Source: Blasia pusilla
Lineage: Eukaryota
Length of the DNA stretch: 64,000 nucleotides
Assembly (NCBI GenBank): GCA_050084515.1
Contig: CM114271.1
Location: 30,318,001-30,382,000 of the forward strand
Reading direction: 5' to 3'
In this document: positions 1 to 64,000 of the stretch, piece after piece
Layout of the letters: each line of letters starts with the position of its first letter
Position numbering within the stretch: the first letter of the stretch is position 1
Notes under the pieces: model-generated
What the model was told of the DNA's origin: nothing
Seen by the model: only the letters and a program-made list of their open reading frames with translations
Databases searched by the model: none
Program-made: the position numbers and the translations under genes

Positions 1-2507
1 TCAATCAGCTTCTTGCCGAGATTGGGTTGCAACGCTGCTTAGCCGAATTCCATTTCCGTCTTCTCTGCATCAGGGTTTCTCTATCTGATAGAGTTTTGAC
101 CTCTTTGTTTGTACGATGGGTTTTCCACCCCTTCTCTTGTCGAGGTGCCTCTATTGAATGTGAGCTGACAATTTAGTGCGCGTGGATTGAAGCAAATATC
201 GTTGCTTCCAGCTAGAAACCATACGCTAACTCCGTTGCCACTCACCGCTCTTGAAGGTCTTTAGTCAATAATGCCAGAAGTTTCAACAATCAAAGGATGG
301 CCAGAATGGATGAGACCCCAGATGCTCAGAGACTCAAGAGGAAACAAGAGAACTTGCCACGGAAACCAAGTGAAGAAATTTCTAGCAGAATCTTAACACC
401 GGTGAAAATGGGTGTTCGTTTCCAAGTTACCATGAGACGATAAACTTGAACAACGCGCCACCCTGGAGGATTTCTGGCTAAGAGAATCACCTGTGTTCAC
501 TTCAACATGCACATCGAGCACTCTGGAGAAACATCTGTCAGCGACTTTATTCATTGTGTGCAGAAGGAAACTCTTAACGTCGCTGAGCTGAGTGGAAATG
601 TATTCCCTACTCATTGGGAGGATTTCTTTCCTAGATGATATGATATTGCACTTTTCTTTCCCGTGAATGTTTTAAAACCTGAACTGCGTACTTGCTACGT
701 CCACTTTATAGCTGCCAACGAGAAGGGCTCAGACTAACTAAATGCGCTTTAGCCCACTGGACAAGTTCGCTGCTCGAGGGGAAATACAGTGGCATCAGCA
801 GTCGATCCACTACCAAATTAGACAGCTTCAAGCACAAGCTAAACACGGGACAATTTCGGTACTCGACCAGATTGGGACTACAGGATTACAGTACGTTTGT
901 GGGCTTGAGATGAGGAGCAGGTAAACTGAAAAGGTTGAACACCTACATTTTGGACGGACTACCTCCCGGCCTCGAACCCCCGGCTTTATAACAAGCTTCG
1001 ATTGGAACCCGTGGATTACAGCGCCAATACTCTTCCCTGTCTGACTGCAGGTGTCAAATTCCTATCTCAAACCAACGTCGTATAAGACACGCATTCGCAA
1101 CAGCATGAGACGGAAAGCGTGGAGATTTTCTAGCAGCACTTCACCCTCACTTTGGTGGATTTGTACAAAATAGTTGGAAAAACATGTCCAAGTACATCAC
1201 TCACTCACCCGCTTCGCTGCCTTCCACGGTACTAGCCCTAGACCTCAAAATTCCAGGCAGCCCTTCAATCGAGGAAACTCTATTGCTCTTCGACTTTTGT
1301 CACCAATGTACATGTGTACATTGTTAGACTCAAAGCTTCGTCTCTCTTCAGACCACGAATCTCCGCCTTCTTGTGTGGGAGAGTCTCGTACAATTCCAAC
1401 TTGGCTAAATTGCTTTGAGTGTTTCCTCCACCCACAGGGGTTTGACTGGAGGTGTCTCCGGACTGTACAGAACACTGTCCTTCGCGGTCTGCAGCTATAC
1501 ATATTGCCTAAAATTGGGCAATGACACGCGACATTTCCCTTTCGCTTCTGCTCAGCATGTTGTATTGAGGTTAACATTACATTCACATCCCATGAAAGGG
1601 AGATGGCTTCATTTGGGGAAATTTTCTCCAAACGTATTCTTACACTTCAGTTTCAGCCATGTCCATGTGGACTTTATCGATTCCTTAATCTTGTATTCGT
1701 ACTCGTACCGACTGTACTTCCAAACTCTCTTCGACCGTGCAGTGTCCTTACCCCGCTCCATGATGCCTTCCTCGTCTGCTTCGGATCCGCGCCAGCTATC
1801 AAGATGAGTCGCCTTCGCTTGTGAGCCTGAGATTCACAATATAACGAGAGGAGAGAATGGAAAGTGCGTCAGCTAAACTGAAGAATTGATGCATGTCGCA
1901 TACTTTCTAGTCGAACTGAAGGAGGAAAAGCACACCCCACGAGAACCAAAAGAACAGGACGACAACTTCACTTCCCGGAGTACGCACTGCATTGCTGACT
2001 CAAGGATAAGTCAGCTGCAAAAGGTCGTAGAACACAAAATATCAGCAATGGAGACAACTCCCGTCCACCAATTCTAGTGGCCTTCACAACCCTTGAAAAC
2101 CATCTCCTCCTCTCGCAAGAACGCGATCCCCAAGCTTGGATGCAGTCCAGAAACACCCCAACAGACAGATCTGACCGAAAAGGCACGCACTGGTTTCCAA
2201 TCACTGGCACCCCAAGAAACAGATGTCTGGCCTTAAGCATACAATGGCAGCATTCTAGGAATCGAAAGCGTAAACTAGTCGAGCAAGGCACATTCTCTCT
2301 ATCGTACCCCATTGTGCTTACGAAACCTCCACATCCTGGGCGTCCGAATTTTGGATTCGGTCAAGAATTCAAGATCCCAAAAATGCATCCACCAACTGTC
2401 AGCAACGCAGTAGTTCATTAACTCACCTCCTGGAAGATGGTGCTTCGGGAAACCCAAGCGGTAGACCTGCCAATCCCACCCACAATGCAAGACACGATCG
2501 TAAATCA

Positions 2508-2573
2508 TCCAAGGGATGCTTTACAGAACAATGAACACTCCAAGGGATGCTTTACTGAACAATGAACACTCCA
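2508..2573. repeat. 31-bp direct tandem duplication (2 copies + 4 bp)
   Basis: tccaagggatgctttac(a/t)gaacaatgaacac at 2508-2538 and 2539-2569, one mismatch. Confidence 0.9.
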
Positions 2574-5484
2574 GCACAGGGTGTTCACTCCTACGAGGCG
2601 CAATCGGCACCTCCTTCCTCGAGCACCGAGCATCTCAATTTCTTTCTCTTGTAGACAATCAGCATGCGACTACAGGATCGAAAGTAGCTACCGACGCTTA
2701 GACGGCCTAGCGGGGTTCACGAGAAAGGAATCACACTGGTCGTTATAGATCCATAGTGAACGCAAAACACCACCCAAAGCCTGCACTATGTCACGATCAT
2801 CTCCGATCCTCCCTCCCCTCAAGATCGAGCAGCCGACGCACTGGGATGCCGACGACTGCGAGATCTATTCATCCATGTATCCATACCTGGCTGACGCCGC
2901 AGACCAATTCCGTCGCAGCAGCAGTCAGCACCCAATTCCTCGTCGACTCCTCCTCCCTCTTTATGAGATGAAAATCTCTCTGTATCTCTCTTTGCGCGCG
3001 TCTGCTGCTCCCGAAATCAATCCCACCTACACCCTCACTACTCTCTTATGTATCCCCCGGAACCTGCTCTCGTCCCGTCCTCGCTCCCTTCCTCCCTCTG
3101 TGCACTCAAGCACCCGCTGATCATGTGATGATGACGAATGAATCCATGAAGAGAAGAGGAATGTACTCTCTCACGACCAACCAGCACAAATGCAATGCCA
3201 GCTCAAATCAACCGAAACCAAGTCAATCATCGTTCCTCTAAGCAATCGTTCCTCTCCTTCCCTTTTGGCCTACCCGGCGACCTCCGCTCTCTCAATTCAC
3301 TCCTCCTGCTTCCGCCCCTGCCCTCTCTCTTTTTCTCTCTCTCCCTCTGTCCGTGTCACTGTCTGTCTCACTCACTTCCTCCGGGGATTTCCGTAGAGCG
3401 GCGGTTTCTTCGGCTGAAAGAGCTGCTTCTCTTTGGGGCAGGGACAGGGGCAGGGAAGTGAGTGGGCTTAGCTTTGAGCTCCAGTCTCACGGCCCAAAAG
3501 GCGAGGGGTGATTCACCAGCGCTGACAACTGGGGCCTGGCCAAGGTGGCGACAAGTGTCCACCCTGGCGAGATTTAATTGGCGATCGCTGTCGGAGGATG
3601 CAAATGTCGCCACCTGGTGCTGAGCTGGTGGAGGGAACAGAGGAGCACATGAAAGAGGGGGGAACATACCATCACGCGCATACCGTAGCTATTTATTCAC
3701 GCCTTCGTACAGGAACCTTTAACGGAACACGTAGCTCGATACTGGCGCTCGGATGGGCATCTGAACGACTTCCACTCATCCACCTCCTTTACACCGAGTC
3801 CATATGTACTTATTCCTTTTTCTTGGACAGGTATACCTTTGTCGGGCCTTCTTCAGCGCAGGCGTTGGATCGCATATGACTGGCTAGTATTAACACCCGC
3901 GTGACGGTGGAGCCCGTATGCTTCGGATTCTCCAGCAGAAAACTGAAAAGACTGCACTCTTTAGTATGTATTCGAACGAAGAAAAAGATAGCCCGGATAA
4001 AACGGGGAGATGAAAAACTCGTGGATTCATTAAACTAGTGGTAGCACCGCGACTAGTCCTGTTGTGAAATTTTTATTTCTTTTTCCATAGGTCCATAGAG
4101 GGGAAAACATTTTTTGTTGTCACCAAATAGTAAATATTTTCTTGTTATCCAGTTGTCACACATCAAACAAAGAGGTGTTTGTAAATCAAGAAGGCATTCT
4201 CCAATAATAATGAGTAGCTGAAGGTCCTAAACAACTCCCAAGAAACGGAGTATATGTTTGTCATCCAAACATCAACTCATCATCATTTTCATCATGCCAA
4301 CAAACTTCAATTGCATCTTGCTTATCTAGTATGAGTTATAACTCAACCGGTTTGCATCTTCCTTGAATCTTCCAAATTGGTGTACCGCATAAAATTCATA
4401 CTCCCACAACAACAAAGCCCATATGGCAAGCTTCCGTATACACTTGAAAAACTCCATTTACCATTTAATTGGATGAGAGACTTATGAATGTATGAATTTG
4501 ACTCACATCCATAAGATGTGGAATGAATGAGATAGTCTCTATCTTCATTTGATAATCATTGAGTCCACCTAGGTATGCTATATGATCCATGTACTCAATT
4601 TGGTTTTAAAAGAACTTGCATTTGCCTATATGTAACTTCAACCCATATAATTTATTATAATCATCAAAATATGTTTGGAAGATATCATTGAAAATCCTCA
4701 ATCATGATACTAAAGACTATATTGGTATGAATGTACCTCCTAGAAAAATTTAAACCTTCCAAGATTCTATCTATGAGTCTCTAAAGCTCTACATGAATGT
4801 TATTTAACCTAAATGGTAAGAACTCCATTGGTACAAAAAGTCCTTCTCATGACAATCGATTCCCCAAAATATCATCTTCTGCTTATCCTCCAACTCGATA
4901 GGTATGAGGACGTGGAGGCATCCCCTGCCACCTTTAGATCTTTAACCTCCATCAAAGATCAGCTCAAGGTGAAGCCCGAAATATCTCTCACGTGTATGGC
5001 TACATGTCTAGTTATAATCACACTAAGATAAGGGTGGCCTATTCCTAAATCTTAAACCCTATCTTGAGCCACCTCATACATAGACTAATATAGTAGGAGA
5101 TGCCACCTGTAGTCCACTTTATTGTCAAAACTCTCGCGGACAATGTGATTCTCCACACAATGTCATCCACTAAGAAAAACTTGAGCCTTGCTGCCTAGTG
5201 TAAGCTAGAATATAATGGTTGTGGTCATGGTTTGCCGTATCTTCCCGTAGCCCTTGATCCCATGACTCTATCTCAAGCAAATTGAGTGTGTTGTAGCATT
5301 GATGAAGATTTTGTCACTCGTGTTGTCTACCTCAAAGATGACATGCCCATCGTCAACACTCTCTCCTCAAGTATGTTGAGCTCAATATGCTCCACCAAGA
5401 AAAATACATGAGAGTAGGTGAACCAACATGTAAGAGAGTCACATCCCACACTCTCTTTCACAACTCATGGTCTACCATTGCATA

Positions 5485-6994
5485 CATTAGAAGAAAAACA
5501 ACATTTTTATGACTCAAGCTTGCTTGACTCATACATTTAGTCATAAAGAAAAAGAATGACTCACTTAGTCTTCACATGGATTTTGAGTCATAATGAGTCA
5601 GAAGCTAGTGATAGAGTATGACTCACGAGTCATAAGAACTTGAAAATTAGAAAGGGCTCACTTGAGTCATAAAAGCTATCCCATCTAGATAATCATTGCA
5701 GGTTGGACTAGAATAGAACTTGCTAAAGTAGAGACCTATTTCTAAAGAAATGAATAGATTAAAAGCCACATGATCAATGCATTTATAATGAAACCAGACC
5801 AGAAGGTAGTTTGAAAACCATTACGCAAGACTCGCTGAAAAGAAAAAAAAACATATTTAGAAGGTAATCACTTCTTCTGAAGTTATAGATCTGGTTGCAT
5901 ATAATCCTGGAGGAAATGTCAATAGAGCAGAATGAATGAATCAATCTACTCGTTTCTTAAGGTGGATTTTAGGCCAAAGTACTAAGGAGCCAACTGCATC
6001 ACCTAAAATATATTGGCATGGCTCATCGTGCTCATTACCTTGCCGTAATTTGAATTCTGGCTCCAAAACACTTGTCAAGTTCACAGGAACTACACCACAT
6101 GGGATCTCCTTCCCATGGAATAGATCCCTACCTGCCAAGCCTGTAACTAATCCATAAGCAATAATTTGGCGGGTTTTTCTCGTCTCGCTTAAGGAGACGT
6201 GATCACCAATAAATTGGGATCGGTTGGTTATGATTTGTCTTGATTGAGAGTCAAAAGTGTAAAAAATGACTCACTAAGTCCCAAATTAGTGATTGAATAA
6301 GTCATTATTAAAATTTCACTTTGAAGTCAAGGAGTCATATGACTATAGGATGAGTCATAACATTGAAGTGAAAAGGGTCATGATATGTCTCGGTGATGAG
6401 TCAAACGATCACTAGTGACTCACTCAATCACAATGCTAAAATTGTAGTCATGGCCTGACTCATTGAGTCATCAAAATTTGAAGTCTCAGTCAATAAATGA
6501 CTCTACGGAACACAAAATATCTCCATGAGTCCTACATATTGACCTTTTTGAATCATCCAATGACTCAATGAGTCAAAGCATTGAACAATTTGTACACATT
6601 CATGACTCAGTAAGTCATATATTTTGAAAATATGAGTCATAAGATGACTCAACCAGGCTTGACACATACAAAAGTTCAATCACATAATCACTCAATGAGT
6701 CATTTACTTTATACACTTTGAGTCATCTACTAACTCAATAAGAAGTGACATGGCATTCCATGTCAACAATGACGTGTCGTATTTTCTCCATGTCACGTGT
6801 ATGGTCCAAACCAGACATTAGTCATTTATGGATGACTGAGAAAGAATAAATAACTCAAGTCAACTTAGTCATTGTAATATATGACTTGTCTTTTAAGATT
6901 GGTGGAGCCACTAGTCATTCTCAATCATACTTTGCACAATATGACTCTAGCGAGTCATTCTTTCTAGTCATAAAAGTGATATTTTCTTCTAGTG
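5485..6994. mobile_element. Non-autonomous CACTA (En/Spm) DNA transposon, 1510 bp
   Basis: Left TIR cattagaagaaaaacaacatttttatgact (CACTA mutated to CATTA); right TIR reverse-complements to cactagaagaaaatatcacttttatgact; 3-bp TSD ATA on both sides (5482-5484, 6995-6997); about 20 TGACTCA/TGAGTCA subterminal motifs. Confidence 0.9.
5941..6138 (-). pseudogene. C-terminal remnant of a CACTA TNP1/TnpA-like protein
   Basis: HGKEIPCGVVPVNLTSV...ILGDAVGSLVLWP resembles the C-terminal domain of En/Spm TNP1-like proteins; it lies in the motif-free core of the CACTA element. Confidence 0.55.
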
Positions 6995-9900
6995 ATATCA
7001 AAATTGAGTTGTGTACGCCTTTGATCCATTACACCATGAGTCGTCATGATCAATAGTTGAAACTGTGCATAGGCCACTCGTAGACTCTCCCCTGCTCTCC
7101 ATTGAAGCTTATGAATTAACTTCAACTTTTCGGTCCTCATCCCTTGATAGCTCCTTTCTAACTCTCATACGAACTCAACTAGTGGGTTGAACATGGGAGG
7201 TACTCAACTGGCCCTAGTTATGATGTTTAGATTGAAAACTCCTCCATGTATATCCTCCATACAGATATTGGGTGCCATTATAGTCGCCACATCATACATC
7301 GCACACCATGTGAGTGACACATACCTTAGAGACCAAAATAGTCTCCATGACTTGATCTCCACATCATGGAGATCCAAAACTTGTAATAATCATCTATTAG
7401 AGAGCCCTCCAAATGCTGAAAAAGTTCCTTCCATACCATGAAGGGGGTCAAATCCCTATTGGTTTAGCATCCTCACCAATTGTCCAACTCCTTTATAAAA
7501 TCATCCAACTTGATGGTTCCTACCATGCTTGAGAACTGTCAAGTCCATAAGCATTGGGGTTCCCTTGTGGACATACAGGTATCCTGATCATCCATATCCC
7601 ACAACAATGGTCTGACAACACGTACATGGAAGTTGCTTTTATGAGTTATACAAAACACGATATTATCTTTAGATGAGAATTTTTGTGTAGTAGAAATGCA
7701 CGCACAAGCGCAACTAATTTCTTGTAGAAATTGAGTATTAGAAGAAAATCTACCATAGAAGGTTAGAACATTTGTGAACTTGATGTTTCATGTGATAGTT
7801 TATACGTCCAAATTTTTTCTTGGAACAATAATGTGTAGAAGCGCAAATTTTTTTTAGCAATTAAGTTATGGACTGTATAACAACCAATGTCACAAATAAG
7901 TCAAGAAAAAGATGTTAAAATTTCATGAGCTTGTAGATCTTTGAGTAGAGAATATGACTCAAAAAATGGTGCACAATTTCATTGAGGGTTGGAAAAATGA
8001 TAGCTATTTTTATGTCAAATATGGCCTTGGGAGGGAAAAAGACAAAATAAAGGTTGGTTTTTTAGTAAATTTTAAAATAAACCCATGGGCAGTAGCCATG
8101 TGCACACATCTAAGACATAACAACCATCTATCTGCCCTCACATCGACCATTCGTGAGGCCATTTGTCGATCGTTAAGAACAGTACGTTAGACCGATGATT
8201 TGAAAGTACCTTCTTATTGATATGGTTAATCCATACTTTTTGCTCATGGATATGTCATGTTTTATGGTAGCTTCTTTGAGTCGAGCATGACTCTCATAGC
8301 CTCAATGTATCGCCGATTTCCACATCATGCCACTTGTGGCTATGCCGCACCATTAATATTACTATCAGAAAGCCGCATTAATATTTAGGAGTAGGGTGCT
8401 TGCTAAGATGCCTCTTCTTGATTTTACTTCAATTTCGGATGATATGCCTCTCCATACCTGTAATCTACATAATGGAGGAAATATCTTGCAAGTAAATGGA
8501 ATTTGTGAGTCAATTAAGTTGGTTGACTCAAATGTTGATGAGCCAAAAAAACAACCTTCTAATATTGTTCCACGTACATGATGTTGATGAGCCTGTTGTG
8601 AGGACCTCTAATACTCTTCCAAGTATTTTTGGTATGAAGTTGGTCTTGATTAGTAAGTTAAAGTTCCTTTGAAGACTAACGGGGCATTAGAAATCAGAAT
8701 TGAAGAAGAAATATTTTACAGCTTAGGAGAGGATCGAGAGAAAAAGATATGGTAGGTAACTTGGAATATTCATGACATTATTGCTTTTCAAAGATTTAGC
8801 TCCAACTTTACTTTTGATGGTTTTGATGATGCATGGGTTCATATGAATTAATCGATATGAACTCTTTTTTGCATTGTAGAAGTTCATCTTTAATATGTCG
8901 ACTGTGACATTCTCTTGAAGTATTCCTAACAATGGTTGGAGCATTATAATGGTAAAGGCTATAGTCAGTTTAAATTTTTTTATGATATTCATGTATTAGC
9001 TAGAGGAGATTTCCCTATTTCTGATTCTGATACATTGTTGTAGCAGTTCATGATCAATGATGAGATTTTTTTTTAACTATGGGCTGAAAAAGTTGGTTGC
9101 ATGACGGGATGAGAAGAATATCTGCAAAAGCACGTAGAAATAAATGGCACATTACATTAATTCCTCTCGGATGTGTTAAGGCGGATTTTCTACACATCAA
9201 TGATCCATAAGTAGAACTTCCATTTCCAAATATGGGAGATGATCCTCCTCAAACACTCTTGAAGCATGCTTTGAATACTTCTATTCTCTTGTTTAAGAGA
9301 TCTATAAAAAAAGTGCCCCACACCTTGAGAAGCTAACTTTTAGTTGTAGTGCATATTCATAGTTTACTCAATCATTTTTTTAAACTTTTTTGTTATTGAG
9401 CTTTAATGTACTCTAGCATTTTTATTACAAAATATCTTGTGGTAGCTCTCTTCTGTTTAAAGGCACCACTTTAACTTCTCTTTTCAATTTGATTGAAAAT
9501 CAAACTGACAATTTTCAGTTTGATTGTATTTTATCTAAGTTTTTAGTCTGAATGTATTTGATCTCAATTTTCCTTGTGTAGGAGACATTGCCTTCTCTCT
9601 TATTATCCTCTTTTCTCAAAAAATTTTAATGGTATTTACTTTTGTAAATGTAAAAACCTATGGATTCCATAATACAAACCATAATTTATTCTATCCTTAT
9701 GGATTGCAATAAGGAAAAAAATTTAGCTAGTAACAAAAACAAAGTAGAAGTAGTCACAAGATGAGTTTCTAGTCACTACTTTCAACTAGTAATAGCGACT
9801 ATACTTCAATATGTGTCAAGAATGGGATTGTATGGCAACTAGGATCAAGTATGCCCAAGATCAAAAGCCTTCAGTAGACATCTGTATAACTATTTTTAAG

Positions 9901-10266
9901 AGGAAACATAGATATGTGCATAAGTTAAATCCTTTCTTATTTATGTTCAATGACATATTACAACTAAACTTATTGGTAAAACCAATCATTAAGTAAAGAT
10001 TGCCACTATAAATTTAGTGTTAATAAGTGACTATATTATTAATTCACATATGCACATCATTTGTTGATTATGATCCTTATCATCCAACATGACATTTCCA
10101 TGTAACCATGTCGACATGGATTGTTGATATGTCATTTAATGACTAGAAATCTTAAACAATATAACTAGTCCTTTGATAATAAGTTTCTTTAGTATTTGGT
10201 CGTGATTGGTCCTTACTAACTAGATTTAGTGTTAATTTCTAGTGGGTAAGGAGTAACTTCCTTCTA

Positions 10267-10316
<50 letters not shown>
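10267..10316. repeat. Compound (GT)n(GA)n microsatellite
   Basis: Direct reading of the sequence. Confidence 0.95.
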
Positions 10317-10320
<4 letters not shown>

Positions 10321-10557
10321 CCCACTACTCCATCACGATGTCGGATTCCCTCAATGAGGCATGGAGAATCATCCAAATCCCAAACTCGATTGTAGTGTTC
10401 TTGGGGTACAACTCTTGTGGGATTTGAGCTCGTCTTAAGTTCCTCATTACATTTGATCATGCTATTCCAAGTCACAATCCTGATCATTTGAGATGCCCAT
10501 CTAAGTTTGCGTTTTGCTTTTGCAATTCATGCCTTGCTCGTGAGACTCCGATGCGTT

Positions 10558-11200
10558 TGTCACGTCCTTTAGGATAGATCGGTGAGATCTAGTAGAGCGT
10601 CTTCAAGAGTAGTGGAGGACAGGCCTAGGAGGTCGAGGATGACCTAGTGAGGCCCCAGGAAACTTGAGAGAGCAAGTTTCCCCTTCGTTTTGGCTCATTT
10701 GGAGCCATATTGAGGAACTTACTATTTTAGGTAAGTACCATTTTGAGTATATGATCGAATTTCTATTTTTGGTAAGTGGCCCCTGACCTCCTACATCAGG
10801 TTAAGAGCCAAGGAGGTGAATTGGGAGAATAGGTTACCATGGAGAGAGCTTGGGAGAGGGGAGGGGTGTATATCTTAAGGAGAGAGAGCTTGAGAACTCA
10901 TTCTCTCTTTGTTGAAGCTCTTGGCATGAGGCGGCGGAGTTATGGTCCCTTGCCTTATGAGTGTAATCCAAGCCTCTCATTAAGAGAGTGGGTTTGGTTT
11001 GACATGAGAGAGAGTGCACACCTTTGAGAGCTATGGTATGAGATTGTGTAGAGAGAGATTGGATCTTACTTTATTGGAGATATTTTGGTACTTCTTGTCT
11101 CGTTGTTTGGATGCCATGAGTTAGCATGGGATTGTGCGTGTTTGTGTGTATGTTCGGTGACAACGATGTATGTTGTATAGCGATGTGTATGCGCACGACA
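10558..11200 (+). mobile_element. Solo terminal repeat (B+A, 643 bp) of gypsy family 2
   Basis: TGTCA...CGACA ends; 4-bp TSD CGTT (10554-10557, 11201-11204); reverse complement is similar along its length to 56617-57259. Confidence 0.92.
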
Positions 11201-13266
11201 CGTTTCTATCTTACCATAATTCCACCAGGGTACATTTTAATATTCAAAATTGGTGTAAAATTTTGAATTTGGTTATGATGGTCATGACAAAAAGACTATG
11301 CTCATCTATTGGGATAAGACACATATGGCTCATAGTCATTCATTTGAGGGTGTGAATCAAACTATTCAAGATATTATGGGTTGTTTCTCCATAGTTGAGG
11401 CATGTGCCTTTTAGGGAAAATTATTCATCTTTGGTGTTGGTTTTTTCCAAGTGCCTCATGTGGTTCATCATGTATAGTGGCCATAAATTGTTCAAGCCAT
11501 GATAAAGAGATCCGACTTATGGTCTCAAGTTAAGGTCTTGCAACGTACGACCAACATCAGAGGAAAAAAAATTGAAGTAGCTTTTATTGAGTAGTAGTTG
11601 CAAGTGGGAGAAATTCTAATCTACATCACCTTCTTTTAGAAGATGAAATCATGGAATTATCACATAGTATGGTATGTAATATAGAAATGGTAAAAGATCT
11701 TATTCATATTATACATGGGAACTAACCAAAAAGGTTTCAAGATAGAGGCTTCTTGAAGGATACTACAATTTTGACTCTATGGAACAAAGATGTCAATGAT
11801 ATCAATGTTGAAGTGATGATCTAACTACATACGACATGTATTGATCATATATTTCATAATTTCTATTCCATTTATAATTCTATCATTTCTCAAGTGATTT
11901 CCTTGTTAATCTTATTCTTTATATTAAGTAACTTGAAACATATTTACCTACTTGAGTAATGACTTTCTCTTTGCTGAAAGTATGAGTCATATCTATCATA
12001 TTAAGTCCTTGATCATGAACACATATCTTTCCTCCTGAGTGCCTCACAATTGCAAGTGTTGTTTTGCATGGACAACTATATGTTATCTTATCTAGAATAA
12101 GTACAAGGAGTTGTATAAATATTTGTTAAGAAGGGATAAGAAGACATACATAACCTATTTGCACACAATATTATGTTCATAAAAACTAATAAAATATTCG
12201 TATGATTCACCATTTTGAAGAGGATAACCAAATACATATGGGCACAAAATGGGGATATTAAGTGTATTATAAATTTGAACGAATGATAGATGTCAAAAGA
12301 TGACAAGATGCAATTAGTTAGCATCAATGAGTGGAGATTTTGAAAACTAAAATATGGATCTACAATATAGATTTTCATAAAAAAATTCTTCCATGATCTT
12401 GTGATGTAAGATACCTTGCCCCACAAAAGAACCATACCAGTTAAAATTAGTAGATTTGTGATTCAAATCAAATTTAATTTATGCAAATAAAGGAAGATAA
12501 TTATATATAACTTCTTAGTACGGCTCTAAATATAATTGAAATTTTTAAATAACAATTTGTAGTTGTTTCACAACATCCCTTTAATCGAAATGTGCTCTCA
12601 CACATCCAATGCTACAATTGACCCTAAACTTCTTCATATTTTTAGTACTTTGTAATTATTTTTAGAAACACAATACGCATTTTGATAAATAACAGGTGTC
12701 TTATTGAGATTGGGTGGGAAATGGGGAAAGGGCCGCACACTTTAGGAATTTTAATTTTTAGGAAACATATGGGGGCCCCAAACAAGTAGAATTGTAAAAT
12801 TTTGATATCTTTTGATATCTCTTTTGGACTCACATCATCTAAAAAGTATTGAGATCATAATTTACAATGCAATCCAACCACAACCATAGGGGAATGCCCG
12901 ACTCTTCCTTTTCAAGGCCGGTTGTGGCCTTTGGATACTTGACTCTTTGAATCCCCCTCTTTTGTTTTTTTGGGGTTTTCCATCATGTATATTTATTGAA
13001 GTTCACCTCTTACCACAACCATGTAAACTAGTTAGGACCCGTGAGGGGACGGTGCGATGCACGTCATTCCACAGTGCCTAACCCTAAACGCCCCGGTCCC
13101 TTCCACGGTCCCTAACATCCGCCCCGTTCCGTTACTTGAATGCCCCCTACCTGAATGCCCATGCCATATATTTTGGATTAAAAGGAAAAATTATTAGGTG
13201 TCGAATTTGAAAACCACTACTGTGTAAATAGTATACTAGCATCTTACCCAGGGATGCACATGTGAA

Positions 13267-13478
13267 AAAATCTTGTAGTACCCTTAGTTCTTCTTATTAA
13301 CACTTAGTTAAAGTGAATACTGGGAAGCTTAAAAAGACCTTATGTGTCAAAATATGAGTGTTAATAAAAAGAACTAAGGGTACTAAGAGATTCTTTTTAA
13401 ACCCCTTAGTCCTTCTTATTAACACTTAGTTAAAGTGAATACGGGTAGCTTAAAAAAACTTACGTGTCAAAACATGAG
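13267..13478. repeat. Small foldback plus ~78-bp direct duplication upstream of HCS (MITE-like)
   Basis: agtacccttagttcttcttattaacact (~13277-13304) is inverted at ~13357-13384; cccttagt...gtgtcaaaa(t/c)atgag occurs at ~13281-13358 and ~13403-13478. Confidence 0.7.
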
Positions 13479-14126
13479 GAGGTTTCCCAAACCCCGTTCT
13501 CATGTGAGTGCCATTAGTGGAGCTTCTCCTCTGCCTTCGAAGAGTTGGCTCTACTGACAGCGACGAAGAGAGTGGCTTGACAATCATCATCAGATATCAT
13601 TTCGCGTAGAAGAGTGCAGCGAACAAGGTGGTGCCCTGTTTACCTTGCCATGTTCCAAACTCCGAGAGTCATTTTACCATGCTTCTTGGACTCGTTTGTT
13701 AACTGTTTCAGACACCGATCTATGATTAGAGTATCGGGGGGGACTCGCAGGTCGAATTAGATAACCCCTTCCAGATTTGAACACAGATTTTGAGGTTTAG
13801 ATTGGGCTCCGAGTGACTTGGACACTGATGTGATTCGCGGTGAAGGATTTTCAGAGCATGGGTTGATGCATGTGAGGAATCTCGGGTGCTGATTTGTATG
13901 TGATTTGAGCTCTCTCGGGTTGGACGAAGGATTATTCATCTGTTTTTTTGTGGTGGGGTGAGGCTTAGTTATTTATGCGCAGGATTTAGGGTTTAGAGGG
14001 TTTTGAAATCTGAGTGCGTGCTGTGAACAAATTGATTCGTGAGTGACTCGGTCGGAAGGTGCTGTCGAGACAGAATACATGGACGTAGGACTTGAACACT
14101 AGTAGACGGAGGATACGCAGCTTCGA

Positions 14127-16106
14127 ATGCTCATCAAGGATCCGGCAAAGCTTCGATTCCTGCTAGGAGTTTCTGGTTTGAAGGCCAAGGAACTGTCCCA
14201 TTTCACGAGCAAGCTGCTGTATGATTGCATGTGTAGGTGTTTAAGAAGCTCATCTGGTCATCAGCTTCTCAAAGCCGGAGGTACTCCATACCCCAACATT
14301 GGCGGAGGCAGTAGCTTTGGCTGTCTTGATTTCTTCTTCCTGGGTTTATTTTCTTGCGTAAACGAGAGGGCCCATTTTCATAAAGTGCTAGGTATGGCTT
14401 CTCAAAACCCTTTGCCAACCGAGGACATCAGCTCCATGAGTTCTTCTCTGGCTGGGATTGCTCTTGTCCAATCACACGAGTTGAGCGGTGAGGATGGGCA
14501 AACTGAGATGGGCAAAGTGAATGTCGCCAAAGCAGAAAATCATAATTCGCCTGGTAAGCTCGAGAAAGGTGTTGGGGGAGGGCTAGATTTGTCAGTGAAA
14601 GACGTGCCGGGGAAAGTGGAGGTCGGAAAGATTGGACAGATCATGGGGGAGAGTGCTTGTGATGAGGGGAATGTATGCCATATTGAAACTCAGCGCGCAA
14701 CTGGAATATTAGAGCAGCATGTGGCGAGGTCAGAGTGTGAAAATTATGGAACGGAGAGGCAAATTGATCTTAGTGAGAGTGAGAGGTATCCAACGAAAGC
14801 AGAGGGTGGCAAAGTTGGCAAGACTGAAGGGCAAGATGCAGGAGAAATGGAGAAACAGAATGCACCAGAGCAACGGGGTAAACTGGAGGAGACGGTGGAA
14901 GGAAAAGCTGGTAAGCTGGATAGGTTAGATAATTACGAACAAGTGCCCAGGATAGGCACCGGAAAGCTTGAGAAGACTGATAAGCTGGAGAGAGACACTG
15001 TTGGTAAGCAGGACAAGGCAGAGATGGGTAAAGGAGCCAAGGTACTGGTGGAAAATAAAGGGGGTGAAGTAAAACCAGCGGAAAAGAAAGGAATTCCTTC
15101 CTCAAGAGAAACTGGCTATGAGCCTGTGAAGTGTTTGATTACACTTGCAGCAAAATCACCTCAAGAGGCAGAGTACATCGACAAATTGAGAGGAGAGTCT
15201 GAATTAAAGCTACCTGATGGAGCAGAGCTAGTACCTGCTGACGAGGTCACAGATCCAACTGTAAGAGAAGCGTTTGGTGTCGACTTGTTTCTGAAGAATC
15301 TTCATACATCCCAGTTTGGAAGGTTTGTTTTATATTCACCCTTAATTCCGTCTACTCATACCCTCCTGTCACAGAATTTCCACAAATTCCCTCAGGGGGC
15401 AATTTGTGTAGCTGGTGCCCAATTGCAGGGAAGAGGTCGGGCAGGAAATGTTTGGCAGTCCCCAAAGGGTTGTCTGATGTTCTCCTTCACCCTTAAAATG
15501 ACCAATGGACGTTTGGTACCCTTTCTTCAGTATGTGGCGTCTCTCGCTGTCATTGAAGGATTTGAAGAGAGCTGCAGGACCATGGGAGCTCCAGTTCCAG
15601 AAGTGAGAATCAAGTGGCCAAATGACCTATATGCCAATGGTGTCAAGATTGGGGGTGTGCTGTGTACTTCAACCTACAGTGCCAAAACGTTCAACATTGT
15701 GGTAGGAGTAGGGCTTAACGTTGGAAACCGAGAGCCCACAACCTGCCTGGATGCTCTGATTCAGGAGCTGGATATCCAGGCTCATGCGCTTCAACACGAA
15801 GAGCTACTTGCATCGATCATGGCCAAGTTTGAGTATATGAACAACATTGTCTGTAACCGAGGGTTTTCGCCTCTGGAGAATGCCTACTACAATAAATGGA
15901 TGCACAGTGGACAAACCGTTGTTCTGCAGGAGAATGAAGTCGGAAGTTTGAATGTTGTGTCAAATGTTCCTGTCACAATTCATGGGTTGACGGCCACAGG
16001 GCATTTGTTGGCTACAGATGAAAGTGGTGAGCAGTATGAACTTCATCCAGATGGCAACAGCTTTGACTTTCTCAAGGGCCTTGTTAGGAGAAAACTCTCA
16101 AGGTAG
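14127..16106 (+). CDS. HCS: Holocarboxylase synthetase / biotin-protein ligase, single exon; real start may be Met at 14394
   Basis: BPL motifs in one uninterrupted frame: STH, QLQGRGRAGNVWQSPKGCL, IKWPNDLY, KIGGVL, VGVGLNV, and plant-type C-terminus ELHPDGNSFDFLKGLVRRK. Confidence 0.93.
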   Translation: MLIKDPAKLRFLLGVSGLKAKELSHFTSKLLYDCMCRCLRSSSGHQLLKAGGTPYPNIGGGSSFGCLDFFFLGLFSCVNERAHFHKVLGMASQNPLPTEDISSMSSSLAGIALVQSHELSGEDGQTEMGKVNVAKAENHNSPGKLEKGVGGGLDLSVKDVPGKVEVGKIGQIMGESACDEGNVCHIETQRATGILEQHVARSECENYGTERQIDLSESERYPTKAEGGKVGKTEGQDAGEMEKQNAPEQRGKLEETVEGKAGKLDRLDNYEQVPRIGTGKLEKTDKLERDTVGKQDKAEMGKGAKVLVENKGGEVKPAEKKGIPSSRETGYEPVKCLITLAAKSPQEAEYIDKLRGESELKLPDGAELVPADEVTDPTVREAFGVDLFLKNLHTSQFGRFVLYSPLIPSTHTLLSQNFHKFPQGAICVAGAQLQGRGRAGNVWQSPKGCLMFSFTLKMTNGRLVPFLQYVASLAVIEGFEESCRTMGAPVPEVRIKWPNDLYANGVKIGGVLCTSTYSAKTFNIVVGVGLNVGNREPTTCLDALIQELDIQAHALQHEELLASIMAKFEYMNNIVCNRGFSPLENAYYNKWMHSGQTVVLQENEVGSLNVVSNVPVTIHGLTATGHLLATDESGEQYELHPDGNSFDFLKGLVRRKLSR

Positions 16107-18700
16107 GGACAGTTGATCGCAGACATATTTGACAGACCTTTGATGCAGCAAAGGTCTGCCCTGCATCAAAGGTCTGCCACTGTATGATCCTCTTTCCTGT
16201 ATGACTCTGCCCTTTTTCAGTACTCAAGGTGGTTCCCCGATGAGTTCAATGTACAGAGATTGGAGTGATGCATGGTTGCTGTGGGTGTTTACTTTGAAGT
16301 TGCATCTTCATATCATTATTAGAGATGTAAATTATTTGTTATTCTGTTTCAAAAATTGAAGAAATGGCACAACTCAAATCTCGGCCCGGCAGAATGAGTC
16401 AGACCATGGTACTTGGTTCTCTGAGCCCATGAAACTTGAACATTTCAGGGGCTGTTACATGTTTATAGTAGAGTGTTTGTGCACTCCATATCGTTTTTCA
16501 CCTTGTGGACAGCGTATGTTGAATGATTGCATGTATGTAGTCAAATGATTGCATGTATGAACCATGACACTCTCATTTCGAAGTTTGATAGCATTATTAA
16601 ATATTATACCTCTAACTCTGTTCTCGAAGGTCTGTTCATGTCCACAGAACCACCTCTTTCACTTGTGAAAACAGTTTTTGGTGTAGTTCAACTGGACAGA
16701 TCTAGTGCCGCACTATTTATCTGTTTCAAAGAATGTCTGTCTTCAGTTTAGGGGCTAATATGGTCAGGAGTTGGTATAATTACACTATTTTGATTCCATG
16801 CGATGTCTTTTCCCTTAGGCTTTCTAATGGTGTCATCTACCAATTATTACTTGCTTGTCAAGAATTAAGATACTTCTGAAATTCCTGCAACACAGACACT
16901 GTTTTGCTTGGTGGAGACAGTATCCTCAGTGAATTCCATAGAGCCAATTTTCCTACAAATACTAATAATTTTGCCAACTTGGGTATGCTTTGGCTATTTC
17001 TGATGTGATCTGATCCAGTGACACTTCAAAGGATTGTATTAAATACTTTTAGTGGAAAGTTATCTATCCTCCACCAGCAACAGCAGCCTATTTCATCCAG
17101 TCTCTTGCAGCTTATTTTTTTTTAATCTCCAGAGTTTAATTTCTATCCTGATCCGGAAGGGTTTCTCCCCAACCCTGTTTAATGAACGACTGATTTTCCA
17201 TTTTGAGAGGTAAAACTGGGATTCGGTCCATCAGGACCGACAGGATTAACGGGACAAATGCTGCCAACTAGAGATGAATTGTGATCTGAAACTCACAAGG
17301 ATCAAAAGCCTCTCATCTTAAAATCCTCAAGGCACGGTGCTGGATTAGTCTGATGATTGAATCCCTCCCGCCCCATTCTAGTTGGAATTGTGAGTGTTGC
17401 ATGAACAGCAAATACTTAATTAAACTTCAATGGACGTTTTCGGTGGTATATAACAAGTAAGTCTGCTCATACAATCATTCATTACCAATCGATTGCTTGG
17501 AAGAGTTGATGAGAGTACATTAGAGAGCAGAGAAGTGGCGTCATATGATACACAATCATTATGATCTGAAACGTGAATCTTTATTAGGAAGTTTGATCCA
17601 CCTCCATATGAAAACAGGAGCTTTCGCCCTTACAATTCATCCTTCACCACTCAACAGCGCATGCGGAGTGGCTTCAGGTTTCATAACCTGGACGTTGAAC
17701 TGCTTATTCCAACTTGTGGTCCAAGGTGACTATCGTCTTATATATAATCTCACAGTTATCTATACACCAGAGTGGATTGGATAATGTCTTACAACCCATT
17801 CTTGTGGCAGTCTGAAAGTAATGAAGAGAAGTAACAGCTGAAGATATCTGACTGCTCATGCATCGATGAATTCAGCATCCCAAAACATTGAAGACCAGTG
17901 CTTTAAAGTGGCAAGAGAGGTGGAATGCATCATTTCCTCCTAAGCAGTGGTGGCTGGTGGAAGAAAAGGTGTTTGTGGATGATCCAAAATCATCCTCTCG
18001 GTGTTGCATCCGAATTGATACCAGAAATGTCTACCTTCTAGCATCATTCAGTCGAGTTGAAACTGCATGCAGCACAAGGCCACTCTAAGTACGTGTGTGC
18101 CTCTGAAATCAATCAGCAGTTTGTTGAGGGTATCACCACGTTCAGAAGTACACCCAAACTAAAGAAAAACTGAAAGACGAGTCCGAGTGATGACCAACCT
18201 GTTGTTTACTCAGCTGAAGTATAAGTATCACGAGGTCTTCACTTGATTTCTTCAAAGCAGGTAGACCATCACAAATCGGTCCAGACTTGAAACTGTAATC
18301 CACAAAGAGATCGGTGTGGTTAGACTTTCTTTCCTTCCATCATTCACCATTTTCTTCTGCCATTTCCTCACAAGAGCTTACATAAGGGGGTGGGAAGAAA
18401 CCCACTTCGAAGATTCCAGGGAGGCTTCTGAAGAAAAATAAGCGAAATGCGAGTATGGCAGAAGGCCAATATGTCAAACAAACTGAGCGCGAAAGTCACA
18501 GAAATTTATCATTAATGGTACTAGCTAGCAATATCTTCTATAGAGATTTCATCCTTATTTCGAAGCAACTACGTCAAGTTGCCAAAAGATTGTCAGACCA
18601 GCAGTGAAAGCAAGCTTGCTCTTTCTATGGGGTTGATGTGTACAGCAATGATGAATGCCTAAACAAAGCCCAAGTGCTTGATGCATGTAAAACGTGAACA

Positions 18701-21700
18701 TCATAGCTTCACAAAAATTGCCTGCTTAGAAAACGTAAAACACTGTTTCTTAGAGAAACAGTATCCACGTTAAAGAAGAAAGAGACAGAGGAGCATTCCA
18801 GGCTTACTTGACTAAAATCAATGTGTGTGTCCTCTTGTGTTGCCCAGTCTTTAGTCTTGCCTCCGAAGTAACAACACAGATTGAGACCGATTCGTGCTCC
18901 ATGCTTATGACCCACCCTCCTGGCAGTGTTTGGCGGACTACTCATGTAAGGTGAATAAGTTACCCTAGACACTGTTTCGAAATCAACAGATGCCTCTATC
19001 TGGAGTAAGGCACCATTACTAACAGTCTGAAAGTCAAGAGTGGAAGGGGCATACAGTCCATTACTGGTTTCTTCACTGCTCAGATTCCCGTCAGAGGTCT
19101 TGAGTTCTTGTTCCTGAGGAGCTTGATCTCTCACAGAGACGGCTATCTGCATGGCATGCCACTGGCCACCCACGAAGTAAAATGGTCTTGACATACTTGG
19201 AAGTTTCCTCGTTGAAGTGTTTGCGTGCTCTCCATTCTCTGCAAGTGCCTGACCAATGAGAATTGAGGAGACCTCTCCTCTCCCAGCTCGACGCCAGCCG
19301 AAAGTGGTCTGTACCAGATCATTCACCCACAGTCCCGGAAGGGCACCCCCTTTTACCCACTGGAAAGAGCAAGGAAATCGAACCATGTAGCGCAGTAATA
19401 CCTCCTTTACACCCCTGACCAACAAAAGCCGAACGATTCTGGATATCATTTTGTGACAAAGGTTGTGAAGAGAGAACACTGAATATTTTTTAACTGTCTC
19501 ACACATCACAGAGAAGCAACAACAGGTAGACAATACCTCATGGGTAGTATCGAACGAGCGGCAACTCCCCCAGTTTTGATTCCAGCCAAGCGAGATGCTT
19601 GAGGACTCCAGGAACCCGCTGACATCGATACTCGCAGTGAATAGGCTGCATCTTGAGAAATCGTACCGGAATTTTTTCTTTCTTTTGATTCTGTCTTTAC
19701 CACGGAGCAGTTGGAAAGACTATCTGGATGGCACTTCAGTTGCCAATGTGAAGTATCCCACCTTAGTTCTTCCATTCTTTCATATCCTCTCAAATCAGGT
19801 GAATCCTTGGAGGCTGATTCAGGGCTAGGACTATGAAGAGTGCTCATTCTCTTGCTATCTGCACCAAAAACCTTTGAATAAACATAGAAACCAAAGTTGT
19901 AACAACCAATTCCTTGATCTTTTGCTTTCTCCATTATCAGAAAGTGGTTATGTGTAGCGTCATCTTCACTTAGTTGATACTTCACATTCGAGATGTCTTC
20001 TCGTTGAGATCTCTTGTCAGTCCCAAGAACTTGGACTGCTGGCACTTCCTCTTGACTAAATGTGCTTGCGGGCTCCTGTGGAGCTTCCAGAGGTGCCTTT
20101 TCTTCATCTAAAAGGGGAACGATTTCTCCTTGCCAAGCAAGCTGCAGCCCCTCAACATTGGGTTTATTGTGTCGTCCTTCTAAAGTTTCTAGATTAATGT
20201 ACCTCTCATGGTGCCTAGTTATTCTTACTAGATCCGATTCGCCTGTCCTGAGTCGCAGTTCTCGCTTAACCCTCTGATACAGAGCTTCGATTCGGATGTG
20301 CTGTACAAAACAATTCATGGCAATCAATTGTATGTATGTAAATGTACAACTCTTGCAAAATACAGCAGACGCAGCAAAGTTGCAGAATACGATTATATCC
20401 TCCCTTTCCCGAAGGCCCGGAAAAAAACTTATGATCACTTCACAACCTAAACACCGGGTAGAGAATTAAACCAGTCGTCCGATATTCGTCACAAATTTTA
20501 CTAGTCACTAAACGATGAATGAAAAATTACGTTTTCTTCCTGAGTCGCATAGCTTGATATGAAACAATACCTGAAGATCGTCAGCAGCTGGACCAAATGT
20601 CTGCATCCAATCTGGAGACCTTGCGTGAGGGATATCTAGAGCATAGGCGTTTACGAGCACCTTGAACCCAAAACCACTCAATTGGAGATGGTAAAAGAAA
20701 GATATTTTGTCTTTACCATACCCTACAAATCGTTGATCAAATCTTGGTATGAGTTCACGTGAGCAGATTATGTAAGGCTCAAATCCCTCTTCGTAGTTTA
20801 TAGCATACGACTGGCAGATGTCACAGCAGATATCACTCTGGGTGTCAAGATCTGGAGAGAAATCTCTCCACCAGTCGAAATCTGTGGGTCCATGTCCAGG
20901 ACGGTAATGCTTCACGTGAAAACCATATAGCCAACCATCTGTCAAGCCCTTCCTCATATCATGAACACCCATCTCGACGAACATCTCTGCCCGAGAGATT
21001 ACAGATGCCTCTTGACGGAGACTCTCGAGACATCTCTCCTCGGTCTGCAATACGGCTTGCTCGGGACCTGGGTATGAGCTTTCCACATCTGTGTTCCAGA
21101 AGGAGGAGCCAAAGTCAATCCTTACAACGAATCCATTCTTCTGCTTTTGCAAAGCTCTATGAAAAACAGAGTAGATCATATTACCTTCAGATCGTGCCGG
21201 AGAGGTACATCGAGAAGCATTGAACTTTTCCCATGAGTACTGGAAACTAGGGACCACCAAGACAGTTTTCTCCTTCACTGCCGTTCTCCAGAGACATTTG
21301 TATTGTTTTTCATCCGTCAAATACTCTGTTGCCAGGACCACAAACATGACACAACTGCTTTACAACGTCTCTCGAGCATTCTAACAAGGAACTAAAACCT
21401 CGTGTACGAGCTTTTCCACTCTATACCAAATGTAGATTGGCCTGCGCCACCAATTGACCCGACTGACGAGTGCGTACCTTGATTATGAATTATCTTGATA
21501 AGGACTATCTTAAAAACCTTCAGAACTGCTTTAAGTACAGTCCAGAACCCACTTTAGCCGTGGGTCTTACCGAGACTACATAGTGACAGCTACAAAACGA
21601 TTTCAATTGGCCAGTTTCCACCATCAATAGAGTTGGCTTATTTGAGAAGACAAGCAAGGCTAGTGAGAAACTGGTGCGCACCATGAAGTGAAGGAGCAGG

Positions 21701-24700
21701 TAGGAGATCCACATCCAGAAGATAAACGAGATCTGTAGTCGCAAGTTCCAATGCTGCATTCCGCAATGCATTTATAGGACACAGCTCAATTGAGGGGTGC
21801 CGTCTAGCCCCACTAGTGTGACATGATGAGGAGATTCCTGGGACTTGACAACAACAGCTCCATCTGTCCCTCGTAGCTGATTCCACAAGGATCAGGTCTA
21901 GCCGGCATGTCCTAGCACGCTCAACCTCCCGATGTAGCTCGATTAAGTCTCTTTGGAGGGACTCCATATCAACATTGTGAGGAGCATAGACAGCAGCACA
22001 GATTACCCCTTTCCAGAGTCGACATTGTGCTGATAGACGTTGAAGGCGGTCCCATGTTGCAACTGTCACAAGGGTTATATCGCTGGACTTTCGCAGCAAT
22101 TTGCTGAACAAGGGCCAGTTGCCAACGACTGGACGGAGTTTGGCAGTAGCAAAATGGTAACGCAGATCATGGAGTGCTTGCAGATACTGAACGCCAACGA
22201 ACAAACAACTCTTGATGAGTTATAACCTAATGACGATACAAATCTGAAGCATAAAACTAGATGAACGAGTGGTGAGCGATAAAAAAATTTCGAAGTGTAA
22301 TTTCCATGTGATGAGACGCAGACATTAAATTAGCCATCGTGAGTTGAATATGTGGCCATACCTCAGGACTGCTATTCTGTAGGAGCACGTTTGGAGGTTT
22401 ATCACTGCAACCCCAATGACCCATCGCTCCCTCCATCGTCTTTGGAGCTACTTTTTTCCAGTGGTATGAGAGAGATCTCTGACGAGAATGACTAACTCTT
22501 GCAGTTGGTGGAACTTCCCAAGTGCATACTCCAGGAGACAGACACACGCCTGTATGACTGGGAAGTGAAACCAGCTCGGATTTGGCAGTTTCATACATAG
22601 ACTGCACTCTCAACAGTCGTTGGCTAGCAAGAGGATCATGTCCTAGAGTCGCTTGCCAGGCTGGGGAGAGTGGATGGTCCAGATGTACGACAAACCATTC
22701 AGGATGAACCCAAAACCTGCACAGAAAATGCACTGTTGAGACTCAAAATCCTACCTTTTCAAATCTATAATTCTTCAAAACCAGTAGTCATTCCACACAC
22801 GGTTGATTTGCTGGCACATGACAAGACAAGGATGCAGTGCACGCTGCCCAAACTTGTCTTGCCGGTAAGATAGAACAAGTACGATATTGCAAGCTCGCCT
22901 CTGTTTATCACAGAAAGATGTTCGAGATGACTCTAGCTAAACAATGTTCTAACTGATTCAATCCAAGGTTTCGAGTCATGCTAGAAATGAATGACTCCAG
23001 TCTGACCTGCAAATGATCATGTAGTCTTTCCTAGGATACTTTCACAGGATTCGATACAGACTTTACAAAGCTAATTGCCCTCAACCTTCTCTCTGAATTG
23101 TGAGGTAAAGATGCGGTACCTGACGTCTGAGACTGCAACATGGAATGCGTGAATGATTTTGTTTCTACCATAACCGGTGAAACGCTCATCGTACCTGTTA
23201 CAGGTGCAACTGAAAGAGATCAAAAGGCTTTCAACCCCCAAATAACCAGACGCTGCAAGAAGTGTTACACACTTCTTGCAGCGTCTGGTAGAAATGTAGG
23301 CGGGCCGATGGATATCTACATCTCATGAACATGCATGAGATGGATCGTTAAAATATTTCCAGCGTCTTTGTGAATACTCCCAGTCTGTCTACTTTGACCT
23401 CAATGAATTCACATGGTGCAGGGGCTTATGCCTTACTGGAAGTATGTGTATTCACAGATATAGTCCAAGCTTAGAAAAGCTTTTACGTTTGTTACTGATT
23501 ATGATTAAATCCACATGAGAAATCAAGTAGGCTGGCTGGAGAGTGGAAAAAACTTGAAAGAAAAGCAAGGGTTTTATAATACCAAGGTATCAAGCGACGA
23601 GAGCATAAAAAGTAAGGTTCATAACCGTCCTTGTACTGAACCTGATACATCTGCACAAGTGAAAGAAACTACGGCGTCAGGGATATGAGGACAGATCTTG
23701 CTTGAACTTTCTGATAAGAAAGGAGCAGGACCTGTCTGTGGAAGTATGACAGTTTTATTTCATACCATCTGATCAAGACAGTGCTAATGCAGACAGAAGG
23801 CAGGAAAAACCTCCTTTACAACATCACTCGATTGAAGCTTCAAGGATAAATCTTACGGCAGCTGAGGAGATCCAACGCTCTGTGTCTGTAGGTCCATGAC
23901 CAGGTACGAACACGTCTGATGCAAAAACACTTAGTGTGCCTTGCTTCACCATCTTCACCACATTGGCCTTCCCTGCAATTCCACTTTGATTGAGAAGGTC
24001 ATTTCTCTGTGCACATTGTAGCCGAAGGTGAAAATGCCACTTCCATAGGAGTTGGCGTCTGAGAGGGAAAACGAATTTGATATTTGATCAAGTTAGAGTT
24101 CCCTCCTTCCACGACTAACAACGAAGAGGAGAAACGGAACGTCAGAAGGATTTGCACTTCATTCTCGAGAAATCGCTCCTCCCAATAATGTGATAAAATC
24201 AGCTACAGCCTGTGGGAGGAAACAAAAAAAAAGGACCCTATGCAAGGTCCCAACATTTGGCTGACCGATAGTAAGCAGCACTTACCTGCAGAAACAATGC
24301 GAAGGCCAGTTTCAAGGGTATTGTGTCTTGAAGGTGACTCCTCTTCGTGACCAGTCTCAGAATGTGGGGAATGTTGAAGCGCAGGTAGAACAATGACCCT
24401 CCGCAGGTCAGTGCATGCTCGATAATACCCAGCAAAAACCTCAGTCTTCCAAAGCTCCTCCTGGATCCCCGCACCTGCCAGAGAACCGAGTTGCATTAGT
24501 TGCTCTTACGAATGCAGGACGTGCGTGACAGCTGCTCAGCATGAAGCATGAACTCAGCGTACTTGGTCCTTTGTAAATCTCCAGCAAATAAAGATGTGAT
24601 TGTCTGAGTAGTAGACCTGGTAGGAGATCCACGTCGAGGAGGACAACTAGCTCTGTAATAGCAAAGCGCAGGGCAACATTCCGTAATGCGTTTATCTTCA

Positions 24701-25766
24701 ACCGGCCAACAACACAGATCACTCAGTTGCAAAGTCAGTCAAAAGCCACTTCCACAGAGGTCTGTAGAAATGGTTGTCAACATGACCAAATCTACACTTG
24801 CGGGACCGGCTAATTCCTTTCACCACACCTTCGAATCAGACTCAAACGCACTTACTGCGATTCTCCGGCAATGAAAAGGCTGCATGGAAAACTTCTCGTC
24901 CTTACGTCGAAAATCAATTTGATCAAAGGTGGGGAAGAAACATGAACATACGGGATATTTCCATGGGGCTCTGCAGGAAGGGAGCGACACATGCTTTTTG
25001 GGATGACGGACAAGGATGATATCCAATCGACATGGTCCACCCGCAGCCTCCACCCGCGCATGCAAGGCCTGGACGCACTGTTTGGCGTGTCGAAGAGAGG
25101 CAGCATTGCAAGGGCAGGAAGTCATGACAGCCGCACATAGAACTCCACTCCAGCATTTTGACTGAGCTTCAAGCCTTTCCAACCTGCATAAAAGCCCAGC
25201 ATTTCAGACTGACTGACGAGCACAATTCAGTGCACGAATTCACCTCCCTAACATATGCTTCGAATTGGGAAGATTGTTGCACGAGCGCAGCATTAAGACA
25301 CCAGAAAGACATATGTAAGACACATATTTCCTCAATGATCGAAGAAAACACTGAATACAATCTGTTCTTTGGCAGGTTTATCAGGAGACGAAGTATCAGA
25401 CTCACCTGTCCAGGGAGCATTGCGTGCAGATCGTCACGTCACCCACCCTCTACAAACAGATGGTGCGAAGAAGGATATGCTTGTTATTTAGACGAAACCC
25501 AGAGAAAAAAAATGCCTACGAACCTCGAAAAGTTAGCTCATTCTTGTGTGATACGACAACTCATCCCTTCTTCTCTCCAATTCACGCGCAAAAACTCAAC
25601 AGCACCATTCTCCTGACGTAGCTCTTGTGCACTCTCGTCTTGAGTCTCTTCTCTGGGGCCTGGGCCCAAGGAAACGTACCCGAGGCAAACTGCTCTTCAA
25701 TTGCAGGTACTTCACGACGTGGGACTCTGGAGGAATGGTACTGATAGCAGCAGCTAAATCCTCCAT
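18701..25766 (-). CDS. Multi-exon protein: two tandem GT49 (LARGE/B4GAT1-like) glycosyltransferase domains plus a C-terminal polysaccharide lyase 14-like domain; internal exon boundaries only partly resolved
   Basis: Spliced model: ATG 25766 (MEDLAAA...LPR), exon 25449-25407 RVGDVTICTQCSLDR, LERLEAQSKCWSGVLCAAV, INALRNVA...LLDVDLLP, PGHGPTD, FWVHPEWFVVHLDHPLSPAW. Second copy: DITLVTVATWDRL...PINALRNAA...LLDVDLLP, PGHGPTDFDWW, FEPYII...PRFDQRFVGYGKDK. Then YMVRFPCSFQWVKGGALPGL...CYFGGKTKDWA; last exon 18721-18701. Confidence 0.8.
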
Positions 25767-27141
25767 GTGGGCGTTTCTGGATTCCTTGAAATCAGATCAT
25801 CTGGTCCTCATCGTCCAGCCTTCAAATATCCACCCCAGTAGTAGTCTAAGCTGCCCGACTTGGGCTTCCTTCCCACACTTTGTACGGTATACGCTGGGAA
25901 TTCTCGTGTCCTCGAGACTCGAACCAAGATCCAGGCCACCAGTTCAAATTGCTCGCGCTTTCCTTCCTCTCTCGCTCTCGATGATCGATCTATCCACTCC
26001 ATCTGATTTAGTATTCACCTCCCTTGATTTACCCATGCTTCCGATCTCGATGATCTGTGCATAACCTGCTCTAGAACGGAGACTCAGCAATCTGGCAAGC
26101 ATCTGCACTGTGCTTGAATATGCACCCGCCCTAATTTGTCCATGCTTCCGACGTCGATGAAATTGTGCAGTTTATGCTCTAAAACGAGGCCCCAGAAATC
26201 TGACCAGCACCTGCAGTCTGATTGAGTATGCACCAGCGCTGCAATGTCCATGGATCCATAGTCTGTGCAGGACGTGTTTTGAGAGGAGGACTCAGCAATC
26301 TGACCAGCACAAGCAGTTCCGACATTTACATTGACAGCCCAGCAATCTCACCTGCGTTTACGGCCTGAATTGGAGTCCTCTTGTGCTTGCCTGTGGCTGT
26401 GCCCCTCCAATCACACATTTGCTCGAGTTTTGAGTGCTCGTGGCTGTCTTCACCATCACCATCTGCCTACAGTGCAAGCGCCGCCGATTCCAAAGATCTG
26501 CCACCCCTGTTCCTTTGTCTGTCCGCACCAGGCTTCCCTGATTGCATCGCACCTGCAGCAATCGGAATCCCCCCTCGAGCTCCTCCCGCTTCCAATGCAA
26601 CCCCCCGACGCACTTCTCGTCAGCTGCGAGTCGATTCCTTGGTGGTTATCGCCCAGCCTCCCTGTCCGGTTGAATCTACGGAATCGCACCATCGCTCTCC
26701 ACAAGTCCATACCCTGTGGGCTCCCCCAAGACTTTTTCAATGCTGCAGCCGCTGCACGTCGTCCGAAGAAAGAACACCCTGCACGCGTTGGAATGGTGAG
26801 AGTAGAACGCCACCGCCATCGCCAACGTCAGCGCATCTACAGAGCTCCAGCCCTTCTGTGCTCCATGCTTCAAGGGCCACATGACCACTAGCGACAACAC
26901 CGACCCGCACAGTTTCCTGATTCCGTGCTGGTGCACGGCCTCATCACTTATCCACGAGGGCAAAGACACTGGGCTCGCATCGCCTCCGAGCTCGCATTGC
27001 AATTCGCGTGTCCGACAAATTCCAAGCACCCGGACTCGCACTAATCAATCACCCGTAGACATATCTGCCATCTCCAGAACTGCCATGTTTGGAAAGGGAT
27101 CATATGCATATGTTTGGAAATGGAGATCATATGCAAAGCTG

Positions 27142-27600
27142 CATATGATCGACCGACGTGTGATTGAATCTAACCCACCATTCCCCTGAAATTCTGGATC
27201 GGGTCAAGGTGGGATCCAATTGAACAAGGCAGGGCTTGCAAGGAGTCACTGTCATCTTTCGAGAGGTGACGTCTGTCCTTTCTATGACCTTAAGAGCTCG
27301 AATTCTTCACGAGTTCCCCCGTACCTTCGCATGTGATCGACCGACTTGTGATTTAACCCACCCCTCCCCTGAAACTTGGATCGGGTCAGGCGGGATCCAA
27401 TTGGACAAGGCGGGGCTCGCACGGAGTCATTTCCACGTTTGGAAAGGCGATAGGATACTCGCCCCGCCCATTGTAAGACCAGCAGAGCTCAGATTCTTTA
27501 CGAGTTTCCCCAGACCTTCGCTTACGATCTACTGGCCTGTGCTTTCTTCCACCCGTTCCCTGGGAGTTGGATCAGGTCTGGCGGGATCCAGTTGGACGAA
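27142..27600. repeat. Diverged ~190-bp tandem repeat (about 2.5 copies) upstream of the GT49 gene
   Basis: gatcgaccgac..gtgatt..aacccacc..cccctgaaa..tggatcgggtca.g.gggatccaattg recurs at ~27146 and ~27334, and partially at ~27549. Confidence 0.7.
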
Positions 27601-30600
27601 TGGCAAATTGGGAGAGGCGGTGCCGGTGGTTTAGCGACGCCCCTCGAGGCACGGGGGGAAGAAGTTGAGAGCCGCCATAGCAGTGCGATTGCTCTGCTCT
27701 CCTCTCATCAGGACTCCCTGCGCTGACTTTCGTTGCGAAAATCGATAGGAGGGGGGATTCGGTGGTAGCGAATCGGATGAGGCGGATCGGATCGGATCAG
27801 ATCACGAGAAAGGATCGTGGAGTTCGTGACCGGAGAAGCATGTGGATCCAGAGCGCATAAATGCAAACCTTCCACCGCTCCTGTCGAGATCTGCCGATTG
27901 TGCTGGAGATGGTGACAGTGAATCTTCCGAACTGCAGTTGTTATTTGCGATCCCTTTCCTCTCCCATCACTCGTTGAATCTGCACCTTCAAGGGCGAGAT
28001 TGATAGCTTCTAGGGGCCAGTACGTTTCGTCCCAGTCTTCTCCTGACAACATTTTGATGGTGGGGGTTTCTAGTTCCTCTCCCTCTTCCATCGCTCGTAC
28101 GATCTGCACTTACTCATTCTGCACAAAACCTTCCGACTGAAGATGCTATTGCCTATCATATTTCTTTCTCCTCCCCATTGCCGAATTGCACTGGTGAGAC
28201 ACTGAGAGAGAAGAGAGAGAGTTTCCACAGTTCCACATGTACTACAGTCGATGGCATAACTGCATAATGACGGGCCGCCTTATTATTTGTACGGGCCCTT
28301 CCAAATGGGGAGGTGCTTACTACATCAAACAGTGTAACTTCATCACAACTGAAATCTTCTTGTTAGGTTAGTCATGGTCCATTCTACACAACTGGCCGTG
28401 AACATATTGAGAGACCGTTGATAGCTCCGCATACCTATGAAGGGTCAATCAATATGTTCAGCAGCTGACAAGTTGTTGAGAGTAGAATGTAACTCCAGTT
28501 AGACTATACTAGTTGGTGCACAAGCACCGTGGACGGGCTGACTAGAAGTCTTCCTTCTCATCTAGTTTGGTTAGATGAAACTAAGCTATTAGAGAAGACA
28601 GGTGTTGAGTGAAGATATGTTTGTGACTGAGATTCCGGTTGCTGATAATACTATAGATGTTCTTAGGATTTCCAGCCAAATTTTGCGTTGCAAACTTACG
28701 TACTTTAGGCACAGTCTAATAGGGGAGGACATTTCTGCAAGGAGGTTTTCAAAAGCGGTCATGGACTCTAAACGTCAAATTATGAAGTTGTGCGAGTGGG
28801 AAGTGACAAAATGTGTCAAAGGCGACAGTGCATATGGCTAGGTGTTTGTTCATATTGAACAAGTGGCAGTTGGTGAGAATGTGAAGTTCACATACTCTGC
28901 ATGCAACTTCCAAAGACCAGGAGAATAGCGTGTGTGCAATCGCTCTATTCAAAGAAGGGAAGTCCGGACACAATCCCCCACAAGTCATAGGGTAGGATCT
29001 CACAACTATGGCAAACATGGTGTGAGCCGTCGATGGTGTTTTTTTGTGAGGTTTCGAGATGATAGCATTTCCAACTTGCATTTCAAACATCTCCCTATAT
29101 TTCTTGCTTGGCAAGCAAGAAATTCCATTTTAGGAATGATCAGGGACGAATTCTAGGGGATGGCACATCATGAGCAAATGAAAATTTTTATAGACGTGGA
29201 CATCGGGCCTTTGTGGTCTAGGGTGGAATGTGACGGAAGAGGAAAAGAGGTTATTGTTGATGACGCCACCCGCAACTTGGATGCTACGTGAACATACTCT
29301 GTCCCTTTTGTTGTTGATGTTCATATGGAAGAAGAAGAAGTTTGCAAGGTGTCACTCTACCACTCCCACATTGAGAGACATTAGGAAGTCCTTACAATGC
29401 CAATACATTACTCATCACAACTACTCTGATCTTATACAAAAAAGTTTGTGCATGTTCAAAGGAAGTTGAAAGATGTTCTTCCAAATTTAGAAAAATTCCA
29501 AATTTATGATCATATGAAGTTCATTGAACAACAATACTTGAATGCTCGCAAGAAGATAGAAGATGCCAAAGTCACATTGCTCTCTCTAACTAAGAGTTTG
29601 AAGGATATAGAACAAGTTGCAGAATTTTCCGTAGAAAGGAATATTGGTCATTTTCAATGATCGATATTTCTTGAAAACATGCTTGTAATATTGCATTGTT
29701 ACTCATGTATGATTATTGAATTTATAAGACCTTGGGTGTCATGTGTGCTTATGTTTGAATGTGATATTAGTGCAAATTGGAGTGCTCATCATTCCCAGAT
29801 AAGGAGGCATGAATAATTCATGGTGGCTTTCTAACATAAATTTTTTGGCCATATTGGAAGTCAAAGCTCCCATTGCTATATATGTCGAGATTCGCATAGG
29901 ACATTCCGTAATGGCTAAACTGCACCCTAAAAGACCGCATTTGCAGCCATACAGGAACCTTGCAATTCCATTCCTTGTACCCTTTTTTTTTGTCTAACAG
30001 TGCCCTGGCCATGGTTGCAAAAAAATGGACAAGTCCTCCCTTAGGACGGACATGGACGGATAAGTCTGGACATGGACTGAAAAGTCTGGACATGTCCACG
30101 GAAATGGGTTCCAAGAGGTGGGACCCACACTTATAGTCCATGATGGGAGGCAAGGCAAGGATGAGAGGAGCAATAAGGAAGGAGGAAGTGGAGATGGAGG
30201 GAGGAAGAAATGGGGGAGTACAAAACATGAAGGCAAGTAAGGGGAATGAAAAAGAAGGGAAAGGTGGGGCCCATACGGACAAGTCCTTCTATAGGACGGA
30301 CATAAGTTCACGGACACGTACTTTGTCCACATGCAACCTTGGCCTTGGCCCTTTCAATTTTCCCTACAACCCTAATTTCAGGCCCCATGAATATTATTAG
30401 AAGTCTGCTGCTCAATTTGAACTTCACTGGAGCTCTTCCTCACTCTTCCTAGTAGACATTGCAAACTTTTTTATTTGCTCTCTTGCAGTCTTGCCATCTT
30501 GGATCTTCGCCGTGGTAGTAGCACTAATCCATCCACCTGTGTATTCATTGTGAAGAAGCTTGGAAAAACATTATCTTTTGCTTGTGGTCTCGTAACCTTG

Positions 30601-30772
30601 AATTTTGGCCGCACACGCAACCTCTATGGAGAATTGCATCTCTACCTTGCTTCGTTGGAGCCCAAGTTGGGGACTAGGAGCTCATTCACAAGAGTCCGCC
30701 CAAACTAGGTCCCCAAATTGAGCCTATTCAAATAGGTTGGTTAGATCTAGCTTTCCACATCGATGTTGCAAC

Positions 30773-30911
30773 TGTCGTGCGCATACATATTGCTACACAA
30801 CATACATCGCTGGTTACATCTACACCACACAACACCGATCTTCCCCACACATGGGTCGATCCACACATGTACAAAAATCATCTCATACATATACATGGAG
30901 ATCACACAACC
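30773..30911. repeat. Element 1 repeat A (139 bp, terminal copy)
   Basis: Matches 31394-31532 with about 7 substitutions; absent from the other end of the element. Confidence 0.93.
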
Positions 30912-31391
30912 AAAAATAAAGAGTAGTAAAAATGGCACACCCGGCCGAAAACTCCATTCCTCAATCTACATTGGCATATCGAGCCTCGTCCACCTTATGC
31001 TATCAAGGAATCCAGACGCTAGCACCCTAGTCCTATCTCACACACATACAAGGGAGGTGCTCCAACGGCCCAACATGAGAAAGATGGCTTAGGAAAGCCA
31101 TCTTCCTCTCTTATATAGAGTTGGGAAGAGCCAAAAGGCTCTTCCCCTAAAAATAACCCTCTTCTTAGTAACCTGCGCACATAGGTTACGAGGGGCGAGT
31201 GACCTGGTCAACAAGTCACCCGGCTATGAAAGACCTCAACATGAAAGTTATTAGAAACGACGTTCCTGACACAATGGACCTATTCTCAACCTCATCCGAC
31301 CCCGTGGGACAAAGTTACACTCAAGATAGTCCACTGGCTCCTACGCCCTATCCACGATAGATCTCGGCCTATCGGCTACTCAGATGTGATA
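30912..31391. repeat. Element 1 repeat B (480 bp, 3' copy)
   Basis: Matches 39299-39778 with about 15 substitutions counted by eye, mostly transitions. Confidence 0.95.
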
Positions 31392-31393
31392 GC

Positions 31394-31532
31394 TGTCGTA
31401 CGCATACATATCGCTACACAACATACATCGGTGGTCATATCTACACCACACAACACCGATCTTCCCCACACATGGGTCGATCCACACACGTACAAAAATC
31501 AACTCATACATATACATGGAGATCACACAACC
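31394..31532. repeat. Element 1 repeat A' (139 bp, internal copy)
   Basis: Separated from B by the dinucleotide GC (31392-31393); abuts the G-rich tract on the internal side. Confidence 0.93.
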
Positions 31533-31542
31533 GCCCCCCTAG
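31533..31542 (-). promoter_or_regulatory. Putative polypurine tract, upstream of A' rather than of B
   Basis: Minus strand TAGGGGGGC; equivalent TAGGGGGCG at 41336-41344 and TAAGGGGGCA at 57389-57398 in family 2. Confidence 0.65.
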
Positions 31543-31607
31543 CTGGCAGTTGGATCCCCCCAACTCCAGAAAGAAAATATCACATCTCTCTGATATCACC
31601 TACTACC

Positions 31608-32870
31608 CTATACACATCTCGGACACATCCATCGTCCCGTGGGAACCACATCAACATGGGAGTCAGACATGACATATGCCACCCTCGAGAACAACCATCA
31701 CATACCAACATGGTGGCTGCATCCCTCGCAGATCCGCACATCAGACACCGCAAGCCTACAGGTACCACTGCCAAGCTCGGATCCACCGTCCCATCTATGT
31801 TCGGAAGAGGACATGACGCACAATTGCGCACATGATCCTTCCAAACCATACCATCCCGTCCCTCCAACATGAGGACTCCGGTCGGTAATACCTCGCGCAC
31901 ACGTAGGATTGTGCGCCCTGCAGTGACATCTAGCGTCGTGGGTGCCGCCTGCTCTAAATACACGTAATCTCCAGGTTGAAACCTCCTAATCCCTAGACGA
32001 TAACCTCCTCCACGAATATTCGTGTACCTCAATGTATCTCTATGCTCAGCAATAGCTAAGTTCTCAAAGGCCATAAGCATAACTCTACGAAAAACCTCCG
32101 CCCTCTGAGAACATGCTTGTACCCACACATCTGGATCATCAAGATCTAACACCTCTGCCATGTCACGTCGAATCGCTGCAGGTAAATCTGGCTCTCTCTC
32201 AAAGAGCAAAAAGTACTGTGAAAATGACGCCAAGGATGCCTACCGACTAAAGCAAAAACCCATAGCCAACCATGGCAACTGTAGGTCCCACTCCCTCAAC
32301 TGTCCCCGCTGCATGCCATACTTGCGCAATCCTCTCTTCACCGTCTGTACCACTCTCTCCGCCAACCCATCCGCCTCAGGATGATCTCTGGACGTGGTGC
32401 AGTGTTCTATCAGCGCCTGATCACACAAGGCCTAAAACTCTCCCCTGAACTCGGTACCGTGGTTAGTCAACACCTCCGCCAGTGCATCAAAGTGACTAAG
32501 CACATGATCTAGAAACGCATAAGCTGTTCCCTTGCTCGCCTTGCCTGGTAGTGCCACCAACTCTATCCACTTGGAGAAATGCTCCACCATGACCAACACG
32601 TACATATGATGACGCCGCGTCAATGGCAAAGGTCTCGCAAAGTCTAAACTCCACCGATAACCTAAATCCATAACTGGAAAAGGATGTAACTGCGGAGTGG
32701 GAGCATTGAAGGATGCTCGCACTCTGTCACATACCATACATCCGCCACAAATGCTGTACCCGGTATGCATGCGCGCCACCAATCTTGAACACGAGTAAGT
32801 CGTAAGTCCGCTTTACTCCGAAATGTCCCAACTCCTAATGGGCATGTCGTACTACACGTGCTCGCTAGGA
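31608..32870 (-). pseudogene. Element 1 integrase (HHCC + DDE core) with C-terminal PHD finger
   Basis: HAH-x-LGHFG...C-x2-C; RWSLDFARPLP...VEHFSKW...TNHGTEF; HPEADGLAERVVQTVK; CLMC...LVCDGCSRGWHMSCL...(frameshift)WMCPRC. Contains stops. Confidence 0.9.
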
Positions 32871-33309
32871 AGGATGAGGTACCACTCGTATCCTACCATC
32901 TCCCCATACCCGCAAAATATGAGTTCCCTCCCACCTGAACCTCTTGGCTCTCTGTAGGATCCGATCCCGCTCCCTAGCACTCACTGTACTTGCAATGACG
33001 CCAGTGCATAAGAACTCCACAACCTCCACGTCGTCATGGATATCACGTCCACCTGTCGCCTCCTCACTAACCTCCAGATCCAAAGACTCATCATCCAACC
33101 CCACCACTAGAGTCATCACCTGTGGCTGACCTGCTATAGTCAACCAACAAAGATAGGCAGATGCATGCCAACCGGGCACCATCTCCTCATCACTTTCTCC
33201 GTGCCATCGAGCTCTTGTGTCGTCTCTCTGACTCGAACATGGGTCACAACTCAACCAATCCGCATCCTGGTTCAGCCGACCTGGCCTATGAACCACCTCA
33301 AACTCATAC

Positions 33310-33965
33310 TCCTATAGTAATAGAGCCCACCTTGCAAGCTTTCCCGTAAGCTTGTCGGACTCCATCAACCACCTCAACGGCTGATGATCAGTGATAAGTG
33401 TGAAAGGGTTGCCGAATAAAAAGCACCTGAAATGTGCCACTGCCCACACTGCAGCCAAGCACTCTCCCTTGTAGGAGGTGTACTTCGCCTCTGCAATGTT
33501 GTTCGATCGGCTCGCGTAAGCCACAACGAACTCCCTCTCCTCGTCATCCCTCTGAGTAAGCACTGCTCCTAGACCCAACATGCTCCAATCCGTATGTAAC
33601 TGGAATGGGCGACCCCTAATCGGTCTCTGTTAAATGGGTGAGGATGTCAACATGTCCTTGAGCTCCTGAAATGCTCGCTCCTCATCATCTCCTCACAACC
33701 AAACCTGATCAAGTCTCGTCAACAAGGTCAAAGACTTTGCGATCGCACTAACACCCTTGACATACCATCGATAGAAGTTCGCCAGTCCAAGAAATGCTCG
33801 GACTCGACTCACATATGTAGGGCGTGGAATCTGCGCAATAGCCTCTACCTTCGTCTACTAAACGCCTAACCCACTCGGGTATATGGTGTGTCCCAAGTAC
33901 TCAATCTGCTCCTGAAAGAATCTGCACTTGCCTGGATGTAACTTCAGTCCATGTTACTGCAATCC
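33310..33965 (-). pseudogene. Element 1 RT C-terminal part and RNase H; RT core deleted
   Basis: HGLKLHPGKC..YLGH, FLGLANFY, FQLHTDWS...LGAVLTQ...VVAYASR...TDHQPL. About 740 bp present in element 2 (43795-44540, including YIDD) is missing at ~33965. Confidence 0.88.
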
Positions 33966-34108
33966 ATGTAACACTAGGGTTGCTATGTAGCAACCCTAGC
34001 CACCTCCGCAACAGGCACTCCACTTTGACCTCCTACACCATGCTCCACATCCGAAAAATGAACATGTGCTACTCTAGCCGCCTTCGCACTCTCTGCTCGA
34101 ATGACGTC

Positions 34109-35860
34109 CTAGGAAGTCCATGGGTGCCTATCTCTCCTCGTCTCGCCCTCAGCCAATGCCTGTACAGAACCTTTAGGCAATTGTCCAACTCGTGGACGTG
34201 ACGACATAGATGACACTCGCATCCGTCTCTGCTCAGCCATACCTAGGTTGACTATCCATGTGAGACAGTTGAGGTCCATCGCCTGCTCCAACACGTGTCT
34301 CTGGGATGCCTCAATCATCCCTGGCACCGCCGTAGTACCGGTAGCGAACCCCATGGCGCGCTCGCGCTCATCAGCTGTAGGCTCCTCCAATGCTCCGGTC
34401 ACCTCATCCCAAATCATGCCTGGCCCTCCCTGACGAAAGGCATGGGATGCTGGGAAGCTCACCAACGTAGGTAAGGCTGCCCTCAACTCCCCCATCCTAT
34501 TGGTCATGGCCAACGGTGGTCTATCATCCCGTGTCACCACTAGAGATCGACGCCCTGAGCCCAAAATAGCATCCACTGTGAGATGTGGTGCTCTCTGGAC
34601 TCCATCGTACGCTCGACTCGCACTGTGATGGTATCGGTTCGTCCACCACAGTCGTGGACGATGGGCACGTGATCCAACTCTCGCCGCATCTAATAACACA
34701 GCAGGTCCCAACCAGAACCTCACCTGATACACACTCGTCATCACACGTGCACGAGTGTCTCCCAACAATGGCACGTTCTCCAAGATGTACGTTGGAGAAC
34801 ATGTCTGACTCTCCTGCAAGTGTTGTACTACTCGCAGCATCTCCCAAAACATCCCTGACCTCGGATCCTGCAATCCAAATCCTTGGCCAGCTGATGAATG
34901 ACACTGACATGGCCATCCAGCAATCACCAAATGAATGGTGCCAACTCTATGCAGATCTTGCGCCCCCACCAAAGAGATGTCGGCGGGTAGTGTATGCTGA
35001 TATCCCCATACTGCACATACCGACAACAACTCAGGATACCTCTGTACCAATCTCGCCACGTGACGTAATGATACTCGCCGTGCGGTCTGATCTCTCTCAC
35101 CATAAAGGTATTGATGCACCCGTATGCCCGCCTGCAATACTGCAGCCAATCCGGTGCTAATCCTTCCGAAGATATCTAACACCCTAACACCCTCCTCTGG
35201 GCACTGCCACACAACAGGTGTGGTATCCAGTGGGGTCAACGTCTCCACGCCAAGAGCCTGATCGCCACGTGACTCACGCTGCTCCGGGATAAAAGCATGA
35301 CTCCACGCGTGCCTCACGAGGTTGTTGGCACTCCTCTGTAGCTCTGGAGTTATACCCCACAATGGTGAAGAGTTCTCGCCAACATGGGAAGAGACACCCG
35401 CCATGGCCTGACTCTCTGCGGGACTATCTGCTACTAAGACATCCTCCACATGTGCGTTATCCTCCAACAACTCTCCTGGCCAGCTAACACTACCTGTGAA
35501 AGCCGCCAACGTGGTCACAGACTCGCCTCGTGATCGACCACCTCGTCCCGCAAACTGCACGGGTAAGTGACTCATCTGGTCGTCACCTGACCGCCATCTT
35601 GGCCGATAAGCAACGGTCTCCTCCCATAAGTCAAGGATGAATCCTAGGGGATATAACAATGTACTCCCCACCAACATATCGTACGACTCAACTGGTGTCG
35701 TAATTGCACGTGTGCGCACCATAGCACTATCTGTCTCATACTCTGGCTGGACTCTAACAACTATCTCCTCTCGAGTCATATATTGCGTGGGTGACATGCC
35801 CCCAATCGAGGTCTGTATCTGAAAGGGACAAGGCTCAATGTCGGCCTTTCGTAACCCCAA
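34109..35860 (-). CDS. Pol segment: aspartic protease C-terminal half plus Dnmt3-like C5 cytosine DNA methyltransferase (~34250-35190)
   Basis: 583-aa open frame with C5-MTase motifs in linear order: I VLDIFGRISTG, II YLYGE, IV AGWPCQ, VI ILENV, VIII RAHRPRLWWTN, IX ERERAMGF, X VLEQAM. Confidence 0.9.
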   Translation of the reverse strand: MGLRKADIEPCPFQIQTSIGGMSPTQYMTREEIVVRVQPEYETDSAMVRTRAITTPVESYDMLVGSTLLYPLGFILDLWEETVAYRPRWRSGDDQMSHLPVQFAGRGGRSRGESVTTLAAFTGSVSWPGELLEDNAHVEDVLVADSPAESQAMAGVSSHVGENSSPLWGITPELQRSANNLVRHAWSHAFIPEQRESRGDQALGVETLTPLDTTPVVWQCPEEGVRVLDIFGRISTGLAAVLQAGIRVHQYLYGERDQTARRVSLRHVARLVQRYPELLSVCAVWGYQHTLPADISLVGAQDLHRVGTIHLVIAGWPCQCHSSAGQGFGLQDPRSGMFWEMLRVVQHLQESQTCSPTYILENVPLLGDTRARVMTSVYQVRFWLGPAVLLDAARVGSRAHRPRLWWTNRYHHSASRAYDGVQRAPHLTVDAILGSGRRSLVVTRDDRPPLAMTNRMGELRAALPTLVSFPASHAFRQGGPGMIWDEVTGALEEPTADERERAMGFATGTTAVPGMIEASQRHVLEQAMDLNCLTWIVNLGMAEQRRMRVSSMSSRPRVGQLPKGSVQALAEGETRRDRHPWTS

Positions 35861-35863
35861 CGC

Positions 35864-38100
35864 TTAACACGCCGCCTTCCCTAACATCAAGGGTTGCGCT
35901 CCCAAATCAAGTAGGACGCGCTGCAGATGGTATACTGTCCCCGTCGGACTAACCAAGCAAAATACTCCACCTCGGTTATCTAGTAACACTACTCCAAGTG
36001 TCACCACTGCTCGCTCTATGGCCGGTCGAGTTGGCATATCTACCAACTTCGCCGCCGCCGCATGCCATGACTCGGTGGGGAACGTCCCGAGCACCCGCTC
36101 TGAGGGCAATTCCACCACCTCCTCAACTACCTCTGAACAAGAAGCAGTCATCTCTCCACGCTCACACAACGTGGCGACCAACCGGAACAGCTCAGCTGGT
36201 CCAACTCCCAACGTCGCCAACTCTATGGCGGAAAATAGTGGAGTTTGACTCACTCTGGCGGCCACCTCCAACACTATGGTCGACAGTGACTCCACTCGAG
36301 CCGGCATAGGAGTTGTCACTCCAACTCCTCATGAGGTTAACGTAGGTACTTGAGCTGTAGGCACCAATGGTCATCGAGGCACCATCGATGGTGTGTGTAG
36401 TGCCTCCGACAATGTGAATGACTATGGAACCCTGGCCTGCCGCCCGTCGGTCCCCTTTGGTGGGTCAATCTCAACTCCACCTCTCAATGGCTCGGTGCCT
36501 CTCGCAGCATCCCGAGTCACCACTATAGCTGCCTCAACCCAGGCTGCACTACACATAAATCCCAAACTGGCAAGATCCTCACCCGGGTCAGGATAAGAGG
36601 TAGAATCCGGAGTCACACTAGCTGCTCGCAGCTCCGTGCCTTCCCTAAGCTGCATCATCATCATGGCAGCAATCCTTTGCTCCAACTGATTGATGTGTGA
36701 GAGAAGTGTCGGCTCTGGTGCTCCTGCTCCTCTGGCTGGTGGTGGTCCTCTACCATCACGTCCAGGAAGACTCCCCGACCTCCTCCGGGACAACCGCCCC
36801 CAGGCCCTCGGCCTACCTCTGGACGTGCCCCTCGGCGAAGGTCAAAACATTTATCCCTAGTGTGACCATATCTATGGGAATAGTCACACTGGTGCTATGG
36901 TGGGGCTATCCTCTGTGGCTCCTGAGCAATGGGAGGCACTAGTGGTCTTTCCCATGCTGTGGGTAGTCTCTTTGCCTATGGGCCCCTCCACACGTCCAAC
37001 AAGACCACATCGGTCCTTGTTGGGCAACATATGTAGGTACGGGTTGTTGTCTCATAGGCTCACGGTACCCGCCCTGCTCTCTAGGCACACTCGCCCACTC
37101 CCGTGGTACTGGTGCTCGTTGTGGCACCTGTGGGGTCACCATCGCTCGTGGACCCGTCGACTCTCGAGAAAATCCAGCGGTCACTACCGGCTCCTCACTC
37201 ATGTTGAGCTCAATACGCTCAGACAACTTAAAGACCACCTTCAATGTGGGCTTCGCTGTGTGAATCAGCACCGCATCTCGGACTCTCTTCCGTAGTTCTC
37301 GGTCCAGAACCCCCTACCAATACTGGACTGACTGCGCCTCAGTCACTCCAAACGTAGCAATGATCAGCCTCCTCATGCGTGTGAATGCCTCTCTCGGACT
37401 CTCACCCGATCGTCGCTCAAAATCATGTAGACTCTTTAGCTTGTCGGTGCGTACGCCCTGGTAGCTCTTCCCCAACTGTCGGAAGAACTCCACTGTGGGG
37501 CTGAAGCTGGGTGGTCCTCTACCATCAGAGGTCTCTGCCACATCGCCCATCTCATTGCCCTCCTCTCCATCTAATCTCCGGGCTAATGGTGTGGATCTCT
37601 CTCCTCTCACAATCCCATCATATGCCTCGCGACCACTAGTGGACACATACCCTGGAGCCCAATACATCCTCTAGGCATCGATCTCTACTGAATATAGTGA
37701 TCGAAACTCCATATAGTCATCCATCGGAGGACCCTCCAAGTGCTGGAACGATCCCTTCCATGCCATGAAATGGTTGAATCGTGTCGGGGTCCGTATCTCT
37801 TGGAAATCACACCACGTGTCGAACTCCTGGATAAAATCATCTAAGTCGATGGTGCCCACTGCACCCGAGAAACGACGCATGCCCCGATGGCCCATGTCGT
37901 CCATCTCCTGCCAAGTACTACTGTCTCTGTCTGCGATCTCGTCACCAGACCTAATGTCTACTAATGAAGATCCAGCCACGTATGGATGTCGAGGTAGCTC
38001 CTCACTGGTAACCCCTCGGTATCTCAATCCACTCCGTGTCACACCACTACTACTGCTCGCACTACCCGGTTCTTCCGAACCCTGGAAGAATGCCGTGATG
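35864..38100 (-). pseudogene. Element 1 gag and protease active-site region, broken by stops
   Basis: RFSGAVGTIDLDDFIQEF (gag N-terminal-like), FERRSGESPREAFTRMR (MHR-like), CWTCGGAH zinc-knuckle remnant, RVLLDLGAQP protease-like motif. Confidence 0.8.
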
Positions 38101-39284
38101 ACAAACCCTGTCTCACCCGCTCAAGCACTCAGACTCATCGAGAGTCTCCCACACGCCTCACTAGCTCACCTATGCTAATATCAATCCCGTGATGACATAC
38201 CTGGCCTCACGCACACTCAACACTCGGGCTCACTATGAGCCTCCCAACTGATTCACCTAACGTAGCGACACTCTCTCGGGTCATACACGCGACCCCTACT
38301 CGGCAACCGCCGTATATCCACCAACATGCTACACATGAAAAGAATCTACACTCGTCACCATCACTGCACCCACCTAGCACCAGCTACTACCCGATACCCA
38401 ACACTATCAATCACACACGACAAGTGCGGGAAAAGGGACTCGAATGGATAACCTGATCACGCCCTCCAACCTGCTGCACCATCAACATGCACTCCTCCAC
38501 GTGATATGACAACCTCCGCAACAAAACACTCTCCTCGACCAACACGTCGATCCTCCCATCAACAGATGCAGACAACCTGTCGGCATCATGCGCACTGCCC
38601 CTCCATCGTCAACTCTCGCAACGCCCTATCGCGCCCCAAAAACATCATGTCGCGCAAACCTCTCCGTCCATCCCCACACGCGGCATGTAACCTGACTCAC
38701 CCTGGTCGGCTCCCACCTACCACGTACGCCCTGTCCGACCACGTGAACATGAGCTCGACCACATTTGGACTCTCAACGACGTCTCCATCCAACCATGTTC
38801 GGTCCTACCACGTTTCCCATGCGCAACCACGTCCAAAGGGGAAGAAAAAGAGTAGTAAATGTGAGAGGGGGGGCCTGGCCCGCACCCCTATGGGCCTCCC
38901 CAACTTTTGGGGTGAGAAATAAATGCGCTTGGGGGCGCGCCATCGCCCCCCGTCTGCTCGTCGCCGTCCGCCCGTCCGCGCCCGCCGACCTAAACGCCCA
39001 TCAGCGCCTCCGACGGCTGCAAGCCCTAACTCTCCTTCTTGCTAAATCTCGACATTCCCGCTACTAGACGACGCTATACCTCCCGTCACAACCTGCGCTA
39101 CACCCTGCTCCTGTCCCCCATCAATCCGCACCAACAAAATCTGAGAAAAACGGACAGCGCTTCCGCCCACGGCCTTCCAAACAGAAAAATGACAAATACG
39201 ACACCAACCAACGTCTCCACGGGCTCCCGACCAAGGCAACTCGCTTGCCTACCTGCAAACAACGAATTCCCACCAACCCCCTGA

Positions 39285-39298
39285 CATCTTTCTCATGT
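39285..39298 (-). promoter_or_regulatory. Primer-binding-site position, complementary to the element's own predicted transcript 5' end
   Basis: Minus strand ACATGAGAAAGATG directly follows repeat B; its exact 14-nt complement is on the same strand at 39473-39460. No tRNA-type TGG start. Confidence 0.7.
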
Positions 39299-39778
39299 AA
39301 AAATAAAGAGTAGTAAAAACGGCACACCCGGCCTAAAACTCCACTCCTCAATCTACATTGGCATATCGAACCTCGTCCACCTTATGCTATCAAGGAATTC
39401 AGACGCTAGCACCCTAGTCCTATCTCACACACATACAAGGGAGGTGCTCCAACGGCCCAACATGAGAAAGATGGCTTAGGAAAGCCATCTTCCTCTCTTA
39501 TATAGGGTTAGGAAGAGCCAAAAGGCTCTTCCCCTAAAAATAACCCTCTCCTTAGTAACCTGCGCACACAGGTTACCAGGGGCAAGTGACCTGGTCAACA
39601 AGTCACCCGGCTATGAAAGACCTCAACATGAAAGTTATCAGAAACGACGTTCCTGACACAATGGACCTATTCTCAACCTCATCCGAACCCGTGGGACAAA
39701 GTTACACTCAAGATAGTCCACTGGCTCCTACACCCTATCCACGATAGATCTCGGCCTATCGGCTACTCAGATGTGACA
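39299..39778. repeat. Element 1 repeat B (480 bp, 5' terminal copy)
   Basis: Direct repeat of 30912-31391; ends TGTGACA followed by the TSD. Confidence 0.95.
39497..39504 (-). promoter_or_regulatory. Putative TATA box of element 1
   Basis: TATATAAG on the coding strand, about 31-32 nt upstream of a CA initiator-like site at 39473/39472; conserved in the 3' B copy. Confidence 0.6.
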
Positions 39779-40959
39779 CAACCCTCATAACAAACAAACG
39801 CCAAGCACAACATTAGAATTCTAATGGGCTCATTCTAGTATGGTTTACATGTTGAAGAGGTCTCTTGGAAGAGGCGCAAGAGACAAAAAATATGAGACAC
39901 GAATAAGGTTGAGCATTTCATTCTTCTATAGTCACGACTAGGAAACCTAAACGAAACATGAACCAAGACTTGAGAGAAGTGGAGTCTAGGAAGAGAAGTT
40001 GCCAAAGAGGTGAGAACCCGATTTGGAATGTGACTAGCATTTAGGGTTTCAGCTATATTTTGGACCATAACTTTTAGTCCCTAGACCCATTTGGGAAAAT
40101 TAAGGTGTCGTTGGAAAGCTTATGCAAATCCAATTCCAACGCATCAAAAATCTTAGAAAAAAAATAAGCAGAGGATGAGAAACTTCTTTACTTCCTTTCA
40201 GTTGGGACCGTTGGGCGTGCAAACGCCGTTTTAGGTGCCTGGACTATCAAGAAGACTATCCTAAGTCTCAGAAGTCCTGCCCATATTGGGAAGCTAGGAA
40301 CAAGGAAGATTGGGCTTGACATATGGCCGAGTTGAGAACTGAGAGAGTTGGAAGATTGATTGGCCCAAACCAAATCTAACGTGAGTGTAAGTAGCCTTGT
40401 GAGCAGCGAGAGCATGTCCTACTAAACATACGCTTACACAACACTAAAGATTTAAATTCAAGAGGAGTAGGCATACAAAAATCGAACTCATTCACATTCA
40501 GAGGAGTGCACATAAGTCATAAGAGTCACCGAGCAGGCTTTTATTGTTGCTCAGGAATCGTATCTAATTAAAGCGGGAGCCTTAGGGGATTAGGCGTTCT
40601 GATAGGTGCAACAGAGGGTTTAATTTACAGTTTACACTTCCAAATGGAAGCAAATGGAGGGGCAAGGCTTGGGTGATGGCCATTTTACAGATTTTTGGCG
40701 GCCCGGTAAATCCAAAGGGTTGCGCCTACCAGGGCGGTCGGCGTACCGCGGTTTAGGGTCTAATGGGCGGAGGGCATACCAGAGTGTTGCATCCCGATTT
40801 GATCGCAACGAAGTGGGGTGGGCATGGGGTTCACATGTCATAGTGCCCCCGGTGCCGCATCACCATTTGGTCGCACGACAAAGTTTGGTATTATGGTAGT
40901 GGGTGAATCTCAAATGTCGCAATTTGGCGCCTTTTCCAAATTGCCAATTGCTACTTCGG

Positions 40960-43900
40960 GGAGAGCTTCCGGAACACGAAATTGCTCCGAAATTGAGCTC
41001 TACATGTCGAGACTTTGTTGAGCGTTTGCTTAGTGTGAGTAATAGTCCCCACCATATTATGAGAATGCACACAAAGTGGATCACAGATCAGATGAGAGAT
41101 AAACTCAGTGGATCCTAAACTCAAGCAAGGGATGCTATGCTCAAACATCAAGACATCCTAAACATAAGAAATGCCACGAGGAGGCGATAAAGTGGGTATG
41201 AAGGGACTGTCATGCGCATACACATCCCTATACAACATACATCGTTGTCACCAAACACACACACAACCACGCATGATCCCATGCTAACTCATGGCATCCA
41301 AACGACAAGACAAGAAGTACCAAAATATCTCCAATCGCCCCCTAGATGGTGGTTAGGTCCCTCTAACTCTAGATAGCCATCTAACCCTACCTACCATGAC
41401 ATACATCTCTCGGACGATGAGAGCAAGAAGGCCGCGTGCTCATGTGGCCCCCTCGTTAGTCGCCTTCTTATCATCCATGTCACAAACACAAGTCAGAATG
41501 TAGAACTACCTACTTTATGTACATCCGGGACACATCCATCGTCCCTGAGGAACCCTAGTGAGAGGTGGCCTCAAGCCTGCCATATGCCATCCTCTCGAAC
41601 ATCCATCACAAACTAGCATAGTGGCTGCACCATGGGCAGAACCACACAACATACATCGCAAGCCTGCCCGAACTACTGTATCTTCAATGTTCGGAAGGTG
41701 ACACGGCGCACAGTTACGCACATGGTCCTTCCAAACCATATCATCGCGTCCCTCCAATAAGAGAATACTTGATGGAAAAACCTCACACACTCTCAAGATG
41801 GTGCGCCCTATAGTCACATCCAACATCGTGGATGCCGTCTGTTGTAAGTAGACATAGTCTCCCTAATGAAACCTCCGGATAGTAGGTCGATAACCACCTC
41901 CCCGAATAGTTGCATACCTCAACGTATCTCGATGTTGCGCAATCGCCAAGTTCTCAAACGCCATGGACATCACTCTCCGAAACAACTCAGCCCTCTGAGA
42001 ACATGCTTGCATCCATACATTAGGGTTATCAAGGTTCAACATCTCACCAACATCTCGACGAATGGCGTAAATCTGGCTCCCGGCCATAAAGAAACAAGAA
42101 CGGTGAGAAAGGCGCTAAGGATGCATGCTTGCTGAATCTGTATCCCATCGCCAACCACGATAACTAGAGGTCCCAATCTCCTAGGTGACCTCTCTGCAAG
42201 GCATACTTGCGTAATCCTCTCTTCACCGTCTGTACAACCCGCTCTCCTAGTCCATCCGCCTCAGGATGATCTCGCGTAGTAGTGCGGTGGTCATTAGTGC
42301 CTGATCACACAAGGCCTTAAACTCCCTGCAGAATGTTGTACCCTGGTCTGTCAACACCTTAGATGGTGCGCCGTAATGACTCAGCACTCGATCTAGGAAG
42401 GCATACGTTACTCCCTCACTTGCGTTTTCAGGCAATGCAACCAACTCTATCCACTTCGAGAAGTGCTCGATCATCACCAACACATAACGACTATGGCACT
42501 TTGTCAAAGGCAAAGGTCCTGAAAAATCCAAACTCCATCTATAACCTAAACCCATGATCGGAAGTGGATGCAACAGTGGAGTCGAAGCATTGAATGATGC
42601 TTGAACTCGATCATATACCATGCATCTAGCAACAAACTGTTGAACATCAATCTGCATGCCTCGCCACCAATACTGAATCTGGAGCAAGTTGTACATCCGC
42701 TTCATTCCAAAATGACCCAACTCCTCGTGGGCATGACGCACCAAACGTGCTCTCTGCAAAGGATGAGGCACTACATGCACTCTACCATCCTCCCACACTT
42801 GCAACATTTGTGTCCCTTCCCACCAGAACTGTCTGGCTCGTTGTAGGATCCGATCTCACTCTCTAGCATCCTCTATGCTCGTGATGCTGCCAATACGCAG
42901 GTACTCCAAGACCACTCCATCCTCGTAAATGTCTGGGCCATCTGTTGTCTCCTCACTGGCCTCTGGATCTAAGGACTCTCCATCAGACCTCGCCATCAAA
43001 GTCTTAAAAATCTGGCTCTCCATAGCCAACAAGCCCAAATAGGTTGAGGCATGCCATCCTGGCATCAACTCCTCATCACTCTCACCATGCCTACAAGCTC
43101 CAGTCGCATCTTGCTGACTCGAGCATGGGTTTTGGGACTCCTGCAACAAAAGAGCCCACCTTGCAAGCTTCCTTGTAAGCTTGTCGGACTCCATCAACCA
43201 CTTAAGTGGATGATGATCAGTAATGATGCTCAAGGGATTGCCCAAAAGATAACATCTGAAATGTGCGACAGCTCACACTACAGCCAATCACTCACCCTCA
43301 TACAAGCTATAGTTTGCCTCTGCAGCATTGTTCGAGCGACTAGCGTAAGCCACCACGAACTCTATACCATCATCGTCATGTTGGGTGAGCACGGCTCCAA
43401 GCCCCAACATGCTCCAATCGATATGCAACTGGAAAGGACGCCCCCTGATCGGTCTCCTCAATATGGGCGCGGACATCAGTCTGTCCTTGAGCATCTAAAA
43501 TGCTCTCTCTTGCTCATCCCGCTAGTGCCATTCCTGATCCACCTTGGTCAGCAAGGTTAGCGGCTTCGCAATCGAACTGAAACCCTTTACGTATCGTCCA
43601 TAGAAGTTTGCCAATCCCATGAATGCACGAACTCGACTCACATCTGTAGGGCGTGGAATGCGTGAAATAGCCTCTACCTTCGTCTGTTGCACACCAAGGC
43701 CCCCTAGGTATATCGTATGACCCAAGAACTCAATCTGGTCGTAGAAGAACTTGCACTTGCCTGGATGTAGCTTCAGCCCATGTAACTGCAATCGTCAAAA
43801 CATCTCCTCTAGATGTCGCTCATGCTCCTCAACCATGGCGCTAAAGACTACGATGTCATCAATATAACACCTAGCAAAATCCACACCTGCCAAGATCCTA

Positions 43901-46900
43901 TCCATGACCCTCTGAAACTTAGCCGGGGAGTTCTTTAACCCGAATGGTAAGAACTGCCATTGGTACAAAGAATCCTTCCCGTGAGGATCGATGCCCCAAA
44001 ATGCCGTCTTCTACCTGTCCTCCAATCTTATAGGCAGCTGATGGTATCCGGCTCGTAAATCCAATGAATTGAAGACCTTTGCATGCCCAATCGCATCAAA
44101 GATTTCCTCCAGGGTGGGCATGGCATACCTATTGGACTTCGTCTGCCGATAGATAGGTCCGTAATCTCCACACATCCGCCTATGCGTCCACTTGCCATGC
44201 ACATCCTTCTTGGCGGGCATGAGAGAGGTAGATGCATACTCTCCATGCGACATCTCCACTAGTCCTGCACCAACCAAGTCTTGGCTCCTACTCTGAATCT
44301 GAGCCCTCTCCATGTCACTGTACTTGTAGGATCGTCGAAAGATCGGTGTGTCACTCGACAACTCAATGCGGATCCCTGGACCCTTTAGCGTATCCAAATC
44401 ATGCATACTAAATGCAAAACAACTCCTATAACTCTTAAGGAACTACTGTATCTAACGCCGCTCTCCTCTTGTCAACTTAGGGCCCATATCTGCCTCCCAA
44501 GTCTCCATCGTGAGTACGGTAGGACTCTTCGGCGCGGATGTCGGTGGTTGTTATGGTGCAACCCCGTCTCAGACAATAGAACTCTCATCTCCACGTGCAG
44601 TACCCAGAACCACGCTCGATGTTGTGGCTATCATCTCCTGGCGTACCTGCAAAACATCCCAAGAAGTCCAAGGGTGTCTCTCCCGATCACCCCTGGTGTG
44701 TCGATCTCCTCGGGTCTCGCCCCCAGCCACTGCCTCAACCGTCTTGGTAGGCATGGGGCTCACCAACGCAACAGCTGTGATCTATTGCATCCTCAAACGA
44801 AGCTGCTCAGCTACTCCTAAACTGGAAATCCATGTCAAGCACTTCAGATCTATCGCCCTGATCCAAGACATGACGTCATGATGCCTCTAATAGTGACGGT
44901 ATTGTCGTCACTCCTATGGGTAATCCCATTGCTCGCTCTCGCTCATCGGCGTTGGGCTCCACCAACCTCTGTACTTGGTCATCCCAAACCAAGCCAGGTC
45001 CGGCCTCCTTGAATGCTTAGGAAGCGGGAAAACTCACCAATGTCGATCATATACTCAAAATGGTACTTACCTAAAATAGTAAGTTCCTCAATATGGCTCC
45101 AAATAAGCCAAAACAAAGGGGATACCTGCTCTCTCAGGTTTCTCGGGGCCTCAGTAGGTCATCCTCAACCTCTTGAGTCTGTCCTCCACTACTACTCCCG
45201 AAGGCGCTCTACTCGATCTCACCAATCTATCCTAAAAGATGTAACAGGACAGATGATGCAACCGCGGTCCACATGTGAGTTGAGAGGCATCCTGAACATG
45301 TCATACTTTACAAACCATTTGACCATGTCAATTGAGATCCCTTCACCCTTGATTTTCCACCCCATGGATGCTCCAAAATCTGGTAAGATTTGGAGACGGA
45401 GGTGCCATTAGTATGGATGCGCACATGGAACCAACACACACATACGAGATAACTCAATTGTTTTTGAATGGTTATGTATAGGGATGGTTGTAGGAAGGGT
45501 TAATTTCAATCAGCAAAGGTCAAGTATACCATGTTTTAGAATTTTACTTCGGAAAGTTCTCTACTGAACAGATTCAGAACCCTTCTAATGGAGAGTTCTA
45601 GAACTGAACTTCATTTCATGACACTAACTCTGCATCCTCAGTAACCTAAGACATTGTGGACAATGTGATGTAAGGTCTAGTTTTTTATATTAATTCGGTC
45701 CTCTGTTCTCAAGATATTGCATGTGGAAACACTGATCCTCTATGCATTGTTGGTTTGTTTCACTCCAAATAGTACCAACTGTTCACCCTCCTAGGTTTTG
45801 ATTCCTTCCATAATGGATTACCTATGGTGTAGGCAATTCTACAACGGCATACGCATGCAAACCTTGTGGAAGTTCTCAGGAGCATCAAGGCTCGTGCGGA
45901 AGCCATGATTTGCATTAGTGGACAAGATATCCTGACACGGTGGAACCCTTCTTGCTTCATTGTCGACGATTCAAAGGAAGAGCAATCAGCCATAAGGGAA
46001 GTGTTTCCACAGGTTCCTACCCACTTGTGTATTTGGAACATGCGAAAAGCCTCGCTCAGGAAGCTCCATCAACGAGTTAGATGTCCCATTACCAAGGCAG
46101 ATATGAATCGAGACCTCGGTCAAATTATGTACACTCGATATCTTGGTATGTGTATTTCTCTGGAAATCTGAAGTTTATCCTCCTTGACATGTATTTGCAA
46201 CCTACAAATGAATGTGTGGAGCTAAGTAGACGTGTAACCTGTGCAGATCCTTAGCAAGTATCCATGGACTTCCTCCACAAGTATGTTGATTCTGAGCCGC
46301 ATTTTGTGAAATACTAAACTACAAACTGGCACCCAAAATTGGCCTCATGGGCGAAGGCGTTTAGAAGTAAAGCCACATCTCACCAAGATACCAATGCTGC
46401 AATCGAAAGGTGGCATGCCACCTTGAAGACACATCTCACTTCAAGCATGCCGACCAAGGGAACAAGGAAGATTATTTGGCTAGTTGAAATTTTGACCAAT
46501 GAAGTTGAGGATTTTTGCTGGTACATGGCACTCTTGAAGTCTGAAGGGAGGGTTAGGAACAAGGCAATCTATCGTGTGATGACTATGGCCATAAAGAATG
46601 CTAAAGAAATTCCTGATGCCCATGTTACGTTTGAAAATCACAATGGCGTAAAATATGTGAAGGTCTTGAGTAAATCCAAACGAAGATTTTGACACTCAAT
46701 CTCCAACTACAACTCAAAGATTGCTGCATACACATGCTGCATGCCCAAGAGGGCACCACATGCAAACACCAAGTAAGTGTCCATCTAATTTGGTGCTTAA
46801 ATTGTAACGCACAATTCCATCAACCTCGAATCTTGTGTAGGCGTTCATGCTTTTTTGAAATCAGTTTGGGGTATGGTGACAGGTGAAGTGATTCTTGCTA

Positions 46901-47522
46901 TCAAGATACATCGAGGGGCAAGTTATTTAATATTTTGGGGTCAAATTTGGAAGTACATCCGGAGGCTTTCAAGGCCTTGCCAAATGCCAAGAAGGTGACC
47001 TTCAAGAAAGATCTCCACCTCAATATCCAACCTCATATGAACAAGATTACCTTATGATGAGAGAACTGGCAAAGAAGCTCAGAACAAAACAAGGCCCTTG
47101 ATATTGAAAATGTATTCCAAAAGCTCATGAAAGTCATTGAAACTTCTAGCTCGCACCAGCTTCTGATTGACCATACCGTACAACAAATGAAATCAGTATA
47201 TGAGTCCATTCTCAATTTGAAGGCAAGGAGCGATGTGAGTATCCTATCTACACCAACTATTGTTCAAACCAGCCCAAAAAGCTTTGTACCAAGCGGAGTA
47301 GCTGATAGCTCATTGAAACGAAAAGTAGATTGGGTTGAAGCCTTACACAGAAAGGGTAGACGCATACCAAACAACAACCATGAAACTACCATTGAACGAA
47401 TGCAACCCTCTTTCCAACGCAGAGAAAAGGTCAAATTCAAGGATATGCAGACAAAGGTAGATCTAGCTGCCATTGAAAGGACACTGGTTGGATTGCCTAC
47501 AAATCATAGGTCTGCAAATTAA
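40960..47522 (+). pseudogene. Decayed MULE/SWIM transposase-like gene split by element 2
   Basis: APKLSSTCRDFVERLL...RDAMLKHQDILNIRN before 41208 continues as DDATAVHM*VERHPEH after 45250; then WNPSCFIVDDSKEEQSAIREVFPQVPTHLCIW, TNAAIERWHATLK and a SWIM-like C..CKH near 46720-46770. TIRs not found. Confidence 0.75.
41208..45246 (-). mobile_element. Element 2: internally deleted family-2 copy with one A (41208-41335) and one partial B (~45042-45246), no repeated termini
   Basis: TGTCA...TAACA ends with 4-bp TSD GGAC (41204-41207, 45247-45250). Contains PHD (41515-41660), integrase, RNase H, RT (CYIDDI at ~43852-43869) and MTase C-terminus (~44820-45040); a deletion joins MTase to B at ~45041. 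Confidence 0.92.
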
Positions 47523-49694
47523 AAGTGATCAACAATCCTAGTTGTTGTACTTGATCACGGCTATAGCGTTTTTTAATGGAAGTATGTACATTCTCTTGTT
47601 TTAGCACACTTGCAAATCAGAGTTCTTAACTTTTTTTCTTCACAAGATGTTGATTACCGGTGCATACTTCACCTAGACATTGGGAGTTTGTTTATCACTT
47701 CTGCATAAGAATAATAGAGGGCTGAAAGAAAGAATTATTGATGGGTGAAAGCAATAAAAGCCATCCCCGCAACTAGAATAACTAAAGCTCACACAAGGAA
47801 ACTCTCACTCTTGCAAGACATTTGACCTACTGACAGGTGCGTGATCAAAACTGTTGTGGTCTAGCAGATATATTGAAGAGCTCCATGGCAACCTGCTCTC
47901 GAAGGCTTACAAGTTGAACTCTTTGTATCTGGAGTTTAGGGTGTTTCTTCCAACGTTCCCATTAAGATGACTTCACATACTCACTTATCATTATAGAAAG
48001 AAGTTTAATTGTTATTATGTTAATGTCATTACAAATCTTGATTCTTATTACCTCTTATAGACTTTCTTGAATCTTTTCTTGTGATGACATCAAAACTGAA
48101 AAGTTCATCAATCCCTCCACTGTCCCTTAGACTTGGGTCATGGCATGAGATGTGATATACTTGCTCATATTTGGGTTTATGGTGGTAGACTAGTTTACCT
48201 ATTTGAATACACTAGCAGACATGACTTTTGGGTAGAAATGGGCCCTGACCTAAGAAATCACTCCCAAAACTAAACTACTGCAATCAAAGGTGCGGTCCAA
48301 TAAATTTTTTAATTATCCTTGCTAAACAATATGGGCCCACTCAGGTTTCCAAAAAACCCAGTCCCTAAAGTACACGAAAGTAATTGAAGTTAAGTGGTGG
48401 ACAGTAATATCTAAACACAGATTAGAATTACAATACTGGGGAAGAATAGACCCTAAAGTGAGAAGAACCGTTCCATAAGGGAACCGCCTGAGATATTTCA
48501 GGAGAGTTCTGCATTGCCTCTTGCCCTCCCTTTCTATTCAATCATCTCCCTCCAACTTCTTGGATTTTGGCTTCCTGCCTTCCCTTTCTACTCACTTAAT
48601 CACATCCAACTGCTTCATGCCAACTTCACTTGATTTTACCGATTGTCAGACTTTGAAGCCCTTGTATTACTGTGCACAATTTATTCCCCTTGTCCCCAAT
48701 TCACATGAAGCCTGGATGTTGGGAGAGGCCCTACCTTTACCTCCCCCAAAGTAGAAACCCAATTCAAAGCGCAAGTTGACTTTGCCTTGTACTTGTGCGT
48801 CAATCAGGATTTTGAAAAGAGGATCACAGGAGCATTATCACTCAGCTGCCGGAAGTGCTCTCGACATTGTCAAAGATGGTGTACTGGGTGACACTACCTA
48901 TCTTATTTCCTAAACTGTACACTCTGTAAGCGATCACAATCACAATCACCAAGGATTTAGTTCCTGCTTCCAGGAAAAAGTTCCCAATTATGAACCAACG
49001 ACACAACATAAACCTCTGGGCACAACTAGCCATGTCCATGACTGAGATTACTGCTGCTTAACTGAACCAGACATCAAGGGACTTGCAATTCCTGGAATCA
49101 GACTGCACCTTCTCAGGTAGGACTACGCCTCGTCACATGGACCTGACATGAGAGAGCATCAGGCAGAAAATTATCAAACTCCACTGATTGCATCTCGAAG
49201 AAAACCCCATCTTGAGTAAGAAATAGCAATATATGCCTAGACAGGCATGATGTGGGTTAGTGCAGCTTTGTTCCACATCATAAATATCTATGCATCTAGT
49301 ATAACACGGGGATCACATAATTCAACTCATCTAACAAAGCATGCTTTTCAGCATATGTCCTCATGGTCAAATCAGTTCAGACATCAGCCATCTCTTCCTG
49401 ATAGGATGGAAACCACACGCTCAAAGATCTGTACATGGCAAATGGCTCAACATTATTGAACTTGCTGCTAATTTTACAAATTTGGGGAGAGACCAGACTT
49501 CTCTGTCAATTCTACTGCACTCAGAAGCATTTCTACCTTGCATATTTTGAAGCAGACAGCAGGAGAAGTTGTGCTTATGCCAACCTGTGACCTGTGTGAT
49601 CACATACTACTGAGTACTTTAATCATTGACATAGCACATCATTATAACAGCTGCCTCTTTGAAGCTATGAAGGCACTACGGTATTGAATAACAT

Positions 49695-52600
49695 TCATTT
49701 GCTCTTCTTGGGCCCATACACAGATGACATGTGATCCTGCATCATCAAAAGTGAAAAGGTTCATTAGCAACTTACCTTCCAAAGGATTTACTGTCCAATA
49801 TGGGCACAAGGCGTCATGTAACTTTCAGCCTCCTCAATATGCAACCAACACTTATTAGTCAGCAAAAACAAATCTCCCCAATGAAATCTTCAAAGTTGCC
49901 GCACTGAAAGACTAACCGTGATGAAGTCAAACGCCTTTGTGTCCTCCTTTGGAATCTCCACTGTAGCATACCTTGGGGTAGCGTCACTTGAGAAATCAAA
50001 ACCATCCCTAAAGTTCTGGTTGAGAACTGCACCATTAATATTGTGACCTGGCATAACCCCACCGAACATGGGCATTGTAGGTAAAGCAGCTCCAAACTGT
50101 TGCTGACCAAGCTGGCCAGGCAAGTTAAAGTTTATATTTCCATTGGCCAATGCTTGCGCCATTATCATATTGGTTGGAAAGAGTCCAGGCATATTCATGG
50201 GCATAGGCACAGGCATTAGACCAGAGGGGTGCAAATACATCATTTGTGGGGGCATACCAGTCCCAGAAAGAACTTGTCCTGCGCCTACCAAACCTGGTAA
50301 TTGAGTGTTGTAAGCATTTGAGATGTTCCCAACACTGACCGGAGTTGTTTGCTGCGTGGAATTCTTGTTGGGCATCAAGGTATGGAGTTGCTCGAGTATA
50401 TTATCGCTTCCTGAGCTTCCAGTGGAAAGATTCCCCAATAGGTTTACAAGGTTGTCTTCTGAAGCTGCATCATCGTTAGGCTTAGTCACAGACAAATCCC
50501 CAAATAGATTGTCACCTTCATCCTGTCTCATACCTTCTACTGCACCATTTCCTACTCGTCTACCGCTATCGACATCAAGGCCTGTGAACAAGTCACTTTC
50601 TGTGCCATTTCCAGGCACATTCTCTGCGCCATGGAATGACATACCCGCAAATGGGTCAGCTTCAGGGTCATTGGCAGATGCACTTGCAGATGTTTCATTT
50701 ACCCAGTGATTTTCGTCTATGAGGTCATGATGTGCAGGTTTCTCTACTTTAGAACCACTCGGTGTACCTTGCAGGTTCTCTGTGTCCGACAGTAAATCAA
50801 AGTCTTTTGTGTCCATCAAATCCGGATATGCAACAGGAGGTGGAAGCTTTGGTACTACTATGACCTTATGCGACTCTGCACTTTCCTCACTTTTACTGTC
50901 TTTCATCCCAGCTCCAATCATCTCCATCACCTGCATATGGCAAGTGATCCAGGGCCCTTTAAGTTCCTAGGTTCACACCCATACAAGATAGAAAAAATGA
51001 AATGTCTTTTCACACACACAATCAATGATTGGTCTACCATCCCCAATTTATCAAACCTTTATCTTGTGAATCGTGCTTGAAAGATACAGTAAGCAAATAA
51101 CATCCGTATTAAAATTCAAACCACGTACTTCAATCCTCTATAGGATACATGATAACTTTCTGTTACCTTTTTAGCCTTCTCTCTCAAGGACGTTTGCGGA
51201 GACTGTAGACTATCAACGATGGCACTTGCATCCTCTTCAAACATAGCCACCACAGCATCTAGAACCTTATTTTCTTCTCTGTTCTTGATTGAAGCCTCGA
51301 GGAGGCAGAGAGCTTTGAAACGCACCTGGGGGAAAATTCCATTGAATGTAAACAAGAGATGAACTTCAAAGAAAAACCCTAAGGAAATTTTGACTCAAAG
51401 CAGGACAAATATAAGGAATCTGAACTGAATATTCAATGCATTGTTCTCTCTCCCAGTTAATTGATCACAAGGCAGTAACAGATACTTTGTAACACACACA
51501 GTCTGAGTTCCTTGGGATATGAAGACCAAAGGGTGACAAAAGTAGGTGGATGATTGTAAGTGGCGCCACTAGCAGTAGCAAGCATAAAATTGAGAAACTT
51601 GAATATAAGGTGCAACCTGGCGGAAAGTTCATCTATCTGTCCACTAAATTGCCAACTGCTCCCCACCCTGATCACAGAAGTGAATCACAGACGTACTACC
51701 TGCCAAGAGTGAGCTTTCAGCTTTGATTCAAGTGAAAGCACCAGATTTCCTGCATCAAGCTTTTGAGTCGAGACTGTAAAAGTATGAAGAGTTTCACGAG
51801 TGGGCTGTAATCGCACACCACCAGGAGCTGTCAAGCTGTCAAGCAGTCTGTCCTCTGATGTATGTCCTCTTCCTTCGTTGCGACTTCCCCTGCCATTGCC
51901 ATTACCAGATTTTGAATAAGAGTCTTCACTTGGTGAGGAGCTTTGTCTGCTCTCATCAGCGTCTCTTCCATTCCAATGCTCGATCTCCCCCCTGTCAAAT
52001 GGTCTCTCTCGCTCTGTAGTCAACGACCTACGCAGTCCTTGAGCGCGGTAGCTTCCTGCATTCTTATTGCCTGCAGAACCGGACCCAGAATAATGATTAT
52101 AATTACTTATCATATCAATGCTTTGCCTGATAGATTGGCTTCCAAAACCTACGAGTCCACTCAGCACTGACTTCTTCTCCTCTTCTCTTGGCGCGTCAAA
52201 ATTGGTGCTTCCAAATCCCTGAATACGCTTTCCTACGTCCTCCAAAGTCGTAACCCTCTCTTCCGAACCAAAGATGGCAGAAACCGCCTCGTGGGCCGTG
52301 TCCCGCACAGCTCTATTCAGGGCGTCGCCTTTCAAGGGATCCGGTTGTCCTTTGTAGTGAAATAATTGACGAATAACCCCAGCTTGCCGCTGCATTTCTC
52401 GCTTGAATTCTGCCCCACCCTTCGAGGCTGCATATTTCATGAATCTCAAGGTCTGCAGAGGCAACCCAAAACAGTCACGCACTAGTGGCTACAAGTTTCT
52501 TGCGGCTCAAATCTTCGCGTCCTTCCCAGACACCGATGCACCCATCAATGCATGTCAAGACCGGACGAACTGGAAAATGTTCGGAAACGAACTCGAGTCG

Positions 52601-52935
52601 TCGCCTTCCGATCCTCCACAAGACAGGAAAACGATCCACGTATGGCAGGAGGACTGCAATTTCCAGGCATTCCATGAAGACACAGAAGAAAGCTAATATA
52701 ATCTTCTACTCGTTGGTTAGAAACCCACCTTAAACTTGACGATAGGGCTCTTGCTTTCAAGCCGCTTCAGAGTGTACTCCAGCATCTCGCGCACGATGTC
52801 CAATGGTGAGTTCCTCAAAAGAGTACAGATCTCTTCCAGGAGATAAACAGGGGATACTTTGTCTTCATCTGTGGTGATATTATCTATCAGCCGGCTTCGC
52901 CTGTATGCCTCGACTGCCCTCACGCTGGACTGCAT
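49695..52935 (-). CDS. MTV1: MODIFIED TRANSPORT TO THE VACUOLE 1 (tepsin-like ENTH/VHS AP-4 accessory protein); exons 52935-52729, 52452-51700, 51325-51167, 50930-49917, 49736-49695
   Basis: RAVEAYRRSRLID..T.DEDKV.PVY.LEEIC, LFHYKGQPDPLKGDALNRAVRDTAHE, PGGVRLQPTRE, SWQVRFKALC, C-terminal KEDTKAFDFITDH; all introns GT-AG in consistent phase. Confidence 0.92.
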
Positions 52936-53689
52936 CCTCACTGTCCTTTCTTCCACAAGATCTTAAGCTCTCACCAAAATGTCCAGGAGATCGGTGCTTT
53001 CATTTAATTTCTTTCACCTGGCAAACGAATCCGGTACTTGACCTAAAATATACAGTTTTCTATGCAGCGGGAATCAAAATTCTGGCAAAAAGCACCCAGG
53101 GGTTTTTTCAGGTCTAATCCTGCGCCGTAGCGATGAAAAAGCCAATCCTCGGAAAATTGGGCCTCCTCCCTCCACAGCCACTAACTGATCCAGCCCTCAA
53201 ATTTGGGGCATGGCGTGCTCCGTAATCGATCGGACATCCAACCAAGCGGCTGAAGAGACGATTCCCTCGTGAGAATCCAGCCACTTGATTCACACACTAA
53301 AACATCAGCTGCAAATTCTTTTCGTCACAGTGACGACAGTAGTAGCCCCATACTCCCCAGACTGTAAGATCTGCAAAACGAATTCACCACACCCTTCCCT
53401 CCTCCACCCTGTCCAGTTCTCCTCACCTCCCCTCCAAATCGTTCCAGATCATCACACTCTTCATACTCCACCAAATCAGCCAACACCCGCCCCCACGTTT
53501 TCAGCGATCGACCAGCACCTCTCTCTCTTCCCCCGATCTCCAAACCTCTCAAAACCCCAATCAGTCGTCACCAAAACCCCCGCCACCCCTTTCTACCGCT
53601 CGCAGCCTTCGTCCACCTCCTCGCCCTGGCCCTGGCCCTCGTCCCTCTTCCTTCTCCCTCTCCTCAGAATCCGGAACCTCACCCGCTCC

Positions 53690-53762
53690 GCCTCCTCCTC
53701 CTCCTCCTCCTCCTCCTCCTACTTCTACTTCTACTTCTACTCCTCTCCTCTCCTCTCCTCTC
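53690..53762. repeat. Pyrimidine-rich microsatellites (CCT)n, (CTACTT)n, (CTCCT)n in the MTV1 5' region
   Basis: Direct reading of the sequence. Confidence 0.85.
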
Positions 53763-56616
53763 AAAGCAGTCTGCAGATCGGCCTCGTCTGCGAGACGCAA
53801 CGATCTCTAATTCTTCATGCAGATCGGGAGCGCTCGGTCGAGCATGACTCCTGCCATCGCCGCAGTGCCCTCTCACCTCACCTCCGCTCCGCTCCGCTCT
53901 CGCCTCTCCTGAAACACGACCGCTCCCAGAGTGTCTCACATCACAGTTGACGTCCTGTGCGCTTTCGGTTTTCTACAGTGCCCTCGTGTCTCTTTTGTCT
54001 TCGCCCCGGCCGGGTGTTCCCCTACTCTCAGGCCAGGCCAGGCCGCTCTCAGTCCCCTTCATTATTATGGCTTCCCCACATCTTCTTTCTCTCTCTCATT
54101 CATTCATTCATTCGCTCCTGTCCTTTATTTCCGGTTTTCTTGTCCTCTCTTGTCCTCGTTCACCACTCCGCCCGACGGAGTCACTCGACCCGTACTTCTG
54201 ACTTCGGCCATGAGTCAGCCAGACGTCGTCCACCCGGGGTAGGTTAGTATTTTTCGGACTAGGGTTGGTTATGTAAGCGGAGTCGCGTTTTCGATGGAAG
54301 ACATTTGGCTGTTTGAATTTCCGGAAATCTTTAAAATCTTTACTAAAATTGTCACACTCGTGTTTAAAAAAAATTGTTTAGCGTCTCATTTCTTTTCCTC
54401 TTAATTTAACTCTTCTTCTCTTTAATGTTCTCCTCTTATTTAATTCCTTCTCTTCAAATGACATGTGTGGACGCCCGAGAAGAGGGGTTCTCTAATCCCA
54501 TCCTTTTTTAATAGATGGGTGGGAGAACAAGCTAAGAAGTCGGTCACATGATGGATCATCCACTTTTCTACAAATTCAACTAAGTGCAAATTATTTGTAT
54601 TTGTGTTGGTAAGTTGTTGGTTTTTTTTCATTCCAGTGTGTATCATTTTACTCCACTTCTTGGGATTTTTTTTCCCCTCTTTTGAGGTTTGTTATGATAA
54701 TGAAATGGATCAGAATGTATTGGCGGGCAATGTAGAACGAATTAACCATAAACTCTACTTCCGAAAAAAGGATTTGGGTAAGTTTTGAGCCTACATGTAA
54801 TAGCAGCTCATGTGAATCTCCCCTTGCTTGTGGTGGGCTTCTCTTGGAGAACCGGGCATTTTAAGAGGAGCTATATGATGCCAAAGGACCCTCTCTAAAC
54901 CATATTTAATATGCCCTATTGAGTGGATATCTATCTATGTAAAGCTAAATTCAATTAAAACAGTACACATCCAATTGCTCATTATGCGCCACTTGTTCAT
55001 TTCCATTCTTTAGTAGTGTTTTAAGGCACACCAAACAAAATTATTATACTAAATTTTTCTTGAGATAAATAAATAATTCTTTTGTGTAAAATATGGATTT
55101 TGCACTTAACATACCTTCCTTTTCATAATTAGACAAGATATTCATTGTGTTATGCTTTGCATCCTTCTTAACACTTGTTCTTAACTAAAGTTACAAACCT
55201 CAATCATCCTCCTAACTTCTAACCTCAAGAATTGTTTTTAAATCCACCATTTGCTTACTCCACTAATTTCTCAATTGGAGTAGTGGCTTCCCATTTCTCA
55301 AGGAGAAAAGTATGATATAGTCTTTGAATATAATCACAAGAAACAATAAAAGTCCTCCCCACTAATACTTCCAGTGCAATATAATTAATATAATATTAGA
55401 TAATGAAAATAAAATGTTCCTTTATAGAAAATCCTCCTTTCATATCCTCTACCTAAAGAGAAAAAGAAATACGAACAATTTGAGAGGGTAAATATTCAAC
55501 TTATCCCGTTTGAAACAAAGGGAGTAGGAGGATAAGCCACCAAATTGTAAGGCCATTGCACTCTAAGACAAAAGACAATATGGAAAAAGAGGATGCCAAA
55601 ATTCATTATGTACGAAACAAATGAGAATAGAAGAATCAAGTAAATCCAAGGCTATGGTTCACCAAAAATTGATAAATGAAGTTTCCCCTTTGGAATAACC
55701 TCGCTTGGTGCAAAATTGATTTTTGGAAAAGAGACATTTTTAGGGATGAAATTGTCCACTACTTAAACACACCTCAAAATAAAAACCAATCAATGGCTTG
55801 GACATGGGACTCAATTGGCAACTAATCGTCAACATCATTTTTATCCAATTACAGGATCATGTGGCTTGGCTTGTATGCTATGCCAAGGTTTTCTCAAATT
55901 TCCAAAGAGCTTAGGTATCCCAAGAAAAACTCCTTTTGCAAATCTTGTGTCTTGCACTTTGATTGCGGAGTGTGTGAGAGGAATGCAACTAGGATGAGAG
56001 AAATGCAAACTAGCCAAATACATATGAACATCCAAAAGTTCATAGAACCCATTATGACAAATTACAAGTTCATGGTCGATTGCAAGATCAAAACGTAGTT
56101 ACAATGCAAATTGATTGTTTTGAATTCCACTTCGTGGGATACACCCTTAATTGAAATTTTGAGATTGCAAGATGTAACGTAAATCCACTTGGTTTGTATT
56201 CCAACCAATAGTGTTCCCGAAACTTAATGCAATCGTTGTGAAATTTAATATCATACTCCTAAACTCCATATTGTAAAAATAAATACCCCAAATATATGAA
56301 ACCTACGCAACAAATATGGACTTTCCAAGTCATTGAAAATCAAGGAAAGAACAAGTTGGACACATGACATAACCACTTTGAATTAAAATCAAAGGATATC
56401 CATCACAATCATATTAAAGAGATAAAAGAAATCTAACTACAAACAAAATAGTTTACTTGTCTCAAAAATATTGAATGGACCCATGGAAGTAAAAGTTTTT
56501 ATATCTATATTGCTATTTGTGACAAGAACTCAACAATAAACATCTCCCTATTTTACACTTTTCCTTTGGGGTAGCCTCATGTTGTGACACTTGTTTCTTC
56601 TAATGACTTAGTTCCA

Positions 56617-59600
56617 TGTCGTGCGCATACACATCGCCACACAACATACATCGCTGTCACCGAACATACACACAAACATGCACGATCCCATGCTGACTCA
56701 TGGCATCCAAACAACGAGACAAGAAGTATCAAAATATCTCCAATAAAATAAGATCCAATCTCTCTCACAACATCATAGTTCTCACATGTGTGCACTCTCA
56801 CATATCTCTCTCAATGTCAAACCAAACCCACTCTCCTAATGAGAGGCTTGGGTTACACTCACAAGCCAAGGGACCATAGCTCCACCGCCTCGTGCCAAGA
56901 GGTTCAACAAAGAGAGAATAAGCTCTCAAGCTCTCTCTCCTTGAGGTATGTCCCTCCCCTCTCCCAAGCTCTCTCCATGGTAACCTATGCTGCCATGTCA
57001 CCTCCTTGGCTCTTGACCTGATGTAGGACGTCAAGGGCCACTAACAAAAAATAGAAAGTCAATCATATACTCAAAATGGTACTTACCTAAAATAGCAAGT
57101 TTCTTAATATGGCTCCAGATGAGCCAAAACAAAGGGGAAATTTGCTCTCTCAAGTTTCCCAGGGCCTCAATAGGTCATCCTCAATCTCATGGGTCTGTCC
57201 TCCACTACTCGCGAAGGCGCTCTACTAGATCTCACCGATCTATCCTAAAAGACCTGACAATTGTCGTGCGCATACACATCGCTAAACAACATACATCGTT
57301 GTCACTGAACACACACACAAACACACATGATCCCATGGTAATTCATGGCATCCAAACAATGCACAAGAAGTACCAAAATATCTCCAATTGCCCCCTTAGC
57401 TTGGGGTTAGGTCCTCTAACTCCAGATAGCCATCTATCCCTACCTACCATGACATACATCTCTTGTACGCTAAGAGCAAGAAGGTCGCGTGCTCATGTGG
57501 CCCAATCGTTAGTCGCCTTCTTGTCATCCATGTCACAGACATAAGTAAGAATATAGAACTACCTACTCTATGTACATCAAGGATACATCCATTGTCCATG
57601 AGGAACCCTAGTGAGAGGTGGCGTCAAGCATGCCATATGCCATCCTCTCGAACATCCATCACAAACTAGCATAGTGGCTGCACCACGGGCAGAACCACAC
57701 AACATACATCACAAGCCTGCACGAACTACTGCTAAGCTCGGATCAACTGTATCGTCAATGTTTGGAAGGTGACACGGCGCACAGTTACGCACATGATCCT
57801 TCCAAACCATATCATTGCGCCCCTCCAATAAGAGAACACCTCATGGCAAAACCTCATGCACTCTCAAGATGGTGCGCCTTGTAGTCACATCCAACGTCGT
57901 GAGCTTCGTCTGCTGCAAGTAGACATAATCTCCGTGTTAAAACCTCCGGATAGGATGAAACCACCTCCCCGAATAGTCGCATACCTCAACGTATCCCGAT
58001 GTTGCGCAATCGCCAAGTTCTCAAACGCCATGGGCATCACTCTCCGAAACAACTCAACCGTGTGAGAACATGCTTGCATCCATACATCAGGATCATCAAG
58101 GTTCAACACCTCACCAACATCTTGACGAATAGTTTTAGGTAAATCTCGCTCTCGTCCAAACAAAAGCAAGTACGGTGAGAAAGATGCTAAGGATGTCTGC
58201 CTGCTGAATTTGTATCCCATCGCCAACCACGGCAACTAGAGATCCCAATCTCCTAGGTGACCTCTCTGCAAGCCATACTTGCGTAGTCCTCTCTTCATCA
58301 TCTACACAACCCGCTCCCCTATTCTATCCACCTCAAGATGATCTCGCGAAGTAGTGCGGTGGTCGATCAATGCCTGATGACACAAGGCCTAAAACTCCCC
58401 GCGGAACGCTGTACCCTGGTCTGTCAACACCTCAACTGGTATGCCGTAATGACTCAACACTCAATCTAGGAAGGCATATGCTAATCCCTCACTCGCTTTG
58501 TTAGGCAATGCAATGAACTCTATCCACTTTGAGAAGTGCTCAATCATCACCAACAGATAACGACTATGACGCTCTGTCAAAGGCAAAGGTCCTGCAAAAT
58601 CCAAACTCCATCTATAACCTAAACTCATGATCAAAAGTGGATGCAACTGTGGAGTCGGAGCATTGAACGATGCTCGGACTCAATCATACACCATACATCT
58701 AGCAACAAAGTGATAAACATAAGTCTGCATGCCTCGCCACCAATACTGAATCTGGAGCAAGTTATACGTCCCCTTCACTCCAAAATGACCCAACTCCTCG
58801 TGGGCATGATGCACCAAACGTGCTCTCTGCAAAGAATGAGGAACTACACGCACTCTACCATCCTCCCACACTCGCAACACATGTGCTCCCTCCCACCCGA
58901 ACCATCTGGCTCACTCTAGGATCCGATCCCGCTCTCTAGCACCCATTGTGCTCGTGACGCTGCCAGTATGTAGGTACTCCAAGACCACTCCATCGTCATG
59001 AATGTCTCGGCCACCTGTTATCTCCTCACCGGCCTCTGCATCTAAGGACTCTCTATCAGACCTCGCCATCGAAGTCTCAAAAATTTGGTTGTCCATAGCT
59101 AACAAGCCCAAATAGGCTCGCCAAATAGGTTGACACATGCCATCCTAGCACCAACTCCTCATCACTCTCACCATGCCAACGAGCTCCAGTCGCATCTCGC
59201 CAACTCGGGCATGGATTACGGCTCAAACCATCTGCATCTTGGTTGAGCGTCCCAAGTCTATGCACCACTTGGAAGACTTACTCCTGCAACAAAAGAGCCC
59301 ACCTTGCAAGCTTCCATGTAAGCTTGTCCGACTCCATCAACCACTTAAGTGGTTGATGATCAGTAATGATGGTAAAGGGATTGCCGAATTGATAACATCT
59401 GAAATGTGCGACAGCCCACACTACAGCCAAGCACTCACCCTCATACGAGCTATACTTCGCCTCTGCAGCGTTGTGCAAGTGAGTAGCGTAAGCCACCACG
59501 AACTCTCTACCATCATTGTCATGTTGGGTGAGCGTGGATCCAAGCCCCAACATGCTCCAATCGGTATGCAATTGGAAAGAATGCCTCTTAATCGGTTTCC

Positions 59601-62600
59601 TCAATATGGGCACGAACGTCAATCTGTCCTTGAGCATATTAAATGCTCTCTCCTACTCATCCCCCTAGTGCCACTCCTGATCCACCTTGGTAAGCAAAGT
59701 CAGAGGATTCACAATTGAGCTAAAACCTTTGACGTACTGTCGATAGAAGTTCGCCAATCCCATGAATGCACAAACTCGACTCACATCTGTAAGGCGTGGA
59801 ATGCGTGAAATAGCCTCTACCTTCATCTGCTACACACCAAGGCCCCCTTAGTATATCGTATGACCCAAGTACTCAATGTGGTTGTAGTAGAACTTGCACT
59901 TGTATGGATGTAGCTTCAGCCCATGTAACTGCAATCGTCGAAAGACCTCCTCTAGATGTCGCTCATGCTCCTCAACGATGTCATCAATCTAACACCTAGC
60001 AAAATTGAGACATGCCAAGATCCTATCCATGACCCTCTGAAACTCAGGCGGGGCGTTCTTTAACCCAAATAGTAAGAACCGCCACTGGTACAAGCAATCC
60101 TTCATGTGAGGATCGATGCCCCAAAATACCATCTTCTGCCTGTCCTCCAATCTGACAGGAAAATGTTGGTATGAGGCTCAAAGATCTAACGAACTGAAGA
60201 CCTTTGCATGCCCAATAGCATCAAAGATCTCCTCAGGAGTGGGCATGGCATACCTATCGCACTTTGTTTCCCGATTGATAGGTTGGTTATCTCCACACAT
60301 CCGTCTATCCGTCTTATTGCCATGCACATCCTTCTTGGCAAGCATGACACTGGCAGATGCATACTCTCCATGCAACATCTCCACTAGTCCTGCGCCAACC
60401 AAGTCCTGGCTCCTACTCTCAATTAGAGCCCTTTCCATGTCACTGTACTTGGAGGCTCGTCGGAAGATTGGCGTGCCACTCAACAACTCAATTCAAATCC
60501 TTGGACCCTTCAGCATACCCAAATTATGCATATTAAATGCAAAACAACTCCTATAACTCCAAGGGAACTGTTGTATCCGGTGCCGCTCTCCTCCTATCAA
60601 TTTAGGGCCTATATCTGGCTCCCAAGTGTCCATTGTAACTACGATAGGACTCTTCGGCGTGCGTGTCGGTGGTTGCTATGGTGGAACCCCATCTCGGACA
60701 ACAAAACTTGATTGCTCCCGTGTAGCCAACTACAAAATCGGATCTCCATTTGCAGTACCTGGAACCACGCTCAATGTTGTGGCTACCATCTTCTGGTGTA
60801 TCTGCAAAACATCCCAAGAAGTCCAAGGGTGTCTCTCCTGATTACCCCTGGTATGTCGATCTCCTCGGGTCTTGCCACCAGCCATTGCCTCAACCATCTC
60901 GGTAGGCATGGGGCTCACCAACGCAAATTTTGTGATCTGTCGCATCCTCAAACGACGTTGCTCAACTACTCCTAAACTGAAAATCCATGTCAAGCAATTT
61001 AGGTCCATCGCCTGACCCAAGACATGACATCATGATGCTTTCGATAGTGATGGCACTACCATCACTCATGTGGGGAATCCCATCGCTCACTCTCACTCAT
61101 CGGTGTTGGGCTCCACCAACCTCTGTACCTGGTCATCCCAAACCAAGCCAGGTCCGGCCTCCTTGAATGCATGGGAAGCAAAAAAACTCACCAATATGGG
61201 AAAGGCTACTTGTGGCATGCCAATCCTATTGACCACAGTCAAAGGCGGTCAATCATTATGCCTCACTACCTGTGATCAACGGTCCGGATCCAATATAGAA
61301 TCCACCAACAAATCAGAGGGACGCTCCATTCTCGCATAAACCCTCTTCAATATCTCATGTGGTACCAAGTTGGTCCACCAAAGACGCAGGCAATGTGCTC
61401 TAGAACCTACACTCTCCGCATCTAACAACAGTGACGGGCCAATCCATGCGCAGACTTGATGTGCACTTGTCACCACGCGGGACTTCGAATCGCCCAAAAT
61501 CGGCATATTCTCCAAAATGTATGTTGGAGAAGGAGGCTAATGCTCATGTAAATGTCGCAAGATCCGCATCATCTCCCAAAATAACATGGACCGAGTGTCA
61601 GATAACCCACTGCCTCGTTCAACACTCGATTGGCCCTGACACGGTCAACCAACAATGACCAAGTCTATGGTCCACTCCAAGTCCTGCGCCCCCAACAATG
61701 AAATATCCCTCGGTAGGGAACTCTAGTAATCTGGAATGGCGGATGCAGACAACAAGTTCAGAAAACAAAGGCATAACTGCATCACATGGTGAAGTGAAGC
61801 GCGCCTTGCAACATCATCTATCTCCACATATAGGTAATGTTGCACGCGCACTCCAATGTGCAAAAAAAGAGCTAACCCAGTGCTGATCCCTCCAAAGAGA
61901 TCCAACACCCGAATATCCTCCTCTGGGATGCACCACACAATCGGGGTGGTATCCAAAGGGGTCATAGCAGCACTCCTGCCTACATGGGGTTCCTCTGACC
62001 CATCACACTCTAGTGCAAACTTCTTGCTCGACGCGGTTACACATGCTCAGTGGCTAAGCGTCGAAGCTCCTCAATCAAGCCCCAAAGCGACACCTCTCCT
62101 CCTTGGACTGATACGGCTACTATGACACTCCTCTCCATAGAAATGTCAAGAACAGGAGTATCCTCTGCGTGGACATGTCCCTCAATCAAATCACTAGGCC
62201 AAGTGATGGCACTGCTAAATGCTGCTAAGGTCGCCATCTCTCCACGCCGTCGCTCGATCATTGCACCTGTGAATTGAATGGGTGATGACTTAAGGCGCCC
62301 ATCACCTGACTGCCATCCTGGTCTGTAGGACGCTGACTATTCCCAATAATCAAGGGAAAACCCCATCGGGTATAAATATTGCTCCACCAACCAAGACGTC
62401 GTAGGACTCTGCATCAGTCATTATTGCCTTGGCTTGCACCACGGACTGATTTGTAGGATGTCCCTGGCGAATCCTCACTATGACCTCCTGTCGGGTGATA
62501 AATTGTGTGGTACTTGCTCCACCCAAGGATGTCTCTATCTGGAATGGATAACGCTCCACATTGGCTCTCCTCAAGCCTAATCCTCTTAATGACGCTTTCC

Positions 62601-63659
62601 CCAACATCATGGGTTGTGCTCTTTAATCCAACAAGAGGCAGTGCGGACTAAAAGCTCTACCTCATGGACTCATCAACTGGAAGACCTCTCCCCGGTTATC
62701 TAGCAAAAAAACACCAGGAGAAGCCATGGCACGCTCTATCGCGGGTCTAGCGGGCATTTCCGTCATCCTAGTAGTCGCAGCCTGCCATGAATCTTACGTG
62801 GATAGTCCAAGCATCAGCTCTAAGGGCAGGTCCATCACCTCCTCTGCAATCACCTATGAACGTGATGCAAGAACTCCAACTCCACGCTCATATAGCCTAG
62901 CGGCCAGCCTCGGTGGACGTACCTCCCAACGTCATAACATCGGAAGCAGAAAATAAAGGAGCTCGGTACACAATGGTGGTCGCCCCCAACAACGTGCTCG
63001 ACACATGCCCCTCCTGAGCATCAGCAATAGGAGTCGTCGCACTCGCTTCTCTCATCGCCCTCCATGCCTGCACACCAACAACATCACCAACTCTCGAGGA
63101 ACTCTGATAAGGACCCATCAATGGGGTTCTCATCGCCTAGGACAACGTGAAAGACTAAGGAAGCCTAGTCTGTTACTTGGCTTTCCCTCGCTATGGATCC
63201 AACTCTGCGGCTGCTCCATGCATCACAACTGCATTGGCCTCCATTTGGGCAACTACGCACATCTAACCAAGATCCTCTATATCTCTGGATGCTCCATATG
63301 ATGTCGATGCCACGGATCTGGCATCGGGTAACCTCAATTCCATAGCGGCAATCTGCTCCTCTAGATGCTGTATCCGAGTAGCCATCCCAGCCTCATGCCG
63401 AGCGTCTCCCTCAACACGTCTAGGTGGTGGGACTCTACCTCCTCCATGGGCAGATCCACCACCCTGTCGGGCAACTCCAGCTCCTTGTCCCCCAACGGGA
63501 CCACCTGTTGGACTATCTCTAGGCACACGTGGATCGGCTACTCGCTCTGGTGCCCTCTCTGGCCCTCGGTCCGGACGTAACTCAGGGTGTAAACTAAAAC
63601 ACGTGGCACATGTGTGACCATATCTCTGAAAATAGTCACACTGATAACCTCTTGGTGCA
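56617..63659 (-). mobile_element. Element 3: family-2 DNMT/PHD gypsy retrotransposon; 5' end lies beyond a nested insertion and the window edge
   Basis: A 56617-56744, B 56745-57259, spacer AT, A' 57262-57388, G-tract; then decayed PHD (~57567-57712), integrase, RNase H, RT (C*IDDI), MTase (~60990-61915: VLDLFGGISTG, G*PCQ, ENM, RAHCLRLWWTN, GQAMDL), protease and gag. Confidence 0.92.
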
Positions 63660-64000
63660 TGTTGTGCGTATATATATCGCTACACAACATACATCGTTGG
63701 TCACATCTATACCACACAACATCGATCTTCTCCCCACACGGGTAGATCCAGACATGTATAAAAATTAACTCATACATATACATGGAGATCACACAACAAA
63801 AATAAAGAGTAGTAAAAACGGCACACTCGGCCTAAAACTCCACTCCTCAATCTACATCGGCATATCGAGCCTCGTCCACCCTACGTTATCAAGGAATCCG
63901 GACGCTAGCACCCTAGTCCTATCTCACACACATACAAGAGAGGTCCTCCAACGGCCCAACATAAGAAAGATGCCTTAGGAAAGCCATCTTCCTCTCTTAT
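63660..64000 (-). mobile_element. Element 4: A+B terminus of a family-1 copy nested in the gag of element 3 (continues past the window)
   Basis: TGTTGTGCG start; A ~63660-63797 and B from ~63798 match 30773-31114. Confidence 0.9.

Follow-up and report, generated by a model that had tools for sequence, protein, structure and literature searches.

Integrated copies of the retrotransposon lineage analysed here always read TG-B...PPT-A-NN-B-A-CA within a 4-bp target site duplication (TSD), where A and B are repeats, NN is a dinucleotide and PPT is the polypurine tract. We consider the best explanation to be that the LTR produced by reverse transcription has the order A-NN-B, and that the provirus is the cDNA in circularly permuted form, its ends having been joined at B|A and the molecule recut by integrase. 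We put the probability of this reading at roughly 0.55. The window, that is the whole 64,000-nucleotide stretch of DNA that was analysed, carries a decayed liverwort-type Ty3/gypsy retrotransposon with a DNA methyltransferase (39778 to 30773, copy 1).

Terminal repeats of copy 1

Read on the minus strand from 39778 to 30773, copy 1 has the order TG-B1...PPT-A'-GC-B2-A2-CA and a 4-bp target duplication. Self-BLAST aligned repeat B at 30912-31389 with 39299-39776 (97.1% identity over 478) and repeat A at 30772-30911 with 31393-31532 (95.0% identity over 140), and it found no A beside the 5' B1. The element starts with TGTCAC at 39778 and ends with CGACA at 30773, and GTTG stands on both sides (39782-39779 and 30772-30769; CAAC on the plus strand). 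The internal joint reads A'..CGACA-GC-TATCAC..B2. An initial annotation had described B alone at the 5' end, A'-GC-B-A at the 3' end, TG..CA termini and the TSD CAAC, and the self-BLAST and the minus-strand reading bear out each of these points. The terminal features, all on the minus strand, are as follows.

39779..39782: 5' copy of the 4-bp TSD, GTTG
39299..39778: B1, the sole 5' repeat, 480 bp, TGTCAC start
39504-39497: TATATAAG within B1, B position 275
31533..31542: polypurine tract CTAGGGGGGC, immediately upstream of A'
31394..31532: A', 139 bp, CGACA end
31392..31393: GC spacer from the CA of A' to the T(G>A) of B2; with TG it would form the palindrome GACAGCTGTC
30912..31391: B2, 480 bp, TA start in place of TG
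30773..30911: A2, the terminal repeat, CGACA end
30769..30772: 3' copy of the TSD, GTTG

The layout in four families

The layout is common to four families: families 1 and 2 from the window and two more, family 3 among them, from metagenome contigs. The window holds these further copies.

56617..63659, minus strand: family 2, copy 2a, interrupted by the element at 63660
56617-56744 A, 56745-57259 B, 57260-57261 AT, 57262-57388 A', 57390-57399 PPT, minus strand: 3' parts of copy 2a
63660..64000, minus strand: second family-1 copy, 3' end only (A 63660-63797, then B), nested in 2a and truncated where the window ends
41208..45246, minus strand: family 2, copy 2b, with the first ~205 bp of B, an internally deleted body with H2C2+rve, a PPT and a single terminal A
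10558..11200, plus strand: family 2, solo B-A (2c), TSD CGTT (10554-10557 and 11201-11204)

Beyond its PPT, copy 2a continues into decayed IN, RH, RT, DNMT, PR and the end of gag; the 3' design that had been reported for this second family, internal region-PPT-A'-AT-B-A, stands. Copy 2b has the TSD GTCC (45250-45247 and 41207-41204). Copy 2b, the solo B-A and the 3' end of the second family-1 copy had been overlooked in the window.

Complete B..A'-NN-B-A copies with a 4-bp TSD were found four times: copy 1 (GTTG), L062 (AAGG), L069 (CATA) and L072 (AATC). The comparison with equal-repeat copies had been named beforehand as the test that could overturn a conserved design, and these four TSD-flanked copies uphold that design. 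The TSD was perfect in all six elements with both ends (three in the window, including 2b and 2c, and three metagenome loci). A'-NN-B-A 3' ends are also present in L024, L037 and copy 2a, and the layout was counted at eight 3' ends. By contrast with these 3' ends, none of the 18 five-prime B copies in the metagenome loci, among which L061 and L062 are one insertion, has an A upstream, and the form B-A-NN-B is seen at neither of the two window 5' ends with internal sequence (copy 1 and 2b). The design is no one-off rearrangement. Ends of the type PPT-A|flank occur in L014, L019, L029 and 2b. All eight internal joints read ACA-NN-T(G/A)TCA, with GC three times, AT twice and AC, GT and TC once each as NN (self-complementary in 5/8), and B2 begins with TA rather than TG in three of them.

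The element boundaries were also seen in X19, a raw DNA read run with the same species label as the window, for which six of many loose-end places were listed, so that X19 may still contain flank|A-start reads. Among those listed, 4596 reads leave the element for unlike and diverse flanks at the A end (place 30773, agreement 0.34), and 2223 do so at the B start (place 31389, agreement 0.37). Together with the six perfect TSDs, the diverse read flanks at these two places rule out chance for the element boundaries.

Candidate signals for reverse transcription

A PPT of the type CTA(R)GGGGG directly precedes A' in families 1, 2 and 3 and in L038. The pattern has three matches in the window against 0.07 expected, two of them just before an A', and no purine run precedes B2. 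At the other side of the body, a candidate primer binding site (PBS) and its complement were located in copy 1.

39285..39298, minus strand: putative self-priming PBS, adjoining the last base of B1, with complementarity to the B1 14-mer
39460..39473, minus strand: B1 14-mer (B positions 306-319), exact complement of the PBS, 31 nt past the TATA start

From its position and pairing, the 14-mer is probably the 5' end of the RNA and would act as self-primer; in the minimum free energy fold the predicted RNA 5' end pairs with the PBS. The B-end|PBS joint is crossed by 890 X19 DNA reads. In family 3 these two positions are occupied by another pair of 14-mers, with the PBS abutting the B end and the complement at B position 166, 28 nt past the TATA; the pairing is exact in 3/18 copies and has 1-3 mismatches in nine. 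Since families 1 and 3 have different paired 14-mers at equal places, the PBS and its complement covary.

RNA reads have sense orientation and span both the U5|PBS joint and the A'|NN|B joint. RNA 5' ends, from few RNA reads, amount to 5-7 molecules per place, and no molecule begins at the predicted start. RNA reads also span the B|A joint (depth 11 and 15), so transcripts may end downstream of B2.

A proposed permuted provirus from joined cDNA ends

In the mechanism that we propose, the RNA would start ~30 nt past the TATA box in B1, its first ~14 nt would fold back on the PBS abutting the B1 end in a Tf1-like self-priming, and the plus strand would begin at the PPT abutting A'. With a self-priming PBS after B1 and a PPT before A', the linear cDNA would be [A-NN-B]-PBS-body-PPT-[A-NN-B]. 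The outer ends of such a cDNA would be without TG/CA, and the sole integrase-type ends (..ACA / TGTC..) would lie head to head within each LTR, 2 bp apart. Joining of the cDNA termini would connect the B end with the A start, as happens when a 2-LTR circle forms, and the DDE integrase would cut both strands after CA at the CA-NN-TG site of the LTR just downstream of the joint. This cut would yield 3'-processed ends with 2-nt 5' overhangs for insertion with a 4-bp stagger. With the ends joined and the internal CA-NN-TG cut, the provirus would be circularly permuted relative to the cDNA. Both LTRs of the following round would be copied from the uncut A'-NN-B, while A2 and the U3 part of B1 would not be passed on.

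Cutting a 1-LTR circle, or both sites, would produce the dead-end forms B-body-A and B-A. The B-int-A copy 2b, the PPT-A|flank ends of L014, L019 and L029 and the solo B-A (2c) match these predicted by-products. The observations include no circle, free cDNA end or cut site; every joint type also occurs in integrated copies, so short reads cannot reveal an intermediate. Besides the NN that are not self-complementary, the B2 copies that begin with TA, the lack of RNA molecules at the predicted start and the RNA reads across B|A, one further observation stands against the proposal: if a symmetric 2-LTR circle were cut at random, B-A-NN-B-PBS-body-A would be expected as often as the layout found, and this form was seen 0/18 times, which the joined-end model does not explain.

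The B|A joint itself is variable. At place 30910, 1145/1976 X19 reads are without one G and 15 without two; the nested family-1 copy (63660..64000) has one G at this joint and copy 1 has GG. The joint of L032/L052 contains 9 nt of PBS and 5 further nt. Comparison of A' with A (5 vs 5) and of B1 with B2 (10 vs 5) gave no position-specific fixed difference. In our reading of these sequences the B|A joint is probably made anew, and the variable joints fit a circular permutation.

Other possible routes to the same layout

The asymmetry would come naturally if cutting preceded joining. Integrase would make a double-strand cut at the CA-NN-TG of the 5' LTR in linear cDNA, 141 bp from the left end; the processed ends of the two pieces, the short one with A and the main one beginning with B, would be inserted, and host end-joining would seal the cDNA termini in the chromosome, producing the B|A joint with no free circle. 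Such a route accounts for the anatomy, the PPT/PBS placement and the variable B|A joint as well as the joined-end model does, and because the used site is near a DNA end it fits the 0/18 alternative permutations. However, an intasome would have to hold a 141-bp fragment, a chromosome break would be left for host repair, the solo B-A is unaccounted for as a primary product, and no precedent was found in the literature searched. We regard this order of events as unlikely, at about one chance in five.

Less likely again is a B|A joint made by the reverse transcriptase, through an end-to-end template switch or rolling synthesis, giving a cDNA with three LTR copies in which the outer CA-NN-TG sites are processed and the middle one is left. 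Processing of outer sites near DNA ends would resemble normal 3' processing, and such synthesis would explain both the asymmetry and the 1-nt overlap at family-3 joints (TTTTCA + AGTTG read as TTTTCAGTTG). However, the B end and the A start have no homology to guide a switch, and in L032/L052 the leftover PBS stretch with its 5 extra nt is more like imprecise end-joining.

The repeat order is that of tyrosine-recombinase elements, A1..B1-A2-B2, and passages of the literature on those elements use the term 'split direct repeats' for it. If circular cDNA were inserted by a tyrosine recombinase in trans, as in a DIRS/Ngaro-like route, then the element's own integrase would be irrelevant. We consider this route close to refuted. 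The tyrosine-recombinase domain PF00589 is absent from the 10 coding-frame segments and 10 further ORFs of the window element, and none is present in the two long ORFs of the near-intact relative L038, as the initial annotation had held for the window. TG..CA ends with 4-bp TSDs in 6/6 elements are the mark of DDE integration, and the H2C2+rve integrase is kept in L038 and in polyproteins P0059, P0061 and P0062. Tyrosine-recombinase retroelements are not known to make a TSD. Finally, an ordinary two-LTR gypsy element (A+B or B+A) with private loss or gain of A, or with A2 as a preferred target, is refuted by the presence of the layout in four families, by A at 0/18 five-prime B copies, by TSDs outside A2 in 6/6 elements, by the solo B-A having its own TSD, and by thousands of reads with diverse flanks exactly at the B start and A end.

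Identity and decay of copy 1

Copy 1 is a dead member of a bryophyte Ty3/gypsy lineage with the order gag-PR-DNMT3-RT-RH-IN(HHCC+DDE)-PHD. Its coding regions, on the minus strand, are listed below.

36939..38120: gag-like region, CCHC-like motif recognised by eye, no Pfam match; two stops break the frame
34109..35863: longest open frame, 584 aa, with a protease-like N-terminal part, then a DNMT3-like C-5 cytosine DNA methyltransferase (PF00145, E 3.4e-9)
32865..34076: RT end and RNase H; RT palm absent from copy 1, breakpoint near 33964-33978
31580..32878: integrase (rve core) and C-terminal PHD finger, from domain search; stops interrupt the frame

The copy has many stops and a deleted RT palm; at the RT breakpoint, 1555 X19 DNA reads at 33964 and 1447 at 33978 continue into other sequence. 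Its Pfam-type domains are RT_RNaseH, rve and PHD. All 17 PDB matches of the DNMT domain are DNMT3A/3B. L038 has two long ORFs with Asp_protease_2 and DNA_methylase in one and RVT_1, RT_RNaseH, Integrase_H2C2, rve and PHD in the other. Its domain at the DNMT position is PF00145, the same Pfam family as in copy 1, and its H2C2 and rve domains confirm the HHCC/DDE integrase that had been proposed. Named relatives by sequence match come only from Marchantia, Calypogeia and Sphagnum.

As in Ty3/gypsy elements, pol has the order PR-RT-RH-IN with Ty3-like RT/RNase H, and an HHCC + DDE integrase goes with TG..CA ends and a short TSD. Among solved structures the best matches are the Ty3 Gag-Pol polyprotein (7q5b, E 4e-98) and, for the integrase region, PFV integrase. 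The repeats depart from that class: instead of equal long terminal repeats at two ends there is B alone 5' and A'-NN-B-A 3'. The description of the element as gypsy with an integrase holds; the DNMT domain, the PHD finger, the putative self-priming PBS and the dead state had been missed. The suggestion of a non-standard integration route was reasonable and is strengthened by the PPT and PBS positions, so that the earlier overall reading is supported in part.

Relation to known elements

The layout has been in print since 2018, where the Fig. 4c legend of de Mendoza et al. 2018 (PMC5890265) briefly notes DIRS-like repeats with gypsy domains for the algal KnitGypsy-Dnmt3 of Klebsormidium; the view that this was not a described type falls with that legend. 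Both this element and the window element have a DNMT3-like domain inside a gypsy-type pol polyprotein, which ties the window element to the KnitGypsy-Dnmt3 lineage, and both have repeats ordered as in DIRS elements, for KnitGypsy-Dnmt3 according to the same legend. The hosts differ, Klebsormidium nitens in the one case and a liverwort-like bryophyte in the other. By architecture the window element is a relative of KnitGypsy-Dnmt3, the two being likened by domain order and repeat layout alone. The searched passages of PMC5890265 on KnitGypsy-Dnmt3 give no TSD, TG/CA, PPT, PBS, joint sequence or mechanism, and no mechanism for a DIRS-like layout in gypsy elements was offered in the literature searched.

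SymbioDIRS-Dnmt3 is shown in the relevant part of PMC5890265 with the order A1..B1-A2-B2. Ngaro/PAT/DIRS-type elements, this one included, share with the window element the split direct repeat order (A1..B1-A2-B2 = B..A'-B-A), from which it follows that the provirus is permuted relative to a joined-end form. Whereas they use a tyrosine recombinase, the window lineage has an HHCC/DDE integrase, TG..CA ends, a 4-bp TSD and Ty3-like RT/RH; the tyrosine recombinase without DDE integrase that defines the DIRS/Ngaro/PAT class is not what was found, with rve and H2C2 present and no PF00589 match.

Self-priming is predicted for Tcn1 and Tf1/Sushi in the passages on priming in Neumann et al. 2019 (PMC6317226). 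As predicted for Tf1/Sushi and plant Tcn1, the putative PBS of the window lineage would pair with the 5' end of its own RNA, not with a tRNA. Tf1/Sushi and Tcn1 have two equal LTRs and a chromodomain, whereas in the window lineage the repeats are permuted and the domains include a PHD finger and a DNMT.

In an HIV-1 study, integrase reportedly cut the palindromic junction at which the two LTRs of 2-LTR circles meet. Passages of a report on PFV integrase describe cleavage of that palindromic junction to 3'-processed linear DNA (PMC1180852). In the foamy virus and HIV-1 a retroviral-type integrase cuts head-to-head CA..TG in a circle to give 3'-processed ends, as it would by our reading in the window lineage. 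The viral site is the joint of two LTRs, so cutting restores the normal linear order, whereas in the window lineage the site lies 113-140 bp inside the LTR, so the proposed cutting would permute the genome.

Significance

In textbook LTR elements, linear cDNA is inserted with ends fixed by the PBS and PPT. Here the PBS/PPT ends differ from those of integrated copies, so a retroviral-type integrase would have to act on an internal site after the cDNA ends join. Tentatively, at slightly worse than even odds, joined cDNA ends would be the obligatory starting point of integration for a whole DDE-integrase LTR lineage that spans charophytes to bryophytes, with a head-to-head CA-NN-TG inside the LTR as the recognised site and every provirus permuted. 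If true, the lineage would represent, in natural and working form, the abandoned model in which the circle junction serves as substrate for integration. One benefit may be that, since only the 3' B precedes A, a 3'-end signal split over B and A would work at the 3' end alone.

For annotation, programs that look for LTRs as two equal repeats will get these abundant bryophyte elements wrong (X19 read depth over internal parts is in the thousands), and insertions must be dated from the divergence of B1 and B2 or of A' and A. The DNMT3 and PHD finger carried by the elements bear on their dealings with host chromatin. If confirmed, the lineage would offer a natural system for integrase use of circle junctions, for the origin of split direct repeats without a tyrosine recombinase, and for whether the DIRS-like repeat order evolved convergently.

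Permuted repeats in copy 1 and its relatives

Self-comparison of window positions 29000-41500 recovered two repeat pairs in copy 1 of family 1, namely segment B at 30912-31389 and 39299-39776 (97.1% over 478) and segment A at 30772-30911 and 31393-31532 (95.0% over 140). The long frames of this copy all lay on the minus strand, and the element is described in that reading.

Repeat features of copy 1 (minus-strand reading)
Up to 39778, minus, 5' flank, ending ..GTTG
39778-39299, minus, B1 (5' B), starts TGTCAC, followed by the body
31542-31533, minus, polypurine tract (PPT) CTAGGGGGGC, between body and A'
31532-31394, minus, A' (inner A), ends CGACA, followed by the GC spacer
31391-30912, minus, B2 (3' B), starts TATCAC
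30911-30773, minus, A2 (terminal A), ends CGACA, followed by flank GTTG..

The initial annotation had described the layout as B...A'-GC-B-A, with TG..CA ends and the target-site duplication (TSD) CAAC on the plus strand. Self-comparison and the minus-strand reading confirmed the layout, and GTTG flanked the element at both ends. The interpretation attached to it, a distinct replication and integration route for a gypsy lineage, was supported in part. A second family with the same 3' layout had also been claimed and was borne out by copy 2a. The A and B segments of this family 2 were unrelated to those of family 1, except for the last ~40 nt of A.

Further copies in the window
57399-56617, 3' end of copy 2a, PPT-A'-AT-B-A, layout as in copy 1
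45246-41208, copy 2b, first ~205 bp of B, deleted body, PPT, single A, TSD GTCC
10558-11200, copy 2c, solo B-A, TSD CGTT
Ending at 63660, second family-1 copy, nested in gag of 2a

Near the window start, 4484-4893 matched 43619-44025 at 72.8% over ~410 bp, suggesting one more old remnant from this element group. The window also held a tandem repeat of a ~190-bp unit at 27141-27597 (~75% identity), unrelated to the element. Host-like domains beside the transposon cluster spanned 14106-22219: a biotin/lipoate ligase family domain (14106-16106, plus), a polysaccharide lyase 14 (18709-19719, minus) and a glycosyltransferase 49 (20508-22219, minus).

Beyond the window, the census covered 80 metagenome loci retrieved with a DNMT alignment, in which repeats were mapped by self-BLAST and by BLAST with the repeats of locus L062. 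A third family was found among them.

Elements in the metagenome loci
L062, complete B..A'-NN-B-A (NN, 2-bp spacer), 4-bp TSD AAGG
L069, complete B..A'-NN-B-A, 4-bp TSD CATA
L072, complete B..A'-NN-B-A, 4-bp TSD AATC
L024 and L037, 3' end A'-NN-B-A
L053 and L055, elements ending at the contig edge
L038, distant (39% DNMT identity), PPT-A'-GT-TGTCAC

Equal A+B repeats at both ends, which would speak against a permuted design, were looked for and not found: none of the 18 five-prime B copies in the loci had A upstream, L061 and L062 being one insertion. Sixteen of the 18 began TGTCATGACCAT after unrelated flanks; one was truncated and one diverged.

A gypsy-type element with a DNMT3-like domain

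Copy 1 matched the Pfam families DNA_methylase, RT_RNaseH, rve and PHD, in frames full of stops and with the reverse transcriptase (RT) palm missing. In the nearly intact relative L038, Asp_protease_2 and DNA_methylase shared one frame, and the next carried RVT_1, RT_RNaseH, Integrase_H2C2, rve and PHD. The best solved match of this pol frame was Ty3 Gag-Pol (E 4e-98), and that of its integrase part was PFV integrase (E 2e-21). The annotation had seen no tyrosine recombinase, and this absence held up. Pfam gave no such hit among 10 coding-frame segments of copy 1; a further 10 ORFs, from the leader and the antisense strand, were equally negative with E values up to 1 admitted, as were both long ORFs of L038.

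A DNMT3-like cytosine methyltransferase occupied 34109-35863 (minus) between protease and RT, all 17 structure matches of this domain being DNMT3A/3B, and a PHD finger sat after the integrase; neither domain had been described initially. Named protein relatives came from Marchantia polymorpha, Calypogeia fissa and Sphagnum, which marks the host as a bryophyte and most probably a liverwort. The PPT motif recurred exactly, as CTAAGGGGGC, at 59842-59851 (minus) within the RT/RNase H part of copy 2a, where it could be a central polypurine tract.

Proposed limits of the reverse-transcribed repeat

Against an expectation of 0.07, the window contained three occurrences of the PPT motif CTARGGGGGC, two of them directly before an A'. 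The same PPT preceded A' in family 3 and in L038, and no purine run was found before B2. At the other end of the body, the 14 nt right after B1 were exactly complementary to B positions 306-319, 31 nt past the start of TATATAAG, and a predicted fold paired the putative RNA 5' end with these 14 nt. In family 3 the corresponding two sites carried another pair of 14-mers, which matched exactly in 3 of 18 copies, with 1-3 mismatches in 9 and with more in 6. This covariation between families supports Tf1-like self-priming, a mode predicted for the Tcn1 and Tf1/Sushi clades (Neumann et al., 2019; PMC6317226). A role of the conserved A end in priming or bridging was dropped, since its complementarity to leader, R-U5 or U3 amounted to isolated 9-mers and uninformative long duplexes.

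With a PPT before A' and an inferred primer-binding site (PBS) after B1, the reverse-transcribed repeat would be A-NN-B. The expected linear cDNA would then be [A-NN-B]-PBS-body-PPT-[A-NN-B], and its outer ends would read GGTTG.. and ..TTTTT in family 1, not TG and CA.

DNA and RNA reads across the joints

Reads were mapped to 30500-39298 at a likeness threshold of 90. Run X19, Hi-C DNA reads under the same species label (174,970 mapped), gave an internal depth of ~1200-2800, both read directions summed, and ~3650-4550 over B. Among the six loose ends listed, 4596 reads left the A end at 30773 for diverse sequence (agreement 0.34), and 2223 did so at the B start, 31389 (agreement 0.37); reads joining flank to the A start may exist outside these six. 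The loose ends at 30812 and 31430 reflected other families, in which the shared stretch is confined to the final ~40 nt of A. The B end was joined to the PBS (39298 to 30912) in 890 reads, plus variants. At the breakpoint of the RT loss, 33964 and 33978, 1555 and 1447 reads continued into other sequence, again among the loose ends listed, so the RT loss of copy 1 is not shared by most genomic copies; copy 2a was ~750 bp longer at this place. Over the whole element, differences between X19 reads and copy 1 were mostly C>T (696 places) and G>A (590 places), a pattern expected where the methylated cytosines of old copies have been deaminated.

In two stranded RNA runs, with 677 and 668 reads mapped, coverage of the element was mostly sense, at depths up to ~21. 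These reads spanned B|A, the joint between B end and PBS and, in related families, A'|NN|B. Given the reads over B|A (depths 11 and 15), A2 may contain the RNA 3' end, and A could, speculatively, give the downstream part of a 3'-end signal, adjoining B only at the 3' end. Reads of opposite orientation (depth ~3-9) were confined to B and A2 (30794-31381), suggesting that the repeat is transcribed in antisense or in both directions.

A proposed route from cDNA to permuted provirus

We infer a route in which the cDNA termini would be joined (B|A) and the LTR downstream of this joint would be cut at its CA-NN-TG, giving B-body-A-NN-B-A. Staggered cleavage following CA on each strand would give CA-3'OH ends that are recessed behind 2-nt 5' overhangs. 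Such ends are the normal substrate of strand transfer. PFV integrase has been reported to cut the palindromic LTR-LTR junction of 2-LTR circles likewise (PMC1180852). For the pattern GACANNTRTCA, 1.65 matches were expected in the window and three were counted. On its own the motif is thus not significant; its meaning lies in its position.

Several observations indicate that each cycle forms the B|A joint afresh. Its G count varied, with one G missing at 30910 in 1145 of 1976 X19 reads and two missing in 15, and the two family-1 copies in the window differed by the same one-G change. A' and A (5 vs 5) did not differ consistently at any position, nor did B1 and B2 (10 vs 5). When A'/A and B1/B2 of one element were compared as possible nearest relatives, the family-3 repeat copies formed a star at ~88-96% identity. 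Finally, a PBS remnant, 9 nt with 5 other nt, stood in the joint of an aberrant copy present with the same sequence in two contigs (L032 5538-5819, L052 13832-14113). This copy consisted of the 3' part of B, the 14 nt and then A, with an inverted B fragment ~500 bp upstream, and looks like a faulty product of reverse transcription or joining.

The proposed route would also yield dead ends: B-body-A, from a 1-LTR circle or from cutting at both sites, and B-A as a second product. The former was seen in L014, L019, L029 and window copy 2b, the latter in window copy 2c. Ordinary recombination between repeats would yield both forms too.

Some observations fit the proposed route less well. If the cut fell at random on one of two identical sites, then B-A-NN-B-PBS-body-A should equal B-body-A-NN-B-A in number. 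The latter was seen eight times (window copies 1 and 2a, L024, L037, L062, L069, L072 and L038), whereas the former was absent from all 18 five-prime B copies of the loci and from both five-prime ends with internal sequence in the window. Directed site choice, a linear route in which cutting comes first, or rapid collapse to B-body-A are possible reasons. NN was self-complementary in only five of the eight internal joints, and B2 started with TA in three (window 31390, L069 15300, L072 11902); 5' ends started with TG in 16 of 18 loci copies and 3 of 3 window copies. The internal TA could reflect a hypermutable methylated CHG or the loss of cleavable internal sites.

Relation to described elements

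The initial annotation had recognised no described type with split repeats and a gypsy integrase. An algal one is in print: KnitGypsy-Dnmt3 of Klebsormidium nitens is a gypsy element with a Dnmt3 domain within its pol ORF, and according to the Fig. 4c legend its repeats are structured like those of DIRS elements (de Mendoza et al., 2018; PMC5890265). It thus resembles copy 1 in both the DNMT3-type domain in gypsy pol and the DIRS-like repeat order. The main text of that paper gives no mechanism, and the words 'circular', 'hybrid' and 'chimeric' are absent from it. A 2026 preprint mentions 'streptophytes (Gypsy-DNMT3)' in passing (10.64898/2026.05.21.726589). Among the papers searched, Gypsy-DNMT3 was named only in these two sources, and no paper on bryophyte members, mechanism or integration route was found. 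Given the legend-level record and no mechanism in print, this kind of element is known but barely characterised. We put the odds of the new mechanistic reading of the permuted provirus at about even. What the window adds is bryophyte members and a map of cis elements that turns an oddity into a testable mechanism.

Follow-up and report, generated by a model that had tools for sequence, protein, structure and literature searches.

Insertion ends abutted inside the repeat of Ty3/gypsy-type retroelements in Blasia pusilla suggest integrase cleavage within the LTR

Introduction

LTR retrotransposons and retroviruses are defined by the integration of a linear cDNA through the tips of its two LTRs. 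Circular forms of the cDNA are regarded as dead ends, and split direct repeats are considered a hallmark of the tyrosine-recombinase (DIRS) elements. A 64,000-nt stretch of the Blasia pusilla genome (assembly GCA_050084515.1, contig CM114271.1, positions 30,318,001 to 30,382,000; hereafter the window) holds retroelements whose two insertion ends also meet in the interior of the repeat, and a preliminary description of this stretch proposed that the integrase cuts at that internal joint, inside the LTR of a circular cDNA. The locus thus raises the question of which DNA the integrase of these elements acts on, and of how the integrated copies could arise from it.

Layout of the element

The joint lies in element 1 (family 1), whose sense strand is the minus strand of the window. 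Its structural features, in window coordinates, are as follows:

30773-39778, minus (sense) strand: element 1, a retroelement of about 9 kb that holds the joint
30769-30772: target-site duplication CAAC on the 3′ side (sense), directly outside the TG..CA end
30773-30911, minus: b2, the terminal copy of repeat b, 139 nt; the plus strand begins TGTCG, the sense strand ends ..CGACA
30905-30918, minus: a/b seam, putative join of two cDNA termini
30912-31391, minus: a2, the internal copy of repeat a, 480 nt; 97% identical by BLAST to 39299-39778
31073-31086, minus: putative RNA 5′ end and self-primer in a2
31110-31117, minus: TATA box in a2
31387-31398: joint of the b1 end, GC and the a2 start; plus strand TGATA-GC-TGTCG, a near-palindrome
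31394-31532, minus: b1, the internal copy of repeat b; 95% identical by BLAST to b2 (30773-30911) over 139 nt
31533-31541, minus: polypurine-like tract (PPT), sense TAGGGGGGC, immediately upstream of b1
39285-39298, minus: primer-binding site (PBS), 14 nt, directly 3′ of a1
39299-39778, minus: a1, the 5′ terminal copy of repeat a; sense start TGTCA
39779-39782: target-site duplication CAAC on the 5′ side (sense), directly outside a1

In the sense direction the order is a1-PBS-internal-PPT-b1-GC-a2-b2, with outer ends TG..CA and a 4-bp target duplication on each side. The composite is bounded as a whole by CAAC/TG...CA/CAAC, the duplications lying outside the whole and not outside its parts. 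The two copies of repeat a are 97% identical over 478 nt (BLAST), and BLAST of the repeat pieces recovers the 621-bp unit (b, a and 2 nt) that had been described earlier. The joint letters also read as first given, TGATA-GC-TGTCG at 31387-31398 and, in a second element, TGACA-AT-TGTCG at 57255-57266 (plus strand). A nested a-internal-b copy beside a solo unit was considered and rejected: the 2-nt joint is too short for a 4-bp duplication, and the duplications flank the composite.

Three further copies and a solo unit are found in the window:

10558-11200, sense plus: solo a/b unit of family 2, with TG..CA ends and the duplication AACG
41208-45246, minus: element 2 (family 2), of a-internal-b form, internally deleted and without a repeated part, with TG..CA ends and the duplication GGAC
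56617-57388, minus: 3′ end of element 3 (family 2), with b2 at 56617-56744, a2 at 56745-57259, AT at 57260-57261 and b1 at 57262-57388, followed by the PPT
63660-64000, minus: element 4 (family 1), with b2 at 63660-63797 and the start of a2, inserted into element 3

The 5′ part of element 3 is interrupted at 63660 and continues beyond the window. Family 2 has about 73-75% identity to family 1 in pol and the same 3′ structure, with the spacer AT. The 4-bp target duplications stand directly outside TG..CA in all three testable copies of the window (CAAC, GGAC, AACG). Stop codons are present in every copy examined. Host-like ORFs adjoin the elements; one frame of 666 aa carries a biotin/lipoate ligase domain, and others carry polysaccharide lyase 14 and Glyco_transf_49 domains:

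14106-16106 (plus) and 18709-21359 (minus): host-like ORFs beside elements, from domain matches

Relatives in metagenome loci

Eighty metagenome loci were fetched with an alignment of the DNA methyltransferase (DNMT) ORF of the element and its homologues (about 40-60% protein identity), and their repeats were analysed by self-comparison and by BLAST with the repeats. Loci that had been sampled twice (L038/L039, L069/L070, L011/L012) were counted once. The full layout a-internal-b-NN-a-b (NN being the 2-nt spacer), or its 3′ part, occurs in 6 of the 80 loci, which represent two further families with about 50% DNMT identity: L004, L028, L036, L057 and L058 form one family and L045 the other. Because the layout recurs in family 2 and in these six loci, it cannot be put down to a local rearrangement. 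Copies of the a-internal-b type are the most frequent, seen at 16 distinct locus 3′ ends against 6 for the full form, counts that come largely from short-read metagenome contigs prone to collapse such repeats. L055 terminates at b, and L050 is rearranged. When the identity to a reference a was used as a measure of age, a-internal-b and full-form copies gave overlapping values.

Neither b-NN nor a-b-NN precedes the 5′ a at any of 18 distinct locus 5′ ends, and element 1 is also without them. The mirror form a-b-NN-a-internal-b is found at none of the 18 locus 5′ ends and nowhere in the window, against 8 cases of the full form, and a copy bounded by two identical complete LTRs was seen neither at the 18 locus 5′ ends nor in element 1. 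Nine locus copies have both ends. Six of them carry perfect target duplications, in the full form (L057, L028) as well as in the a-internal-b form (L018, L037, L038, L051); two match at 3 of 4 nt (L017, L025), and one has no duplication (L070).

Proteins of the element

The following coding features were identified in element 1 by Pfam matches:

31580-32239, minus: C-terminal part of integrase with PHD finger (PF00628, E 1.6e-6)
32432-32812, minus: integrase catalytic core, rve (PF00665, E 8.7e-8)
33312-33629, minus: RNase H of Ty3/gypsy type (PF17917, E 6e-33)
34109-35863, minus: 584-aa ORF with a C5 cytosine DNA methyltransferase, upstream of the reverse transcriptase (RT) (PF00145, E 3.4e-9)

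The PHD finger, integrase core, gypsy-type RNase H and C5-DNMT of element 1 lie in broken ORFs. In the better-preserved relative L057, Pfam matches to DNMT, RT, RNase H, Integrase_H2C2, rve and PHD follow one another in this order. The domains RVT_1, RT_RNaseH, Integrase_H2C2 and rve thus stand in the sequence that is expected of a gypsy pol, with an extra DNA_methylase before RT and a PHD after rve, and the protein set as a whole is of the Ty3/gypsy kind (protease, C5-DNMT, RT, RNase H, an H2C2 and DDE integrase, PHD). Polyproteins of 1,710-2,861 aa that contain the complete set of domains also exist among the related proteins. A tyrosine recombinase was looked for in nine selected minus-strand ORFs of element 1 (90 aa or longer) and in the nine plus-strand ORFs of L057 that reach 120 aa; no Phage_integrase match was obtained, and rve is present.

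The C5-DNMT domain is situated within the gypsy pol, between the end of the protease and RT (34109-35863, minus, in the window; 10244-11647 in L057). Many related proteins, with 50-58% identity, occur in Marchantia polymorpha, Calypogeia fissa and Sphagnum, and the closest protein relatives of the element are found among liverworts (Calypogeia, Marchantia) and mosses (Sphagnum). The PHD finger is C-terminal on the integrase both in the window (31580-32239, minus) and in L057 (13892-15016), where it shares one ORF with rve. In many plant gypsy elements, a chromodomain occupies the C-terminal position of the integrase.

Priming sites and the reverse-transcribed LTR

A G-rich PPT abuts the internal b in four families, with a conserved motif ..CCAGCTAGGGGGG followed by 1-3 nt. 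At the other border, the PBS that follows a1 in family 1 is exactly complementary to a 14-nt stretch of a beginning 30 nt past TATATAAG. The PBS of the L057 family has 11 nt of unrelated sequence, and its complement is again located 30 nt past TATAAAG. The best PBS match falls at position 164-170 of a in 11 of 18 locus copies, 30 nt past TATAAA where this is intact; the remaining 7 have deletions in a or in the PBS site. The predicted RNA 5′ end pairs with the PBS in the MFE and centroid folds of both families, with z-scores of only -2.1 and -1.0. A tRNA-type PBS was rejected, as the sequence after a does not start with TGG and the nearest TGG-containing stretch is 26 nt off. These features favour a self-complementary PBS and Tf1-like self-priming, from a predicted RNA 5′ end, over a tRNA-type PBS.

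Since the PBS adjoins the end of a and the PPT the start of b, reverse transcription would produce an LTR of the form b-NN-a. This is the unit that the preliminary description had put forward as A′+NN+B, and the placement of PBS and PPT bears it out; a PPT before the internal a, which would have spoken for another unit, was sought and no purine tract was found there. Judged from sequence, the insertion (att) ends, ..CA of b and TG.. of a, are then located in the middle of this predicted LTR, head to head and 2 nt apart, and in the least decayed copies the abutted ends read as a CA-GC-TG palindrome. With the insertion ends inside the synthesised LTR, the substrate of the DDE integrase would have to be an internal palindrome.

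A second PBS-like copy is present just upstream of the predicted self-primer, so that the DNA can form a hairpin with the primer; it occurs in both families, in unrelated sequences:

31073-31117 and 39460-39505, minus: second PBS-like copy and hairpin in the window; about 156-179 of a in the L057 family

Joint and seam

Repeats a and b meet in two connections, the b/a joint inside the predicted LTR and the a/b seam between a2 and b2, and these behave differently. The joint spacer is exactly 2 nt in all eight cases. It reads GC in element 1, L004, L036 and L057, AT in element 3 and L028, AC in L058 and GT in L045. A spacer of variable length, which would have spoken against the joint as a functional site, was looked for and not found among the eight. 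The self-complementary dinucleotide described earlier stands in six of them; AC (L058) and GT (L045) depart from it, each by one transition from GC or AT. All variants can be reached from CAGCTG by C-to-T transitions on either strand. The length of the spacer is therefore fixed while its letters decay. The first TG of a2 is changed to TA in element 1 and L057.

The a/b seam, in which the PBS-defined end of a meets the PPT-defined start of b, is exact in four of seven cases (element 1, L036, L057, L058). In the other three it has indels: the seam of element 4 is 1 nt shorter than that of element 1, as had been noted before, L028 has gained 19 nt and L050 15 nt. The insert of L028 terminates in the 3 nt that precede b at the PPT, and the first 11 nt of the L050 insert equal the PBS, that is, the length of the primer. 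In a DNA run of the window's species, one contig has about 15 PBS-like nt between the end of a and b, and the 1-nt seam deletion accounts for 17,824 of 85,064 in summed Logan contig depth (about a fifth), a depth that is not taken as copy number. The contrast between an invariant joint and an indel-prone seam that had been predicted holds. The seam defects are of the kinds expected where two cDNA termini were joined; with indels in 3 of 7 seams and 0 of 8 joints, the numbers compared are small.

The spacer variants GC, AC, GT and AT and the change from TG to TA at the start of a2 are transitions at CAG/CTG sites (31392-31393, 57260-57261, L058, L045), and they would fit deamination of methylated CHG sites.

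Expression

RNA reads under the same species label map to element 1 at 90-95% identity and thus represent transcripts of related copies. Over the internal bins (31442-38977), the first mate is on the plus strand in nearly all reads; in the repeat bins it is on the minus strand in up to about a third. In most stranded libraries, a plus-strand first mate corresponds to minus-strand RNA, which is the sense RNA here. Reads cross the seam position at depths of 11 and 15. The clusters of read ends on element 1 comprise 5-7 molecules only, too few to place the start or the poly(A) site.

Proposed route of integration and its alternatives

The permuted layout, with insertion ends abutted inside the repeat, suggests that the integrase cuts within the repeat and not at the ends of the DNA copy. 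We consider it fairly probable that these are Ty3/gypsy-type elements, encoding a DDE integrase that bears a PHD finger and a C5-DNMT placed between protease and RT, and that their integrated form is a circular permutation of the reverse-transcribed DNA. Two components of this reading, the internal att palindrome and the joining of cDNA ends, are well supported by comparison of the copies; from these we infer the circle and its cleavage by integrase.

In the proposed route, integrase would nick 3′ of CA on both strands of the joint palindrome, yielding 3′-OH CA ends with 2-nt 5′ overhangs that would be inserted by a 4-bp staggered cut. Use of both LTR palindromes of a linear cDNA, or of the single palindrome of a 1-LTR circle, would produce the a-internal-b form. 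That form would lack the promoter half of a in its transcript and would be unable to replicate. The replication-competent form a-internal-b-NN-a-b would result when the blunt cDNA termini are joined, creating the a/b seam, and only one palindrome is opened. The termini might meet in a 2-LTR circle that is cut afterwards, or be end-joined at about the time of integration. Within the master copy as integrated, a2 but not a1 is followed by b2, an arrangement that may limit 3′-end formation to the right-hand copy.

The original interpretation stands in its architecture, in the b-NN-a LTR and in the contrast of seam and joint; its simple circle fares less well. A symmetric 2-LTR circle cut once should give the mirror form a-b-NN-a-internal-b as frequently as the full form, and the counts are 0 and 8. 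The force of this count is weakened because the mirror form contains a 337-nt repeat, harder to assemble from short reads than the 115-nt repeat of the full form. The excess of a-internal-b over the full form in the loci (16 to 6) is likewise contrary to the simple circle. The a-internal-b copies could derive from both palindromes of a linear cDNA, from a 1-LTR circle, from later b/b recombination, or from assembly collapse of the 455-bp b-NN-a-b loop.

The absence of the mirror form would be explained if the joint is used as proposed but the seam arises during reverse transcription, by an end-to-end template switch in which the plus strand leaves the end of a (or of the primer copy) and continues at the start of b in the other LTR, through a concatemer-like or sigma-shaped intermediate with left/right asymmetry. 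Such a switch would also account for the one seam that holds an exact, primer-length copy of the PBS and 4 nt. Ligation accounts for the same seams, however, and the 8-to-0 count on which the switch draws may be biased by short-read collapse of the two repeats of unequal length; we regard this version as rather unlikely. A departure of another kind would be replication like that of DIRS or PAT elements with an integrase in place of the tyrosine recombinase, the internal b-NN-a serving as a complementary region that templates both the restoration of the ends of a sub-genomic cDNA and their joining into a (single-stranded) circle; the seam would be inherited through RNA and not formed afresh in every cycle. 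The layout A1-internal-B1-A2-B2 is given as typical of DIRS-order elements, transcripts may include the seam, as the reads that pass over it indicate, and the seam variant that makes up about a fifth of the contig depth could mean inheritance. The PBS and PPT nevertheless stand exactly at the borders of a and b, in the fashion of LTR elements, and the seam inserts with PBS or PPT-end letters fit joined LTR-type cDNA ends rather than templated restoration. The TG..CA ends, 4-bp duplications and DDE integrase add to the case against it, DIRS elements being described without duplications in the available portion of a review (PMC8969392), and the chance that this explanation is correct appears small.

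It is very improbable that the copies are conventional LTR elements that were rearranged after insertion, by nested insertion next to a solo LTR or unequal recombination, or that were misassembled. Nested copies are dense in the window, element 4 within element 3 being an example, but the same arrangement and 2-nt joint recur in 8 copies of 4 families, in the window and in independent metagenome contigs; the duplications flank the whole composite, and the 18 locus 5′ ends include no conventional copy. The layout has moreover been reported independently for a Gypsy-DNMT3 element of Klebsormidium, as far as the accessible text of that report goes (PMC5890265). Cleavage within the LTR is the reading retained here. 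In its widest form, it would mean that a streptophyte-wide Ty3/gypsy lineage moved its att sites to the middle of the LTR, that a restriction-like cut at CA-NN-TG became obligatory, and that only end-joined cDNA gives a competent provirus; we hold this extension tentatively, its chances falling a little short of even.

Relation to known systems

Several features of the elements have separate counterparts elsewhere. In the Tf1/sushi-type Ty3/gypsy elements, the PBS of the LTR element is complementary to the start of its own transcript and not to a tRNA, and the LTRs are conventional, with a chromodomain integrase. In the window elements the PBS is likewise complementary to the element's own sequence, at the predicted start of its transcript; they differ in the permuted LTR and the PHD integrase. 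Abutted ends with a short spacer are the active substrate of the DDE enzyme in the IS3 and IS30 families. These are bacterial DNA transposons, and their junction is made by the transposase on donor DNA and not by reverse transcription. The likeness thus lies in an abutted-end junction for a DDE enzyme, the difference in its origin from a bacterial transposase.

Among retroviruses, the integrases of PFV (PMC1180852) and HIV-1 (PMC1905944) cleave the palindromic 2-LTR junction in vitro to give 3′-processed ends, according to the parts of these reports available. The proposed palindrome cut resembles this restriction-like cleavage, and its chemistry thus has precedent. In retroviruses the ends must first be ligated for the palindrome to exist, and the route is accessory or disputed. 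In the present elements every LTR contains the palindrome from the outset, and integration would have to pass through it.

The closest resemblance in layout is to the DIRS order (PAT-like, Ngaro, TOC1), which has the arrangement A1-internal-B1-A2-B2, an internal B1-A2 that equals the joined termini, and a postulated circular intermediate. Those elements differ from the window elements in having a tyrosine recombinase and no target duplications, as against a DDE integrase, TG..CA ends, 4-bp duplications and a PBS and PPT at the borders. Split direct repeats are treated in reviews as a DIRS trait tied to the tyrosine recombinase and to the lack of duplications, to judge from the portion available (PMC8969392), and TOC1 is called a non-autonomous DIRS element (PMC9940879). 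De Mendoza et al. 2018 (PMC5890265) described KnitGypsy-Dnmt3 of Klebsormidium nitens, which has Gypsy domains and, by its figure legend, repeats arranged as in DIRS. From the accessible part of that paper, the combination of Gypsy domains and DIRS-like repeats is thus already in print, and the layout of the window elements is not new but a variant of this published combination. KnitGypsy-Dnmt3 also resembles them in having the DNMT inside pol, in a comparison made with its published description only. The case concerns a charophyte and not bryophytes, and the accessible text gives no joint sequence, duplication, PBS/PPT placement, mechanism or bryophyte copies (PMC5890265).

No published mechanism for this layout was found in the literature searched, nor any report that places the att sites of a DDE-integrase retroelement inside the LTR. 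Titles and abstracts on split direct repeats and Gypsy mentioned no Gypsy element with such repeats, and literature on Marchantia and DIRS retrotransposons, on gypsy cytosine methyltransferases in Marchantia, and on integrase at palindromic circle junctions of LTR retrotransposons yielded nothing relevant. Programs that find LTRs or classify transposable elements will overlook or misassign this family in bryophytes and charophytes if they expect two identical LTRs or take split repeats to mean DIRS. A tractable plant with many related proteins, such as Marchantia, makes it possible to test on a natural element whether integration can be supplied by junction palindromes or circles, which is an old question. 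If the reading is true, these elements would offer a naturally occurring case of integration that normally proceeds through a circle junction, and they would link LTR retrotransposons mechanistically to DIRS elements and to junction transposition of the IS3/IS30 type.

Derivatives and conserved repeat ends

At 4923-5820 of the rearranged locus L050, a leader fragment is joined to a copy of a that begins in the vicinity of the self-primer; 11 nt of PBS, 4 nt, b and the flank come next. An inverted piece of a is located close by, and the arrangement resembles an aberrant cDNA product. DNA contigs of the window's species (run X1) link 31716 and 36130 straight to about 39285-39288. These junctions indicate internally deleted derivatives of family 1, which are probably non-autonomous.

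The last 40 nt of b, beside the CA end, are 85-92% conserved between families whose remaining LTR no longer aligns. They are located at:

30773-30812, 31394-31433, 41208-41247, 56617-56656, 57262-57301 and 63660-63699: conserved last 40 nt of b in the window; also at the b ends of many loci

This segment is a candidate for an integrase-binding signal or for a signal of 3′-end formation.

What the first reader, a model, noticed from the sequence alone, without database searches (positions are those of the whole stretch)
34250..35190. Dnmt3-like C5 DNA methyltransferase embedded in pol between protease and RT
Seen: a complete MTase motif set (I, II, IV PCQ, VI ENV, VIII RxR, IX, X) in frame with the protease C-terminal half, at the same position in elements 2 and 3. 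It is therefore a stable pol domain of both families, not a chance capture. Motif order is linear, unlike circularly permuted plant DRM, and local sequences (VLDLFGGISTG, AHRPRLWWTN, ERAMGF) resemble Dnmt3. Established: DNMT-bearing retrotransposons were reported in dinoflagellates and a charophyte alga (de Mendoza et al. 2018). Inference: this extends the phenomenon to an apparent land plant; the enzyme could methylate its own cDNA or insertion site.
Basis: partly seen in the sequence, partly recalled or inferred. Interest (0 to 1): 0.85.

Follow-up and report, generated by a model that had tools for sequence, protein, structure and literature searches.

The report
Liverwort retrotransposon carrying a Dnmt3-type methyltransferase
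A decayed copy of a Ty3/gypsy-type jumping gene in a liverwort-like plant carries its own Dnmt3-like DNA cytosine methyltransferase, a kind of element so far described only from an alga but evidently common in liverworts and mosses.

Summary
A 584-codon open frame on the minus strand (34109-35863) passes Pfam's C5 DNA methylase threshold. Its nearest solved relatives by sequence profile and by predicted fold are DNMT3A/3B/3C, with unpermuted motif order.

It lies in a complete, target-site-duplicated Ty3/gypsy-like element (30773-39778). The layout is gag-PR-DNMT-RT-RH-INT-PHD with DIRS-like split direct repeats (A-coding-B-A-B). That repeat layout is what de Mendoza et al. 2018 describe for KnitGypsy-Dnmt3 of Klebsormidium.

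A second, 55%-identical family in the window (element C) has the domain at the same place. Between the two families, DNMT dN/dS is 0.17, similar to PR and integrase.

Relatives occur in Marchantia (20 gene models), Calypogeia, Riccia, Sphagnum, Closterium and Scenedesmus. A host gene in the window is most like liverwort genes.

This copy is dead. RT is deleted through the YxDD box, gag-PR has in-frame stops, and motif I carries G->R.

- The DNMT is the C-terminal domain of a gag-PR-DNMT ORF1, separated from RT by a positionally conserved in-frame stop in a UAG-CAR-YYA-like readthrough context.
- More distant relatives place the same DNMT between RNase H and integrase.

Verdict: a new member of a known kind. 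Catalytic activity and its target are untested.

The parts
30773..39778 (-). Element A: complete insertion of a Gypsy-DNMT3 element. Termini are 5'-TGTCAC...ACGACA-3'. It is flanked by a 4-bp target-site duplication GTTG (39779-39782 and 30769-30772).
39299..39778 (-). Repeat A1 (5' terminal repeat), 97% identical to A2.
36939..38120 (-). gag region with a decayed CCHC knuckle (CWTCGGAHRQRDY, starting at 37001). It aligns to Marchantia P0010 residues 1-138 in another frame.
35864..36328 (-). Protease N-terminal half with the active-site stretch LLDLGAQ (relatives have LLDSGAQ). It is followed by an in-frame stop. There was no Pfam hit for this copy; relatives match Asp_protease_2 weakly.
34109..35863 (-). 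584-codon open frame: protease C-terminal half, a linker, and the Dnmt3-like domain.
34109..35251 (-). Dnmt3-like C5 DNA methyltransferase domain. Motif I is FGR (mutated). Motif IV GWPCQ, motif VI ILENVP, motif VIII AHRPRLWWTN and ERERAMGF are present. Motif X reads LEQAMD (mutated).
33312..33977 (-). RT C-terminal remnant plus RNase H. The RT N-terminus through the YxDD box, the linker and the ORF1/ORF2 stop are missing (about 0.76 kb less than element C).
32432..33311 (-). Integrase (zinc-binding part and rve core).
31612..31747 (-). PHD finger at the integrase C-terminus (PF00628, 28.5 bits). Its C-terminal part is decayed in this copy.
31531..31544 (-). Purine-rich tract AGCTAGGGGGGCGG directly before repeat B1; a candidate polypurine tract.
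30773..31530 (-). 3' repeat block B1-A2-B2. B1 is about 31394-31530, A2 about 30912-31391, B2 30773-30911. The B1/A2 joint reads ...ACGACA-GC-TATCAC..., an internal copy of the joined element ends.
56617..63659 (-). Element C, a second family (DNMT 55% aa identity to A). It is 5'-truncated and abutted by an A-family terminal block at 63660-64000. Its 3' end is B1-A2-B2 (57389-56617).
60817..61983 (-). Element C DNMT domain, with 9 in-frame stops. It matches 60 of 76 conserved columns.
60676..60678 (-). Element C: in-frame TAG followed by CAA CCA (UAG-CAR-YYA context), 19 codons before the conserved WEPDIGP. This is the ORF1/ORF2 boundary.
59092..60366 (-). Element C RT-RNase H, in the same frame as its DNMT. 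It has 7 stops, and the YxDD box reads *IDD.
41208..45246 (-). Element B, same family as C (85-87% nt). Part of repeat A is joined directly to the DNMT C-terminal 120 codons (44662-45043). RT (YIDD intact), RH, INT and PHD follow, and the element ends after one B repeat.
10558..11200 (+). Solo A+B repeat of the C family (88.5% to 56617-57260). It runs TG...CA and is flanked by the TSD CGTT.

Best explanation
What it is. The stretch is the methyltransferase domain of a dead copy of a Gypsy-DNMT3 retrotransposon in a liverwort-like land plant. It is of the same kind as KnitGypsy-Dnmt3 of Klebsormidium.

Family plan (shown):
- ORF1 = gag - aspartic protease - Dnmt3-like C5 DNA methyltransferase.
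- A positionally conserved in-frame stop in a UAG-CAR-YYA-like context follows.
- ORF2 = RT - RNase H - DDE integrase - PHD finger.
- The element is bounded by split direct repeats (A1-coding-B1-A2-B2) and a 4-bp target-site duplication.

Selection (shown). The DNMT domain has been kept under purifying selection as long as the other pol domains.

Mechanism (inferred):
- The DNMT is made with Gag and PR in excess over RT and integrase, the latter being made only by stop-codon readthrough.
- It is a catalytically active DNA C5-methyltransferase that acts on the element's own new DNA, either cDNA or the fresh insertion. This sets a methylation state that favours the element.
- The integrase-linked PHD finger steers insertion by reading the histone H3 tail.

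This particular copy (shown) cannot do any of this. RT is deleted through YxDD, gag-PR has four in-frame stops, and motifs I and X carry G->R and G->E.
For: Identity of the domain:
- PF00145 scores 37 bits against a cut-off of 22.
- With the single sequence against the PDB, the first 29 of 44 distinct sequences are DNMT3A/3B/3C; the best is 2.2e-6.
- With the family profile, DNMT3A scores 6.4e-23 and DRM 1.5e-11. The alignment to DNMT3A is collinear.
- The AF2 model has pLDDT 84 and pTM 0.84. The top Foldseek hits are all DNMT3A/3B/3C, E about 1e-17, TM on target 0.79-0.84.

Element structure:
- RNase H, rve and PHD are found downstream in Pfam.
- TSD GTTG, TG..CA termini and a solo A+B repeat with TSD CGTT.
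- Split repeats in elements A and C and in metagenome locus L039.
- The same layout is described in the Fig. 4c legend of PMC5890265.

Selection:
- A versus C dN/dS: DNMT 0.17 (bootstrap 0.09-0.28), PR 0.23, RNase H 0.085, integrase 0.145, INT-PHD 0.07.
- 76 columns are at least 85% conserved in 85 relatives, including PCQ, ENV and RxR. Element A keeps 71 of them.

ORF1/ORF2 stop:
- In L024, ORF1 (1369 aa: weak Asp_protease_2 plus DNMT) and ORF2 (1047 aa: RVT_1, RNase H, integrase, PHD) are separated by one in-frame TAG-CAG-TTA.
- All 25 loci examined, including window element C, have a stop 8-25 codons before the RT N-terminal anchor.
- 24 of the 25 have the stop followed by CAA or CAG. Four match CARYYA exactly; 20 read CAA-CCC.
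- The motif definition is from PMC3542737.

Distribution:
- 68 near-length and 50 longer relatives.
- 587 clusters at E<=1e-30.
- In the tree, A and C lie in a 17-row clade with Marchantia and Calypogeia, SH-aLRT 99.

Host: best hits of the host gene are liverworts.

Transcription: about 200 RNA reads per run, nearly all in the orientation expected for sense transcripts, mostly 95-99% alike and so from other copies.
Against: - No enzymatic evidence exists for this lineage. In PMC5890265 the KnitGypsy-Dnmt3 domain gave no detectable de novo methylation in yeast, which the authors call inconclusive (passage read).
- Synonymous divergence between A and C is saturated (pS 0.70, dS about 2), so the ratio of 0.17 is rough.
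- The recent pair B/C gives 0.59-0.85 for the DNMT tail, with intervals that include 1, and 0.58 for RT-RH. This is as expected for dead copies and does not show selection.
- Most copies seen are decayed. In 40 of 45 metagenome loci the longest frame over the DNMT is under 300 codons.
- Only 4 of 25 stops have the exact CARYYA hexamer, and the 25 loci are related copies, not independent samples.
- No Klebsormidium sequence and no host DNMT3, DRM, MET1 or CMT sequence could be placed in a tree here.
- RNA depth over the DNMT part is at most 1.7.
- CpG observed/expected in the elements (0.63-0.77) is not lower than in the host stretches (0.45-0.62), so there is no sign of special CG hypermethylation decay.
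Confidence: 0.8

Rival explanations
1. The domain is kept but not as a DNA methyltransferase. It would serve as a DNA- or chromatin-binding module, or it would methylate the element's RNA (m5C), as DNMT2 does for tRNA.
For: KnitGypsy-Dnmt3 showed no DNA methylation in yeast (PMC5890265). The domain sits in the Gag-PR part, which packages RNA. No accessory PWWP or ADD domain was found.
Against: The catalytic set (PCQ cysteine, ENV, RxR, motif I glycines) is conserved in at least 85% of 85 relatives, which a pure binding module would not need. The profile similarity to DNMT3A (6.4e-23) far exceeds that to DNMT2 (2.8e-6). The fold matches DNMT3-DNA complexes best.
Confidence: 0.12
2. The enzyme is active but acts on the host genome or on rival elements rather than on the element's own DNA. 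For example, it could blunt host silencing or mark neighbouring chromatin.
For: It would be made in Gag-like amounts if the stop is leaky. PMC5890265 itself raises 'accidental' activity on the host genome.
Against: Nothing in the sequence separates this from self-methylation. The K. nitens methylome was reported as plant-like despite such elements.
Confidence: 0.2
3. The land-plant elements are an independent capture of a Dnmt3 gene by a PHD-bearing Gypsy lineage, not the same lineage as KnitGypsy-Dnmt3.
For: No Klebsormidium protein appeared among the named hits. The same DNMT sits at two different places in pol: before RT in the window, L024, P0098 and Closterium P0117; between RNase H and integrase in P0099, P0112, P0245 and Scenedesmus P0273. 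So the domain has moved or been captured more than once.
Against: The unusual pairing of Gypsy domains with A-coding-B-A-B repeats is shared with the published description. All these DNMT domains are mutually alignable at E<=1e-35 and form one family reaching chlorophytes.
Confidence: 0.25
4. The domain is a chance capture or an assembly chimera of a host DNMT gene next to a retrotransposon.
For: None beyond the fact that this copy is rearranged (RT deletion).
Against: The domain has the same position and frame in two families in the window, in 25 metagenome loci, and in 20 Marchantia gene models and others. The element is bounded by a TSD. Host MpDNMT3b (Mp5g09290) is not one of those models.
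Confidence: 0.01

Closest known systems
KnitGypsy-Dnmt3 of Klebsormidium nitens (de Mendoza et al. 2018, PMC5890265; passages and figure legends read)
   Same: Gypsy domain composition. An unpermuted Dnmt3-type domain inside the polyprotein. DIRS-like A-coding-B-A-B repeats. Purifying selection on the DNMT (paper Ka/Ks < 0.2; here 0.17). Intronless.
   Different: The host is a liverwort-like land plant. No sequence comparison with K. nitens copies was possible. The ORF1/ORF2 stop, the PHD finger and the 4-bp TSD are not mentioned in the text I read ('PHD' has 0 occurrences). Supplements were closed and may show them.
SymbioDIRS-Dnmt3 of Symbiodinium (same paper)
   Same: A Dnmt3-type domain in the RT-bearing polyprotein. 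The domain order differs between sub-lineages. Two copies methylated CG de novo in yeast.
   Different: It is a DIRS element with a tyrosine recombinase in a dinoflagellate host. The element here has an rve integrase and makes a TSD.
Cellular DNMT3A/3B/3C (animals) and plant DNMT3 (e.g. MpDNMT3b, Mp5g09290)
   Same: Best sequence-profile and fold match. Collinear motifs I-X. The AHRxR..W.N motif VIII is very alike.
   Different: No PWWP or ADD domain. PCQ instead of DNMT3A's PCN. About 19% identity in structural alignments. A longer stretch between motifs VIII and IX. Part of a retroelement polyprotein.
DRM2 (plant de novo methyltransferase)
   Same: Belongs to the Dnmt3 lineage and is the second-best group in the profile search (1.5e-11).
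   Different: DRM is circularly permuted: profile positions 120-247 match DRM residues 229-350. The element's domain is not permuted.
Chromoviruses (Ty3/gypsy with a chromodomain on the integrase C-terminus)
   Same: A histone-tail reader fused to the integrase C-terminus, presumably for choosing insertion sites.
   Different: Its nearest solved relatives are CHD4, PHF12, PHF21A, KDM5 PHD1, ATXR5, UHRF1 and AIRE. That most of these read unmethylated H3K4 or the H3 N-terminus is recalled, not tested.
Leaky-stop gag-pol expression (MLV-type) and the plant-virus UAG-CAR-YYA signal (PMC3542737)
   Same: One in-frame stop sits between the abundant upstream product and RT. The hexamer after the stop fits or nearly fits CARYYA.
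   Different: The stop lies after PR and DNMT, not after gag. Readthrough is not shown experimentally.

Membership tests
C5 cytosine DNA methyltransferase (PF00145) | Pfam model above the gathering score | tested here: met
   37 bits against 22, E 3.4e-9. L024 ORF1 scores 51 bits.
C5 cytosine DNA methyltransferase (PF00145) | Catalytic motifs I (FxGxG), IV (PC), VI (ENV), VIII (RxR) and X, in order | tested here: inconclusive
   The family keeps all of them (76 conserved columns). Copy A has PCQ, ENV and RxR but G->R in motif I and G->E in motif X. Copy C has stops.
Dnmt3 family | Closest to DNMT3 among solved methyltransferases, by sequence and by fold | tested here: met
   Profile: DNMT3A 6.4e-23, DRM 1.5e-11, HhaI 1.3e-8, DNMT2 2.8e-6. 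No DNMT1, CMT or DNMT5 entry is among the 59 listed. Foldseek's top hits are all DNMT3A/B/C.
Dnmt3 family | Placement inside the Dnmt3 clade in a tree with DNMT1/MET1, CMT, DRM, DNMT2/5/6 and bacterial enzymes | not tested
   No reference sequences of those families could be obtained. The tree holds only element-borne domains.
Dnmt3 family | Unpermuted motif order (as against DRM) | tested here: met
   Collinear blocks against DNMT3A: profile 119-154, 189-306 and 396-431 match chain 14-49, 67-181 and 246-281.
Gypsy-DNMT3 retrotransposons (KnitGypsy-Dnmt3 type) | Gypsy pol domains (PR, RT, RNase H, rve integrase) with the DNMT in the polyprotein | tested here: met
Gypsy-DNMT3 retrotransposons (KnitGypsy-Dnmt3 type) | Repeat layout A-coding-B-A-B | tested here: met
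   Element A, element C and L039. The published legend was read.
Gypsy-DNMT3 retrotransposons (KnitGypsy-Dnmt3 type) | Sequence kinship with the K. nitens copies | not testable with these tools
   No K. nitens sequence was returned. Supplements were closed.
Gypsy-DNMT3 retrotransposons (KnitGypsy-Dnmt3 type) | Purifying selection on the DNMT | tested here: met
   A versus C 0.17 (0.09-0.28), with dS saturated. The recent pair B/C is not distinguishable from 1.
Ty3/gypsy (Metaviridae-like LTR retrotransposons) | RT-RH-INT order, DDE integrase, short TSD, TG..CA ends | tested here: met
   (TSDs GTTG and CGTT).
DIRS-like elements | Tyrosine recombinase, no TSD | tested here: not met
   An rve integrase is present and a 4-bp TSD is seen. 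Only the repeat layout is DIRS-like.
DRM methyltransferases | Circularly permuted catalytic domain | tested here: not met

The most novel reading that the evidence does not exclude
The family is an ancient 'epigenetic kit' retroelement of green plants, found from Scenedesmus through Closterium to liverworts and mosses. It would work in two parts:
- A Dnmt3-type enzyme is made as the tail of Gag-PR, in large excess over RT and integrase, through a conserved leaky UAG. It is therefore packed into the particle and methylates the new cDNA before or at integration.
- An H3K4me0-type PHD finger on the integrase picks the chromatin.

The element would thus write its own methylation state instead of waiting for the host's. 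Because Marchantia polymorpha carries some 20 gene models of it, this could be tested in a tractable land-plant model.
Probability: 0.3. Interest if true: 0.75.

Novelty: new member of a known kind. Interest (0 to 1): 0.5.

Why it matters
Retrotransposons that carry the very enzyme hosts use to silence them are a paradox. Their role is still open; the 2018 authors say so in their discussion.

They were described from a dinoflagellate and one charophyte alga. Showing that the same kind of element is common in liverworts and mosses moves the question into organisms with genetics, methylomes and mutants. Marchantia polymorpha alone has 20 gene models annotated only as hypothetical proteins.

Three anatomical points give concrete, testable handles on how the enzyme is deployed:
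- the DNMT lies upstream of a conserved leaky-stop boundary;
- a PHD finger sits on the integrase;
- the DNMT occupies a second position in more distant relatives.

The copy in this window is itself a fossil and of no functional interest.

Tried and rejected
- Whole-genome search of the window's own genome: none is held.
- One search failed because my coordinates were out of frame; I corrected them.
- RNA holders: 'no RNA holder listed' by the index. Laying three RNA runs of the same species label gave only about 200 reads each, mostly from other copies. This says little about this copy.
- ESM Atlas: the nearest cluster is a Streptophyta PF00145 cluster, followed by phage methylase clusters. 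It added nothing to the searches.
- Naming representatives: 20 look-ups gave one organism name (Scenedesmus) and no Klebsormidium.
- CpG depletion as a trace of self-methylation: the elements are not more depleted than the host stretches, so I dropped it.
- A recurrent TAGCAACCA-like hit about 959 nt upstream of the DNMT in many loci is out of frame with the DNMT. I took it to be conserved coding sequence, not a second stop.
- My first ratio for the DNMT (0.77) came from a frame error of mine and is void. Searches give the correct value.
- In the tree I labelled P0116 'type 2' from its Pfam list. Its DNMT lies at residues 1-350 of 1516, that is before RT, and it falls with the type 1 rows. Only P0099, P0112, P0245 and P0273 (type 2) and L024, P0098 and P0117 (type 1) were checked by coordinates.
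- Literature searches found no paper describing DNMT-bearing Gypsy elements in a land plant. Only the held open-access library was searched, and supplements were closed.
- I did not run a homodimer prediction, because no binding claim is made.
Full report
**Observation**

On the minus strand, 34109-35863 is a single open frame of 584 codons. Pfam finds a C5 cytosine DNA methylase in it (PF00145, 37 bits against a gathering score of 22, E 3.4e-9). The same call found RNase H (33312-33629), an rve integrase core (32432-812) and a PHD finger (in 31580-32239) downstream on the same strand. Six of the ten frames I gave it had no hit.

The frame starts right after a stop that follows the protease active-site stretch.

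A tblastn of this frame against the window finds two further copies:
- 60817-62583 (element C), 53.5% identity over 385 aa for the DNMT part.
- 44662-45043 (element B), which holds only the last 120 or so codons.

**What the domain is**

With the single sequence, the first 29 of 44 PDB matches are DNMT3A, 3B or 3C (best 2.2e-6). Bacterial M.HaeIII and M.HhaI follow.

With a profile of 30 family members (alignment A1), the order of matches is:

| Match | E-value |
|---|---|
| DNMT3A | 6.4e-23 |
| DNMT3C | 5.3e-21 |
| DNMT3B | 1.7e-20 |
| tobacco DRM | 1.5e-11 |
| Arabidopsis DRM2 | 1.7e-9 |
| M.HhaI | 1.3e-8 |
| DNMT2 | 2.8e-6 |

No DNMT1, chromomethylase or DNMT5 entry is among the 59 listed.

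The match to DNMT3A is collinear.

An AlphaFold2 model built on A1 has mean pLDDT 84 and pTM 0.84. Foldseek against the PDB returns DNMT3A/3B/3C chains at every listed rank (E about 1e-17, TM on the target 0.79-0.84, about 19% identity).

I could not place the domain in a tree with cellular DNMT families. No reference sequences could be brought in.

**The element around it**

Self-comparison and reading the joints show that element A spans 30773-39778 on the minus strand. It starts TGTCAC, ends ACGACA, and is flanked by the 4-bp duplication GTTG.

Its repeats are not ordinary LTRs. In sense orientation the order is:
- A1, 480 bp.
- The coding region.
- A purine-rich tract.
- B1, about 137 bp.
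- A2, 97% identical to A1.
- B2, 95% identical to B1.

The B1/A2 joint (...ACGACA-GC-TATCAC...) looks like the two element ends joined with two bases between. Element C has the same block (...ACGACA-AT-TGTCAG...).

A solo A+B unit of the C family lies at 10558-11200 on the plus strand with its own duplication, CGTT. Metagenome locus L039 repeats the whole A1-coding-B1-A2-B2 layout around its DNMT.

This is the layout that de Mendoza et al. 2018 give for KnitGypsy-Dnmt3. Their Fig. [quoted passage not shown] Here the rve integrase and the duplications show that insertion is integrase-type, not recombinase-type.

**State of the copies**

Element A is dead:
- Against the Marchantia protein P0024, it lacks residues 516-660. 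That is the RT from its start through the YxDD box at 641.
- It is about 0.76 kb shorter than element C there.
- Its gag-PR-DNMT frame has four internal stops, all upstream of the DNMT.
- Of 76 alignment columns that are at least 85% conserved in 85 relatives, it keeps 71. The five misses include G->R in motif I (a column that is G in 99%), R->Q (99%) and G->E in motif X (96%).

Element C keeps 60 of the 76 columns. It has 9 stops in the DNMT and 7 in RT-RH.

Element B joins part of repeat A directly to the DNMT tail.

**Selection**

Nei-Gojobori estimates between A and C:

| Region | dN/dS | Bootstrap interval |
|---|---|---|
| DNMT | 0.17 | 0.09-0.28 |
| Protease | 0.23 | not quoted |
| RNase H | 0.085 | not quoted |
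| Integrase core | 0.145 | not quoted |
| Integrase tail with PHD | 0.07 | not quoted |

Synonymous sites are saturated (pS 0.70), so these are rough. They do put the DNMT among the ordinary pol domains.

The young pair B/C gives 0.58 for RT-RH and 0.59-0.85 for the DNMT tail, with intervals reaching 1. That is what decay after insertion predicts. A first value of 0.77 was a frame error of mine.

**Relatives**

The word-indexed protein search found 68 relatives of similar length and 50 longer ones. Named relatives:

| Organism | Number |
|---|---|
| Marchantia polymorpha | 20 gene models (9 + 11) |
| Calypogeia fissa | 3 |
| Riccia sorocarpa | 1 |
| Sphagnum | 4 |
| Closterium | 6 |

All of these are 'hypothetical' or 'unnamed' proteins.

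The exhaustive profile search gave 16300, 3083 and 587 clusters at E up to 1e-3, 1e-10 and 1e-30. Of 20 representatives looked up, one carried an organism name: 'pol [Scenedesmus sp. PABB004]'.

I built a quick maximum-likelihood tree of 43 element-borne domains, rooted arbitrarily on Scenedesmus; 6 of 49 rows were dropped as too short. It puts A and C in a 17-row clade with the 11 Marchantia and 2 Calypogeia rows (SH-aLRT 99). Marchantia forms one clade (100).

A host gene in the window is an MTV1-like ENTH/VHS protein (51688-52488, minus strand). It is 75% identical to Marchantia paleacea, 68% and 65% to two Riccia species and 65% to Calypogeia. It is at most 52% identical to vascular plants. 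The window is therefore from a liverwort-like land plant. I did not try to go further.

First, the DNMT is not simply 'in pol'.
- In the one intact relative (L024), a 1369-codon ORF1 (gag, weak Asp_protease_2, DNMT) is followed in the same frame by a 1047-codon ORF2 (RVT_1, RNase H, integrase, PHD). A single TAG followed by CAG TTA separates them.
- Anchoring on motif X and on the RT N-terminus, all 25 loci with both anchors less than 500 nt apart have a stop 8-25 codons before the conserved WEPxIGP. Element C is among them, with its stop at 60678-60676.
- In 24 of the 25, CAA or CAG follows the stop. Two read TAG-CAA-CCA, two TAG-CAG-TTA and 20 TAG/TAA-CAA-CCC.
- In 19 of the 25, DNMT and RT are in the same frame.
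- UAG-CAR-YYA is the classical plant-virus readthrough signal (PMC3542737, passage read).
- Predicted ORF1 proteins from independent contigs and from Marchantia also end 93-162 residues after motix X.

The loci are related copies, so this is conservation across perhaps five sub-lineages, not 25 trials. Readthrough itself is inferred.

Second, more distant relatives place the DNMT between RNase H and integrase. These are P0099, P0112, P0245 and Scenedesmus P0273, at 34-40% identity. The window, L024, P0098 and Closterium P0117 have it before RT. All checked full-length forms except P0098 and P0117 show the PHD finger after the integrase.

The PHD finger of L024 is most like CHD4, PHF12, PHF21A, KDM5 PHD1, ATXR5, UHRF1 and AIRE fingers. 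From memory these mostly read the unmethylated H3 tail. I did not test that.

**Expression**

The run index listed no RNA holder.

Three RNA runs of the same coded species were laid on 30500-45500. They gave 196, 207 and 241 reads, of which 14, 11 and 9 were at least 99% alike. Inside the elements almost all had the first mate on the plus strand, which in most stranded libraries means RNA of the minus, sense, strand.

Depth over the DNMT part was at most 1.7. So relatives of these elements are transcribed at a low level. Nothing shows that this copy is.

**Literature**

- de Mendoza et al. 2018 report the kind from Symbiodinium and K. nitens only. 'Marchantia' and 'PHD' do not occur in the text.
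- A 2025 paper (PMC12344493) and a 2026 preprint (10.64898/2026.05.21.726589) refer to 'streptophytes' with that citation (passages).
- A chromatin-evolution preprint notes PHD-transposon fusions in general.
- Five searches found no description of such elements in a land plant. The limits are an open-access library and closed supplements.
- The host MpDNMT3b is Mp5g09290, which is not one of the element gene models.

**Verdict**

The finding is real and correctly read. It is a fossil copy of a Gypsy-DNMT3 element, a new member of a known kind.

Its value lies in three things: the family's breadth in bryophytes, the ORF1-DNMT/leaky-stop arrangement, and the PHD finger. What the enzyme methylates, and whether it is active at all, remains untested.

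Noticed in passing
window 60676-60678(-); L024:5083-5085; 23 further loci: A positionally conserved in-frame stop lies between the DNMT and RT, followed by CAA/CAG and two pyrimidines (a UAG-CAR-YYA-like readthrough context). The DNMT is therefore the tail of a gag-PR-DNMT ORF1.
   Followed up: yes
P0099, P0112, P0245, P0273: A second architecture of the same family has the DNMT between RNase H and integrase. One example is annotated 'pol' in the chlorophyte Scenedesmus sp. PABB004.
   Followed up: partly
window 10558-11200(+): A solo A+B terminal repeat of the element C family, running TG..CA, with the 4-bp duplication CGTT. It is what recombination between A1 and A2 would leave.
   Followed up: yes
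window 63660-64000: An A-family terminal block (B plus the start of A, 91-94% to 30773-31114) abuts the truncated gag of element C. Another A-family element probably begins beyond the window end.
   Followed up: partly
window 4335-5419(-): A weak, more distant Gypsy-like RT/RNase H and gag fragment: 33-51% to Marchantia P0024 and P0010, and 72.5% nt to 43619-44025.
   Followed up: no
window 49893-52488(-): A host gene for an MTV1-like ENTH/VHS protein. Its best named hits are liverworts (75% to Marchantia paleacea).
   Followed up: partly
window 18712-22742(-), 14106-16103(+), 45833-47519(+): Further long open frames lie outside the elements. By eye they are a multi-exon gene with a glycosyltransferase-like look, a 666-codon frame, and frames that look like a transposase. 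None was searched.
   Followed up: no
window 45042-45043 (table 7): 15-32 RNA reads per run leave the window sequence exactly where element B's repeat fragment is joined to the DNMT tail. Transcribed relatives therefore continue with the normal repeat sequence there.
   Followed up: no
window 30500-45500 (table 1): Where reads differ from the window, T>C and A>G dominate (for example 33 and 22 places against 10 C>T and 6 G>A in X19). The window copies therefore carry extra C->T/G->A changes, as expected of methylated, decaying copies. The G->R, R->Q and G->E changes in copy A's motifs are of that kind.
   Followed up: partly
window 26004-26317 and 27141-27597: Short-range direct repeats (69-75% identity) in a GC-rich stretch.
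   Followed up: no
P0020: A public protein labelled as from a 'Candidatus Obscuribacterales' MAG is 47% identical to the domain. It groups tightly with L024 in the tree, so it is probably a misbinned eukaryotic retroelement contig.
   Followed up: partly

Follow-up and report, generated by a model that had tools for sequence, protein, structure and literature searches.

Element identity and coding content

The locus raises the question of how a retroelement without a tRNA-type primer site beside its 5' repeat might start reverse transcription, and whether the first nucleotides of its own RNA could serve as the primer. The window (the whole stretch of DNA analysed, 64,000 nucleotides) contains at 39778-30773 on the minus strand a Ty3/gypsy-like copy that is degenerate and carries a C5 DNA methylase as well as a PHD finger; it is referred to here as element 1. 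The internal region and the coding features detected in it were the following:

31392-39284, minus strand: internal region, with a leader, a gag-like part, the DNA methylase, an RT remnant/RNase H, the integrase and the PHD finger
35863-34109, minus strand: DNA methylase ORF (PF00145, E 3.4e-9), between the protease-like and RT parts
33629-33312, minus strand: RT remnant/RNase H, of the RT-linked RNase H type (PF17917, E 6e-33)
32812-32432, minus strand: integrase, rve core (PF00665, E 8.7e-8)
32239-31580, minus strand: PHD finger (E 1.6e-6), located 3' of the integrase

The Pfam order in element 1 (PF17917, PF17919, PF00665) gave an RT-RNase H-integrase arrangement with a Ty3-like RT, and this domain order, the rve integrase, the TG...CA ends and the short target duplication are those of Ty3/gypsy (Metaviridae-like) elements. 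The reading frames were broken by many stops and frameshifts, and the N-terminus of the RT was absent relative to P0020. Pfam detected no chromodomain after the integrase, where the PHD finger is found instead. Among the 17 ORFs scanned there were 0 matches to a tyrosine recombinase (Phage_integrase), while the rve integrase was found.

The methylase ORF had 42 homologues, and the top named ones came from the liverworts Calypogeia and Marchantia (52-58% identity) and also from Sphagnum. The RT-RNase H part of a Marchantia relative matched liverwort, Klebsormidium, Closterium and green-algal proteins. Many of the RT relatives carried RT, RNase H, integrase and PHD finger together and some carried the methylase, and the closest relatives bear PF00628 (PHD). 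The nearest solved structure was the Ty3 Gag-Pol (E 4e-101, with the relative P0047 as query), and a viral-contig scan with a 14-protein alignment returned 22 pattern matches with no relative among them. A C5 DNA methylase domain thus lies inside the pol of a Gypsy element, as in Gypsy-DNMT3 elements. Because of its methylase, RT/RNase H, integrase and PHD content and of its relatives, element 1 is grouped, on these domain and homology matches, with the streptophyte Gypsy-DNMT3 elements (Klebsormidium nitens type).

Repeat layout and integrated ends

The junction read-out gave the layout of element 1 as B-P-internal-PPT-A-GC-B-A, where B and A are the two repeats, P is the 14-mer at the inner border of the 5' B and PPT is the polypurine-like run. 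The corresponding junction string was GTTG / TGTCAC...B / 14-mer...internal...AGGGGGGCGG / A...GACA-GC-TATCAC...B / A...GACA / GTTG. The repeats, junctions and flanking duplications, in the direction of the element, were the following:

39779-39782, minus strand: 5' copy of the target-site duplication, GTTG, 4 bp (junction read-out)
39299-39778, minus strand: 5' B repeat, starting TGTCAC (self-BLAST), with an inferred U3-like part at 39778-39474 and an inferred R-like part at 39473-39299 (175 nt)
31531-31540, minus strand: Q, polypurine-like run AGGGGGGCGG, directly 5' of the internal A copy
31394-31532, minus strand: internal copy of repeat A, ending GACA (self-BLAST and junction read-out)
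31388-31397, minus strand: junction J, GACA-GC-TATC (junction read-out), which is GACA-GC-TGTC in nearly all RNA reads
30912-31391, minus strand: 3' B repeat (self-BLAST)
30773-30911, minus strand: terminal copy of repeat A, ending GACA at 30773 (self-BLAST and junction read-out)
30769-30772, minus strand: 3' copy of the target-site duplication, GTTG (junction read-out)

Self-BLAST aligned the B pair (39776-39299 vs 31389-30912) over 478 nt with 14 differences (97.1%), and the internal and terminal copies of repeat A, which is about 139 nt long, differed at 7 of 140 aligned positions. The divergence of the two pairs was comparable (14/478 vs 7/140, Fisher p 0.29), and such equal divergence fits one event making both pairs. 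The end of B (5' vs 3' B) and the start of A (internal vs terminal A) coincided to the base at 30912/30911, with the B copies diverging after 39299/30912 and the A copies starting to agree at 31532/30911. At the B/A junction (30910-30911) copies differed in their count of G residues, with two in element 1 and one in a copy at 63797.

The integrated copy begins with B and finishes with A (TGTC...GACA), and it is flanked by a 4-bp target duplication. A TGT(C/T)A...(G/A)ACA unit with a 4-bp duplication was found in all three testable copies, namely element 1 (GTTG), copy X (GTCC) and a solo B2-A2 unit (CGTT). The polypurine run stood directly 5' of A in all three copies that retain this region (element 1, X and Y), so that in element 1 it precedes A and not B. 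With the letter seen in the RNA reads, the A-to-B junction is a 10-bp palindrome, GACA-GC-TGTC; this other letter at position 31390 was carried by 37/38, 61/61 and 50/50 of the first-mate-on-plus reads in the three RNA runs, and copy Y reads GACA-AT-TGTC at 57265-57256.

Two equal complete LTRs were not found, as only B stands at the 5' end and A-GC-B-A at the 3' end. The repeat order is DIRS-like instead: element 1 reads B-internal-A-B-A, and Y has A2-B2-A2 at its 3' end. Three other explanations of the layout were considered and rejected. An LTR consisting of A-GC-B and integrated as such is contradicted by the 5' B, which has no preceding A. A normal layout with an LTR consisting of B-A is contradicted by the lack of an A behind the 5' B and, in two families, by the extra A with its polypurine run in front of the 3' B. 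A later insertion of a small A-B-A element does not agree with the equal divergence of the B and A pairs or with a target duplication that spans the whole unit.

Second family and other features of the window

Copies X and Y and a short unit belong to a related family 2, which is about 74% alike to family 1 internally:

45246-41208, minus strand: copy X, with a truncated B2, an internal part, the polypurine run and A2, flanked by GTCC
10558-11200, plus strand: short B2-A2 unit, flanked by CGTT
63659-56617, minus strand: copy Y, with the polypurine run-A2-AT-B2-A2 at its 3' end and with gag and the 5' repeat missing

In copy X, about 205 nt of B2 were joined straight into the C-terminus of the methylase, the end of B2 was lost, and the copy ended in A2 with no B2-A2 following. 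Recombination between the two A copies or the two B copies of a full layout could give rise to X and to the short unit. A family-1 B-A end (64000-63660, minus strand) abutted Y at the point equivalent to just after gag, and with the missing parts of Y this arrangement looks like a nested insertion running off the end of the window. A further stretch at 4335-7538 on the minus strand was AT-rich (GC 0.33-0.38) and matched the same protein family weakly in gag-like and RT-like parts; it is probably an old decayed relative, and no repeats belonging to it were found in the window.

The 14-mer and its complement

The sequence-only reading of this locus had claimed that the 14 nt immediately inside the 5' B repeat pair perfectly with 39473-39460, that this partner starts 31 nt downstream of a TATA motif and that no TGG-type tRNA site adjoins B. 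The three features concerned were the following:

39285-39298, minus strand: P, candidate self-primer binding site ACATGAGAAAGATG, adjoining the last base of the 5' B (39299)
39460-39473, minus strand: CATCTTTCTCATGT, predicted first 14 nt of the RNA and partner of the 14-mer, with the start placed by its spacing from the TATA motif
39497-39504, minus strand: TATA motif TATATAAG (minus-strand reading)

All three claims held on recomputation. ACATGAGAAAGATG is the exact reverse complement of CATCTTTCTCATGT, and the flanking positions mismatch on both sides, so that the match is exactly 14 nt long. CATCTTTCTCATGT begins 31 nt after the first T of TATATAAG, and the partner of the 14-mer is also present in the 3' B at 31086-31073. 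TGG was absent from the first 21 nt after B and first appeared at about +22; a displaced tRNA site at this later TGG was set aside as too far from the repeat. ARAGORN found 0 tRNA genes in the window, and Rfam matches in the window were likewise 0.

When the 99 nt after B were shuffled 20000 times and offsets of 0-5 were allowed, a 14-nt complement to B arose in 0/20000 shuffles, and the maximum was 13 nt, reached once. Across the window on both strands, 40/127010 14-mers were preceded within 481 nt by their reverse complement. Between the first 100 nt after B and the whole 9-kb element there was only one reverse-complement match of at least 9 nt, which was that of the 14-mer. A wider search for reverse-complement words of the repeats yielded mostly the repeat copies and nothing further. 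The 14-nt complementarity is far beyond chance.

The comparison with family 2 was confined to the copies in the window. The predicted family-2 RNA start had no reverse-complement partner there, and neither copy keeps the end of its 5' B2; a search with the family-2 start at up to 2 mismatches gave 2 matches, both being the B2 copies themselves, vs 0.95 expected. The B-to-internal border is present in only one copy within the window, the degenerate element 1.

Hairpin and RNA folds at the predicted start

A 14-bp hairpin was predicted at the start of the putative RNA:

39464-39495, minus strand: 14-bp hairpin, with its left arm at 39495-39482, its loop at 39481-39478 and its right arm at 39477-39464

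Its left arm comes directly after the TATA motif, and the first 10 nt of the predicted RNA lie within its right arm. The hairpin had an energy of -24.2 kcal/mol and a z of -4.92, and equally good folds were obtained in 0/200 shuffles. Family 2 has a hairpin of other letters at the same place (z -2.53 in Y and -0.64 in the short unit). A hairpin over the predicted RNA start is thus retained in both families, at 39464-39495 (minus strand), 10868-10920 (plus strand) and 56899-56951 (minus strand).

In the minimum-energy fold of 39473-39265, nucleotides 1-10 of the RNA pair with the 14-mer. Taken over all 209 nt, the leader folded no better than shuffled sequences (z -1.51, with 14/200 folding as well). 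An RNA starting at 39473 would lack the left arm of the hairpin in its 5' copy, leaving that copy free for the 14-mer, and could form the hairpin in its 3' copy.

RNA reads and DNA contigs

From three raw RNA runs with the same species label, 455, 442 and 500 reads aligned to 9151 bases; these were mostly 90-95% alike to the element and hence derive from other copies of it. The reads were mainly first mate on the plus strand, and therefore mostly in the sense orientation of the element, given that in most stranded libraries this orientation represents the sense RNA of a minus-strand element. Reads crossed the stretch from A through the junction into B (29, 50 and 40 loose-end reads at 31386 in the three runs) and also the B/A junction at 30910 (depth 11, 15 and 6). 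One base was omitted at 30910 in 3/11, 1/15 and 4/6 of the RNA reads and in 17644/83606 of the DNA-contig depth (about a fifth). Of the RNA reads covering the conserved final 40 nt of A (31386-31430 and 30773-30812), most ran on into family-2-like B2 starts, and family-2-like copies seem to be more strongly transcribed in the three runs. The element family appears to be highly repeated in the host sequencing contigs and transcribed in the sense direction.

The only clustered RNA fragment end was at 31112 in one run (X20), with 5 molecules at a depth of 9; overall, read depth was too low for a start to be located. In the 5' B the equivalent position is 39499, which falls within the TATA motif, 26 nt before the start predicted at 39473. 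The cluster counts weakly against the predicted start, and its source may instead be read-through RNA of the 3' B, or else the ends of alignments.

In the X1 DNA contigs, the end of B with 13, 11 and 9 nt of the 14-mer was joined at 31520/39286, 36130/39288 and 31531/39290, respectively, in one contig each. Two of these joints enter A (31520, and 31531 with six other letters between) and one enters the internal region at 36130. Since three contigs retain the B end with a partial 14-mer, the adjacency of B and the 14-mer recurs in other copies. The two contigs that read from B through the partial 14-mer into A look like end-to-end junctions keeping a remnant of the primer site. Many variants of the B-to-A junction were present in the X1 DNA contigs, several with small losses.

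The leader at 38656-39267 is GC-rich and had almost no X1 depth although the adjoining repeat is extremely abundant (0 in bin 38656-38961 and 374 in bin 38962-39267, vs 77287 in the B bin). The leader after the 14-mer may be private to few copies or poorly sequenced, and the 5' region may not be typical of the family.

Proposed self-priming and rival explanations

It is considered moderately probable that the 14-mer serves as the primer-binding site for the minus strand in a Ty3/gypsy-like Gypsy-DNMT3 element with self-priming of the Tf1 type. Transcription would begin in the 5' B, some 31-32 nt past the TATA motif, and the RNA would loop back across about 160 nt so that its first 13-14 nt pair with the 14-mer adjoining the end of B. 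A cut by RNase H behind the duplex would leave a free 3' OH, from which a short first cDNA would copy the 175-nt R-like part of B and jump to the matching stretch in the 3' B, and the plus strand would be primed at the polypurine run directly 5' of the internal A copy. Self-priming had already been proposed in the sequence-only reading, and it is retained as the best available reading on account of the complement, the position at the border, the 31-nt spacing and the lack of TGG; the start predicted there found no support among the fragment ends, whose lone cluster is at 31112.

The main rival, which is judged unlikely, is that the 14-mer is the partner or switch of a regulatory long-range pairing and that the primer lies elsewhere; dimerisation, packaging, translation or strand transfer might be controlled in this way, in competition with the hairpin arm. 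Such a role would suit the double use of 39473-39464 as the right arm of the strong 14-bp hairpin (z -4.92), the hairpin with different letters at the equivalent place in family 2, and the last 10 nt of the 14-mer, which differ from the left arm of the hairpin at one position. Against this, the 14-mer lies exactly at the repeat border, the usual location of a primer site, no alternative TGG primer site adjoins B, and the complement reaches 4 nt past the hairpin arm and stops exactly at the expected TATA-driven start. The recurrence of the B-14-mer adjacency in three separate X1 contigs (with 9-13 nt of the 14-mer) counts against a further explanation, in which aberrant reverse transcription or a rearrangement left the 14-mer as a scar with no role in replication, confined to this copy or to a small subfamily. 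This is thought improbable, even though the leader 3' of the 14-mer is nearly absent from the X1 DNA contigs (depth 0 and 374), element 1 is degenerate and the window holds a single 5' border, as a random rearrangement is not expected to give the exact complement of the RNA start at offset 0.

It is very improbable that a host small RNA (such as a half or fragment of a tRNA) acts as the primer and shares the sequence of the RNA start by coincidence. Priming by half-tRNAs is reported for some plant Ty1/copia lineages in the part of the source considered (PMC6317226), but neither a TGG nor a recognisable tRNA 3' end is present in the 14-mer, and a tRNA match would leave unexplained why the complement lies in the R-like region of the element itself, 31 nt after the TATA motif. 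Coincidence of the two 14-nt stretches is hardly credible: short inverted matches are common in repeats, yet 0/20000 shuffles reached 14 nt, such a match was seen at only 40/127010 positions of the window, and the match here falls on two independently meaningful boundaries. The self-priming reading is the one carried into the model below.

Proposed circular-permutation model

Under the usual rules of reverse transcription in LTR elements, the primer site and the polypurine tract mark the ends of the linear cDNA. In element 1 the candidate primer site comes after the end of B and the polypurine run before the start of A, and the repeat that they delimit is therefore A-GC-B. The border of B with the internal region had been regarded in the sequence-only reading as a true cDNA end; it would mark a cDNA end, but the terminal repeat comprises more than B and this border is not the integrated end.

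An RNA from the 5' B, primed at the 14-mer and with its plus strand started from the polypurine run, would yield a cDNA with A-GC-B at both ends, and the integrated copy is a circular permutation of this expected linear cDNA. A circle that joined the end of B to the start of A and was then opened by the integrase at the GACA-GC-TGTC palindrome in the repeat would give exactly B-14-mer-internal-polypurine-A-GC-B-A with TG...CA ends. This model, with a circularised intermediate deduced from the order of the repeats, is put forward tentatively and judged less likely than not. Foamy virus and HIV-1 integrases are reported, in the portions of the two papers considered, to cleave palindromic LTR-LTR junctions (PMC1180852, PMC1905944), which makes the circle-opening step chemically plausible. 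A wider form of the model, in which the cDNA ends and the integrase ends are out of register and the circle is opened by a DDE integrase throughout the methylase- and PHD-bearing Ty3/gypsy branch of the green lineage, is possible but doubtful.

The primer-site and polypurine ends of the cDNA, which would differ from the integrase ends, offer a first mechanistic handle on the DIRS-like repeats of this group. If true, the out-of-register model explains how a Gypsy element can have DIRS-like split repeats together with target-site duplications, and circular DNA would be an obligatory integration intermediate for a DDE-integrase retroelement. If the circular step is real, it bears on the old question of circular retroelement DNA as an integration substrate.

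Comparison with known systems

Element 1 resembles the retroviral 2-LTR circles, as far as these are treated in the portions considered of PMC1180852 and PMC1905944, in that abutted integrase ends form a palindrome (GACA-GC-TGTC in element 1), which an integrase could open to yield ends competent for integration. In retroviruses the junction occurs only in circles, between two whole LTRs, whereas in element 1 it is templated and inherited.

A Dnmt-type methylase inside the pol of a Gypsy element is described for KnitGypsy-Dnmt3 of Klebsormidium nitens in the sections of de Mendoza et al. 2018 (PMC5890265) that deal with it, and the name streptophyte Gypsy-DNMT3 appears in the accessible part of a 2026 preprint (bioRxiv 10.64898/2026.05.21.726589). 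The host is Klebsormidium in the former case, and the host of element 1 is liverwort-like. The legend of Fig. 4c in PMC5890265 gives the Klebsormidium element a DIRS repeat structure with Gypsy domains, so that the DIRS-like layout is not new. The main text of that paper, supplements aside, contains 0 occurrences of "primer binding", and its passages on the Klebsormidium element, again supplements aside, describe neither target duplications nor a junction palindrome. For element 1, the present analysis adds the target duplications, the TG..CA ends, the palindrome at the junction, the polypurine run and the self-complementary 14-mer. A literature search, supplements aside, found no earlier description of a self-priming site in Gypsy-DNMT3 elements among the texts it covered.

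For SymbioDIRS the repeat order is given as "A-coding region-B-A-B" in the relevant passage of PMC5890265. Element 1 is like the DIRS order (PAT/Ngaro, SymbioDIRS) in having one repeat at the left, both abutted internally and one again at the right end. It differs in its rve integrase, in the lack of a tyrosine recombinase in the 17 ORFs scanned and in its 4-bp duplication and TG...CA ends. DIRS elements are not known to have a target duplication or TG...CA ends.

Self-primed reverse transcription is established for Tf1/Tf2 of fission yeast, in which the primer-binding site is complementary to the start of the element's own RNA. Element 1 shares with Tf1/Tf2 a site directly after the repeat that is the complement of the first bases of its own RNA (here predicted), partners well over 100 nt apart, and the lack of a tRNA-type site. 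The complement in Tf1 is reportedly 11 nt long, and that of element 1 is 14 nt. Element 1 also differs from Tf1/Tf2 in having no chromodomain, in the PHD finger after its integrase, in the DNA methylase in its pol, and in its split repeats (B...A-B-A) in place of two equal LTRs. The chromodomain that marks the Tf1/Sushi-Tcn1 chromovirus clade is thus not a feature of element 1.

Among plant elements, self-priming has been predicted from sequence for the Tcn1 chromoviruses of mosses and club-mosses and for the Ty1/copia lineage TAR, according to the passages concerned in Neumann et al. 2019 (PMC6317226). The words "Marchantia", "liverwort" and "PHD" have 0 occurrences in the text of that paper, supplementary tables aside. 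Element 1 is like Tcn1 and TAR, as these are presented in the same passages (PMC6317226), in being a plant LTR element without a tRNA-type site and with predicted use of the start of its own RNA. A self-priming signature in the methylase-carrying streptophyte Gypsy group would widen the range of the mechanism beyond Tf1/Tf2 and these two predicted plant lineages.
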